The notes under the pieces were generated by a model that was given only the letters and a program-made list of their open reading frames with translations, was not told the origin of the DNA and searched no databases. The position numbers were made by a program, and so were the translations under genes. A DNA stretch of 29,828 bases from Sulfolobaceae archaeon (GTDB lineage Archaea > Thermoproteota > Thermoprotei_A > Sulfolobales > Sulfolobaceae), in the NCBI GenBank assembly GCA_038893355.1, contig JAWARQ010000009.1:1-29828 (forward strand). The letters are read 5' to 3'. This document shows, one piece after another, positions 1 through 29,828 of this stretch (positions are counted from its first letter, which is position 1; every line of letters starts with the position of its first letter).

Positions 1-162
1 TTGGCTGAGATGAATTATTCTAGGAACCCGACGTTGTTGAAGTTTTATGAGTCTCATAAGGATAGGTTGCAAGGTAAGAAGTTGTATGTTGCATTAGCGA
101 GGAAGTTGGCAAGGATTGTTTGGAGTGTTTGGTATAATAATAAGCCTTATGAGCCAAAGTGA
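1..162 (+). CDS. IS110-family transposase/recombinase, C-terminal part (cut by window edge)
   Basis: Frame 1 reads LAEMNYSRNPTLLKFYESHKDRLQGKKLYVALARKLARIVWSVWYNNKPYEPK*. The ALARKLARIVW motif is typical of the IS110 C-terminus. Confidence 0.9.
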   Translation: MAEMNYSRNPTLLKFYESHKDRLQGKKLYVALARKLARIVWSVWYNNKPYEPK

Positions 163-244
163 TTAGGAACCCTCCCCTAATCGCCACGTGGGCCTTTTAG
201 ACCCACGTGGCAATGTTAGCTTATACTATGCTTGAAATATGACC

Positions 245-257
245 GAAAGATTTATTA
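245..257 (+). promoter_or_regulatory. BRE-TATA in IS110 right end, pointing outward
   Basis: GAAAGA-TTTATTA matches the Sulfolobales BRE/TATA pattern and is conserved in the mini copies at 4572, 19664 and 27639. Confidence 0.55.
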
Positions 258-265
258 CTGAACGC

Positions 266-415
266 CCCAACGAGGGGCTTCATTCCTCACTAAGGGATAG
301 GCTTGTACGCTTCAAGAGGGCTACGAAGGCAGTAAATAGGAGCATAAGCATGATAAAGTACTCCATAGCACCAGTCTTATGGGAGAGAAGACTAATCCCA
401 GAATTTATACCCTAA
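266..415 (+). pseudogene. IS1-family transposase C-terminal remnant (ISC796-like), interrupted by the IS110
   Basis: PNEGLHSSLRDRLVRFKRATKAVNRSISMIKYSIAPVLWERRLIPEFIP* resembles the IS1 InsB tail (E..N..LR..L.RL.R.T). Confidence 0.75.
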
Positions 416-439
416 TGACGACACTATCTCCAGACTGCC
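402..439 (+). repeat. IS1-family right terminal region/IR (...ACGACACTATCTCCAGACTGCC)
   Basis: Overlaps and follows the transposase stop. Recurs at 18475-18510 and, split, at 27633-27700. Confidence 0.7.
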
Positions 440-440
440 T

Positions 441-573
441 GAACTAATAAATACTTTGAACTTACTCTCTTATTTATTTTTATTGTTTATTAGAAAAAAG
501 AAATCTCAGTTAGTAAGAATATTTCTTATACTAACGTAACGTAAAAAATGTAACGATTTTCCTATAGGTGCTA
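441..573 (-). mobile_element. Truncated copy of the IS630-like MITE seen at 26087-26348
   Basis: Reverse complement TAGCACCTATAGGAAAATCGTTACATTTTTTACGTTACGTTA...AAAGTATTTATTAGTTC aligns with 26087-26220; cut off at the IS1 end. Confidence 0.7.
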
Positions 574-890
574 TGAGGAAATATGGATGATGAAGTAGGA
601 AAAAGGATTAAGGACGTTAATAGGGACGCTAAAGTTTTGTTTGTTTTATTGTAATGTAATTAGAATTTTATTTAAATAATTATTTAAAGTATCTAGTTTA
701 AACTTATTCAGTAAGATGAAGAGTATTGTGACTCTCTTGATTTTATTAAGTGTCTAAATTCTTAATGATGAGATTATTTAATATGAGTATCTATTCATAC
801 ACAAGTTTAGTCTAAAGTTTTAAACTCTTTTCTACATAAGTTGCTGTAATTAGAGGGAATTTTTATTAGAGCAGATTGCTAAACTCTCTC

Positions 891-1505
891 ATGCTCGTCT
901 CATTTGATTGTTACGGTACCCTAGTGGATTGGAAGAAATCAATAGGAGATTTCCTGCACTATCATTTCGGGGGCAATGAGATAGTAAGATCATTCTTCAA
1001 TTGTGAGTATAGCACAATAGGGAAGGGCTACAGAAGATATAAGGAAATTCTAGCGGAATGTCTTAGAGTAGCCTCTGGCGTAAAGGATAGCAGATTAGAA
1101 ATGGCATTAATATTGTCCTTTGCAAAATCTCCTCCGTTTCCAGATGTATACTATGGTCTATTACTACTAAAAGAGAGGGGATATAAGCTAGCTATAATTT
1201 CAAATACTGATAAGGATCTAATAAAGATCACGCTAGCAGGTTTTGAGGAAATTTTTGACTATATAATAACCGCTGAGGACACTAAATATTATAAACCAAA
1301 TCCCTTAGCATTTAAGACGGCTTACGAACTAATGAAAGTAAAGCATGAAGAGGTAGTTCATGTCTCTGCTTATCCTGAATATGATTTAGAGGCTGTGAGT
1401 TCATTAGGAATAAAAAACGTGATGATAGACAGATACGGCTATAACTGGAAGCCTAAAGTCAAGGATATGGTAGAATTAGCTAGGTTTATTGAATATATTA
1501 GGTAG
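891..1505 (+). CDS. HAD-superfamily hydrolase (haloacid dehalogenase type II-like)
   Basis: FDCYGTLVDW motif I, ISN motif II, YKP and HVS...D motifs. ATG 891 preferred over TTG 876. Confidence 0.9.
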   Translation: MLVSFDCYGTLVDWKKSIGDFLHYHFGGNEIVRSFFNCEYSTIGKGYRRYKEILAECLRVASGVKDSRLEMALILSFAKSPPFPDVYYGLLLLKERGYKLAIISNTDKDLIKITLAGFEEIFDYIITAEDTKYYKPNPLAFKTAYELMKVKHEEVVHVSAYPEYDLEAVSSLGIKNVMIDRYGYNWKPKVKDMVELARFIEYIR

Positions 1506-1603
1506 CTAGGATCCTGATGATAATAAAGTAGAGGATTAATCGTCGGTATTGGCCCGAACATTAGTTCGTAAATTTTTTAAGTGTAAAAAAGAAAAGATCT
1601 ATA

Positions 1604-2950
1604 ATGTCTATAAGTGAACTTAGGAAAGTTGTAGTAGCAGCCTCGGTTGGAACTCTTTTCGAATATTATGATTTACTACTGAGTGCAACTGCAGCTGGTA
1701 TTGTTTGGCCTAAACTCTACTTTATACCTGCAAGTTCTGATCCTAATGTAGGCCTAGCACTTTCGTTATCTACGGTAGGTATAGCCTTTATTGTGAGACC
1801 TCTAGGCGGATTTATATTTGGTCATATAGGTGACAAGTTAGGCAGAAAGTCTACACTTTTACTCACGCTCTTCTTAATGTTTATAGGAACTTTAGGCTTA
1901 GGAGTTTTACCCACCTATTATGAAATTGGTGTCATATCAGTTTACCTATTAATAGCATTTAGGATAATACAAGGTATCGGGTTTGGCGGAGAATGGGGAG
2001 GTGCAGCTGCATGGATAACTGAGTTTGCTAAGAAATTTAATCAAGACCCGATATATTGGACGAGCTTCCTACAGGGTGCAGTGTTATTTGGAATAGCACT
2101 ATCTACAATAGGCTTCTCTTTAGCTTCTATGCTACCTCAACAAGACTTTCTAAATTGGGGTTGGAGAGTTCTATTCATAGTGGGTGCATTAATTGTAATT
2201 TTAGGAGGAATAATAAGGTACTATACGTCTGAAAGTCCTTTATTCCTAGAGGCTATGAGAAGTAGAGAGATTTCAAAATCTCCAGGTATAGAAACATTGA
2301 AGCTTTATTGGAAGAGAATATTATTGTTAGCAATGAGTTGGTGGTACATGACCGTGACCACCGTATTAATTGCGACCCCTTACTCTATCCAGTTGGCCTC
2401 ACAATTAGGTGTTAAGGGAATTCTAGGATTACAGACCCAGGCTTTCATGAATTTAGTTATAGGAATTGGCTACATTGCAGGTGGAATTGCGTCGATAATT
2501 ATTGGCTTAATCAGTAATAAGAGTAGAAAGAAGGTGGATATTATAAAAACAAATATAATATTTTCAATCTCTTCTGGAATATTAATATATGCCTACTTCT
2601 TGCTTATCTTAACTAAAGACCCCCTGCTAATAGTGTTAGCTTCAATAGTATTTTTCGGGGTGGTATTTTACCCGTTTGGGGCAGTAGCTGCATGGTTCAG
2701 TGAGGGTTTTCCAACAAAGTATAGATATACTGGAACTGGTTTATCGTACCAATTCGGCGGGCTATTGAGCGGATTAATTTCTTCATTGGTACCCCCATTA
2801 ATAATATTACTAACTAACTTGCCCATTAGTAGTCTTTGGATCTATTATGCAGTGACTTATACTATAATATGTATAGTATCTGCAATTTCTACGTTTATTT
2901 ACTCGGAATTAGCGAAAAAGATTCTACCGTTACAAGATAAGAAAGTATAA
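1604..2950 (+). CDS. MFS transporter, metabolite:H+ symporter (ShiA/ProP-like)
   Basis: GTLFEYYD, RPLGG..FGHIGDKLGRK, GGEWGG and WGWR motifs; ~12 hydrophobic segments. Confidence 0.92.
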   Translation: MSISELRKVVVAASVGTLFEYYDLLLSATAAGIVWPKLYFIPASSDPNVGLALSLSTVGIAFIVRPLGGFIFGHIGDKLGRKSTLLLTLFLMFIGTLGLGVLPTYYEIGVISVYLLIAFRIIQGIGFGGEWGGAAAWITEFAKKFNQDPIYWTSFLQGAVLFGIALSTIGFSLASMLPQQDFLNWGWRVLFIVGALIVILGGIIRYYTSESPLFLEAMRSREISKSPGIETLKLYWKRILLLAMSWWYMTVTTVLIATPYSIQLASQLGVKGILGLQTQAFMNLVIGIGYIAGGIASIIIGLISNKSRKKVDIIKTNIIFSISSGILIYAYFLLILTKDPLLIVLASIVFFGVVFYPFGAVAAWFSEGFPTKYRYTGTGLSYQFGGLLSGLISSLVPPLIILLTNLPISSLWIYYAVTYTIICIVSAISTFIYSELAKKILPLQDKKV

Positions 2951-3174
2951 TTTTTAAGTTTTCCTCAAAATCACAGGTTGGGTTATAAACAAGGTTAGGG
3001 AAGAGAGGATACATTTAACAGTACTTGCAAGGGTTGTAATTCATGATTTGTATTGGTCTAAAGCGTTAGAGTAAAAATCTCGAAATACTATATACTCAGG
3101 GAGAATAAAACTAATTTATCCCAGACTCCCAAATAAGAATAATAGTTTTAAGTATATTCAGGAAATGAATAACT

Positions 3175-3702
3175 ATGGAGAAGGATCTTTACACTGTTGG
3201 AGAAGAGTATGTTGAGTCTAGGATCATTAAGAGTTTGTCGGATCTATTTCTTTCTCTTACTTTATGGAAGGAAGGATATACTAGAAATTCTGCCGGAAAA
3301 GCTTTCAATGCCGTGAGGGCATTACTTAGTGCCTTAATAGTCGTTAATGAAGATAAACTGCTTAGCCTAGCAAAAGATGATAAGGAAAAAGAGTGGATTA
3401 AGAAAAAAGCCCACACAGTCCCTACACGTAGCATGTATTCCTTGGCACATATGTTAAAAGAGATCGGAATTGATATCCTAAACCTCGTTAATTATGCGTT
3501 AAACCTTCACGATTATCAATATAACGGTTTTGAGCCTGATTTCAGCAGGTATAGTAGGAAAGAGGATGTATTTACTGACCTAATTACCGTCATAAAGGAG
3601 ACTAAAAGCTTGATATACACATATTTCCCAAAATATGAGGTTAAGGAAATATCTGAGAAAATCGACGGATTAGTTAAGGAATTAACAGAAGGGCGTGAAT
3701 GA
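3175..3702 (+). CDS. PaREP1-family protein
   Basis: RNSAGKAFNAVRALLSAL and ALNLHDYQYNG motifs typical of crenarchaeal PaREP1. Confidence 0.8.
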   Translation: MEKDLYTVGEEYVESRIIKSLSDLFLSLTLWKEGYTRNSAGKAFNAVRALLSALIVVNEDKLLSLAKDDKEKEWIKKKAHTVPTRSMYSLAHMLKEIGIDILNLVNYALNLHDYQYNGFEPDFSRYSRKEDVFTDLITVIKETKSLIYTYFPKYEVKEISEKIDGLVKELTEGRE

Positions 3703-3887
3703 GAATCTAGATTTATAGTCTTTTTCATATTAGTTGCAAAGGATAGCTAGGTGCCTAATACGAAGTAGTGATTGGAGTAGCAAACACATTTTGTATTGCC
3801 GAATGTTATTTTCTCCTCGCATTTACTATGAAAAAGACTAAGCTGATATGGGCTAAGTTTTAACATTATCTTAACCCTTTATTTTCG

Positions 3888-3916
3888 GTTTAACTTAACG
3901 AAGCGTAGAGTTAAAC
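3888..3916. promoter_or_regulatory. Inverted-repeat operator upstream of vapBC
   Basis: GTTTAACT-N13-AGTTAAAC immediately before the TATA-like TTATTAA. Confidence 0.55.
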
Positions 3917-3944
3917 TTATTAATTAATTTGATAATTTAATCTT

Positions 3945-4175
3945 ATGCAGAAGCTAAAGATTCACAAGAAGGGGATTATAGTTATTCCTAAAGAGATAAG
4001 GGAAAGACTTAATTTAAAGGAGGGAGATGAGGTTAACGTAGTATATGACGATGAAGGCATCTACATATTCCCTAAGCATGAAATTAAGGAATATTTCGGA
4101 AGCGATAAGGATGCCCTAAAAGCACTTGAAATTTTAATGGATATGAGGAGAAAGGAACGTGAGAATAATACTTGA
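3945..4175 (+). CDS. vapB: AbrB/MazE/SpoVT-type antitoxin
   Basis: KKGIIVIPKEIRERLNLKEGD motif; overlaps the downstream PIN gene. Confidence 0.9.
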   Translation: MQKLKIHKKGIIVIPKEIRERLNLKEGDEVNVVYDDEGIYIFPKHEIKEYFGSDKDALKALEILMDMRRKERENNT

Positions 4176-4542
4176 TACTTCTGCACTAATTCTTTATTTT
4201 TATGGGAACTTAGACGTGAAGGAGGTAATAGAAGACGCCGAGGAGGTTTACGTTAATCCCATTAACTTAACAGAGTTCCTTTACGTTTATACTAAGATTA
4301 AGGGTTGGAAGGAAGCCCTATTCAAGTACACTCTTATAAAGAACTCATTTAAAACAATTAACGTAGATGACGAGATCGTAAGGACTTCAGCTAAGTTAAA
4401 GGTTAAGTATAATATTTCATTAGGGGACTCCTATCTCCTTGCATCAGCAAAACTCCTTAACTTAATTGCAGTGACCAGCGACCATGAACTAGAGAAAGTT
4501 AAGGAAGTTAAAGTAAAAGTGATTAAACAGAAGAGTATCTAG
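4159..4542 (+). CDS. vapC: PIN-domain toxin
   Basis: ILDTSAL, conserved E, SLGDSYLLA, TSDHEL. Confidence 0.92.
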   Translation: MRIILDTSALILYFYGNLDVKEVIEDAEEVYVNPINLTEFLYVYTKIKGWKEALFKYTLIKNSFKTINVDDEIVRTSAKLKVKYNISLGDSYLLASAKLLNLIAVTSDHELEKVKEVKVKVIKQKSI

Positions 4543-4546
4543 CATT

Positions 4547-4885
4547 CTGACTTCTCACCGCCCTAGAGGGTGGCGTTCAGTAATAAACCTTTCGGTCATA
4601 TTTCAAGCATAGTGTAAGCTAACATTGCCACTATATAGTTTCCCCTCATCGGTTCGGGTTTACATCCTTCATTTAAGATGCAGACGAGAGATTCAGAGAC
4701 CATTCCATTATCACAACAATACCCTTATCATTCTCGTAACTGCCGGGCATTTAAGCCAAAAGGCGAGAAACCCTAACTATCTTTCGACCACAATTAGGGC
4801 AAGAGGTAGAAGAATAGCAAGGATTAACAAAAACAACAAGGATACAATGCTTCCTTGCCCGCTACTTAATCCAATATTGAACCCT
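4547..4885 (-). pseudogene. tnpB: IS200/IS605 tnpB 3' remnant with right end (ISC1316-like)
   Basis: Minus strand reads [34 protein letters not shown]...YEND...MKDVNPNR*, then a right-end hairpin CCACCCTCTAGGGCGG and GAAGTCAG; contains stops and frameshifts. Confidence 0.8.
4572..4639 (-). mobile_element. Mini IS110 derivative, family 1 (68 bp)
   Basis: AC-TATATA followed by 58/60 identity to 207-266; inserted in the tnpB right end. Confidence 0.75.
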
Positions 4886-4978
4886 ACTTTTTTAATCCTC
4901 TATTAAGTTAATTAAAACGTCTTTCATGATAATTTAGCTGGTTCTAGGAATATGAGGATTCATACCTAGTGTTGAAAT

Positions 4979-5695
4979 CTACCAGTACTTTCCAAATATT
5001 TTTTTCAAAAACGGTGTTTTCTCTATTTTTTCTCTAGTGAGATATTCGATATATAGACCTTTGGGCTTTGGTCTTCTCGGACTAACATAATGAATCCTTT
5101 CTGGAGTAACTATTATATCCACGGGCACATCGAATACCTCAGTGGGAATCTTATCGACTATCTGTAATTCATGAACAGTAGTTGCTATGGGCGTAAATTC
5201 ATCCACTTTTCCTAATTCTCTCAATATTGCAAACTCCAATTCACTATAACCCTCACCTTTTCCCACTCTTTCTCCCTTTAGTGTTACGGCTACTGAACCA
5301 GTTACTATCATGTCAATTTTTGAAATTGATGAAAAATCGGTAACTTTACCGTATCTCATAACCCCTGGGATTGTTGATGCTCTATAAAAGTCGTCAATTT
5401 CATTAGGGTCTAATAAATAAAATTCTCCGCGAAGCCTAGGTGTAGGCACTATCAATATTTTTCCATGTTTTAGTACTAATTCTCTTACTGGCCTCTGTGG
5501 AGAATCCGGACTTACTTTAATTACCTTACTCTTCTTGAATTCTTCAGTTCTAGTAAGGTTTATTGCTGCTTTTTCAGAGCCAATAAAGTTAGGTATTCTT
5601 CCTATTATCGGTAAGGGAAATCTGGCTACCCTCTTTTCCTCTAATACCTTCCATATTCTCATTCTTATTTCTTGTTTTATTTCAGTAGTGTTCAC
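4979..5695 (-). CDS. 5-formyltetrahydrofolate cyclo-ligase family protein (MTHFSD-like)
   Basis: GRIPNF, PDSPQ, VPTPRL, GSVAV...RVGKGEGY, DVPVDIIVTP. Confidence 0.9.
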   Translation of the reverse strand: MNTTEIKQEIRMRIWKVLEEKRVARFPLPIIGRIPNFIGSEKAAINLTRTEEFKKSKVIKVSPDSPQRPVRELVLKHGKILIVPTPRLRGEFYLLDPNEIDDFYRASTIPGVMRYGKVTDFSSISKIDMIVTGSVAVTLKGERVGKGEGYSELEFAILRELGKVDEFTPIATTVHELQIVDKIPTEVFDVPVDIIVTPERIHYVSPRRPKPKGLYIEYLTREKIEKTPFLKKIFGKYW

Positions 5696-5801
5696 AATAG
5701 AACTTAAGTATTGAGGTATAAAAGCAAGAAAATTATGAAGGAAGAATGCACTTCCTTTTATTTCGGAATAGCTTTGGAAAGATATTTAAACTGAATCAGA
5801 A

Positions 5802-7229
5802 ATGATGTATTCTATGGACAGGCTTATTTTTCTCCTAACGCTAGGAACCTTTATGGCATCTATTGATGCAACAATTGTTGTTCTCGCATTACCTATTATA
5901 TCAGAGGAATTGTCATCACCCCTATTCCTAACTTCTTGGATTATAATACTTTATACATTGGTAATAGCAGTATTTACAACCCAGCTAGGCAGAATTGGGG
6001 ACATTTATGGTAGGGCTAAAATGTATAATTTAGGTTTTATGATATTTACAATTGGTTCTGCACTTTGTGGATTTTCTATCAACATCTTCATGTTATTGGC
6101 ATCTAGGGTAATTCAAGCTATAGGTGGTGCATTACTTCAGGCTAATTCTGGTGCTATAATAGCGGATAATTATCCTAGACAGAGAATAGGTAGACCGTTT
6201 GGGTATTTAGCGCTAGGCTGGAATTTAGGTGCGACTGCAGGAGTTTTCCTAGGTGGTTTGATAACTACTTTACTAGGTTGGAGGTTTATATTCTTTATAA
6301 ACATACCAGTAGGGGTAGTAGCCACGACATTGGGATTTAAAGTTCTTAAGGATAAGAATAAGGTTAATGCTAAATTAGATATCCTAGGGGCCTCTTTACT
6401 GTTAATATCATTAACGTTATATTCCCTGAGCTCTTCTTACATAACAGTTGAGGGGATAAGTCTCTCTAACGTAATCTTGATTATCTTAGGTACAATCTTC
6501 TTACTATTATTCATACTCACCGAGAGAACTGCAGAAAGTCCTTTAATAGATCTTAGAGTATTTAAGAATAGGGTACTTTCTGCATCTCTATTTGCATCAT
6601 TATTTCAGAGCCTGGGAGCGATCTCAATATCTTTTCTATTCACGTTATATCTTCAAGGGATAAGGGGATTTACACCACTCTATACTTCTCTAATCCTATC
6701 ACCGTCCTATATACTAGCTAGCATTTTTTCGCCCATAGCAGGTAGACTTACGGATAAGTATGGTGCAAGAGTAATAGCGACATTGGGCTTAAGTATTATG
6801 TTAGTTGCAGTGGTATGCTACATACTCTTACTTACTCCAGATACTTCAATTCTTCTCATAGCATTAGTTTCGTCATTAATAGGAGTTGGTAGTTCATTAT
6901 TTTACCCCGCTAATAATAGTGCGATAATGGGGAATGCTAGAGCTGAATATTATGGCTCGATAAGTGGAATGTTAAGGACTTTGGGTAACATTGGAATTTT
7001 AGGGAGTTATGCATTATCAATTAGCATATCATCACTCACAATACCTAGGAATATTGCACTTAGTGTATTTTCTGGCTCGGTCTCCTTAGGTGGTCTGCCT
7101 ATTGAATATATATCTGGAATTAGAGATTCGTTAATAGTTTCAGTAGGGATAATAGTAGTTGCAATAATCCTTTCTTTAATAAGAGGAAAAGAGGAGAGAT
7201 TATCAGCTAGAAGCGATTTTAACCACTAA
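5802..7229 (+). CDS. MFS drug:H+ antiporter, DHA2/EmrB-like
   Basis: IDATIVVLALP, GRIGDIYGR, WRFIFFINIPVG, PLIDL; ~14 TM. Confidence 0.92.
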   Translation: MMYSMDRLIFLLTLGTFMASIDATIVVLALPIISEELSSPLFLTSWIIILYTLVIAVFTTQLGRIGDIYGRAKMYNLGFMIFTIGSALCGFSINIFMLLASRVIQAIGGALLQANSGAIIADNYPRQRIGRPFGYLALGWNLGATAGVFLGGLITTLLGWRFIFFINIPVGVVATTLGFKVLKDKNKVNAKLDILGASLLLISLTLYSLSSSYITVEGISLSNVILIILGTIFLLLFILTERTAESPLIDLRVFKNRVLSASLFASLFQSLGAISISFLFTLYLQGIRGFTPLYTSLILSPSYILASIFSPIAGRLTDKYGARVIATLGLSIMLVAVVCYILLLTPDTSILLIALVSSLIGVGSSLFYPANNSAIMGNARAEYYGSISGMLRTLGNIGILGSYALSISISSLTIPRNIALSVFSGSVSLGGLPIEYISGIRDSLIVSVGIIVVAIILSLIRGKEERLSARSDFNH

Positions 7230-7811
7230 CTCGCCCTTCTCTGTGAGCTTTAAATCTTCAGTTACTAAACCCTCTTTTTGTAACTCCTTAACCCTCCGCC
7301 AGGTTGTTGATAATGGTATTCCGACGTACTTATGGATTGCCGTAATAGTATTATAACCCATTTGTATAGCAAGTAAAATGTTCACATGGTCTATAGATAG
7401 GGATAATGGCCTAAGGTAGTCTATTTCAAAACTTATAATACTTAATAAATCCTCAGTTTCTATCTCTACCCTAGCATTTTTGCCCGAAAGAGTGAATGCT
7501 ATGAGAATTTCAACTATTAGAGCCCTCATTCCTCCACTTAAATTAACTATAAACTCTTTTGTCTTATATTTTGAGATAAAAGAGATTATCTTCGCAACAG
7601 CACTTTTGAAATCTCTAGGGTCGACCTCAAGATATTCGTAGTCAATTTCTGCGGTTTTAAGAAAGTTAACCAAAGAGTCAAAGGCCTTCTTTGACCTCTC
7701 GTCGTCTAACTTTCCAACAATTACTACCTTTTCTAGCTCCTTATAGTTCCTCATGACCGCCCTAATCTGGAATTTCTCGTCAAAGCCCAATGATGCTAGG
7801 AGAATTTTCAC
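7203..7811 (-). CDS. csa3: Csa3-family CARF-wHTH transcriptional regulator
   Basis: SLGFDEKFQIRA and NLSGGMR CARF motifs, plus a C-terminal wHTH (STTWRRVKEL...LTEKG). Confidence 0.85.
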   Translation of the reverse strand: MKILLASLGFDEKFQIRAVMRNYKELEKVVIVGKLDDERSKKAFDSLVNFLKTAEIDYEYLEVDPRDFKSAVAKIISFISKYKTKEFIVNLSGGMRALIVEILIAFTLSGKNARVEIETEDLLSIISFEIDYLRPLSLSIDHVNILLAIQMGYNTITAIHKYVGIPLSTTWRRVKELQKEGLVTEDLKLTEKGELVVKIASS

Positions 7812-7896
7812 ACAATCTTAACTTCTGCTTTGCTTAAAAATTTTCCGTAGTAATGATAGGGCTAACAAATTTAATCTATACTTCAAAAACTCTAGT

Positions 7897-8721
7897 ATGG
7901 AGACACTTATTATGGTAGAAAGGGTATGGAAATACTTTGGTAAGCTTCTGGTTAATGAGGATATAAGCTTACATGTTGACAGTGGTGAGATAGTATCACT
8001 TTTAGGCCCTAATGGTGCAGGCAAAACTACGCTAGTTAAACAGATATATGGAGAATTAAAGCCGGATAAGGGTACGATAAGGGTTCTTGGCAAAGACCCT
8101 AATTCTATTGAAGTAAAGAGGAAAATGGGTATTATACCACAAGAAACTGAACCATTCGAAGACCTCACGGTTGAAGATAACATTTACTTTATGGGAAAAC
8201 TGAAGGGTATGAAGAAAGACGAAGTCTTAAGGAATCTAAGGAACTTGTTAGAGGCCTTAGGCTTAGAGGATTATAGAAAGAAGTTAGCTAGGAACCTCTC
8301 TGGTGGATTAAAGAGGAAGCTGTTAATCGCAATGGCTTTAGTTAATGATCCAGAAATAGTAATAATGGATGAACCAACGACAGGGCTAGATCCTATATCT
8401 AGGAGGGAAGTATGGGAAATCCTCGATAAAATAAGGAAAGATGGGAGGGGAATACTTTTAACTACTCATTATATGGAGGAGGCAGAAAGGCTGTCAGATA
8501 GGATATATTTCATTAATAGGAGGATAATAGCAGAAGGCACTACGCATGAAATAAAGGAAAAATTTTCTAGTTGGTATGAAGTTTATGATTATAGTACTGG
8601 GAATATTTATAGAGTTAGAACTGAAGAGATTAAGGACTTTTTAATGAAGTTAAATGGAAAGTTCGAGGTAAGGCTACCTTCCCTGGAGGAAGTGTATTTA
8701 AAGGTGGTGAAGAATGATTAG
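7897..8721 (+). CDS. ABC transporter ATP-binding subunit (ABC-2/drug exporter type)
   Basis: GPNGAGKTT, LSGG, DEPT, TTHY. Confidence 0.95.
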   Translation: METLIMVERVWKYFGKLLVNEDISLHVDSGEIVSLLGPNGAGKTTLVKQIYGELKPDKGTIRVLGKDPNSIEVKRKMGIIPQETEPFEDLTVEDNIYFMGKLKGMKKDEVLRNLRNLLEALGLEDYRKKLARNLSGGLKRKLLIAMALVNDPEIVIMDEPTTGLDPISRREVWEILDKIRKDGRGILLTTHYMEEAERLSDRIYFINRRIIAEGTTHEIKEKFSSWYEVYDYSTGNIYRVRTEEIKDFLMKLNGKFEVRLPSLEEVYLKVVKND

Positions 8722-9418
8722 AGAATTCTTTGATTTAGTTATAATGCAATTTAAAATGATAAAAATATATCTTCCAGCAATTATCTTTTATTCAGTATTT
8801 ATCCCTATAGGCTTACTATTAATATTTGGTGTAAACTCTCTACCAACAACGAGAGGTTATGCAATTGCCGGCACAATAACTACACTTATTGCAATGTCTG
8901 GAATTACTGGAGTTTCGCAGACGATTGCTTATGAGAGGAATATAGGAAGGTTTTCCCTATTATTATCCGCAGGAATAAGGCCTTGGCTTTATGCGATTTC
9001 AATAATAATTAGCTACGGGATATCTTCAATTATAACAATCCCCGTAGTTATAATTACCGGCGAGTATGTTTTTGGAATTAAAGTTCAATCACCTTACATG
9101 CTCCTCTATGCAATATTATCGTGTCTATTTACCAGTTCAATGATAGGTTTAGGACTGGGTTACTTTATAAAGAATATTCAAGCAATAAACCAGTTATCAC
9201 CAATAATAGCATTTACACTAATCTTCTTTGCACCAGTCTACTATTCCATAGACGCAATACCTAGTTTCTTAGTTCCACTAACATTCCTAGAACCAACAAC
9301 CTACATGTCTCAAGGAATATTTTATGCAATTCAAGGATCTACAATAAGCATATTATGGTCAACCGGCTGTTTAATATATGGAATAATAGTAATATCAATT
9401 ATGAAGTTGCTAGATTAA
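8714..9418 (+). CDS. ABC-2 type permease
   Basis: ~6 TM segments, APVYYS...P.TY motif, overlaps the ATPase stop. Confidence 0.88.
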   Translation: MIREFFDLVIMQFKMIKIYLPAIIFYSVFIPIGLLLIFGVNSLPTTRGYAIAGTITTLIAMSGITGVSQTIAYERNIGRFSLLLSAGIRPWLYAISIIISYGISSIITIPVVIITGEYVFGIKVQSPYMLLYAILSCLFTSSMIGLGLGYFIKNIQAINQLSPIIAFTLIFFAPVYYSIDAIPSFLVPLTFLEPTTYMSQGIFYAIQGSTISILWSTGCLIYGIIVISIMKLLD

Positions 9419-10482
9419 AAAATTCTTTTTATTAAAAATATTATGGTGAATATTATTATAAATAATAACAATAATATTATAAATAATATTTTATAATCAA
9501 ATTTAGTAATTATTGAGCTGGTTGTAATAAAGTCCTTTACACCATACCAGCTTAGAATCAGAGACTTTAGAGCATTAGCTAGATTAGGATCTTTTATTAT
9601 AACACCCAATTCCCTATTCTTAAATATCGAGGAGTAACTTAGGTTTATCGAACCAACATATACGTAGTCCCCTATTACTATTAGCTTTGCCGTTAAGTTT
9701 TCCTTAACTCTTATCCAATTAGTAACTAAATCAGAACGGTCTACTACAACATACTTATTATTGTGTAATAAGATATAACTTACTAGTTCCGAAGAGTTAT
9801 AAAGCTCCTCCATTGCAATATATACACTTGATTCATTTATTGACAGCAATCCCTTAAGTTGATAATAAGAATTTAAAGGTGATACTATTATCCCAGGATA
9901 ATTATAGGCAGGGAAATAACCACGATGATCATTTAGTATTATTGTCGCAAACCATGTCGCTATCGTTGAGTTCCTTATTACGATTGAAACTCCTAGATCC
10001 CTAAAGAATCCTGAATAAGTAGGATTTTGAGTGCTCACTATCACAGTCTGATTATCTATAACGTAAACTTTACTATGGACATATTTAAATTTAGTATCTA
10101 AGAAAGATACATTTACGCCGTTCCGTTTAAGATAGTCTGTAACATCATATTCAGAAGAGGGTATTTCGCCATAAACATCACGGGACAACACTACGAAAAC
10201 TTGAATACCATGTCTTGATTTGTTAGCAAGCAACTCTGCTAATGGGTAATAAGTCATGACATAGACCTCAATGTATATCGCTTTTTTAGCATTATTTAAA
10301 TAATCTAAAATTTTAGTTGAATTTAAAGGTGATACTAATATTTCATAATCCTTCGAAATAAGATACGAGAATTGTGAAGTTTCAGACTCACTTTTTAATT
10401 GTATAGTTATAACTAGATTTATTAATAATACAAAAATTAAAATAAAGCTTTTCTTTATCACGCGGATATTAAAGTATTTCAT
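9415..10482 (-). CDS. Phospholipase D-like protein, exported and membrane-anchored
   Basis: HSKVYVID (HKD1); degenerate TAKLIVIGD...GSIN (HKD2); hydrophobic N- and C-termini. Confidence 0.85.
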   Translation of the reverse strand: MKYFNIRVIKKSFILIFVLLINLVITIQLKSESETSQFSYLISKDYEILVSPLNSTKILDYLNNAKKAIYIEVYVMTYYPLAELLANKSRHGIQVFVVLSRDVYGEIPSSEYDVTDYLKRNGVNVSFLDTKFKYVHSKVYVIDNQTVIVSTQNPTYSGFFRDLGVSIVIRNSTIATWFATIILNDHRGYFPAYNYPGIIVSPLNSYYQLKGLLSINESSVYIAMEELYNSSELVSYILLHNNKYVVVDRSDLVTNWIRVKENLTAKLIVIGDYVYVGSINLSYSSIFKNRELGVIIKDPNLANALKSLILSWYGVKDFITTSSIITKFDYKILFIILLLLFIIIFTIIFLIKRIF

Positions 10483-10690
10483 TTAATAAACTTTAACTAT
10501 CCCTTACTCCGGTTATAGGTTATCTTTATTATGGCACGGCTAGAGTTCTGAGTTGATCTCTTTTTTCATATTTTTAATTATTATATCTATATATTCTTAA
10601 TTTAAGCTAGTTTATAGTTTTAGAAAACTGTAAATAAATATATCCAGATGATATTTATATCTGGAATGTGAGATATTAAATAGTGGGACT

Positions 10691-11206
10691 ATGGTAATTA
10701 ACATTACAGTTCCACTATTACAGAAGGTTAAGGAGAAGCTCATCAAGTTCTTTGGCTTTGACTTCCCGACTCCCGTAATCCTTAGGTCTAGTGAACCGTA
10801 TAGGGGTTATTATATGCACGGTGCTATTGTTATTGGTTCTTTTGAAGATGAGGAAGACGAAGAAAGGGTATTAATCCATGAAATGGCTCACTACGTTCAA
10901 GACATATATTGCAAACCCAAATTTCCGTGGTTTAAGGCACTTATTGAGATAGTCCCTCTTGCACTAGGATTTTTAAAGAGAGGGAAGTTGTTAGATTATT
11001 TAAGGTTTACTGAAGGGTTTGCAACCTGGGTAGAGGAAGAAATATTAGGGGAGAGAGGTAAACAATATTGGCTCTCATTACCGCGTTACTATAGGGTAGT
11101 ATATTATGAAGGAGCGCAGTTCTTTAGGAAAATGGGCAAAATCAACGCCATAAGATATGCATTAGAAGAAAGTGAATTTTGTAAAAAGAGAAAAAATATT
11201 AATTAA
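10691..11206 (+). CDS. Small zinc metallopeptidase-like protein (gluzincin-type)
   Basis: HEMAH followed by TEGFA. Confidence 0.7.
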   Translation: MVINITVPLLQKVKEKLIKFFGFDFPTPVILRSSEPYRGYYMHGAIVIGSFEDEEDEERVLIHEMAHYVQDIYCKPKFPWFKALIEIVPLALGFLKRGKLLDYLRFTEGFATWVEEEILGERGKQYWLSLPRYYRVVYYEGAQFFRKMGKINAIRYALEESEFCKKRKNIN

Positions 11207-11787
11207 TAGTTTGTCTTTTTATAGTTTATTAATTTATTAATATCTATTCTATACTCAAACAAAATAGCCCTAGTACTTCTGACAAAATTAATGGCAAGCT
11301 TTGCCATTTATGACGAGGTAAAAATTTTAATCTTATATAATTTGTGCCACAAAGTAAATGAAACATGTAAATTTGCTTATATTTTACAAATTTAATTTTA
11401 CTAATTAGAATTATTTTTGTAAAACTATTTTAAGAGAATTGTTTAGAACAGTAATGGTTAGCTCCATAGCCCAACTTAACGTTAAATTCCTTTACTCTAG
11501 ATAAGGTACTTCCATAAGTTCATCTAAACATTATACTTATATCACCTATTTTTAGAACTATAATACTTACTATCAAGAATTTTTAAATCGTTTGATATTC
11601 TAAATTCCAATGAAGAAAATATCTTTAGAGAGAACAAGTTTCCCTCTCTATCTATTATTAATACTCCCGACAATGTCAACGGGAGGAAATTGTACATATG
11701 AATTATGCACCGATTATTAGGAAAATATACGAGTTTCATGACTAAGGGCTAATTATTAGCTCTTAAATTATAAGCTTAAATTGTAGC

Positions 11788-13398
11788 TCAGCAATGATTA
11801 CTAATGAACTCTACAGTCTCTTTTATCGAATCAACATAATTTTCTATCTTTGCAAACCCGTGCCCCTCATCTTTATAGATCTTATATTTCACTTCTCTGT
11901 TTAACTTCTTTAGTTCGTTGACCACTTGCAATGTTTCTTCAACTGGGCATCTCGGGTCGTTTTCACCAGCTAGGAGTAATAATGGAGCTTTTATTCTATC
12001 AATGAAGAATATCGGCGACCTATCCCTCAATAAATTTTCATCACTGCCCACCTTTACTTCGTCATATTGCTGAAGTACTTCCCTCTCGAATTTCTTCTCA
12101 GTAAACCAATTTACGAATGGCACTACTGCAACTGCAGAACACCAGAGGTCTGGGAACTTTGTAATAGCCATCATCGTTAAATAACCGCCATAACTAGCAC
12201 CGGTTATTGCGACCTTCTTAACTCCCAAAACCTTTACGGAGTTTATAACGTCTAATAACTCCCCTCCTCCGGGGTCTTTGTCGTTTAAATGATTAAACTT
12301 TCTCCCATAACCTGTAGATCCTCTGTAGTTAGGACAAATTACCTTAAACCCTCTCTCTACGAAGAACTGAATTTCTGGATTAAACGAGTTTACGCATTCC
12401 CAGTCTGGACCGCCATGAATATAAACTATACCCTTGTCTTCATCACCTCTTTCATAAAGTAAGGCATAAATCTTAATTCCGCCAGAATCATAAGAAATAA
12501 CCTTAGGTTTTATAAAGTTGCCTCTAACATCATTCATTGAATTAGTTAGCCTCTCTACTTCTCTTCTATATCTGTATAGGTCTGCTGCCCTGTCATGCCT
12601 AGAGTTTATGAAATATAAGTAATCTCCATCAACTTTTAAAGAGTGAGTTAAGCCCTCACTAACAATCTCCCTCTCATGAATTAGCACAAAGTTACCATGT
12701 CTATCTTCGACATAAGCAATAGAACTATTATAAGGAATGGCCTCAAATATCTCATAGTCGCTCTCCCTTATTTTTCTTATCTCTCCCTTCATAATATCAA
12801 ATTCATAGACCTTATATAGATCCTCGTGATTTGATAAGAATATAAATGATGATGGTGAAGTGAAACAAGTCTCATTCGCAAGTATCTGTTCTGAGTTCGG
12901 TATGTTAATCACATGAAGCTCATTACCACTAAGGTCAATTACGTGAATATTATTATCGTAGATCCCAGTTGAGTAGATTATGTACTTACTATTAAAGCAA
13001 TAACCGTTTACCGGGCCTTCACCTCTACTTAACTTTATGTATTTTCCTTCGTTATAGAGATAAAGGTGTAACGTCCTTCTGTCATAATTTGAGATTATTA
13101 GTATTCCCTCTTTTGTTTCACGGGGAGAGAAATTGTCAAATTCGTTATCGATAATTTTCTCTATCTTCTCGTTATCGTAAAGGTAAACCTTTCTTATTTC
13201 ACTACCGTTAGGGTCTATAGTAATAAACATTTTATTCTTGCTTATCCAATACACTTCCTCAGCATACCCTTCAAGTTGTACTTTTTCTCCATTAACATAA
13301 ATGATAGGCTTTTCGTCCCTTATAATTGTTGCAATCTTTCCATTATATACGTCATAATCAAGTACTGGTTTTATCTTGAATAAATCTTCATATTTCAT
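11788..13398 (-). CDS. S9-family peptidase (acylaminoacyl peptidase-like)
   Basis: IHGGP, NYRGSTGYG, GASYGG, DPRC, EGHGF triad motifs. Confidence 0.93.
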   Translation of the reverse strand: MKYEDLFKIKPVLDYDVYNGKIATIIRDEKPIIYVNGEKVQLEGYAEEVYWISKNKMFITIDPNGSEIRKVYLYDNEKIEKIIDNEFDNFSPRETKEGILIISNYDRRTLHLYLYNEGKYIKLSRGEGPVNGYCFNSKYIIYSTGIYDNNIHVIDLSGNELHVINIPNSEQILANETCFTSPSSFIFLSNHEDLYKVYEFDIMKGEIRKIRESDYEIFEAIPYNSSIAYVEDRHGNFVLIHEREIVSEGLTHSLKVDGDYLYFINSRHDRAADLYRYRREVERLTNSMNDVRGNFIKPKVISYDSGGIKIYALLYERGDEDKGIVYIHGGPDWECVNSFNPEIQFFVERGFKVICPNYRGSTGYGRKFNHLNDKDPGGGELLDVINSVKVLGVKKVAITGASYGGYLTMMAITKFPDLWCSAVAVVPFVNWFTEKKFEREVLQQYDEVKVGSDENLLRDRSPIFFIDRIKAPLLLLAGENDPRCPVEETLQVVNELKKLNREVKYKIYKDEGHGFAKIENYVDSIKETVEFISNHC

Positions 13399-13679
13399 AA
13401 AAAATAAAAGGAAAGTTGAAATAAAAAGTTATTCAGGACGTTTACCCTATGCCGTGAACCGCTCCTGACCAACTTCATTATCACAGAAGATTAAGAGTCT
13501 TATATTTTAGAATATGAATGAATACTATTAAAATTTTTAGTAATTTATCCTATTAATTTTAGACAAACACAGTTTATGTCTCAGATCTTATTAGATCTTG
13601 CCTTTAGGATAGAAAGAAAGCTAAACTTCTGAACATTTCCTATAATTAACTATTTAGGCATGAATTCAATTAGCTCTTT

Positions 13680-15521
13680 ATGTTTTATAACAATAAGCTA
13701 CTGCTTACACTCTCTATAATAACCTTCTATACGTACTGGCTTTTAGAATTTTTAAACCTCCTCCCAGTATATCCTATCATACTACAGATATTAGGGATTA
13801 CCACAGTAGTTTCAGTATTATTATATTTCAAAAATTACCTTTTAAAATATCTTAGAATTAAGCCATTACTTATAGGGTTTGTACTCTACGTCGAATTCAC
13901 AGTACTATGGATGTATTTCAAACATTTATCATTCGAAACTTTTGCATTCGATTTAGGCATTTTCATGCAGGCATTATACACTACCTTATATAATCATTTA
14001 TTCTTCTTTGAATCCCCAGATTTATTTTATCTTAATTTGAAAGACCCTTTCCAATTATCCTTTTTCGATATACATTTTTCTCCAATATTATTCCTTTTAC
14101 TACCATTTTACGCTTCTTTCCCTTCAGAGCTCACATTATTTATTATCCAATCAGTAGTATCAGCCTTGCCAATATTCGTAATTTATGCGATTGCGAGAGA
14201 ATTCTACGACTATAAAAATAGTGTAACTATATCCTTATTCTATCTTATTAACCCTCTACTATACTATGCTAACTTCTATGATTTTCATTTAGAAGCATTT
14301 TTACCACTCCTTTTCTTACTATCGACTTATTTTTTCTTTAAAAATAAATTGAAAAAATTTTATATATCGTTAATATTAGCATTTAGTACTATTGAAGGTG
14401 CTCCAGTTCTATACCTATTTTATATACCCTATCTATTTTTGAAAAAGAGAGATCATGAGGTAAGGAAGAAGTTACTTTATTCTATCCCATTAGCAATATC
14501 TTTTTATGGATTAAATTTGCTAGTTAAGCATATTTTATCACATTCTACTCCGAATTTTCTCCCTTACAATCCAAGTTTAGATAAGCTTCACGTTATTCTA
14601 GAGGTAATAGGCCCCTTCTTTATTTATATTATACTATTCCTTCTCCCAGTCTCGTTAGCACCTATCTTTAGAATATTGCCCTCACTACCCGGTTTTGCAT
14701 GGTTATTTTATGGCTTATCTACACTTTATTACCCATACTATAGCGTTTACTTCCAATATAATTACTTAGTAATACCGTTCTTTTATGTTTCCTTTATAGA
14801 ATTTTATAAATTTTTTAATATTGAAAATTATATAAATAAAGTTTTTTCTATAATTTTATTATCAATTTTAACTCTTTTCGCGAGTCAACCGATTTTTATT
14901 CTTCCACCCTCAATGCTAGTCCCCAAAGTTCAACAATCTGATTTAGTTCTTAATAACATAATAAACTCTCTTCCCAGTTTAGGAGAGAGTTGTATATTAA
15001 CTATGAACGAGATATTTCCGCATGTAGCAAATAACAAATGCACATTCTTAACCTTCTTAAACATCTCGTTAAATCCAGATTATATCATCTTAAAGAATTT
15101 TGATAATATAAATAGTTTCTATATTATAAGTAATTATTCAAAGAATAAAAACTATAACATAGTAGCAATGTCGTTTCCAGATTTCATAATATTAGGGAAG
15201 TGGAATAATACCCCCATCTTTTATAAACCACTAAATGAGTTGTTATATTTGTATAGTAATAAAACTAATTATATCATTAACTACTTTATTATATTATTTC
15301 CTGAAAAGAAATATGAAATAAATGTATTAAATAATATTACTGGTAACATTACAATTTTCGACTACAACGGTAATGTAGTATTTAAATCAAGAATTACTAT
15401 TAATAACAAGACGTTTATAATAGAGCCTAAGGAGCTAGTAAATTTGAACAAGATAGTGATTGTCTCAAATGAACTAGTTTATCCTTATATCGAATTGAAT
15501 ATAAAAGAAATAAATAGTTAA
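13680..15521 (+). CDS. DUF2079-like polytopic membrane protein (probable GT-C glycosyltransferase)
   Basis: FDLGIFMQ, HFSPIL and YDFH motifs; many TM segments; Asn-rich C-terminal domain. Confidence 0.75.
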   Translation: MFYNNKLLLTLSIITFYTYWLLEFLNLLPVYPIILQILGITTVVSVLLYFKNYLLKYLRIKPLLIGFVLYVEFTVLWMYFKHLSFETFAFDLGIFMQALYTTLYNHLFFFESPDLFYLNLKDPFQLSFFDIHFSPILFLLLPFYASFPSELTLFIIQSVVSALPIFVIYAIAREFYDYKNSVTISLFYLINPLLYYANFYDFHLEAFLPLLFLLSTYFFFKNKLKKFYISLILAFSTIEGAPVLYLFYIPYLFLKKRDHEVRKKLLYSIPLAISFYGLNLLVKHILSHSTPNFLPYNPSLDKLHVILEVIGPFFIYIILFLLPVSLAPIFRILPSLPGFAWLFYGLSTLYYPYYSVYFQYNYLVIPFFYVSFIEFYKFFNIENYINKVFSIILLSILTLFASQPIFILPPSMLVPKVQQSDLVLNNIINSLPSLGESCILTMNEIFPHVANNKCTFLTFLNISLNPDYIILKNFDNINSFYIISNYSKNKNYNIVAMSFPDFIILGKWNNTPIFYKPLNELLYLYSNKTNYIINYFIILFPEKKYEINVLNNITGNITIFDYNGNVVFKSRITINNKTFIIEPKELVNLNKIVIVSNELVYPYIELNIKEINS

Positions 15522-15678
15522 TTTTTTAAAAAAAAACTATACTATCTATTTTATATAATTAGTAATAGCATCTCATAATATTTTGACAACCTCTTTATGC
15601 AAAACACAATAATTAATTCTGAGTAATACGGATCTAAATAGGATGTAGGAAGTTAATCCCTTGGACTCCACATCCTAA

Positions 15679-15727
15679 AGGCGTTATAAGCTCCGCCTCT
15701 AACAGACCTAAAGTTTACAACCGTAGG
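15679..15727. mobile_element. Mini insertion, family 2 (AGG-bounded, 46 bp added)
   Basis: Homologous to 25221-25266 and 27371-27419; removing it restores the tnpB end hairpin. Confidence 0.75.
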
Positions 15728-15886
15728 AGGATGAGGTTTCCATTACGACGAGTCATAGGTTTGGGTTTTATCACCTTCATCCTCACCATTTCATAGCTGG
15801 TAGGTGCAATAAGCACAAACCCTACCCCATTCGTCCAGCGGTAGACCACGGGCTGGGCCTTCAGCCCATTACCCCTATCCCTTGCT

Positions 15887-16154
15887 AGGGCTGAATCCTT
15901 TTTCGTGTTGATAGAAATCTTTTTATATATTAGTTTTTTAAATTTCTATGGTGGAAATGAACCCTCATGCCGATGTGGGCTATGCCCAAAAGGAGAGGGT
16001 GAGGGCTGGAGATGTGAGCCCCGTGCCGTTGGGCTCAAAGGAGTCCCATGACCCACTTGTCGTGAAGCTGGGTAGGTGGTTGAGGGCTAAATCCCTACAC
16101 CAGATCATGATTGAACATGAAATGATTGAAATGATAACGTAGGGACAAACGGTT
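15887..16154 (+). mobile_element. IS607-type MITE, copy A (left end + tnpB 3'/omega-RNA end)
   Basis: GGGCTGAATCC...TATA...ATGGTGGAAATG fused to a tnpB tail (HDP...WLRAKSL...MIEM*); ends GACAAAC-GG; homologous to 27268-27574. Confidence 0.75.
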
Positions 16155-16375
16155 GCCCTCTGCTCTTGGCTCCTAAGGAATAAAGGATATGCAGTTCAGT
16201 GCGGGGATACTTATTTTCACTATGAAAGTGGGCTTCCCTGCACTTCATTAGTAGTAAACGCTTCAGTTTATTATGCTAAAAGCTTGCTTAGCCTTTAAAA
16301 GCCAAGGTTCACCGTTCATTTCATCATTAAGTATATATCAACTTCCTTCTTTATAACTACTCAAATACAAATTTG

Positions 16376-16756
16376 TTAAATTACTATATTAAATGTAGTC
16401 TTAATCCATTCAAGAATTTTCATAGCAGAATTTAGACATTCCTCAGCGCTTCTTCTCGTGTAATGTGTAAACTGAGAATAACGGGATATAACATAATGGG
16501 GAGTTAAAAAATCGCACCTTAGCAGTATCTCATTAGGAGCGTTTATAGAAAGCTCATTTCTTATCTTTTCAGCTAATTCTCCGAGGTCGTTTGTAAAGGG
16601 ATATACACCTTTATATTTTACTAATATTCCTTTCAATGCAAACTCAACGCTCTGTTGGCTCGCAAAGCACGAAAACCAGTAATATCCATCCTCTAAGTGC
16701 TTCTTGGCAAGCTCAAGGAACTCCTTGCTCTTCTCGAACCAGAACTTTTCTACCAT
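16376..16756 (-). CDS. HEPN-domain protein (COG2250-like)
   Basis: SCFASQQSVEFALKG, T(N)DL, SRY; ATG at 16756. Confidence 0.88.
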   Translation of the reverse strand: MVEKFWFEKSKEFLELAKKHLEDGYYWFSCFASQQSVEFALKGILVKYKGVYPFTNDLGELAEKIRNELSINAPNEILLRCDFLTPHYVISRYSQFTHYTRRSAEECLNSAMKILEWIKTTFNIVI

Positions 16757-16810
16757 GTTGAAATATAAATTTCTAGTCAATGTTTTAAACTTCTAATAGA
16801 ATTAAACTCA

Positions 16811-17113
16811 ATGAGATTTGAAGATTTTGTGAAAAAGATCATAGAGCATTATAACGAAAGAGTTACAATAGCCTTATTCGGATCTAGGGCTAGAGACGAC
16901 TATTGGGAATCGAGCGATTATGACATAATGGTATTCTTAGAGAAAGTTGAAGACCAAATAGGTGAGGCTGTAAAGTTATACTCTATGAAGAGAGGATTTT
17001 CAGCAGACATTCTGGTCTTAAGTGCAGATAAGGTGAAAGATCCTATTATTATGAAAATGCTTGAGCATAAGAAGGTAATTTATGATGGACTCAATCTCTT
17101 TTCCAGTAGATAA
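16811..17113 (+). CDS. Minimal nucleotidyltransferase (MNT)
   Basis: LFGSRAR...SDYD...D. Confidence 0.9.
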   Translation: MRFEDFVKKIIEHYNERVTIALFGSRARDDYWESSDYDIMVFLEKVEDQIGEAVKLYSMKRGFSADILVLSADKVKDPIIMKMLEHKKVIYDGLNLFSSR

Positions 17114-17256
17114 AAACAAGTTTTTAGCTCATTACGACTATCCCTAATCTCGCATGTTAGAATTATGTGAAACTTCTAATTTAGTATCTTTAATAAACCT
17201 TATCTTATCCTTTACGGTGTAAAGAGTTATAGTTTAGTTATACTTTTCTTTTTTAT

Positions 17257-18300
17257 TTAATGAAGTAATTTTTCAAACTCCACTTCCCTTAAGATTGGGT
17301 CTGTAATAACATATTCACCATTTCTTTTTTCCACGAAACTGCTTTTTACTAAGTTTTCAAGAGCGTTACTAAATACTTTATCATCTATTTTCCCTAATGC
17401 GATTTCAACACCTCTTTTTATTTCCTTCCACCTAGACACTATCTTTATAGTCTTCATAATCTCGATGTATAACTCCTTATTTACCTTGTCACCAAGGAAG
17501 TGACGGAATTCTTCGGCCATGATCTTTTTACCTTCCTCCACAGTCTCTTTTAATGCTTCATTAAAGCTGAGTCCCCTAACAGCGTATAAATTACCGAAAA
17601 GAGTTAGCCATCCAACTACGCCATCAAGCTTTTTTACAACCTCGTCCTCTCTATTGAATTTTACATTTAACTCCTCCATTCCTTTTCTTAAGAATTCCTT
17701 TGCCCTCTCTTCATCAAAAGGTTTCAGAACTAAAACTGCTGGGGGCCTACCATGGAGTGGTGAATTTGAGGGCGGATTTAAAAGAGTCCTCATAACGCCA
17801 ATATAAGATCCCGTAAAAATGAACCTTATTTTAGGATTCGTAGAAAATACATTGCCTAAAACATCGAGAAACTGTTTACTGGCTTTAGAAAGTTCTTGTA
17901 CTTCATCTAAGGCCAAAATTGAATCATGAAGTGAATTTAAGAGTTCTATAAGCGAGTTAACGGTTTTTGCTCCTTTTTTTACTCTTATTCCAGCCGAACC
18001 GATAACGAAGTTTACTTTAACATCAACAGATAGTCTTAATAAGTTTATCTGGGAAAGGAGGGAGTTTAAAAGGCCGTTTAGACTCCTTACTCCTCGTAAA
18101 TTGATGTAAATCCCTTTAAACCTGTGTTTTTTCTTAAGCTCGTTTAAGACCACCTTCACTAAACTGGTCTTACCTATCTCTCTTTGCCCCCCTACTATAA
18201 GCCAGTTCCCAGAGAGTAGCTGCTTAACAGCGTAGTCGACTTCGTAATCTCTACCGAAAAGCTCTTTCCTATCCTCTTTGGGGTGAAGGTCAAAAAGCAA
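17257..18300 (-). CDS. Archaeal AAA-superfamily ATPase with C-terminal wHTH (COG1672-like)
   Basis: LFDLHPK...LFGR, GQREIGKT, LDEVQEL, FTGS, DP tail. Confidence 0.88.
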   Translation of the reverse strand: MLFDLHPKEDRKELFGRDYEVDYAVKQLLSGNWLIVGGQREIGKTSLVKVVLNELKKKHRFKGIYINLRGVRSLNGLLNSLLSQINLLRLSVDVKVNFVIGSAGIRVKKGAKTVNSLIELLNSLHDSILALDEVQELSKASKQFLDVLGNVFSTNPKIRFIFTGSYIGVMRTLLNPPSNSPLHGRPPAVLVLKPFDEERAKEFLRKGMEELNVKFNREDEVVKKLDGVVGWLTLFGNLYAVRGLSFNEALKETVEEGKKIMAEEFRHFLGDKVNKELYIEIMKTIKIVSRWKEIKRGVEIALGKIDDKVFSNALENLVKSSFVEKRNGEYVITDPILREVEFEKLLH

Positions 18301-18335
18301 CTGGTGTCACTACAGTTACTGGTGTAACACCAGTT
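18299..18335. promoter_or_regulatory. Tandem palindromic operator at the ATPase start
   Basis: Perfect ACTGGTGT-A-ACACCAGT (18318-18334) plus a degenerate copy AACTGGTGTCACTACAGTT (18299-18317). Confidence 0.65.
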
Positions 18336-18474
18336 AAAAATTTTGTTGATGAAGTAAGTATTAGTCTGGTGATAGTGTAACCACTCAGCTACAAAATATC
18401 TTTTTGCTTTATACCACTTTATAAGAAAATCATATTTTGCACTTCTACTCTACAATAAGAATTTTTAATACAAC

Positions 18475-18510
18475 AATTTATAGCTTAATAACGACACTAT
18501 CTCCAGACTG
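18475..18510 (+). repeat. Orphan IS1-family right end
   Basis: 33/36 identity to 402-437. Confidence 0.75.
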
Positions 18511-18719
18511 TTAAGGTTCGAAAACACCTTTTTAAGGTCGGATGAATAGTCCTCTTACGTTTAAGCAACTCTTTGTTGAAATACCTATTAATGCAAGTGA
18601 TTCTCCTCCCAGCTAGATGATACTGAGGGGAGGAGCAGTTATCATCTCTTAAGGGACTAGATGCTGTGGATGAAATTCAAATCCTCTTTTCATATGGGAT
18701 AGTTCTGGCGCTCTAGTTC

Positions 18720-18796
18720 TGTTTGTCTCTACACTTTTATTTCAATCATTTCATGTCCATTCATGATTGAGTGTAGGGACCTAGCCCTCAACTACC
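18720..18796 (-). mobile_element. IS607-type right-end fragment, copy C
   Basis: Reverse complement GTTGAGGGCTAGGTCCCTACACTCAATCATG...GAAATGATTGAAAT...GTGTAGAGACAAAC matches the ends of copies A and B. Confidence 0.75.
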
Positions 18797-18963
18797 CTAT
18801 AGAGGCATAGTATGTGGTGCATATATAGGTCTTGAATCGACCAAAATTAGAAAGATATCAATAATTTTCCTATTATTCTTTAGAAAATTAGCGAACTTTT
18901 ATGAAATTTTTATAATTTTAAATTTTATCATTAAATAATTATTTATTTCAAAGTTTAAACATC

Positions 18964-19437
18964 TTAAAACTCCCTTTCCATTATCCTATTCATGATTTCT
19001 ACGAATTCCTCAACTTTTAATAACGAAAGTTTAACATCCTCAATCGTCATAAAGTTCTCATAGAAATTTGAGTGGAGCCTTAAGCAAATAGACCACCCAG
19101 AGACCAACTTTTCGTCTTTTTCTGTACTTATCAATTTACTCATCGCTTCCTCTAATTGCCTATGCCTATAATGCTCAAGGCCCTTTTTCTCAGCGTATGC
19201 CTTTACGATTGAAGCACAAGCCCCCCATGCCTTCTCTGAGGCTTGAACTAAATCCCCGCTCTCAAGGTACTTTTTAGCCTCTGAGAGAAGCTCATTTGCT
19301 TTCTCCTTATATAAAATAAAACGTGTTGAGGGGTCAAGATCTCTCGAAAGCTTATCAATAAGCAATACCTCCTCATCAATTCCCTTTTGAAAAGCTTCCT
19401 TCTTAAGTATCTCCTCCAAAATCTTGGGTATTTCCAC
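18964..19437 (-). CDS. PaREP1-family protein
   Basis: GDLVQASEKAWGA and LHSNFYE motifs. Confidence 0.85.
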   Translation of the reverse strand: MEIPKILEEILKKEAFQKGIDEEVLLIDKLSRDLDPSTRFILYKEKANELLSEAKKYLESGDLVQASEKAWGACASIVKAYAEKKGLEHYRHRQLEEAMSKLISTEKDEKLVSGWSICLRLHSNFYENFMTIEDVKLSLLKVEEFVEIMNRIMEREF

Positions 19438-19663
19438 AAATTGATTATAAGCGCATGATAATAAAATACTTTATACTCAGCTTAATGACTCAGCATTTTG
19501 TAGTAGATACTTGAAATTTATCTATAATATAGATGATCTGTGAAATGGTGACATTACCTCCATATAAAACACCATACCGAAGTATTTGGAAAGTGGGAGT
19601 GTTCTGTTATGGAAGATTTGATTGTACGGTTAACGTTATTAGAAAGGTGGATGAAAGGGTAAT

Positions 19664-19728
19664 GACGTTCAGTAATAAATCTTTCGGTTGACTTTAAGCA
19701 TGGTATTAGCTAAGATTGCCTATATAGG
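19664..19728 (-). mobile_element. Mini IS110 derivative, family 1 (65 bp)
   Basis: CC-TATATA-GGCAATCTTAGC...ACCGAAAGATTTATTACTGAACG-TC. Confidence 0.72.
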
Positions 19729-19831
19729 TTTTTCCTTGACTGACCTCAATGAGTTAAGTGTGACTGTGCATAATCCCTTTGGGGTTAATGTAGTAAAATT
19801 AAAAGCAATTAAAAGTAAATATTCGACGAAA

Positions 19832-21627
<1,796 letters not shown>

Positions 21628-21684
21628 AATTTAGGTTCTGAATGCTTCAATATTTAAGCTATAGCTTGATTAATTAACTGTAGT

Positions 21685-21727
21685 CTGACGAGTCTCCCCG
21701 TCCTGAAAGGGTGAGGGCTTTCCGCCC
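21685..21727 (-). mobile_element. Single-hairpin IS200/IS605 end fusion (PATE-like)
   Basis: Minus strand TTAAA-GGGCGGAAAGCCCTCACCCTTTCAGGACGGGGAGACTCGTCAG; the end resembles the right end at 4547. Confidence 0.6.
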
Positions 21728-21925
21728 TTTAACACTAATTTTGGTAAAGATGTTACCCCTATTTATTCATTAAGGAAATTTATGTGTTATGAGAAGAGAA
21801 GGTTGTAAGGATCTACGATCAAGCAAATAAAATGTTTAAATAATATTATTCTCATTGATTAAGAATGACTCGTCATTAAACTAGTTTAATTAATAATATT
21901 TAATCTAAGGCGAATATTTCCTCAC

Positions 21926-23212
21926 ATGGGAAGCGTAAGTAGAGGTGAAGTTATTAAAGTTGCAGTTGCAAGCGTCATAGGCACTACAATAGAGTGGTAC
22001 GACTTTTTCATAGCAGGTACTGCAGCCGCATTAATATGGCCTGCAGTATTCTATCCTACTCAAGACCCATTCACTGCACTTCTACTTTCAATAACTACCT
22101 ACGGTTTAGGTTTTGTTGCAAGACCTATTGGTGCAATTATTTTCGGTCATTTAGGGGATAAGCTAGGAAGAAGGACTACATTAGTATGGACGTTATTAAC
22201 TATGGGTATAGGAACTTTAGGAATAGGAATTACACCATCTTATGCTTCTATAGGAATATGGGGTGGTATACTAATACTAATATTTAGGCTAATTCAAGGT
22301 TTAGGAGTTGGGGGTGAATGGGGTGGTGCTACTACACTACTTACAGAATATGCTGCAAATAGTAAATGGAAAACTTTTTGGAGCGTTTGGGTTCAAGAAG
22401 GGGTACCTTTTGCTTTCGCTGCTGCAAATGGAACCTTCATTATATTACTAACCTTAATGAGCCAAAAGGATTTATACGATTGGGGTTGGAGAATTCCATT
22501 TTATGTTGGCACAGTAATTATAATTTTAGGCGTTATAATAAGATATAAACTTTCAGAAACTCCTTTATTTAAAAAAGTATTTGAATTAAAACAAATCGAA
22601 AGGGTACCTTTTGTCTCTTTGATGAAAAATCAATGGAAGACTGTGCTTCTAATGGCTGGAGTATGGATTTATATAAATTCTTGGGGATATATTGTACCAT
22701 TATTCATGCAAAGTTACATCACTAGAGTACTAGGTTTACCATTAACATTAGCGTTAATTAGCGTAGTAGCAACTGCATTGGTTAATGTCTTTGTTCTAAT
22801 TGGTGGGGCCTATGCGGGCGATAGAATTGGTAAGAAGAATGTACTTCTGATCTCTTCTACCCTAACAATAATAGCTGCATATCCTTACTTTATGTTGATT
22901 AACTCTAGAGACCCTACTATAATAATTTTAGCACAAATAATGATGTTTAACTTATCTAATCTAGGATATTCAGTAATTTCACAACTCTTCGCAGAGCAAT
23001 TTCCAACTAAATATAGATTTTCTGGTACAGCTTTTTCCTATCATATAGGCGGAGTGCTTTCTGGGGGTCTTGCACCAATACTAGCATCATATCTATTGAC
23101 AGTGTTTAAATCCTCAGCCTGGATATATATAGCTGCAATGGGCATAATATATTGTATAATTTCAATAATGTGCATAATTGCTTCAAAGGAGAGGAAAGAG
23201 TTACCAGCCTAA
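21926..23212 (+). CDS. MFS transporter, metabolite:H+ symporter (ShiA-like)
   Basis: GTTIEWYDF, GDKLGRR, GGEWGG, WGWRIPF; paralog of 1604-2950. Confidence 0.93.
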   Translation: MGSVSRGEVIKVAVASVIGTTIEWYDFFIAGTAAALIWPAVFYPTQDPFTALLLSITTYGLGFVARPIGAIIFGHLGDKLGRRTTLVWTLLTMGIGTLGIGITPSYASIGIWGGILILIFRLIQGLGVGGEWGGATTLLTEYAANSKWKTFWSVWVQEGVPFAFAAANGTFIILLTLMSQKDLYDWGWRIPFYVGTVIIILGVIIRYKLSETPLFKKVFELKQIERVPFVSLMKNQWKTVLLMAGVWIYINSWGYIVPLFMQSYITRVLGLPLTLALISVVATALVNVFVLIGGAYAGDRIGKKNVLLISSTLTIIAAYPYFMLINSRDPTIIILAQIMMFNLSNLGYSVISQLFAEQFPTKYRFSGTAFSYHIGGVLSGGLAPILASYLLTVFKSSAWIYIAAMGIIYCIISIMCIIASKERKELPA

Positions 23213-23213
23213 A

Positions 23214-23852
23214 TTATTTTTCCATCAATATTAGTTTTTTATAGAGAATACCGATTTCTGGTAATTTTATGGTAGACCTTTCTGAAGGTCTTGGAATTGT
23301 TGCTAAATATACTCCATATTCTTCATGATCGTATTCATTAGGCGATAATGGTTCTCCGAAAGGCGAGAATATTATGAAATCATCGACCACGTTAACTATC
23401 TTCCTTATAAAATCATCAATTAAACTGTAAAGTCTACATATCTCCTCGGTACTATTTACTCCCAAGTGTAGTACTCTGTCAAGTCCGATTATAGATGCTA
23501 TAATAGGGGCTTCATCAATTTTAGAGAGTATCGCCTCAATCACCTTCCTCACTTCTTCTTCCAATTTCACCTCATTATAATTAAATCTCACTTCTCCGTA
23601 GGTAGGATCAGAAATTGGAATGTTAATTGCAATTGATTCCGTTTCCCTCAATAACTTAAGCTCCTTCTCATTTTGTGATTCTGTCATTTCAATTATCGAA
23701 AGCCAAGATTTTGCATGGTCTTGCGGCTTTTTATTATATGTAACACCTCTATAAACAATATTAAATAAATTTAAAAGAAATTTAGGCTTACATGAACTAA
23801 ATCTAGAGTAACTAAGTCCGTTTATCCCCAGTAAAATTATTCTTCTTTTCAT
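23214..23852 (-). CDS. Hypothetical protein, possibly a degenerate alkaline phosphatase/phosphodiesterase-like fold
   Basis: Clean 212-aa ORF with IILLGINGL, LDRVLH and DHEEYGV; the usual metal ligands are partly absent. Confidence 0.6.
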   Translation of the reverse strand: MKRRIILLGINGLSYSRFSSCKPKFLLNLFNIVYRGVTYNKKPQDHAKSWLSIIEMTESQNEKELKLLRETESIAINIPISDPTYGEVRFNYNEVKLEEEVRKVIEAILSKIDEAPIIASIIGLDRVLHLGVNSTEEICRLYSLIDDFIRKIVNVVDDFIIFSPFGEPLSPNEYDHEEYGVYLATIPRPSERSTIKLPEIGILYKKLILMEK

Positions 23853-23969
23853 TATTACATAATTATGAAGAAAAGTATAAAAACTCTATTATAAAAAACT
23901 CAAAATCTCTCCAGATAGTTAAATCCTACTTAATATTATAAAGAGAAATGAGTACTTATATAGATAAGC

Positions 23970-24824
23970 TCATAAGGTTTCAGATAATGGTTTATAAATA
24001 TCTTTTGGATTTTTACTCGAAATCTCGATTTTTGCTTTTTCGCTTATATTTATTGATAAAAATTCTTTGAGATTTTCAGCAATGCCTTTAACCCCTGGGC
24101 CTCCATAGTCACTCCCATAAATCGTCTTATAACTTATCTCCTCAATTCTTGGCAAATAGTCCAGAAGTCTCTTAGGAGGGATAGAAGAAATTTCAGCATA
24201 AACATTCTTCCTAATTCTTGCTATTTGAAACGCAATTTGAGTATAGCTAGGCCTACCCATATGGGCCATTATTATCTTTAATCTCGGGAAGTCTACAGCA
24301 ACATCATCTATGAATATAGGATCTGCATACTTATTCCTAGCCCTAAGAAACATACTTGTACCAGTATGGATTATTACTGGAAGATTATGATCTTGTGCAA
24401 ATTGATATATCAGTTCTAATTGCCTCAGACCGCCTTCTTCTTCCCTATAAGAATTTGGCTTAAAATGACTATGGACTGGATGAAGCTTTATAGCGGAGAT
24501 TCCAGCTTCATATTGCTTCTCCAGCCAATACTTAGTCTCTTCAATGCTTAACTTATTAGGCTCTAATCCTCCGGCAACTGAAAATCTATTCGCATAAGGT
24601 TTGAGATAATTTATTACTGAAATCGGAAAGTCTTCTTTCAACCCCCAAATCTCCCTAGATGGGTAAGCAATAATGAGTATGTAATCTATATCAACGGAGT
24701 CCATCTCTCTCAATACTTCTTGAAGAGACGGTGGTTTATATTCAAATCCTGCAAGTGCAGTAGTAAAACTTTGAGGCAGTGTTTCTTTAAACCAAACGTG
24801 AGTGTGCGCATCAACATAAGTCAT
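23970..24824 (-). CDS. Amidohydrolase_2-family metallohydrolase
   Basis: DAHTH, KLHP, IHTG, AHMG, YGSD. Confidence 0.9.
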   Translation of the reverse strand: MTYVDAHTHVWFKETLPQSFTTALAGFEYKPPSLQEVLREMDSVDIDYILIIAYPSREIWGLKEDFPISVINYLKPYANRFSVAGGLEPNKLSIEETKYWLEKQYEAGISAIKLHPVHSHFKPNSYREEEGGLRQLELIYQFAQDHNLPVIIHTGTSMFLRARNKYADPIFIDDVAVDFPRLKIIMAHMGRPSYTQIAFQIARIRKNVYAEISSIPPKRLLDYLPRIEEISYKTIYGSDYGGPGVKGIAENLKEFLSINISEKAKIEISSKNPKDIYKPLSETL

Positions 24825-24934
24825 ACACAACTATCTCAGCTACTTGTTTTTAAGCTTGCCGTTGACAGCAGTTTCCGATAAATCGTAAAGTTTATATTAT
24901 TTGATGTAGTTTATCATTTCTTACTGTCCCTTCA

Positions 24935-25421
24935 CGAAATTTTATAAACTTTTTTGTTAATATTTAGCATGTAGAAGAGAGCCCTACAATGAACTCTATG
25001 AGCAATGTGAGGGGAAGGATGGGTTCAATGAGGCTCCCCATGTCGTGGCTGGGAGGTATGCTCCCTAACCTAGGCGTGGGGAGCCGGACAGGGAGAATGA
25101 GGGCGAGGGTTGATATGAAACCCTATGAAAGTCCGACCCCTATAGCGTCCTCAGTCCTTTATGCAGAACAGAGGGAGGGCTCAGCTAGCTAGGCTGGCTA
25201 GGAACACTAGGGCTGTTAATAGGCACCACATGCTCCGCCTAACAAGTTTGAGTTTGTAACCGTAGGAAGAGGAGCGAGAGGATAATCAATTATAGCCTTG
25301 CCCTGTTGAACGTTATGTACCCCACGTATTTTCAAGGCAGAGAACTCCTTTAAATGAGGCCTACTTGAAGGGGGTAGAGAATATTAGAGCAAACTTGATA
25401 TAATTTTACAAATATTTTTCG
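24935..25421 (+). mobile_element. Decayed IS1-family element (ISC1173-like)
   Basis: GC-rich island; 25180-25402 reads LARLARNTRAVNR/SERIINYSLALLNVMYP...NEAYLKGVENIRANLI*; only a weak inverted match at the borders, so limits are approximate. Confidence 0.55.
25221..25266. mobile_element. Mini insertion, family 2
   Basis: AGG-CACCACATGCTCCGCCT...TTTGTAACCGT-AGG, interrupting the AVNRS codons. Confidence 0.75.
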
Positions 25422-25533
25422 AATTTTAAATTATGTTAATTAATTAAGAGAATATTATAATTTGCAAAAGATACTAAACTAACCCTTTCATGTTTTTACA
25501 ACAACTTTAATTTTCATAAAGCTTTTTATTATG

Positions 25534-25548
25534 GTATACTAAGTATAC
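25534..25548. promoter_or_regulatory. Palindromic operator of the vapBC pseudo-operon
   Basis: GTATACT-A-AGTATAC between a TATA-like TTTTATTA and the gene start. Confidence 0.6.
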
Positions 25549-25550
25549 AT

Positions 25551-25804
25551 ATTGCCTATACTACAATAAAGGTTACTGATGAAGTAAAAAGGAAGCTAAT
25601 TAGGTTAGCTGGAGAGATTCAAGCTGAGAAGGGTGAGGGGTCAGTCTAAATGATGTAATCGAGCTCCTAATAGACTTTTATGAGAGAAAAAGGAAGGTTA
25701 AAAGGGGATTAAAAATGAACGACTTTGATGAGTTAATAATAGAAATGGATACGTATTCCTCAGAAAGGGTAGATGAGGTAGTTTATGGAAAAGTTACTTC
25801 TTGA
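25551..25804 (+). pseudogene. vapB: Frameshifted VapB-type antitoxin
   Basis: (I)AYTTIKVTDEVKRKLIRLAGEIQAEKGE / VSLNDVIELLIDFYE...SSERVDEVVYGK; ATT start and a frameshift near 25640. Confidence 0.75.
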
Positions 25805-26086
25805 TACTTCATATTTTATAGCATACTTAAATAAGAATGATAAGTACCACAGCGAAGCTTTGTTACTTTCTAAAAAGTTTGCGGAGTATGAATGTGTTAT
25901 CACAGATTATATACTTGACGAATTATTAACTTTCTTAATATACCACGTAAGTAGAAATTATGCAATAAATGTTGCTAAGACAATTCTAAGTAAAGTAGAT
26001 AATGGAGAGCTTACATTATATATGATAGACATTGAAACCCTTAGTGGTGCTTTAAATTACCTTACTAGATATGATAAAAAGCTGAT
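25785..26086 (+). pseudogene. vapC: PIN-domain toxin truncated by a MITE
   Basis: LLDTSYFIA...DKYH...ILDE; stops at RYDKKL, before the expected S.TD and T.D motifs. Confidence 0.8.
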
Positions 26087-26348
26087 TAGCACATATTGGA
26101 AAATCGTTACATTTTTACGTTACGTTAAAAACATGTAAGAAATATCTTCTTATTATATGAAAAATTGTACTAATAAGCAATTAAAAAAGAAGGGAGAAAA
26201 TTTAAAGTATTTATTATTTCACGGACAAATATTATAATATTTTATGGTAATGAAATTTCCTTAAACTACTATCCGATCTTTAACTCTCTAGAGTTATTTT
26301 CAGGTTGATGAAGTTATGGCCTACGGACAGATTTTCCAGTAAGTGTTA
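26087..26348 (+). mobile_element. IS630-like MITE (262 bp)
   Basis: TIRs TAGCACATATTGGAAAATC / reverse complement TAACACTTACTGGAAAATC (16/19), TA at both ends; second partial copy at 441-573. Confidence 0.7.
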
Positions 26349-26472
26349 TTTCTATAATAGTATCATGTTTCTCTTGGCAAGTTTTCCCTTAACCTGCTTT
26401 GCATAACTCCTTTTTGTTAAACTATAAACTCATGTATAGTTAAGCATTTATTTTTTCCCCAAAATTACACTT

Positions 26473-26718
26473 ATGGAAAGGTATAGGGTTAAGGTTTATA
26501 AAAAGGGAATTATCGTCATTCCTAAAGAGGTAAGGGAGAAACTTGGAATAAAAGAGGGAGATATTTTAGAGTTGGTAATTGATGGTGAGAGGATAAGTTT
26601 GGAGAGACCAGAGACACTCTTAGACCTTTTCGGTATTGATGGAGAAGAGGCTGCGGAGATGGCTAAACAACTAATTGAGGAAAGGAGGAAAGAAGTTGAA
26701 AGAGAGATACGTTCTTGA
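26473..26718 (+). CDS. vapB: AbrB/MazE/SpoVT-type antitoxin
   Basis: KKGIIVIPKEVREKLGIKEGD. Confidence 0.92.
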   Translation: MERYRVKVYKKGIIVIPKEVREKLGIKEGDILELVIDGERISLERPETLLDLFGIDGEEAAEMAKQLIEERRKEVEREIRS

Positions 26719-27094
26719 CGCAGGGCCACTGTTTTTGTTGTTCGCTGGTGAAAAAGGTGTTAAAAAATACTTTGAAGAAATGTATAAGGGGAGAGTTGAA
26801 ATTTATATGAATGAAGTCAATTTAGCGGAGTTTCTTCACCTTTATATTTCAAGAAAAGGAAAGGATATCGCATTAGCTAGGCACAGATATATTAGGAATT
26901 CACCTATTAAGATAGTGCCTCCAGACGAAAAGATTACAGAGACCGCCGCCTTGTTAAAGAGTAAATATAACTTTCTTTCATTAGCAGACGCATTTCTAAT
27001 AGCTACTGCAAAAGAAATTAACGGTGTCATTATTACTACAGATGAAGACATAGAAAAGACTAAGGAAATCAAAACAATAAAAATCTCTTTTTGA
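26696..27094 (+). CDS. vapC: PIN-domain toxin
   Basis: VLDAGP, NLAE, SLADAF, TTDED; TTG start after GGAGG. Confidence 0.9.
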   Translation: MKERYVLDAGPLFLLFAGEKGVKKYFEEMYKGRVEIYMNEVNLAEFLHLYISRKGKDIALARHRYIRNSPIKIVPPDEKITETAALLKSKYNFLSLADAFLIATAKEINGVIITTDEDIEKTKEIKTIKISF

Positions 27095-27267
27095 ATTGAT
27101 GAGTACTCGTTAAAGAACTCATGAGCGTGCAGGATCTTTGTAAAGGTTCTCCAGCTTTACGTTCTAATATTAGATGAAGAGGTTTCCACAATTACAACCT
27201 CCTATTGCAAAATATCTCGTTTGTCCTCTTAATTATGATTTGAGCTTAGGAACTTAGCCTTCTTGAT

Positions 27268-27574
27268 TGAGGGCTGAATCCTTTTTAGTATCTTAGGAAT
27301 TTTTTATATTAGTTTATTTTACATTTCTATGGTGGAAATGATCCCTCATGCCGATGCGGGCTATGCCAAAAGGCACCACATGCTTCACCTCTAACAGACT
27401 TAAAGTTTGTAACCGTAGGAGGGTGAGGAGTGCAGAGATGTGAGCCAAATGCCGTTTAGCTGAAGGAGTCCCATGACCCATCTACCGTGAAGTTGGGTAG
27501 GTGGTTGAGGGCTAAGTCCCTACACTCGATCATGAAGATAAAATGATTGAAATGATGGTGTAGGGACAAACGGT
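27268..27574 (+). mobile_element. IS607-type MITE, copy B
   Basis: Colinear with copy A apart from the insertion at 27371-27419. Confidence 0.78.
27371..27419. mobile_element. Mini insertion, family 2
   Basis: Absent from copy A (empty site CAAAAGGAGAGGGTGAGG); AGG on both sides. Confidence 0.8.
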
Positions 27575-27632
27575 TCATGGGACTCCTACTTTAAAGAGTG
27601 ATAACCTTACGGGCTAAGTCCTTCCTCATGTT

Positions 27633-27700
27633 CAGTCTGGCGTTCAGCAATAAATCTTTCTCTTAATACAAGAAATAGTGCCGTTATTGGGCTATAAATT
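27633..27700 (-). mobile_element. IS1-family right end split by a 34-bp mini IS110 (27639-27672)
   Basis: Minus strand AATTTATAGCCCAATAACGGCACTATTT-[CTTGTATTAAGAGAAAGATTTATTGCTGAACGCC]-AGACTG. Confidence 0.65.
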
Positions 27701-27811
27701 GCCCTATGAAAAATTCTTTTTATAGAATAGAAGTGTAGAATGTAATCTTTCATAATAAGTTGTGAATCAAAAAGATTTTTAGCTCAATAGCAACACTACC
27801 GATCTTTTTAA

Positions 27812-28540
27812 CTAATTTTTACTGTTTAAATATATAATGAATATTAAAATCAATATTAATAGATATATTAACAAAACATAATAAGAGGAGAAGAATGCTG
27901 TTAAGTCATCTCGTAACAGTGCTTTAAGTGAATTGGCAGCCTCAGCAGTGTAAATATAGTTAAGAACTGTATTCCATGGTGAAGGAAGTATTGAGACTGG
28001 ATAGAATATTGGCGGAAAAACTGAAATTACATATGAGAAGACTGAGGAAAAAGTAGTTGCTACAGTATATTCACTGAATAACATTACGAGCAGAGCTGAA
28101 ATAAACCCAGATATAAAAGATGATGTTAGGATTACAACTAAAGAAAGTAATATAATAGAAAGGTGGCTATATGAAAGTACGGTAAGTATTATTACGCCGG
28201 GTAAAGTAGTTAACATAATTACTATTATTAGGGCTAGACTATACTCAAGTATTGAAGGCCCTAATGAGCGTATTATTGGGTAGTAGTTATAAGCCTTGTC
28301 CATTCCTAACCAAGCTGTAACGGAGTTCATAACGTATGTTGTAGTAAATAATACTAAAAGCCCAGATAAGAATAGATTGAACTCTTGGGAGCTAATTAAA
28401 TTTGATAGACTAAAGTACAATCCTATAGGATATATGATGTCACTAAATATTATACTAACTATATTCCTTATTCTCCCTTGTCTTTTAATAAATAATTCGA
28501 TCAATGCACCAAATTCATTTATTCTTTCTGAAAAACTCAT
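27812..28540 (-). CDS. ABC-2 type permease
   Basis: ~6 TM segments, PPIFYPVSILP; overlaps the ATPase. Confidence 0.85.
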   Translation of the reverse strand: MSFSERINEFGALIELFIKRQGRIRNIVSIIFSDIIYPIGLYFSLSNLISSQEFNLFLSGLLVLFTTTYVMNSVTAWLGMDKAYNYYPIIRSLGPSILEYSLALIIVIMLTTLPGVIILTVLSYSHLSIILLSLVVILTSSFISGFISALLVMLFSEYTVATTFSSVFSYVISVFPPIFYPVSILPSPWNTVLNYIYTAEAANSLKALLRDDLTAFFSSYYVLLIYLLILILIFIIYLNSKN

Positions 28541-29318
28541 AATATAACTCCTCCAAAGTTGGCTTCCTTATTTCAATATTATTCTTATCTGAAAAAAAGA
28601 ACTTATTAATCTCATCCTTCTTAACAAAATACTTTTCATCTCGTATCTTAACTACATAAATATCTTCATTAAACACTTTTTTGATCAGATCTTCTTTAGG
28701 ACCATCAAATAGAATTCTCTTATTAAGTAGAATTACTCTATCTGCTAACTTTTCAGCCTCATCTAAATAATGAGTAGTTAGTATTATCCCTTTTCCTCTT
28801 CTCCCTAAATCTTTTAGCATCTCGTGGATTAACTTTCTAGAATCTAAGTCTAATCCTACAGTAGGCTCGTCTAAGATTAGATACTTTGGGTCAAGGATTA
28901 AAATAGATGCAAGCATTACTCTCCTCTTCTGGCCTCCCGATAATTTATTTACTCTCTCTTTAGGGTTTAAGTCAAATTCCCTTATTAGTTCCTTAGCCTT
29001 ATTTTCTGCGTCTTCGACATTTCTAATCTTCGCAAAGAGCTTTATGTGGTCGTAAACGGTGAGGTTGAATATGGGCTCGCTATCTTGAGGCATCACTCCT
29101 AACAGCCTCTTTGCCTTCCTATCGTTAGGCCTAAAACCATCAATAAGAACTTCCCCTTTATCAGGCTTTAAATCACCATAAATTTGCCTTAACAATGTTG
29201 TTTTACCAGCACCGTTAGGTCCTAGAATTACTAAGATCCCTTGATTAAAACTAAAATTTATGTCCTCGTTAACTACCTTATCACCAAAGTACTTAAAAAC
29301 GTGGCTTACTTCAATCAT
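28515..29318 (-). CDS. ABC transporter ATP-binding subunit
   Basis: GPNGAGKTT, LSGGQ, DEPT, TTHY. Confidence 0.95.
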   Translation of the reverse strand: MIEVSHVFKYFGDKVVNEDINFSFNQGILVILGPNGAGKTTLLRQIYGDLKPDKGEVLIDGFRPNDRKAKRLLGVMPQDSEPIFNLTVYDHIKLFAKIRNVEDAENKAKELIREFDLNPKERVNKLSGGQKRRVMLASILILDPKYLILDEPTVGLDLDSRKLIHEMLKDLGRRGKGIILTTHYLDEAEKLADRVILLNKRILFDGPKEDLIKKVFNEDIYVVKIRDEKYFVKKDEINKFFFSDKNNIEIRKPTLEELYYEFFRKNK

Positions 29319-29493
29319 CTTAAATCACCTAATCTTCCTTTAATTAACTCTAATGATTTATTATAAACTTCATCATTATTTAATATTTCATTACATAATT
29401 CACAAATACTAGTAAATTTTTTGTTATTATATTTATAATCTAGTTTTAGTTCTTTTAATAACCTTGAAGGTCCTATTAATGTGACTGACTTCC
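29315..29493 (-). pseudogene. C-terminal fragment of a probable radical SAM protein (EpeE/YydG-like), interrupted by IS110
   Basis: KSVTLIGPSRLLKEL...KFTSICELCNEILNN; ATGA overlap with the ABC ATPase; the track's MFYI start lies inside the IS end. Confidence 0.55.
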
Positions 29494-29508
29494 TTATATA
29501 AAACATAT

Positions 29509-29654
29509 TAGTCAGATCTGCGTAATACAGATCTGACTGGGGTTGAGGCCGTTGACTTCCTTGGGCTCAAAGCTCGACGGGGAGCTTGGCCCGCCTCCAA
29601 ATTCGTACCGGAAGTTGGGCCTGAAGCCCGAATAAAACATAAGGGTGAGTATAT
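29509..29654 (+). ncRNA. Putative IS110 bridge RNA
   Basis: Perfect 11-bp hairpin 29510-29538, further GC-rich stems, and internal TGACTTCCT identical to the left flank. Confidence 0.6.
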
Positions 29655-29828
29655 ATGGAGGCCCCAGTTGCAGGAATAGATATATCAAAAGATAAGTTGA
29701 CAGTGTATTTCCAAGGTAAGTTTTACGAGTTTCCTAATAATAGGCAAGGGTTTGAGGGGGTAAAGCAAATCTTGCCTAAGGGCTGTAAGATAGGTATTGA
29801 AAGTACTGGAGTTTACCATATTAACTTA
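29655..29828 (+). CDS. IS110-family transposase/recombinase N-terminus (DEDD RuvC-like domain), cut by window edge
   Basis: MEAPVAGIDISKDKL...IGIESTGVYHINL (GID.SK and E.TG.Y motifs); GGTGA RBS upstream. Confidence 0.92.
   Translation, partial: MEAPVAGIDISKDKLTVYFQGKFYEFPNNRQGFEGVKQILPKGCKIGIESTGVYHINL

Follow-up and report, generated by a model that had tools for sequence, protein, structure and literature searches.

The window, the whole stretch of DNA analyzed here, is 29,828 nucleotides long and makes up one entire contig (C9) of the 1.40-Mb, 17-contig genome of a Sulfolobaceae archaeon, which is 84% complete and has a G+C content of ~33%. Both ends of this contig break within insertion sequences. 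By comparison with related elements, the left edge (positions 1 to 266) is the right end of an ISC1229/ISSto6-type element, named IS-B here, and the right edge (29494 to 29828) is the left end of an ISC1190-type element, named IS-A. A first-pass annotation of this DNA had taken both edges for ends of a single IS110 species and joined them on paper into a circle junction that would assemble an archaeal promoter for the bridge RNA. It had also advised retrieving full-length copies from the genome. No full-length copy of IS-A or IS-B is assembled in the source genome, and full-length copies were taken instead from the genomes of relatives, where they revealed the true partner of each end. The features of both edges are collected in Table 1.

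Table 1. Features at the two edges of the window (RE, right end, numbered backward from the element end)
Feature	Position	Strand	Evidence or remark
IS-B transposase gene, 3' part only, truncated by the contig start	1..162	+	Stop codon at 160-162; match to copy L014
Noncoding right end of IS-B, 104 bases	163..266	+	Copies diverge directly past 266; ends GACCGAAAGATTTATTACTGAACGCC
Hairpin CCACGTGGG...CCCACGTGG in the IS-B right end, after the stop codon	184-210	+	Sequence
Outward-facing BRE/TATA-like motif CGAAAGA-TTTATTAC	244..258	+	7.5 bits, genome-derived matrix
ACTGAAC, right-end word that recurs in the donor-binding part of the IS-B bridge RNA	257..263	+	7-mer match
Core dinucleotide CC, IS-B right end	265..266	+	Guide matching, full-copy flanks
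Predicted start site in flanking DNA for a linear copy	279..282	+	Matrix spacing; prediction only
Core dinucleotide CC left of IS-A	29492..29493	+	CC before TTATATAAAAC in 23 of 27 listed left ends
IS-A left end encoding the bridge RNA	29494..29654	+	96% identity to the full-length G006 copy; fold z = -4.4
A/T-rich left-end terminus TTATATAAAACATA	29494..29507	+	Approximately -12 to -1 of the candidate junction promoter; also the rival TATA box
5' hairpin, 13 pairs, loop CGTAATA	29508..29540	+	-17.7 kcal/mol, z = -5.8, equaled by 0 of 200 shuffles
Left target guide TGACTTCCTT of the bridge RNA	29553..29562	+	Same as 29486-29495: flank, core, and first two left-end bases
Donor guide TACCGGAAG	29606..29614	+	Same as RE -14 to -6 of IS-A copies
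Donor guide ATAAAACATA	29632..29641	+	Same as left-end nt 5 to 14
Shine-Dalgarno-like GGTGAG (29644-29649) and IS-A transposase codons 1 to 58 from the ATG at 29655	29644..29828	+	Cut by the contig end

The transposases of IS-A and IS-B share 45 to 46% identity, and the two edges of the window match different ones. The C-terminal peptide at the left edge (53 codons) agreed with the IS-B transposase of copy L014 at 52 of 53 residues and with IS-A at 25 of 43, while the N-terminal peptide at the right edge (58 codons) agreed with the IS-A transposase of copy L002 at 55 of 58 residues and with IS-B at 23 of 52. At the DNA level, the right end between 163 and 266 was identical to the L014 right end at 92 of 107 aligned positions, compared to 56 of 104 for the IS-A right end. 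Proteins identical or nearly identical to the IS-B transposases of relatives carry the source names 'IS110 family transposase ISSto6' and 'Transposase ISC1229', and a protein identical to that of the relatives' IS-A is named 'Transposase ISC1190'. Full-length IS-A (L002) contains PF01548 and PF02371 at 54 and 96.5 bits, and full-length IS-B (L014) contains PF02371 at 89.5 bits, with PF01548 at 27.8 bits, just below its 29-bit cutoff. The domain makeup of the IS110 family was read from these full-length relatives, the window itself holding only the 58 N-terminal and 53 C-terminal codons.

The exact ends of both elements could be fixed by comparing copies. Position 266 is the true end of IS-B, as 37 distinct copies from the source genome and its relatives are common up to ...CTGAACGCC and then diverge. 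The words read just inside this end by the first-pass annotation, GAAAGA (245 to 250), TTTATTA (251 to 257), CTGAACG (258 to 264), and CC (265 to 266), are all present in the sequence. At the opposite edge it had begun the element at 29495, which drops one T from the actual start at 29494. The right edge reads ...CTGACTTCC up to this boundary and TTATATAAAACATATTAGTCAG... beyond it, followed by a G+C-rich structured stretch. The word CTGACTTCC, the usual target of IS-A, resembles CTGAACGCC(C).

Copies with both ends preserved gave the architecture of each element. IS-A (n = 17, mostly 1,167 to 1,189 bp) runs from CC through TTATATAAAACATAT-TAG (hairpin) to GGAAAGG-TTTTTATA-CCGGAAGCT-CC. IS-B (5 copies among those listed, 1,211 to 1,276 bp) runs from CC through TATATAGGTTTTAT-TAG (hairpin) to CGAAAG(A/G)-TTTATTA-CTGAACG-CC. 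All 17 IS-A copies have the CCGGAAGCT-type right end; their transposase terminates ...AVLYYNKPFDAGE, and the right end reads ...ACTATGCTTGATTTTCGATGGAAAGGTTTTTATACCGGAAGCT-CC. IS-B starts with TATATAGGTTTTATTAGCCGGGGAGAG... directly after CC, and all 5 listed full copies have the TATATAGG-type left end. The core dinucleotide CC flanks both sides of these 5 IS-B copies. For IS-A, it stands left of the element in the proportion given in Table 1 and closes 12 of the 17 right ends, the others having TC, CA, or CT.

Guide sequences in the bridge RNAs led to the same boundaries. The target loop of IS-A covaries with the flanking DNA in other copies (L011, L012, L027, and L035), with loop and flank paired as GATCTCCTT and TATCTCC, GACGCTCC and GACGCTCC, and ACTATTT and ACTATC. 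In IS-B, a 9-nt stretch past GGTCGA repeats the left flank, and the 8 nt past a small hairpin form a second guide, which reads as the reverse complement of CC together with the right flank in the cognate copies L025 and L015. The RNAs also repeat the ends of their own elements. The IS-A bridge RNA repeats TACCGGAAG (right-end positions -14 to -6) and ATAAAACATA (left-end nt 5 to 14), the IS-B bridge RNA repeats ACTGAAC (right-end positions -10 to -4) and ATATAGGT (left-end nt 2 to 9), and that of a third lineage, E, repeats ATATAAGT. For example, the ACTGAAC 7-mer recurs at element nt 114 to 120 in L014 and 116 to 122 in L042, and ATAAAACATA stands in the window both at 29498 to 29507 and at 29632 to 29641, so the terminus of IS-A is repeated in its bridge RNA. 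The IS-A right end of the source genome itself contains ACCGGAAG, matching the other donor guide. Donor guides differ among A, B, and E in step with their ends, and each matches its own ends only. This guide matching settles the CC cores and the exact ends, and thereby the cognate joints.

As expected for IS110 elements, IS-A and IS-B have no terminal inverted repeats, their ends are set by a short core on both sides, and the left end encodes a structured RNA with loop guides matching both the target flank and the element's own ends. No Rfam family reached its gathering score in the window, and the only match at a loose threshold, sX15, was rejected as chance (E = 1.8). Interpretation of the 63- to 77-nt mini-elements as C/D-box RNA was dropped as well, there being neither canonical boxes nor an Rfam match.

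The natural partners of the two edges lie on other contigs of the source genome. The cognate IS-A right end is at C3:101-126 (GGAAAGG-CTTTTATA-CCGGAAGCT-CC, with an IS-A-type C terminus before it), and cognate IS-B left ends are at C10:25178 and C16:7792 (TATATAGGTTTTAT-TAG plus hairpin). Both partners sit at contig ends. The junction drawn earlier, which ran from ...266 to 29495... as TTTATTACTGAACG-CC-TATATAAAACATAT-TAGTCAG, is a chimera, because the two edges belong to different IS110 species. Full-length IS-A copies end in ...GGAAAGGTTTTTATACCGGAAGCT-CC, not in ...CTGAACG-CC, and the joined sequence was rejected as a natural circle junction. It is true that both edges are IS110 ends cut by contig ends, and that in one RNA-labeled contig an IS-B right end is followed by a single additional C and then by an IS-A left end. 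That arrangement appears to stem from insertion of an IS-A copy next to an IS-B end, which makes the two neighbors in linear DNA and not parts of a circle. The different transposases matched by the edge peptides, the CCGGAAGCT-type and TATATAGG-type ends of the full copies, the donor guides that match only their own ends, the partners on other contigs, and the start at 29494 all speak against the drawn joint, and we consider it extremely improbable that the window ends form one species with that junction. The annotation had named in advance the finding that would overturn it, ends from different IS110 species, and this is what the transposase, guide, and full-copy comparisons each returned.

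Joints between cognate ends were sought in sequence data from relatives. An adjacent IS-B and IS-A stretch of a relative (L027) was present in 24 sequencing runs, all in the form of assembled contigs. Four of these runs, three labeled as RNA and one of unspecified kind, gave no back-joint and no start sites, neither of which assembled contigs can show. The 18-nt sequence of the IS-B joint, which occurs naturally in L109, had one exact match in five complete relatives. This match is a chromosomal remnant in G148 (L109) in which the right end is followed by CC and TATATAGGTTTT, with only 12 nt of the left end, and it confirms that abutted right and left ends share a single CC. Among metagenome contigs the same 18 nt had six matches, of which one was this remnant and five were unrelated chance matches.

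The right ends of both elements contain a sequence resembling an archaeal promoter. Core promoters of Sulfolobales are described as a purine-rich 6-bp BRE directly before an 8-bp TATA box with the consensus TTTAWATR (10.1101/2025.11.20.689296), and both right-end motifs have this BRE plus TATA sequence. To score them, a BRE+TATA matrix was learned from the source genome, using 322 sites out of 1,063 gene-upstream regions. For leaderless genes, the distance from the first T of the TATA box to the ATG was most often 30 nt and mostly within 29 to 31 nt. The IS-A motif, GGAAAGG-TTTTTATA, reached 10.9 bits (9.6 bits for the C3 copy of the source genome), at the 99.99th percentile of all genome positions, with fewer than 0.22 matches per kb per strand expected by chance; the general form of the IS-A right end is GGAAAGG-(C/T)TTTTATA-CCGGAAGCT-CC. 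The IS-B motif in the window, at 7.5 bits, stands at the 99.80th percentile and is the sole plus-strand match of at least 4 bits between positions 150 and 420. Scores as high as those of IS-A and IS-B occur in 1.0% and 12.3% of gene-upstream windows, respectively. Since equally good matches to the IS-B motif arise by chance 1.4 to 4.7 times per kb per strand, its mere presence is unremarkable. What is beyond chance is its conservation at a fixed offset from the element end and its spacing to the left-end hairpin.

Conservation was assessed across the three related lineages. In 37 distinct 75-nt right ends of the B/E type, the last 23 nt were the best kept, a block that exceeds the 7 to 9 nt matched by the donor guide. 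Of 36 distinct B/E-type right ends, 34 had a motif of at least 6 bits at the fixed offset, as did 22 of the 23 distinct right ends of the A type. Lineage E, with a transposase 44 to 47% identical to that of IS-B, has a left end (TATATAAGTAATAT-TAGGCTGGGA...) and an upstream right end unlike those of IS-B, yet it retains AGAAAGATTTATTACTGAACG-CT and the same 14-nt distance to the hairpin. The hairpin stems of A, B, and E have almost no sequence in common, yet all three fold (z = -5.8, -6.7, and -2.9, respectively), and the 5' hairpin is, judging from these stems, maintained by compensatory changes in the three lineages. The loop (G)TAATA(C) is identical in A and B. Because A, B, and E form one clade, the common motif counts as inherited once and not as invented three times. 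The more distant IS110 lineages C1, C2, and D, retrieved by a Pfam genome search from organisms of the same family (~30% identity, 1.49 to 1.52 kb), are without the right-end motif and instead have a TATA-like site near the ATG. A wider search for independent lineages returned, among archaea, IS-A and IS-B again.

When each right end is joined to its own left end, left-end nt 1 follows the first T of the TATA box by 19 nt in IS-A and by 16 nt in IS-B. Using the matrix spacing, transcription is predicted to start at left-end nt 10 to 13 in IS-A (29503 to 29506) or nt 13 to 16 in IS-B. The first paired base of the hairpin is left-end nt 14 to 15, and the hairpin is followed by GGGG and then by the target-binding part, so that in joined cognate ends the predicted start falls just 5' of the conserved bridge RNA hairpin. 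The 13 to 16 element nucleotides before the hairpin are too few to hold a TATA box at -30. Left-end nt 1 to 12 are A/T at 10 to 11 of 12 positions, and an A/T-rich proximal promoter element (PPE) has been defined at -12 to -1 (10.1101/2025.11.20.689296). Between IS-A and IS-B, the distance from the TATA box to 'TATTAG' differs by 4 nt, or by 2 nt if TBP uses the TTTATACC register. The 30 to 31 nt counted earlier between the TATA box and the hairpin are correct for the true IS-B left end (7 + 7 + 2 + 14 nt to TAG), and the count held only because the left ends of IS-A and IS-B are built alike.

These features suggest how closure of a circle could switch on the bridge RNA. The tip of the IS-B right end would present, in order, an outward-facing BRE and TATA box (244 to 258), a 7- to 9-nt 'right donor' recognized by its own bridge RNA (257 to 263), and the CC core (265 to 266). 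In an excised circle or in head-to-tail copies, a complete BRE/TATA would then lie 16 nt before the element's own left end. TBP, TFB, and RNA polymerase would start transcription at about nt 13 to 16 of the IS-B left end, with its A/T-rich first 12 nt serving as the PPE, and the transcript would open with the 5' hairpin, continue through the target-binding and donor-binding parts of the bridge RNA, and then reach the transposase reading frame. IS-A would use the same layout with its own right end. In linear copies, the right-end promoter would fire into flanking DNA, leaving the element itself to be expressed by read-through or from a weak internal start, as reported for IS621. As both BRE and TATA lie in the right end, the promoter would already be complete in a linear copy and not split in the manner of IS621; what the joint would add is the proximal element together with the start site and the transcription unit. 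The identity of the two elements, their ends and cores, the matching of guides to targets and ends, and the motif with its conservation and spacing were observed in the sequences, whereas promoter function of the motif, the formation of circles, and the position of the RNA start are inferences. That the cognate right-end BRE/TATA acts as a junction promoter for the bridge RNA after circle closure is plausible rather than proven, and we lean toward considering it probable.

The right-end motif could also be kept for another purpose, such as binding of the recombinase or of a host protein like Cbp1, or defining where the transposase transcript ends at its 3' side. Expression of the bridge RNA and the transposase would then come from the left-end TATATA or from read-through of flanking promoters, in linear and circular forms alike. 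We rate this as unlikely, though worth serious attention. A start directed by TATATA would fall ~28 to 30 nt into the element, within the conserved TAATA loop of the hairpin. In its favor, three lineages begin with TATATA or TTATAT even though donor guides could tolerate other sequence, and the loop shared by A and B is 28 to 31 nt past the first T. However, the left-end TATATA has no purine-rich BRE, whether linear or joined, and for this reason scores below 4 bits whichever sequence precedes it, flank or right-end tip; transcription beginning in the loop would moreover omit the 5' arm of a hairpin that compensatory changes appear to maintain. A 3'-end role fits poorly with the IS-B motif, which has no T5 run of the kind used by archaeal terminators. 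Read-through has in its favor a 7.4-bit promoter-like site at 29425 to 29439 directed into IS-A and a precedent in the linear loci of IS621, where weak expression is described as arising from read-through when no junction promoter is present (Hiraizumi et al. 2026, PMC13626964).

Protein binding draws on reported occupancy by Cbp1 (n = 7) in the 3' flank of ISC1229 (Blombach et al. 2024, PMC10883916). Comparison of CRISPR repeats from two relatives with a relative's IS-B right end gave 16 of 25 matching positions in the hairpin region after the stop codon, a value reached by 23 of 2,000 shuffles. This best CRISPR-repeat-like site lies 45 nt upstream of the BRE, which argues against Cbp1 as the reason for the motif, and neither the window copy of IS-B, at 14 of 25 (325 of 2,000 shuffles), nor IS-A, at 12 of 25, gave a significant match. 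No CRISPR array was found in the source genome, which is 84% complete. Identity of the Cbp1 core site with the right-end BRE (GAAAG) was dropped on these results.

A further possibility is that the right-end promoter works, but for outward transcription from linear copies and the 63- to 77-nt mini-elements, with no special role in the circle. This account fits the presence of both BRE and TATA in the right end, where they are complete in every linear copy, and the mini-elements, which retain exactly the BRE/TATA part. It also fits a cryptic promoter inside IS110 elements that becomes active on deletion of cbp1, reported in a review passage that does not state the position of the promoter within the element (PMC11894787). 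Against it, the three mini-copies in the window have no same-strand gene close downstream in the list of open reading frames, and the A/T-rich 12 nt, TATTAG, and hairpin found at a matching distance in three lineages would go unexplained. We consider such a purely outward function quite unlikely. Outward and junction roles can coexist.

Combining both roles, the right tip of ISC1229/ISC1190-type elements might be a complete, portable archaeal promoter. Circles and head-to-tail copies would produce a burst of a single transcript comprising the 5' hairpin, the bridge RNA, and the IS-B transposase frame, and linear copies and mini-elements of 63 to 77 nt would direct transcription into host DNA. 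We offer this broader reading tentatively, as possible but short of likely.

The junction promoter proposed here can be compared to that of the bacterial element IS621, in which the promoter formed at the junction drives the bridge RNA, with the -35 element in the right end and the -10 element in the left end (Durrant et al. 2024, PMC11208160). The IS621 bridge RNA has a 5' stem-loop, to which the IS-A and IS-B hairpin corresponds, and a donor of 22 bp suffices if the RNA is provided in trans (PMC11208160). IS-A and IS-B resemble IS621 in having PF01548 and PF02371, scarless ends around a 2-nt core, and a left-end RNA with a 5' stem-loop, target- and donor-binding parts, and guides that match the flank and the ends. 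They also resemble it in a candidate right-end promoter element directed across the joint, and linear copies would presumably rely on weak read-through. Unlike the sigma70 promoter of IS621, the motif is a putative archaeal BRE/TATA for TFB and TBP. Its two recognition elements are in the right end, and the left end would give only the A/T-rich -12 to -1 region and the start site; the BRE/TATA at 244 to 258 is complete 8 nt before the element end, which is not the split arrangement of IS621. The view of this locus as the TBP/TFB counterpart of IS621 thus survives in part: the cognate right ends do hold a well-placed BRE/TATA, but the promoter is not divided across the joint. The core of IS-A and IS-B is CC, and unlike in IS621 the IS-B transposase frame is open through the bridge RNA region.

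Junction promoters, termed Pjunc, are also known from IS911, IS2, and IS30. With the exception of IS492, elements of this group are DDE transposons with inverted repeats, and their promoters are bacterial and split into -35 and -10 elements. IS-A and IS-B would share with all four the coupling of transient, strong expression to formation of the joint between right and left ends. The circle-junction promoter of IS492 is cited by Blombach et al. (PMC10883916), who suggested for ISC1229 that Cbp1 could control a circle-formed promoter if that mechanism is conserved. Their account of ISC1229 puts this forward as a conditional idea and, in the part dealing with the element, names no BRE/TATA, start site, or bridge RNA (PMC10883916). 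They give intact ISC1229 copies as ~1.23 kb and partial copies as short as 77 bp (PMC10883916), sizes that fit the 1,211- to 1,276-bp IS-B copies and the 63- to 77-nt mini-elements. Our literature searches turned up no demonstration of a junction promoter in archaea or of a start site for an archaeal bridge RNA.

If the right-end motif has no promoter function, the A/T-rich DNA at this conserved recombination site simply contains a TATA-like word. If the proposed mechanism is correct, the logic of the junction promoter would span the bacterial/archaeal divide despite unrelated promoter machinery, through a layout that keeps all of the BRE/TATA within a single end. The mechanism would account for the preservation of a 23-nt right-end tip among lineages with transposases only 44 to 47% identical, and it would define a mutable target (GAAAG/TTTATTA and left-end nt 1 to 17) for studying the activation of archaeal bridge recombinases, with relevance to thermostable bridge RNA tools and to Sulfolobales genetics. 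Every linear copy and mini-element would also be a source of outward transcription, with consequences for neighboring genes and for Cbp1 binding. Should the broader portable-promoter reading hold, these elements would represent the first case of a junction-activated promoter in an archaeal transposon, and mobile outward promoters would be scattered through Sulfolobales genomes, where host factors such as Cbp1 bound in the 3' flank may restrain them.

IS-B, the ISC1229/ISSto6-type IS110 element whose right end lies at the start of the window, is also represented by mini-elements of 63 to 77 nt, in which the first 6 to 10 nt of the left end (CC followed by TATATAGG) are joined to the last ~57 to 67 nt of the right end. 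The fusion point is a GGTT microhomology within the right-end hairpin loop, and the right-end promoter-like BRE/TATA motif and the donor tip, the stretch repeated in the bridge RNA, are both retained. Mini-elements are present in the window and elsewhere in the same genome (see the table), and in other genera the identity of copies to window positions 200 to 266 reaches 97 to 99%.

Coordinates of mini-elements, transposase frames and other features
Feature	Location	Strand	Remarks
Mini-element	window 4572-4637	-	
Mini-element	window 19664-19726	-	
Mini-element	window 27639-27664	-	
Mini-element	G000 C2:188274-188342	-	
Mini-element	G000 C2:70652-70716	-	
Mini-element	G000 C3 ~113370-113441	+	
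Mini-element	G000 C1:41302-41346	+	
IS-B transposase frame	L014:589-1659		further IS-B copies alike
IS-B transposase frame	L027:461-1531		
IS-B transposase frame	L043:325-1395		
IS-A derivative, 314 nt	L004:1390-1703 (G024)	-	
Promoter-like site, TATTATA-TTTATAAT	window 29425-29439	+	7.4 bits; in IS-A flank

The right flank of IS-B in the window (267 to 300, CCAACGAGGGGCTTC...) and the left flanks of its left ends on two other contigs (C10:25150-25177 and C16:7765-7791, ...CTCACTGGTTAA) match the two sides of a mini-element-occupied site on contig C2 (flank at G000 C2:188240-188273), and therefore the IS-B target is repeated sequence in its own right. The contigs probably follow one another as C10 or C16, then the window (C9), then C3. 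In the chromosome of a relative (L109:1555-1592, G148), an IS-B right end is followed immediately by CC, then by exactly the first 12 nt of the IS-B left end (TATATAGGTTTT), and then by unrelated sequence. The same right-end/CC/left-end arrangement recurs at a metagenome locus (L131). This joint is a remnant, either of a head-to-tail arrangement or of an integrated junction, and no gene start was found downstream of it.

The annotated IS-B transposase frame, 353 to 357 aa long with its ATG 5 to 6 nt 3' of the 5' hairpin, spans the entire bridge-RNA region, adding ~35 N-terminal residues that are missing in IS-A, the ISC1190-type element at the other end of the window. Residues 3 to 6 differ among copies precisely at the 9-nt target guide (MVDLLSE, MVERETE, MVETLSE, and others), and no in-frame ATG, GTG, or TTG lies nearer to the conserved GIDVSKD than the annotated ATG. 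Shortly after the stop codon of one copy, in its right end (L027:1547-1571, G018), a 25-mer (...TTAATCGCCACCTGGGTTGAAAG) matches the CRISPR repeat of that genome at 16 of 25 positions, sharing the terminal TTGAAAG; 23 of 2,000 shuffles reached this match. The published Cbp1 site may correspond to this 25-mer. In the window copy, the hairpin loop at that place differs, and there is no significant CRISPR-repeat match.

Three more IS110 lineages (L105 to L118; G148, G147, G024, and G006), with frames of 384 to 402 aa, elements of 1.49 to 1.52 kb, and ~30% identity to IS-A, end in CTCCTACGG... and ...GCATGT(A/G)NNGCCT(T/A). The right-end BRE/TATA is absent from all three, and a TATA-like site lies immediately 5' of the ATG. 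An IS-A derivative, seen as a single copy, is missing the transposase and retains the left end, including the whole bridge RNA (~209 nt), plus ~100 nt of right end with the BRE/TATA. In the window, the promoter-like site in the IS-A flank has a predicted start ~31 to 34 nt upstream of the IS-A left end and could be a source of read-through into the linear copy.

On one contig of an RNA-labelled run (X15), a single additional C separates the IS-B right-end tip from the IS-A left end that follows it (L027 positions 1638 and 2125). This joint, a linear adjacency in another strain, nearly equals the chimera drawn between these ends in the first-pass annotation. Separately, members of an IS-A sub-lineage (L036, L039, and L040; G018) are inserted in GGGCGTGACAAACCC or carry a target guide (ACAAACCCC) directed to it. 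Because GGGCGTGACAAACCC is a portion of the IS-B bridge-RNA gene, one IS110 species targets another.

Follow-up and report, generated by a model that had tools for sequence, protein, structure and literature searches.

Short two-ended derivatives of an IS110-type insertion sequence in Sulfolobaceae and a recurrent deletion breakpoint at its palindromic left end

The three short copies found in the window (the whole stretch of 29,828 nucleotides of Sulfolobaceae DNA that was analysed) are best explained as internal-deletion derivatives of a 1233-bp, bridge-RNA-guided insertion sequence (IS) of the IS110 type; they would have arisen by separate deletions, and some stubs of this kind would have spread. 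We regard this explanation, taken as a whole, as moderately probable. Each stub keeps the core, the first 6–9 nt of the left end and the last 22–60 nt of the right end, the RNA and transposase genes being lost. The parts kept are donor half-sites readable by the RNA of the element itself, i.e., the right-end ACTGAAC, the left-end TATAT and the cores, and the copies lie at the usual landing sites specified by the RNA, in or at the ends of three repeats, designated X, Y and Z. The most likely history would be one of separate deletions in resident full-length copies, with copy 2 possibly brought in by the carrier Z; the deletions would be anchored at the end of the palindrome CCTATATAGG and, on the right-end side, would extend into its final 170 nt.

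The window corresponds to contig C9 of its own genome (G000), an assembly of 17 contigs and 1.40 Mb that is 83.8% complete. Its gene content is typical of Sulfolobaceae, with MFS transporters, VapBC-like and HEPN/nucleotidyltransferase pairs, PaREP1, Csa3, and a KDG-type kinase plus aldolase. It includes a Csa3-type regulator (7203–7811), which is present without any CRISPR array in the window, two AbrB/MazE-PIN pairs (3957–4542 and 26473–27094) that are paralogous to each other (repeat D6, 79%), and a HEPN/nucleotidyltransferase pair (16376–17113).

The parent element enters the window at its first nucleotide. It is a full-length IS110-type element truncated by the contig start, and positions 1–162 (plus strand) represent the 3' part of its transposase ORF (53 codons and a stop); they are followed by a non-coding right end of 104 nt (163–266, plus strand), which ends with ACTGAACG and the core CC. 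The 8-bp palindrome CCACGTGG occurs twice in this right end and gives a hairpin at about 180–214, and the terminal 60 nt (207–266) are the part common to the short copies. The DNA identity between this fragment and the ends of the 1233-bp copies of relatives is 85–90%. When positions 1–266 were used as a DNA query, 18 of 61 genomes gave matches, G000 included: 17 of the 36 other genomes of the same family, and none of the 24 from other families of the order. The matches in relatives stop at 266 or a few nucleotides away, and the flanks past that point differ from copy to copy. Twenty long matches were fetched from relatives; 17 of them align over 1231–1233 nt, and three (L023, L030 and L035) are truncated.

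The 53-residue transposase fragment of the window gave no Pfam match by itself. The ORF of the full-length copy L031 matched Transposase_20 (PF02371) with 89.4 bits (cut-off 21.3) and DEDD_Tnp_IS110 (PF01548, the N-terminal, RuvC-like domain) with 27.7 bits (E 2.6e-6), slightly below the curated cut-off of 29. PF01548 scores just below its cut-off in this clade, so that its zero counts in G000 and in a second genome, G034, weigh little, and PF02371 was used instead, with 14 matches in G017 and eight in G006. The G000 contigs, in which only the last 53 transposase codons are assembled, gave zero matches to PF02371 and to PF01548. Two left ends of the same element lie at contig ends of G000 (C10:25177 and C16:7791); copy numbers in this genome are lower bounds, the assembly being 84% complete. 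The size and the host clade suggest that the parent may be a relative of ISC1229: the intact ISC1229 of Saccharolobus solfataricus P2 also spans 1233 bp by the coordinates given in PMC10883916.

Both ends are uniform in all 17 full-length copies. On the left a variable flank is followed by CC and then by TATATAGG; on the right TTATTACTGAACG, with ACTGAACG terminal, is followed by CC and then by a variable flank. Since empty sites carry a single CC, this CC represents the core dinucleotide. The parent element is devoid of terminal inverted repeats (TIRs), as the comparison of TATATAGG with ACTGAACG reveals, and has CC on either side, with no longer duplication. The left end, together with the core CC, forms a perfect 10-bp palindrome, CCTATATAGG (CC, TATATA, GG). 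Because the IS of the window is truncated by the contig start, TATATA could not be recognised as the left end within the window itself; it was established from the 17 full-length relatives and from the two left ends at the G000 contig ends.

Judging from the alignment of the left ends, the left end encodes a two-loop bridge RNA, with a target loop and a donor loop. This RNA was defined from that alignment, Rfam giving no family (a scan of three full-length loci with E up to 1 matched none), and occupies about nt 48–166 of the left end; in G000 it lies at C10:25177–25300 and C16:7791–7914. The 17 aligned left ends (from among L021–L040) share a conserved scaffold with two hypervariable patches that flank a small conserved hairpin. 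The 5' patch equals the copy's own left flank over 8–10 nt in seven of the 17 copies (L025, L026, L028, L032, L037, L039 and L040), and the 3' patch, when reverse-complemented, gives the initial 5–6 nt of the right flank in four (L025, L027, L028 and L032); these matches were judged by eye, and ten of the 17 copies, several of them within duplicated carriers, have no match. A second, invariant module of the RNA consists of ACTGAAC (which equals the right end of the element), a small hairpin and ATATAGG (which covers the TATAT of the left end). RNAalifold, run on 14 copies, returned two internal-loop modules with 44 pairs, four of which exhibit compensatory changes.

Some further features of the ends can be mentioned here. 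In principle, the right-end tail might have served as the guide RNA, in the style of IS1111, given that an ACTATGC in the tail resembles the X target; this candidate was rejected, the stretch in the tail being constant across targets and the left-end patches being variable. The window contains two direct copies of a different repeat of about 300–480 nt, along with a partial copy in inverted orientation (15674–16154, 27270–27575 and 18721–18796), and a related 48-nt piece is inserted just after the donor-loop ATATAGG in L034 and L038, with a larger piece in L035. The final 22–25 nt of the right end (window 244–266, all copies) are much more conserved than the 7 nt read by the guide. This conserved right end resembles an outward-facing archaeal BRE/TATA promoter, which could affect neighbouring genes; in a circle such a putative promoter would face the left end, and at copy 2 it would face the start of a PaREP1/HEPN-like gene (18964–19437). 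The loop of the right-end hairpin reads TTGAAAGG in the copies of the G017 type and differs among lineages; in L091 it is inverted relative to the other copies (the right ends compared included those of L092 and L110). The loop TTGAAAGG is presumably similar to the 3' terminus of the CRISPR repeats of Sulfolobales and might correspond to the Cbp1 site reported for ISC1229.

Copy 1 (4572–4639, minus strand) consists of a 60-nt right-end tail (4572–4631), the left-end TATATA (4632–4637) and a flanking dinucleotide (4638–4639), and its junction reads TATATAGTGGCAAT on the element's strand. The tail shares 96.7% identity over 60 nt with window positions 207–266 (E 2e-22; inverted repeat I3, 97%), and its final 55 nt are identical to the window's own IS end at 53 of 55 positions. 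Neither G000 nor the 70 loci examined (see below) yielded a sibling of this junction. The left end of copy 1 adjoins the end of repeat Y (4640–4882, plus strand, about 250 bp), copy 1 lying 1–2 nt past it. Repeat Y has many copies with 66–73% identity in G003, G004, G006, G015 and others, all of which begin at window position 4640; in G027 a full-length IS (L033) lies beside the same Y end, about 3 nt off. In a contig of run X3, which comes from another sample, the 60-nt right-end tail (4631) is joined straight to the tip of the repeat bearing target X (18510), the left-end motif being absent; this joint reflects either another element inserted in the right end at that point or an assembly artefact.

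Copy 2 (19664–19728, minus strand) is composed of the palindrome CCTATATAGG (19719–19728) and a 55-nt right-end tail (19664–19718), with the junction TATATAGGCAAT on the element's strand; positions 19666–19720 match the IS right end with 85.7% identity over 56 nt (E 5.6e-11). It is enclosed by repeat Z (19582–19818, minus strand), which it splits. The same repeat, uninterrupted and with a single CC, occurs at G003:C1:154124–154304 (L066) and represents the empty site of copy 2; in G017, two full-length elements (L022 and L025) occupy the position of copy 2 within Z. The junction of copy 2 recurs, again inside Z, in G005 (L067 and L068) and in G029 (L078). Four of the five copies with this junction are thus within the carrier Z, the fifth (L083) lying instead in an X target, and for the four Z-borne ones the nearest sequence is L022 (51–53 of 55 positions), a full-length copy that is itself in Z. 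The two G005 copies are at separate loci, each flanked by Z, and therefore Z carried the stub. In two other loci (L089 in G017 and L094 in G018) repeat Z lacks about 55 nt on the left side of the stub, and the gap ends exactly at the left core of the stub, i.e., a flank-side deletion anchored at the left junction of the element. Among the contigs of four other samples (runs X2, X3, X20 and X8) over window 3900–20100, which drop rare variants, no allele lacking copy 1 or copy 2 was seen; one X3 contig crosses copy 2 unchanged, and the contigs of these runs end in or near copy 1.

Copy 3 (27639–27672, minus strand) comprises a right-end tail of about 22–24 nt and a degenerate left end of 8–9 nt (TGTATTAAG). 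Positions 27639–27660 equal the last 22 nt of the element with one mismatch, a match that is weak alone in a genome of 1.4 Mb (E 0.001). The copy sits precisely at the known target of the element, splitting X between CACTATTTCT and AGACTG, the latter on the right; it lies in the terminal part, bearing target X, of a repeat (27671–27749, minus strand) that forms inverted repeat I2 with 18426–18503. The window also contains two uninterrupted X targets (393–437, ending with GACACTATCTCCAGACTG, and 18466–18510, both on the plus strand and making up repeat D13), each of which is an empty site for copy 3. The X motif is split by four full-length copies of G017 (L026–L029), and the left guide of L026 spells it. 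G000 and the 70 loci gave no sibling of copy 3 either. Elsewhere in G000, an 11-nt scar composed of the left-end palindrome plus G (C13:12523, 12513–12535) lies within an otherwise intact X target and resembles either the footprint of an imprecise excision or the product of an extreme deletion, and a fragment at C1:147551 has the left end only.

The composition that the initial annotation had assigned to the short copies, i.e., about 6 nt of the left end joined to the last nucleotides of the right end, is borne out, with 6–9 nt on one side and the last 22–60 nt on the other for a total of 32–68 bases. The bounding dinucleotides do contain C: on the element's strand, copy 1 has AC and CC, copy 2 has CC and TC, and copy 3 has CT on the left and CC on the right. 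TIRs are indeed lacking, the two ends being unrelated, and only the 2-nt core is repeated, so that there is no target-site duplication and the copies are not MITEs in the strict sense. Both the bridge RNA (about nt 48–166 of the left end) and the transposase are absent from all three, as had been stated, and the two junctions described as almost the same, those of copies 1 and 2, differ by 2–4 nt. The claim that removal restores a recognisable sequence holds for copy 2, through the G003 empty site, and for copy 3, through 393–437 and 18466–18510; what is restored, however, belongs to other repeats and not to unique host DNA.

The distribution of the derivatives was analysed on 70 loci, i.e., 58 short or partial matches from twelve genomes (L061–L120 without L066 and L116), six further loci of G034 and six sites of G000. 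In 35 of these 70 loci the palindrome CCTATATAGG is joined directly to a right-end tail of 31–167 nt; the palindrome is exact in 21, has one mismatch in five and two mismatches in nine (the latter accepted by eye), and seven more palindrome matches (one with one mismatch and six with two) were rejected as chance. None of the 70 loci, which were 230–370 nt long and came from a census seeded with the right end, combines a longer left-end piece with a tail. The rest are about 25 tails without a recognisable left end, 8–9 ends of long copies and three loci without an anchor. The tails fall into at least nine length classes (31, about 40, 55/56, 58, 61, 65/66, 74/75, 133 and 165/167 nt), and the right breakpoints are all within the last 170 nt of the element; derivatives with tails of 267–1200 nt were not found among the 20 long matches.

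Furthermore, GG or AGG lies right before the right breakpoint for tails of 31, 55/56, 65/66, 74/75, 133 and 165 nt, as judged in the closest full-length copies among those compared. The first 165 nt of the left end contain 19 GG, and the left breakpoint uses the first alone, leaving 18 unused. The five copies with a 65/66-nt tail, the commonest junction (L061, L062, L063, L069 and L074), are each nearer to a distinct full-length lineage (46–54 of 55 positions) than to one another (46–51 of 55), these being gapless nearest-neighbour scores, which are unreliable with indels and were left unused for copy 2, L070 and L113; the same junction therefore arose more than once. Orthologous empty sites were sought in sister genomes for the stubs L069, L074 and L103 (in G006, G027 and G034), and none was obtained, the left flanks being other repeats and the right flanks having no usable orthologue.

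A different picture emerged from G034, a complete related genome in a single contig, where a 46-bp form is present 11 times, with an additional partial match, at 85–100% identity. This form consists of the palindrome CTTATATAAG and a tail of about 38 nt, with the core CT. One junction is common to 11 of the 12 G034 loci fetched (the G034 loci include L101–L106 and L127–L131), and the copies are distributed over five or more unrelated contexts. One of the carriers is found with the stub (L137 and L139) and without it, the latter with a single dinucleotide (L138). Since junctions vary so much elsewhere, 11 copies with one junction are hard to reconcile with independent deletions. In G034, no match to PF02371 was retrieved by the search that gives 14 in G017 and eight in G006. 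These sequences point to one stub that was probably multiplied with the transposase supplied in trans, the autonomous element then being lost; at five of the 11 sites, which have a similar left flank, the copies could instead be the product of a hot spot or have been borne by other repeats.

As to the origin of the deletions, we infer that the recombinase itself might initiate them, with the mirror-image GG of the palindrome acting as a false core in what may be called a "half-match" event. As the left end equals its own reverse complement, both strands could offer the short right-hand half-site of the donor guide, and a half-match exchange that pairs this mirror core with a GG close to the synapsed right end would remove the DNA in between and yield exactly the junctions observed. 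The stubs would formally still be competent donors, and the 46-bp form of G034 might plausibly have multiplied through a single-stranded circle. That the recombinase makes its own miniatures through the mirror GG, and that stubs of 46–85 bp then move as single-stranded circles, is a possibility that we put forward tentatively. The false-core idea is drawn from the positions of the breakpoints; copy 1, which breaks at left-end position +6/7, where the parent has no GG, is a poor fit to it, as are the 11-nt scar and the G034 junction, for neither of which a GG is demonstrable in a known parent. A similar picture could be given by microhomology-mediated deletion with selection for small copies that still transpose. 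A guided version of the false-core idea, which predicts the reverse complement of the right-end guide site after each right breakpoint, was also considered and dismissed, as the sequences past the breakpoints do not fit.

The initial annotation had proposed that all three window copies arrived ready-made, as minimal donors mobilised in trans, forming a family similar to MITEs and lacking TIRs. The donor half-sites and the cores are indeed retained, the insertions are precise and empty sites exist; moreover, the 11 G034 copies with one junction and L083, where the junction type of copy 2 appears in a different context, the X target, speak in its favour, and precedents exist in ISPpu9/MITEPpu9 (PMC12288879) and in the single-stranded circles of IS621 (10.64898/2026.08.31.748434). 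The latter weaken the difficulty, raised at the outset, that so small a circle is hard to form. On the other hand, the three window copies have three different junctions, and copies 1 and 3 are singletons. Copy 2 is mostly explained by Z, in which four of the five copies with its junction lie, their tails being nearest to L022. Tails of 3, 133, 165 and 167 nt, in addition, form a continuous deletion series rather than one optimised element. A different junction in every copy, and full-length IS110 at the same sites, had been named as observations that would speak against mobilisation; both were made, the latter in relatives at Z (L022, L025), at X (L026–L029) and at the Y end (L033). The presence of the same derivative at several unrelated sites, with empty sites, was found for the 46-bp form of G034. 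Mobilisation in trans of minimal donors is thus plausible for the stub class, going by the probable spread in G034, and lacks support for the three window copies; as an account of all three it appears rather doubtful.

Passive decay alone would make the short copies random remnants of a dead IS that were never mobile, the shared junctions being due to inheritance, carrier movement or microhomology hot spots. The partial copies of ISC1229 in P2, one of them of 77 bp, are termed decaying remnants in the passages of PMC10883916 that deal with them, and the many junction classes, the commonness of carrier repeats and the roughly 25 of 70 tails without a recognisable left end agree with such a process. 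It leaves unexplained, however, the single left break in 35 of 35 two-ended derivatives with 18 other GG sites unused, the lack of 267–1200-nt tails among the 20 long matches, and the 11 near-identical 46-bp copies of G034, in unrelated contexts and with an empty paralogue, and we consider it decidedly unlikely. It might also be supposed that the shared 60 nt are a pre-existing host repeat beside which the IS inserts, the short copies being intact targets, given that IS110-family elements home to repeats and that every short copy is in or beside another repeat. Yet these 60 nt always stand ahead of the core in the 17 full-length copies while the flanks beyond vary, the empty X and Z sites do not contain them, and the final part of that stretch recurs in the donor loop of the RNA; such a reading is almost certainly wrong. 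The palindrome-anchored breaks, the recurrent junctions and the carriage by Z together favour repeated end-anchored deletion, followed sometimes by passive spread in carriers.

A transposase-less IS110 module with both ends is already known, and the most interesting new point is the fixed breakpoint. MITEPpu9 is the name under which the ssr9 module of ISPpu9, an IS110-family element of Pseudomonas putida KT2440, is registered, and circles of the module alone were detected experimentally; in the IS110 group, the RNA is upstream of the transposase gene (PMC12288879). MITEPpu9 resembles the present stubs in being devoid of transposase and bounded by near-copies of both IS ends and the core dinucleotide, the anatomy (both ends and cores kept, transposase absent) that was found here, and in lying alone or beside the IS at the IS's own repeat targets, with transposase in trans proposed (PMC12288879). 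It differs in carrying an sRNA gene and boxes of 43 and 16 bp, and in that circles were seen (PMC12288879), whereas the present stubs, of 32–85 bp, have no evident gene, fall into many junction classes, are archaeal and are known here from sequence alone. The partial ISC1229 copies of P2 come from the same host clade, span about 77–401 bp and keep the 3' flank, but they are regarded as remnants in decay and as sites for Cbp1, which binds some of them in the 3' flank; the passages on them in PMC10883916 contain no two-ended anatomy, fixed breakpoint or spread.

With IS621 the parent element shares an RNA located 5' of the recombinase gene, target and donor loops, a core dinucleotide, a short donor half-site and the absence of inverted repeats (PMC13626964; 10.64898/2026.08.31.748434). 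The present element differs in its core CC (CT in G034), in a left end that is a perfect 10-bp palindrome and in a PF01548 score just under the cut-off; moreover, it was studied here only as sequence. According to a 2026 preprint, IS621 has mainly one strand excised, gives single-stranded circles and needs the donor arms alone, and a half-site of only 5 bp, the right donor motif RD, can suffice for its recombination (10.64898/2026.08.31.748434). The Sulfolobus MITEs SM1–SM4 and SMN1 are likewise short, gene-less and multi-copy in Sulfolobales, with transposase in trans, but they have TIRs and target-site duplications and derive from DDE-type ISs (PMC3718332), whereas the present copies have neither TIRs nor duplications. 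A literature search, with subscription papers outside its range, found no paper on two-ended IS110 stubs in Sulfolobales, on a palindrome-anchored fixed breakpoint or on IS110 derivatives shorter than 100 bp.

Bridge recombinases are in development as programmable genome editors, for which the minimal natural donor and the side reactions of the enzyme are practical questions. The stubs suggest that 6–8 nt of one end, with a few tens of nucleotides of the opposite one, are enough for persistence and, in one genome, probably for multiplication; the constant break at the palindromic end, in turn, suggests a specific off-pathway deletion reaction. If the recombinase did make its own miniatures, no smaller RNA-guided mobile DNA would be known, and bridge recombinases would have natural minimal donors in them. 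The bridge RNAs of the full-length copies represent a natural archaeal series of reprogrammed guides. As for genome annotation, the intergenic regions of Sulfolobaceae hold many IS110 scars of 30–85 bp that are missed by finders based on inverted repeats.

What the first reader, a model, noticed from the sequence alone, without database searches (positions are those of the whole stretch)
29486..29654. Archaeal IS110 bridge-RNA candidate whose guide matches its own insertion site
Seen: hairpin AGTCAGATCTG/CAGATCTGACT; stems AGGCC/GGCCT (29546-50/29618-22) and GGGCTCAAAGCTC/GAGCTTGGCCC. Between them, TGACTTCCTT (29553-62) is identical to the junction sequence 29486-95. CTGAAGCC (29621-28) resembles the right end CTGAACGCC with a one-base gap. 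Known: IS621 bridge RNA has a left target guide matching left target plus core. Inference: a thermoacidophile RNA-guided recombinase. The other guides cannot be assigned confidently, and GGAAGTT (29610-16) could sequester the putative guide, suggesting a different fold or a switch.
Basis: partly seen in the sequence, partly recalled or inferred. Interest (0 to 1): 0.8.

Follow-up and report, generated by a model that had tools for sequence, protein, structure and literature searches.

The report
Archaeal IS110 bridge RNA, confirmed
The last 334 bases of the window are the left end of an IS110-type jumping gene from a Sulfolobus-like archaeon, and its leader has all four guide segments of a bridge RNA like the ones recently described in bacteria.

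Summary
The 10-base identity (29486-95 and 29553-62) is real: 2 matches in the window against 0.05 expected. The contig ends inside an IS110-family element that starts at 29495, after a CT core at 29493-94.

Ninety-three distinct copies from related genomes let me assign all four guides of an IS621-type bridge RNA:
- LTG: 29552-62.
- RTG: 29576-86.
- LDG: 29606-16, a same-sense copy of the element's true right end, TATACCGGAAG.
- RDG: 29639-43.

Guide and flank covariation:
- The left flank covaries with the LTG in the same sense (0 of 20000 permutations reach the observed match).
- The right flank covaries with the RTG in antisense (0 of 20000).

The IS621-like fold is 97.3% paired across 57 sequences and has compensatory changes.

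The main guide class, including the window's, aims at the right-end tip of TnpB/IS605 elements.

A full-length relative of the recombinase matches the solved ISCro4 and IS621 bridge recombinases (E 2e-22 and 6e-21).

There is no direct RNA or activity evidence. I rate it a new member of a known kind, of moderate interest.

The parts
29485..29494 (+). Target DNA left of the insertion: left target CTGACTTC (29485-92) plus core CT (29493-94). It looks like the tip of a TnpB/IS605 right end.
   Evidence: The three left-end copies in this genome share CTGACTTCCT but differ upstream of it. Uninterrupted TnpB-element ends read CTGACTTC-CT-CC(C/T)C.. with one CT. The left junction has CT in 88 of 93 copies.
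29495..29828 (+). Left part of an IS110-family insertion sequence ('group A', 1179-1186 bp in most full copies of relatives). It is cut off by the contig end.
   Evidence: 96% identical over 343 nt to a full copy, L002. The boundaries come from the alignment of 7 full copies and from 93 distinct copies. An RNA-library contig joins the two flanks of L012 and skips 1183 nt, which is the IS plus one CT.
29495..29504 (+). Right donor (RD) end, TATATAAAAC. It also resembles an archaeal TATA box (from my own knowledge, not tested).
   Evidence: Invariant in the group A copies. Its first base covaries with the RDG in a diverged subfamily.
29510..29538 (+). 5' stem-loop (11 bp, 7-nt loop).
   Evidence: It is 96.5% paired, with 5 pairs changed on both sides. 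A diverged subfamily has TCGGGTTTG/CAAACCCGA in its place.
29547..29551 (+). 5' half of the stem that closes the target-binding loop (GGCCG). It pairs with 29587-91 (UGGCC).
   Evidence: Alifold consensus. 98.6% of cells are paired in 57 sequences.
29552..29562 (+). Left target guide (LTG), UUGACUUC-CU-U. The core positions are 29560-61; 29562 matches the first IS base.
   Evidence: 10 of 11 positions are identical to the window's own left junction. It is hypervariable among copies, with 25 variants. It covaries in the same sense with the left flank: 0 of 20000 permutations for 64 copies, and 0 of 20000 for the 26 minority-guide copies.
29563..29575 (+). Apical hairpin of the target-binding loop (GGGC UCAAA GCUC).
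   Evidence: 96.9% paired. The pair 29564:29574 appears as GU 29, GC 18 and AU 7.
29576..29586 (+). Right target guide (RTG), GACGGGG-AG-CU. The core complement is 29583-84; the handshake dinucleotide CU is 29585-86.
   Evidence: It is antisense to the right junction in relatives: L020 matches 10 of 11, L031 10 of 11, L036 10 of 11. Permutation test: 0 of 20000 for 22 de-duplicated copies. The window's own right flank is not assembled.
29587..29591 (+). 3' half of the stem that closes the target-binding loop (UGGCC).
29606..29616 (+). Left donor guide (LDG), U-ACCGGAAG-UU. It is a same-sense copy of the IS right end, ATACCGGAAG-CT.
   Evidence: ACCGGAAG stands in both places in 34 of 39 full copies. 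The sister subfamily has ACUGAAC in both places in 4 of 4 copies.
29617..29629 (+). Apical hairpin of the donor-binding loop (GGGC CUGAA GCCC).
   Evidence: 98.7-99.1% paired. In some copies its sequence is identical to the target-loop hairpin, and copies exist that are deleted between the two.
29639..29645 (+). Right donor guide candidate, AUA-AG, followed by the handshake dinucleotide GG.
   Evidence: It is antisense to CT-TAT at the IS left end. It reads AUG-AG in the 3 sequences whose IS starts with C instead of T. The sister subfamily has AUAUA-GG against CC-TATAT. ATAAGGG is present in 42 of 57 aligned sequences.
29655..29828 (+). First 58 codons of the IS110-family DEDD recombinase. The frame runs off the contig.
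   Evidence: ORF. Pfam PF01548 gives E 0.009 and 16.2 bits, below the 29-bit cut-off. 55 of 58 residues are identical to the 314-aa protein of L002. That protein has PF01548 plus PF02371 and matches ISCro4 and IS621.

Best explanation
Window 29495-29828 is the left end of an IS110-family insertion sequence ('group A', about 1.18 kb). It sits in a Sulfolobaceae-like archaeon, inserted at a CT core.

Its 160-nt non-coding leader encodes an IS621-type bridge RNA with three parts:
- a 5' stem-loop;
- a donor-binding loop, whose 5' side (LDG, 29606-16) mirrors the element's right end and whose 3' side (RDG, 29639-43) is antisense to its left end.

The DEDD recombinase would use this RNA to recombine the circular RE-CT-LE donor with a target reading about TGACTTC-CT-CCCCG. 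In these genomes that sequence is the tip of the right end of TnpB/IS605 elements.

Shown here: the boundaries, the core, guide-flank covariation for both target guides, the conserved fold, donor-guide identity with the ends, and recombinase homology.

Inferred only: that the leader is transcribed as a discrete RNA, that it binds the recombinase, and that this particular copy is active.
For: - Boundaries and core. Seven full copies align from TATATAAAAC to TATACCGGAAG with CT on both sides. CT stands at 88 of 93 left junctions, and AGCT at 41 of 41 right junctions. Empty sites carry one CT. A contig skips 1183 nt between the flanks of L012.
- LTG. The window's guide equals its own left junction at 10 of 11 positions. 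Permutation tests: 0 of 20000 for 64 copies, and 0 of 20000 for the 26 copies with minority guides and non-CTGAC flanks.
- RTG. Permutation test: 0 of 20000 for 22 copies. Two sister copies differ in the RTG (..GUAAG.. against ..GAAAG..) and in the right flank (CT-TACGG against CT-TTCG).
- Fold. 97.3% of 1947 cells are paired; 9 pairs change on both sides, against 2.0 in shuffles (0 of 500 reach it); slid controls reach at most 48%.
- Donor loop. LDG equals the right end in 34 of 39 copies. The RDG changes A to G where the first IS base changes T to C. The sister subfamily, with core CC, has compensating GG in its RTG and RDG and its own LDG-right-end match.
- Handshake dinucleotides follow the IS621 rule. 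CU pairs with the donor's AG, and GG pairs with the TC or CC that ends the left target in 60 of 88 copies (the rule was read in passages of PMC11208158).
- Recombinase. L002 is 55 of 58 identical to the window's fragment. It has PF02371 at 1.2e-27 and PF01548 at 2.1e-14, and matches ISCro4 (9t56) at 2e-22 and IS621 (8wt6) at 5.8e-21 over residues 6-313.
- Layout. The left end is 160 nt and the right end 74 nt. That matches the IS110 group, which encodes its bridge RNA in the longer left end (passages of PMC11208160).
Against: - There is no direct evidence of a discrete RNA. The four RNA-library runs are contigs only, so they show no start, end or strand and may contain DNA. No Rfam family matched: the best hits were E 0.93 and 5.7, both below the gathering scores.
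- The TATA-like left end would place a start site inside the 5' hairpin. This is my own reasoning and is not tested.
- 12 of 64 copies match their left flank at 4 or fewer of 8 guide positions. Several copies sit in flanks that fit another copy's guide (L032, L087, L090, L037).
- The LDG shows no covariation within the subfamily, and the 5 of 39 discordant copies are not compensated.
- The RDG is only 5 nt long.
- An unbiased column-by-flank scan puts the expected diagonal pairs among the top scores, but off-diagonal pairs score similarly, because the guide classes are linked.
- This copy's right end, right flank and most of its recombinase gene are not assembled. PF01548 and PF02371 found 0 matches in the 84%-complete genome. 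The activity of this copy cannot be judged.
Confidence: 0.87

Rival explanations
1. The family does use a bridge RNA, but this copy is a dead relic: a left end kept next to a truncated or lost recombinase gene, with no activity today.
For: Only 58 codons are present before the contig end. No IS110 Pfam domain was found in the genome. Relatives hold many decayed copies and solo left-end fragments. A paper on Sulfolobus says that most IS110-family elements there are decaying remnants (passage of PMC10883916).
Against: All stems and the four guide segments are intact in the window. A second left end in the genome is 100% identical over 127 nt, and a third is 96% identical. All of these lie at contig ends, which is how collapsed multi-copy repeats appear in a short-read assembly. 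One contig starts with the matching right end.
Confidence: 0.2
2. The variable segments act as DNA, not RNA. They would be recombinase-binding sites or single-stranded DNA guides within the left end, as in IS200/IS605 target selection. The leader would then be only an mRNA 5' UTR.
For: Covariation between the left end and the flanks cannot tell an RNA guide from a DNA guide. The 5' hairpin is also an inverted DNA repeat. No transcript ends are known.
Against: The recombinase is a full-length homologue of two enzymes solved with bridge RNA. The architecture copies IS621: a same-sense 5' side, an antisense 3' side, the core in all four guides, and handshake dinucleotides. G-U-type differences between guide and flank are common, such as T in the guide where the flank has C (L002, L030, L011, L020). 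Those fit RNA-DNA wobble pairing.
Confidence: 0.05
3. The 10-base identity is a chance repeat or a target-site duplication, with no guiding role.
For: A single 10-mer repeat in an AT-rich genome is not in itself proof. TGACTTCCT occurs 19 times in the 1.4 Mb genome.
Against: 0.05 matches are expected in the window and 2 are found. The internal copy lies inside the element, not at its other end. It changes together with the flank in other copies.
Confidence: 0.01

Closest known systems
IS621 bridge RNA and recombinase (E. coli; Durrant et al. 2024, PMC11208160; Hiraizumi et al. 2024, PMC11208158; PDB 8wt6)
   Same: - DEDD plus Tnp-domain recombinase, matched at E 5.8e-21 over nearly its full length.
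- The non-coding RNA lies in a left end that is longer than the right end.
- A 5' stem-loop is followed by two internal loops.
- The 5' sides pair with the bottom strand over 8-10 nt; the 3' sides pair with the top strand over 5-9 nt.
- A CT core is included in all four guides.
- Handshake dinucleotides pair with the non-cognate DNA.
   Different: - The host is archaeal, and the promoter is presumably of the TATA/BRE type.
- Each loop is capped by only a 4-bp hairpin. In some copies the two caps have the same sequence.
- The RDG is short (3 nt plus core).
- The LDG carries UU at the core positions, giving a U-G wobble.
- The natural target is the tip of a TnpB/IS605 right end.
- No experimental data exist for this element.
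ISCro4 / IS622 bridge recombinases (PDB 9t56; bioRxiv 10.1101/2025.05.14.653916, search listing and abstract only)
   Same: This is the best solved-structure match of the recombinase: E 2e-22, residues 6-313.
   Different: Those are bacterial enzymes engineered for human cells. I did not compare their RNA with this one.
ISC1229-like 'group B' IS110 elements of Sulfolobales. The name is recalled. The length fits the 1233-bp intact copy listed in PMC10883916 (passage).
   Same: It occurs in the same genomes and even in the same window (1-266). It has a homologous 5' stem-loop and a two-loop leader. Its RTG matches the right junction over 11 nt in L149, L153 and L170.
   Different: It is a different subfamily: about 41% protein identity in L170, core CC instead of CT, right end ..ACTGAACGCC, length 1217-1230 bp.
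IS1111-group elements that home into other mobile DNA (IS4321/IS5075 into Tn21-family inverted repeats; attC- and REP-targeting members). Seen only in the reference list of PMC11208160.
   Same: They are site-specific IS110-family elements whose natural targets are the ends of other mobile or repeated elements.
   Different: Those carry the guide RNA in the right end and have long subterminal inverted repeats. Here the RNA is in the left end, and the target is a TnpB-element end.

Membership tests
IS110 family (IS110 group) insertion sequence | Recombinase with an N-terminal DEDD RuvC-like domain (PF01548) and a C-terminal Tnp domain (PF02371). | tested here: inconclusive
   The window holds only 58 codons. 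PF01548 gives E 0.009 and 16.2 bits, below the 29-bit cut-off. The fragment contains GIDISK and IESTG. The 96%-identical full copy L002 has both domains, at 2.1e-14 and 1.2e-27, and is 55 of 58 identical to the window's fragment. The feature is met for the element family; for this copy only the N-terminus can be seen.
IS110 family (IS110 group) insertion sequence | No terminal inverted repeats. Insertion at a short core dinucleotide that is present on both sides, with the empty site holding one copy. | tested here: met
   The ends are TATATAAAAC.. and ..TATACCGGAAG, which are not inverted repeats. CT flanks both ends. Empty TnpB-end sites hold one CT. One contig skips the IS plus one CT.
IS110 family (IS110 group) insertion sequence | A non-coding left end longer than the right end, with the RNA encoded upstream of the recombinase. 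| tested here: met
   The left end is 160 nt and the right end 74 nt in L002. The criterion was read in PMC11208160.
Bridge RNA (IS621 type) | A target-binding internal loop. Its 5' side is same-sense to left target plus core; its 3' side is antisense to core plus right target. Both covary with the flanks. | tested here: met
   Permutation tests give 0 of 20000 on each side. The fold places both segments in one internal loop closed by 29547-51/29587-91. For the window's own copy, only the left side could be checked (10 of 11).
Bridge RNA (IS621 type) | A donor-binding internal loop. Its 5' side is same-sense to the right end plus core; its 3' side is antisense to core plus the left end. | tested here: met
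   LDG equals the right end in 34 of 39 copies. The RDG AUA-AG faces CT-TAT, with an A-to-G against T-to-C change in 3 sequences. Group B has its own matching pair and a compensated CC core. This evidence is weaker than for the target loop: the RDG is short and there is no LDG covariation within the subfamily.
Bridge RNA (IS621 type) | Handshake dinucleotides after each 3' guide pair with the non-cognate DNA and not with the cognate DNA. | tested here: met
   The CU at 29585-86 is complementary to the donor's AG and not to the target's TC. The GG at 29644-45 can pair with the TC or CC that ends the left target in 60 of 88 copies. The rule comes from PMC11208158.
Bridge RNA (IS621 type) | Transcribed as a discrete non-coding RNA that binds the recombinase and is needed for recombination. 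| not testable with these tools
   Only assembled contigs of RNA libraries were available. They cover the left end in 4 runs of 4 studies but show no ends or strand.
Rfam-curated RNA family | A match at or above the gathering score to any Rfam 15 model. | tested here: not met
   The best matches were E 0.93 and 5.7, far below the gathering scores. Whether Rfam 15 holds any bridge-RNA model at all was not checked.

The most novel reading that the evidence does not exclude
This would be a natural, currently diversifying bridge-RNA system of thermoacidophilic archaea that has not been described as such.
- It comprises two co-resident subfamilies with different cores (CT and CC) and compensating guides.
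- Group A carries at least 25 natural left-target-guide variants.
- Its dominant guide class homes into the last 16 or so bases of TnpB/IS605 right ends. One RNA-guided transposon would thus insert between the omega-RNA scaffold and the guide of another.
- Because the LTG-coding DNA is itself a copy of the target, it may serve as an internal recombination site. That would explain the solo 70-nt left-end fragments that end exactly at its CT.
Probability: 0.5. Interest if true: 0.6.

Novelty: new member of a known kind. Interest (0 to 1): 0.5.

Why it matters
Bridge recombinases are being developed as programmable genome-rearrangement tools. All the characterised ones named in the papers I saw (IS621, IS622, ISCro4) are bacterial.

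A family from organisms that live hot and acidic would offer three things:
- a thermostable enzyme-RNA pair;
- a compact RNA in which each loop is capped by only 4 bp;
- a ready-made natural experiment in retargeting, with dozens of guide variants that each have their own insertion site.

It also gives the archaeal IS110 recombinases a concrete guide RNA. Those recombinases have been discussed as relatives of Nop5 (bioRxiv 10.1101/2024.06.21.599552, passages).

For this genome, it explains why the contig breaks here. It also shows that insertions are channelled into other mobile elements rather than into host genes.

Tried and rejected
- Rfam scan of 29000-29828 at E up to 10: only two chance-level hits.
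- Pfam searches for the recombinase in the window's own genome: 0 matches. The interior of the IS is not assembled, so the window's own right flank could not be compared with its RTG.
- Plasmid collection, distant blastn with the full IS of L002: no match, so no depositor's name for the element was obtained. The names ISC1190 and ISC1229 used for orientation are recalled, not returned by a tool.
- A stem GCCUCC (29592-97) with GGAGGC (29657-62) that would cover the start codon: 60.8% of cells paired, with alignment gaps. Not supported.
- The same-sense repeat ATAAAACATA (29633-42 against 29497-506) as a guide: rejected. The 7-nt block ATAAAAC is absent from many copies that have transposed.
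- GUAUAUAU (29649-56) as the RDG: rejected, because this stretch varies among copies while the left end does not.
My first attempt at them was mis-registered by one base and was redone.
- RNA evidence: 17 RNA runs hold the left end of a relative. Four runs from four studies were laid. All are contigs, so nothing can be said about transcript ends, strand or level.
- The copy on contig C13 (junction CTGACTTCCTC-CT, guide TTGACCTC-CT) as an example of retargeting: not convincing. The normal register would still match better. A 3-nt slippage after insertion is as likely.
- Supplementary files of papers are closed. Supplementary Table 5 of PMC11208160 covers predicted bridge RNAs for ISfinder's IS110 elements. 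It may already list the Sulfolobus elements.

Full report
**What is at the coordinates.**
The window is a whole contig (C9) of a 1.4-Mb, 17-contig, 84%-complete genome. It ends at 29828, inside an open reading frame that starts at 29655. TGACTTCCTT stands at 29486-95 and again at 29553-62. These are the only two occurrences in the window, against 0.05 expected.

**Element and boundaries.**
- Two other contigs of the genome end with the same left end. C10 is 100% identical over 127 nt and C13 is 96% identical. They share sequence with C9 only from CTGACTTCC onwards.
- Contig C3 starts with the matching recombinase 3' end and the right end ..TATACCGGAAG.
- A blastn search of 41 genomes (the window's own plus 40 relatives) found the left end in 10 of them.
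- Seven full copies align from TATATAAAAC to TATACCGGAAG, with CT outside both ends and unrelated flanks.
- Over 93 distinct copies, CT precedes the element in 88. AGCT spans the right junction in 41 of 41 copies with a right flank.
- Uninterrupted relatives of the commonest target carry a single CT.
- One contig of an RNA library joins the two flanks of copy L012 and skips 1183 nt, which is the element plus one CT.
- In the window, the core is therefore 29493-94 and the element starts at 29495.

**The recombinase.**
- The window's 58 residues give only a sub-threshold PF01548 hit. They are 55 of 58 identical to the 314-aa protein of L002.
- The L002 protein has PF01548 and PF02371. It matches the solved bridge recombinases ISCro4 (2e-22) and IS621 (5.8e-21) over residues 6-313.
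- Named records with close relatives are Sulfolobaceae, Stygiolobus and a Thermoprotei MAG. More distant ones are Metallosphaera and Marsarchaeota.

**The target-binding loop.**
In alignments of 21 and 57 leaders the scaffold is nearly invariant. Two 11-nt blocks are hypervariable: 29552-62 and 29576-86.
- The first block repeats, in the same sense, the 8 bases left of the core, then the core, then one more base. Examples, written guide/flank:
  - TGACGCTC-CT against CGACGCTC-CT;
  - TTGAGAACA-CT against ATGAGAACA-CT;
  - TTACGCCT-CT against TAACGCCT-CT;
  - GACACTAT-TT against GACACTAT-CT.
- After removing copies that share outer flanks, I scored the 8 variable positions and allowed one base of register shift. 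Own-flank matches sum to 361 against 287 on re-pairing, and 0 of 20000 permutations reach it (64 copies). For the 26 copies with minority guides and non-CTGAC flanks, the sums are 145 against 97, again 0 of 20000.
- The second block is the reverse complement of the right junction. L020 has GGTGTGG-AG-CT against AG-CT-CCACAC. L146 and L077 differ in both guide and flank. The sums are 83 against 62, with 0 of 20000 for 22 copies.
- Results against this reading:
  - 12 of 64 copies match at 4 or fewer of 8 positions.
  - Some copies sit in flanks that fit another copy's guide. Possible causes are action in trans, exchange between copies, or later mutation; none of these was tested.
  - An unbiased scan of leader columns against flank positions shows the expected diagonals (29556 with -6, 29558 with -4, 29559 with -3, all same sense; 29579 and 29578 with the 4th and 5th bases right of the core, as complements). 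Off-diagonal pairs score similarly, because the guide classes are linked.

**The fold.**
- RNAalifold and my pair counts on 57 sequences support the following:
  - a 5' stem-loop;
  - an outer helix, 29539-42 with 29595-98;
  - a closing stem, 29547-51 with 29587-91;
  - a 4-bp apical hairpin, 29563-66 with 29572-75.
- This leaves the LTG and the RTG as the two sides of one internal loop, as in IS621 (definitions read in PMC11208160).
- Overall 97.3% of cells are paired. Nine pairs change on both sides, against 2.0 in shuffles (0 of 500). Slid controls reach at most 48%.
- The window's own RNA folds at -64.5 kcal/mol, z = -3.5.

**The donor-binding loop.**
- 29606-16 (U-ACCGGAAG-UU) repeats the right end ATACCGGAAG-CT. 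The 8-mer is the same in both places in 34 of 39 full copies, and the five discordant copies are not compensated.
- After a second 4-bp hairpin (29617-29), AUA-AG (29639-43) is antisense to CT-TAT at the left end.
- In the three sequences whose element starts with C instead of T, the guide reads AUG-AG.
- A sister subfamily ('group B', 1217-1230 bp) supplies the cross-check:
  - its right end, ..ACTGAAC-G-CC, is mirrored by ACUGAAC in its leader in 4 of 4 copies;
  - its left end, CC-TATAT, is faced by AUAUA-GG;
  - its RTG matches the right junction over 11 nt, including GG for the CC core (L149, L153, L170).
- The dinucleotides after the 3' guides behave like IS621 handshake guides (passages of PMC11208158). 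CU pairs with the donor's AG. GG pairs with the TC or CC that ends the left target in 60 of 88 copies.

**The natural target.**
- 37 of 93 copies have a CTGAYYTNCYT-type left flank. Of the 17 among them that have a right flank, 16 continue as CT-C(C/A)CC(G/A)CCC..GGG...
- The same sequence, uninterrupted, is the terminus of a repeated element in G000, G006 and G018.
- In G000 contig C1 it lies just 3' of a TnpB-like gene on the opposite strand. That gene is split into 196-aa and 121-aa frames, and the shorter frame has CPKC..CPSC and DRD motifs. I identified it by eye and did not scan it.
- The window's guides (TGACTTC-CT and CCCCG) fit this terminus, and the window's left flank begins it.

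- 'CTGAACGCC' is window 258-266, the right end of a group B element whose 3' part fills window 1-266. It is not the right end of this element.
- GGAAGTT (29610-16) is the donor guide. Its complementarity to the LTG exists only for the window's guide class, 1 of 25 variants.

**Literature.**
- Bridge RNAs of IS110 elements are established (PMC11208160, PMC11208158, PMC13626964; passages or abstracts read).
- PMC11208160 states that covariance models predicted a bridge RNA in 85.7% of ISfinder's IS110-group elements. Whether the Sulfolobus entries are among them is in a supplement I could not open.
- Searches for 'bridge RNA' with 'archaea' and 'IS110', and for 'bridge RNA' with 'Sulfolob', found no paper describing an archaeal bridge RNA.
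- The preprint on the Nop5 origin treats archaeal IS110 recombinases only as proteins, in the passages I saw.
- PMC10883916 describes ISC1229 as an IS110-family element without mentioning an RNA.

**Verdict.**
This is a genuine, well-supported bridge-RNA-encoding left end. It is a new member of a known kind. There is no direct RNA or activity evidence, and the state of this particular copy is unknown.

Noticed in passing
window 1-266 (+): This is the 3' end of a recombinase gene plus the right end (..ACTGAACGCC, ending at 266) of a second IS110 subfamily ('group B'), 85% identical to L149. The contig is therefore bounded by IS110-family elements at both ends. Group B leaders in relatives carry their own bridge-RNA-like guides, with a CC core.
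   Followed up: partly
window 4572-4631 (-), 19666-19720 (-), 4640-4701 (+): There are two solo remnants of the group B right end. Next to the first one is a stretch resembling the interior of the TnpB-element right end.
   Followed up: no
window 15596-15705 (+): A weak match to the covariance model of the leader (E 1.1e-4) and 70% blastn identity to 29488-29568. Possibly a decayed left-end remnant.
   Followed up: no
L014, L023, L154, L160 (and L016): These are solo left-end fragments of about 70 nt that stop exactly at the CT of the LTG-coding DNA, so the fragment is flanked by two copies of the target-like 9-mer. In 3 of 4 the next bases are TAT. In L016 the fragment joins a TnpB right end. 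This suggests that the guide-coding DNA, being a copy of the target, is itself used as a recombination site.
   Followed up: partly
L155, L156: Palindromic mini-elements of roughly 60 nt, made of the left-end terminus and its reverse complement around the loop of the 5' hairpin. They are flanked by CT and AG and occur in two genomes.
   Followed up: no
L161, L165: These copies are deleted between the apical hairpins of the target loop and the donor loop, which have the same 13-nt sequence (GGGCTTAAAGCCC) in those lineages. The two loops look like a duplication of one module.
   Followed up: no
L163, L164, L157, L159: Left-end fragments joined directly to right-flank DNA, either at the RTG or at an internal AAGCT. 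These look like deletions that remove everything up to the right junction.
   Followed up: no
G000 contig C13, 14308-14440: A third left-end copy has a 3-nt longer junction (CTGACTTCCTC-CT) and a T-to-C change in its LTG. This could be retargeting by 3 nt or slippage after insertion; I could not decide.
   Followed up: partly
window 29315-29506 (-): The 63-aa ORF listed here takes its start codon and first 4 codons from inside the insertion sequence. It is therefore either an artefact or the truncated rest of a gene.
   Followed up: no
L012, L021, L039, L029 (G018): L039 has the left flank of L012/L021 and the right flank of L029. This fits recombination between IS copies that rearranged the chromosome.
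   Followed up: no
G053 (coordinates, e.g. 1472522-1474647): Four places hold a 340-aa and a roughly 406-aa IS110-type frame, divergently oriented about 1.9 kb apart. This may be a composite repeated unit.
   Followed up: no
G000 contig C1, 64871-66040 (L046 1449-2616): A TnpB-like gene split into two frames (196 aa and 121 aa) lies on the minus strand. Its right-end terminus is an intact, unoccupied copy of the window's predicted target.
   Followed up: partly
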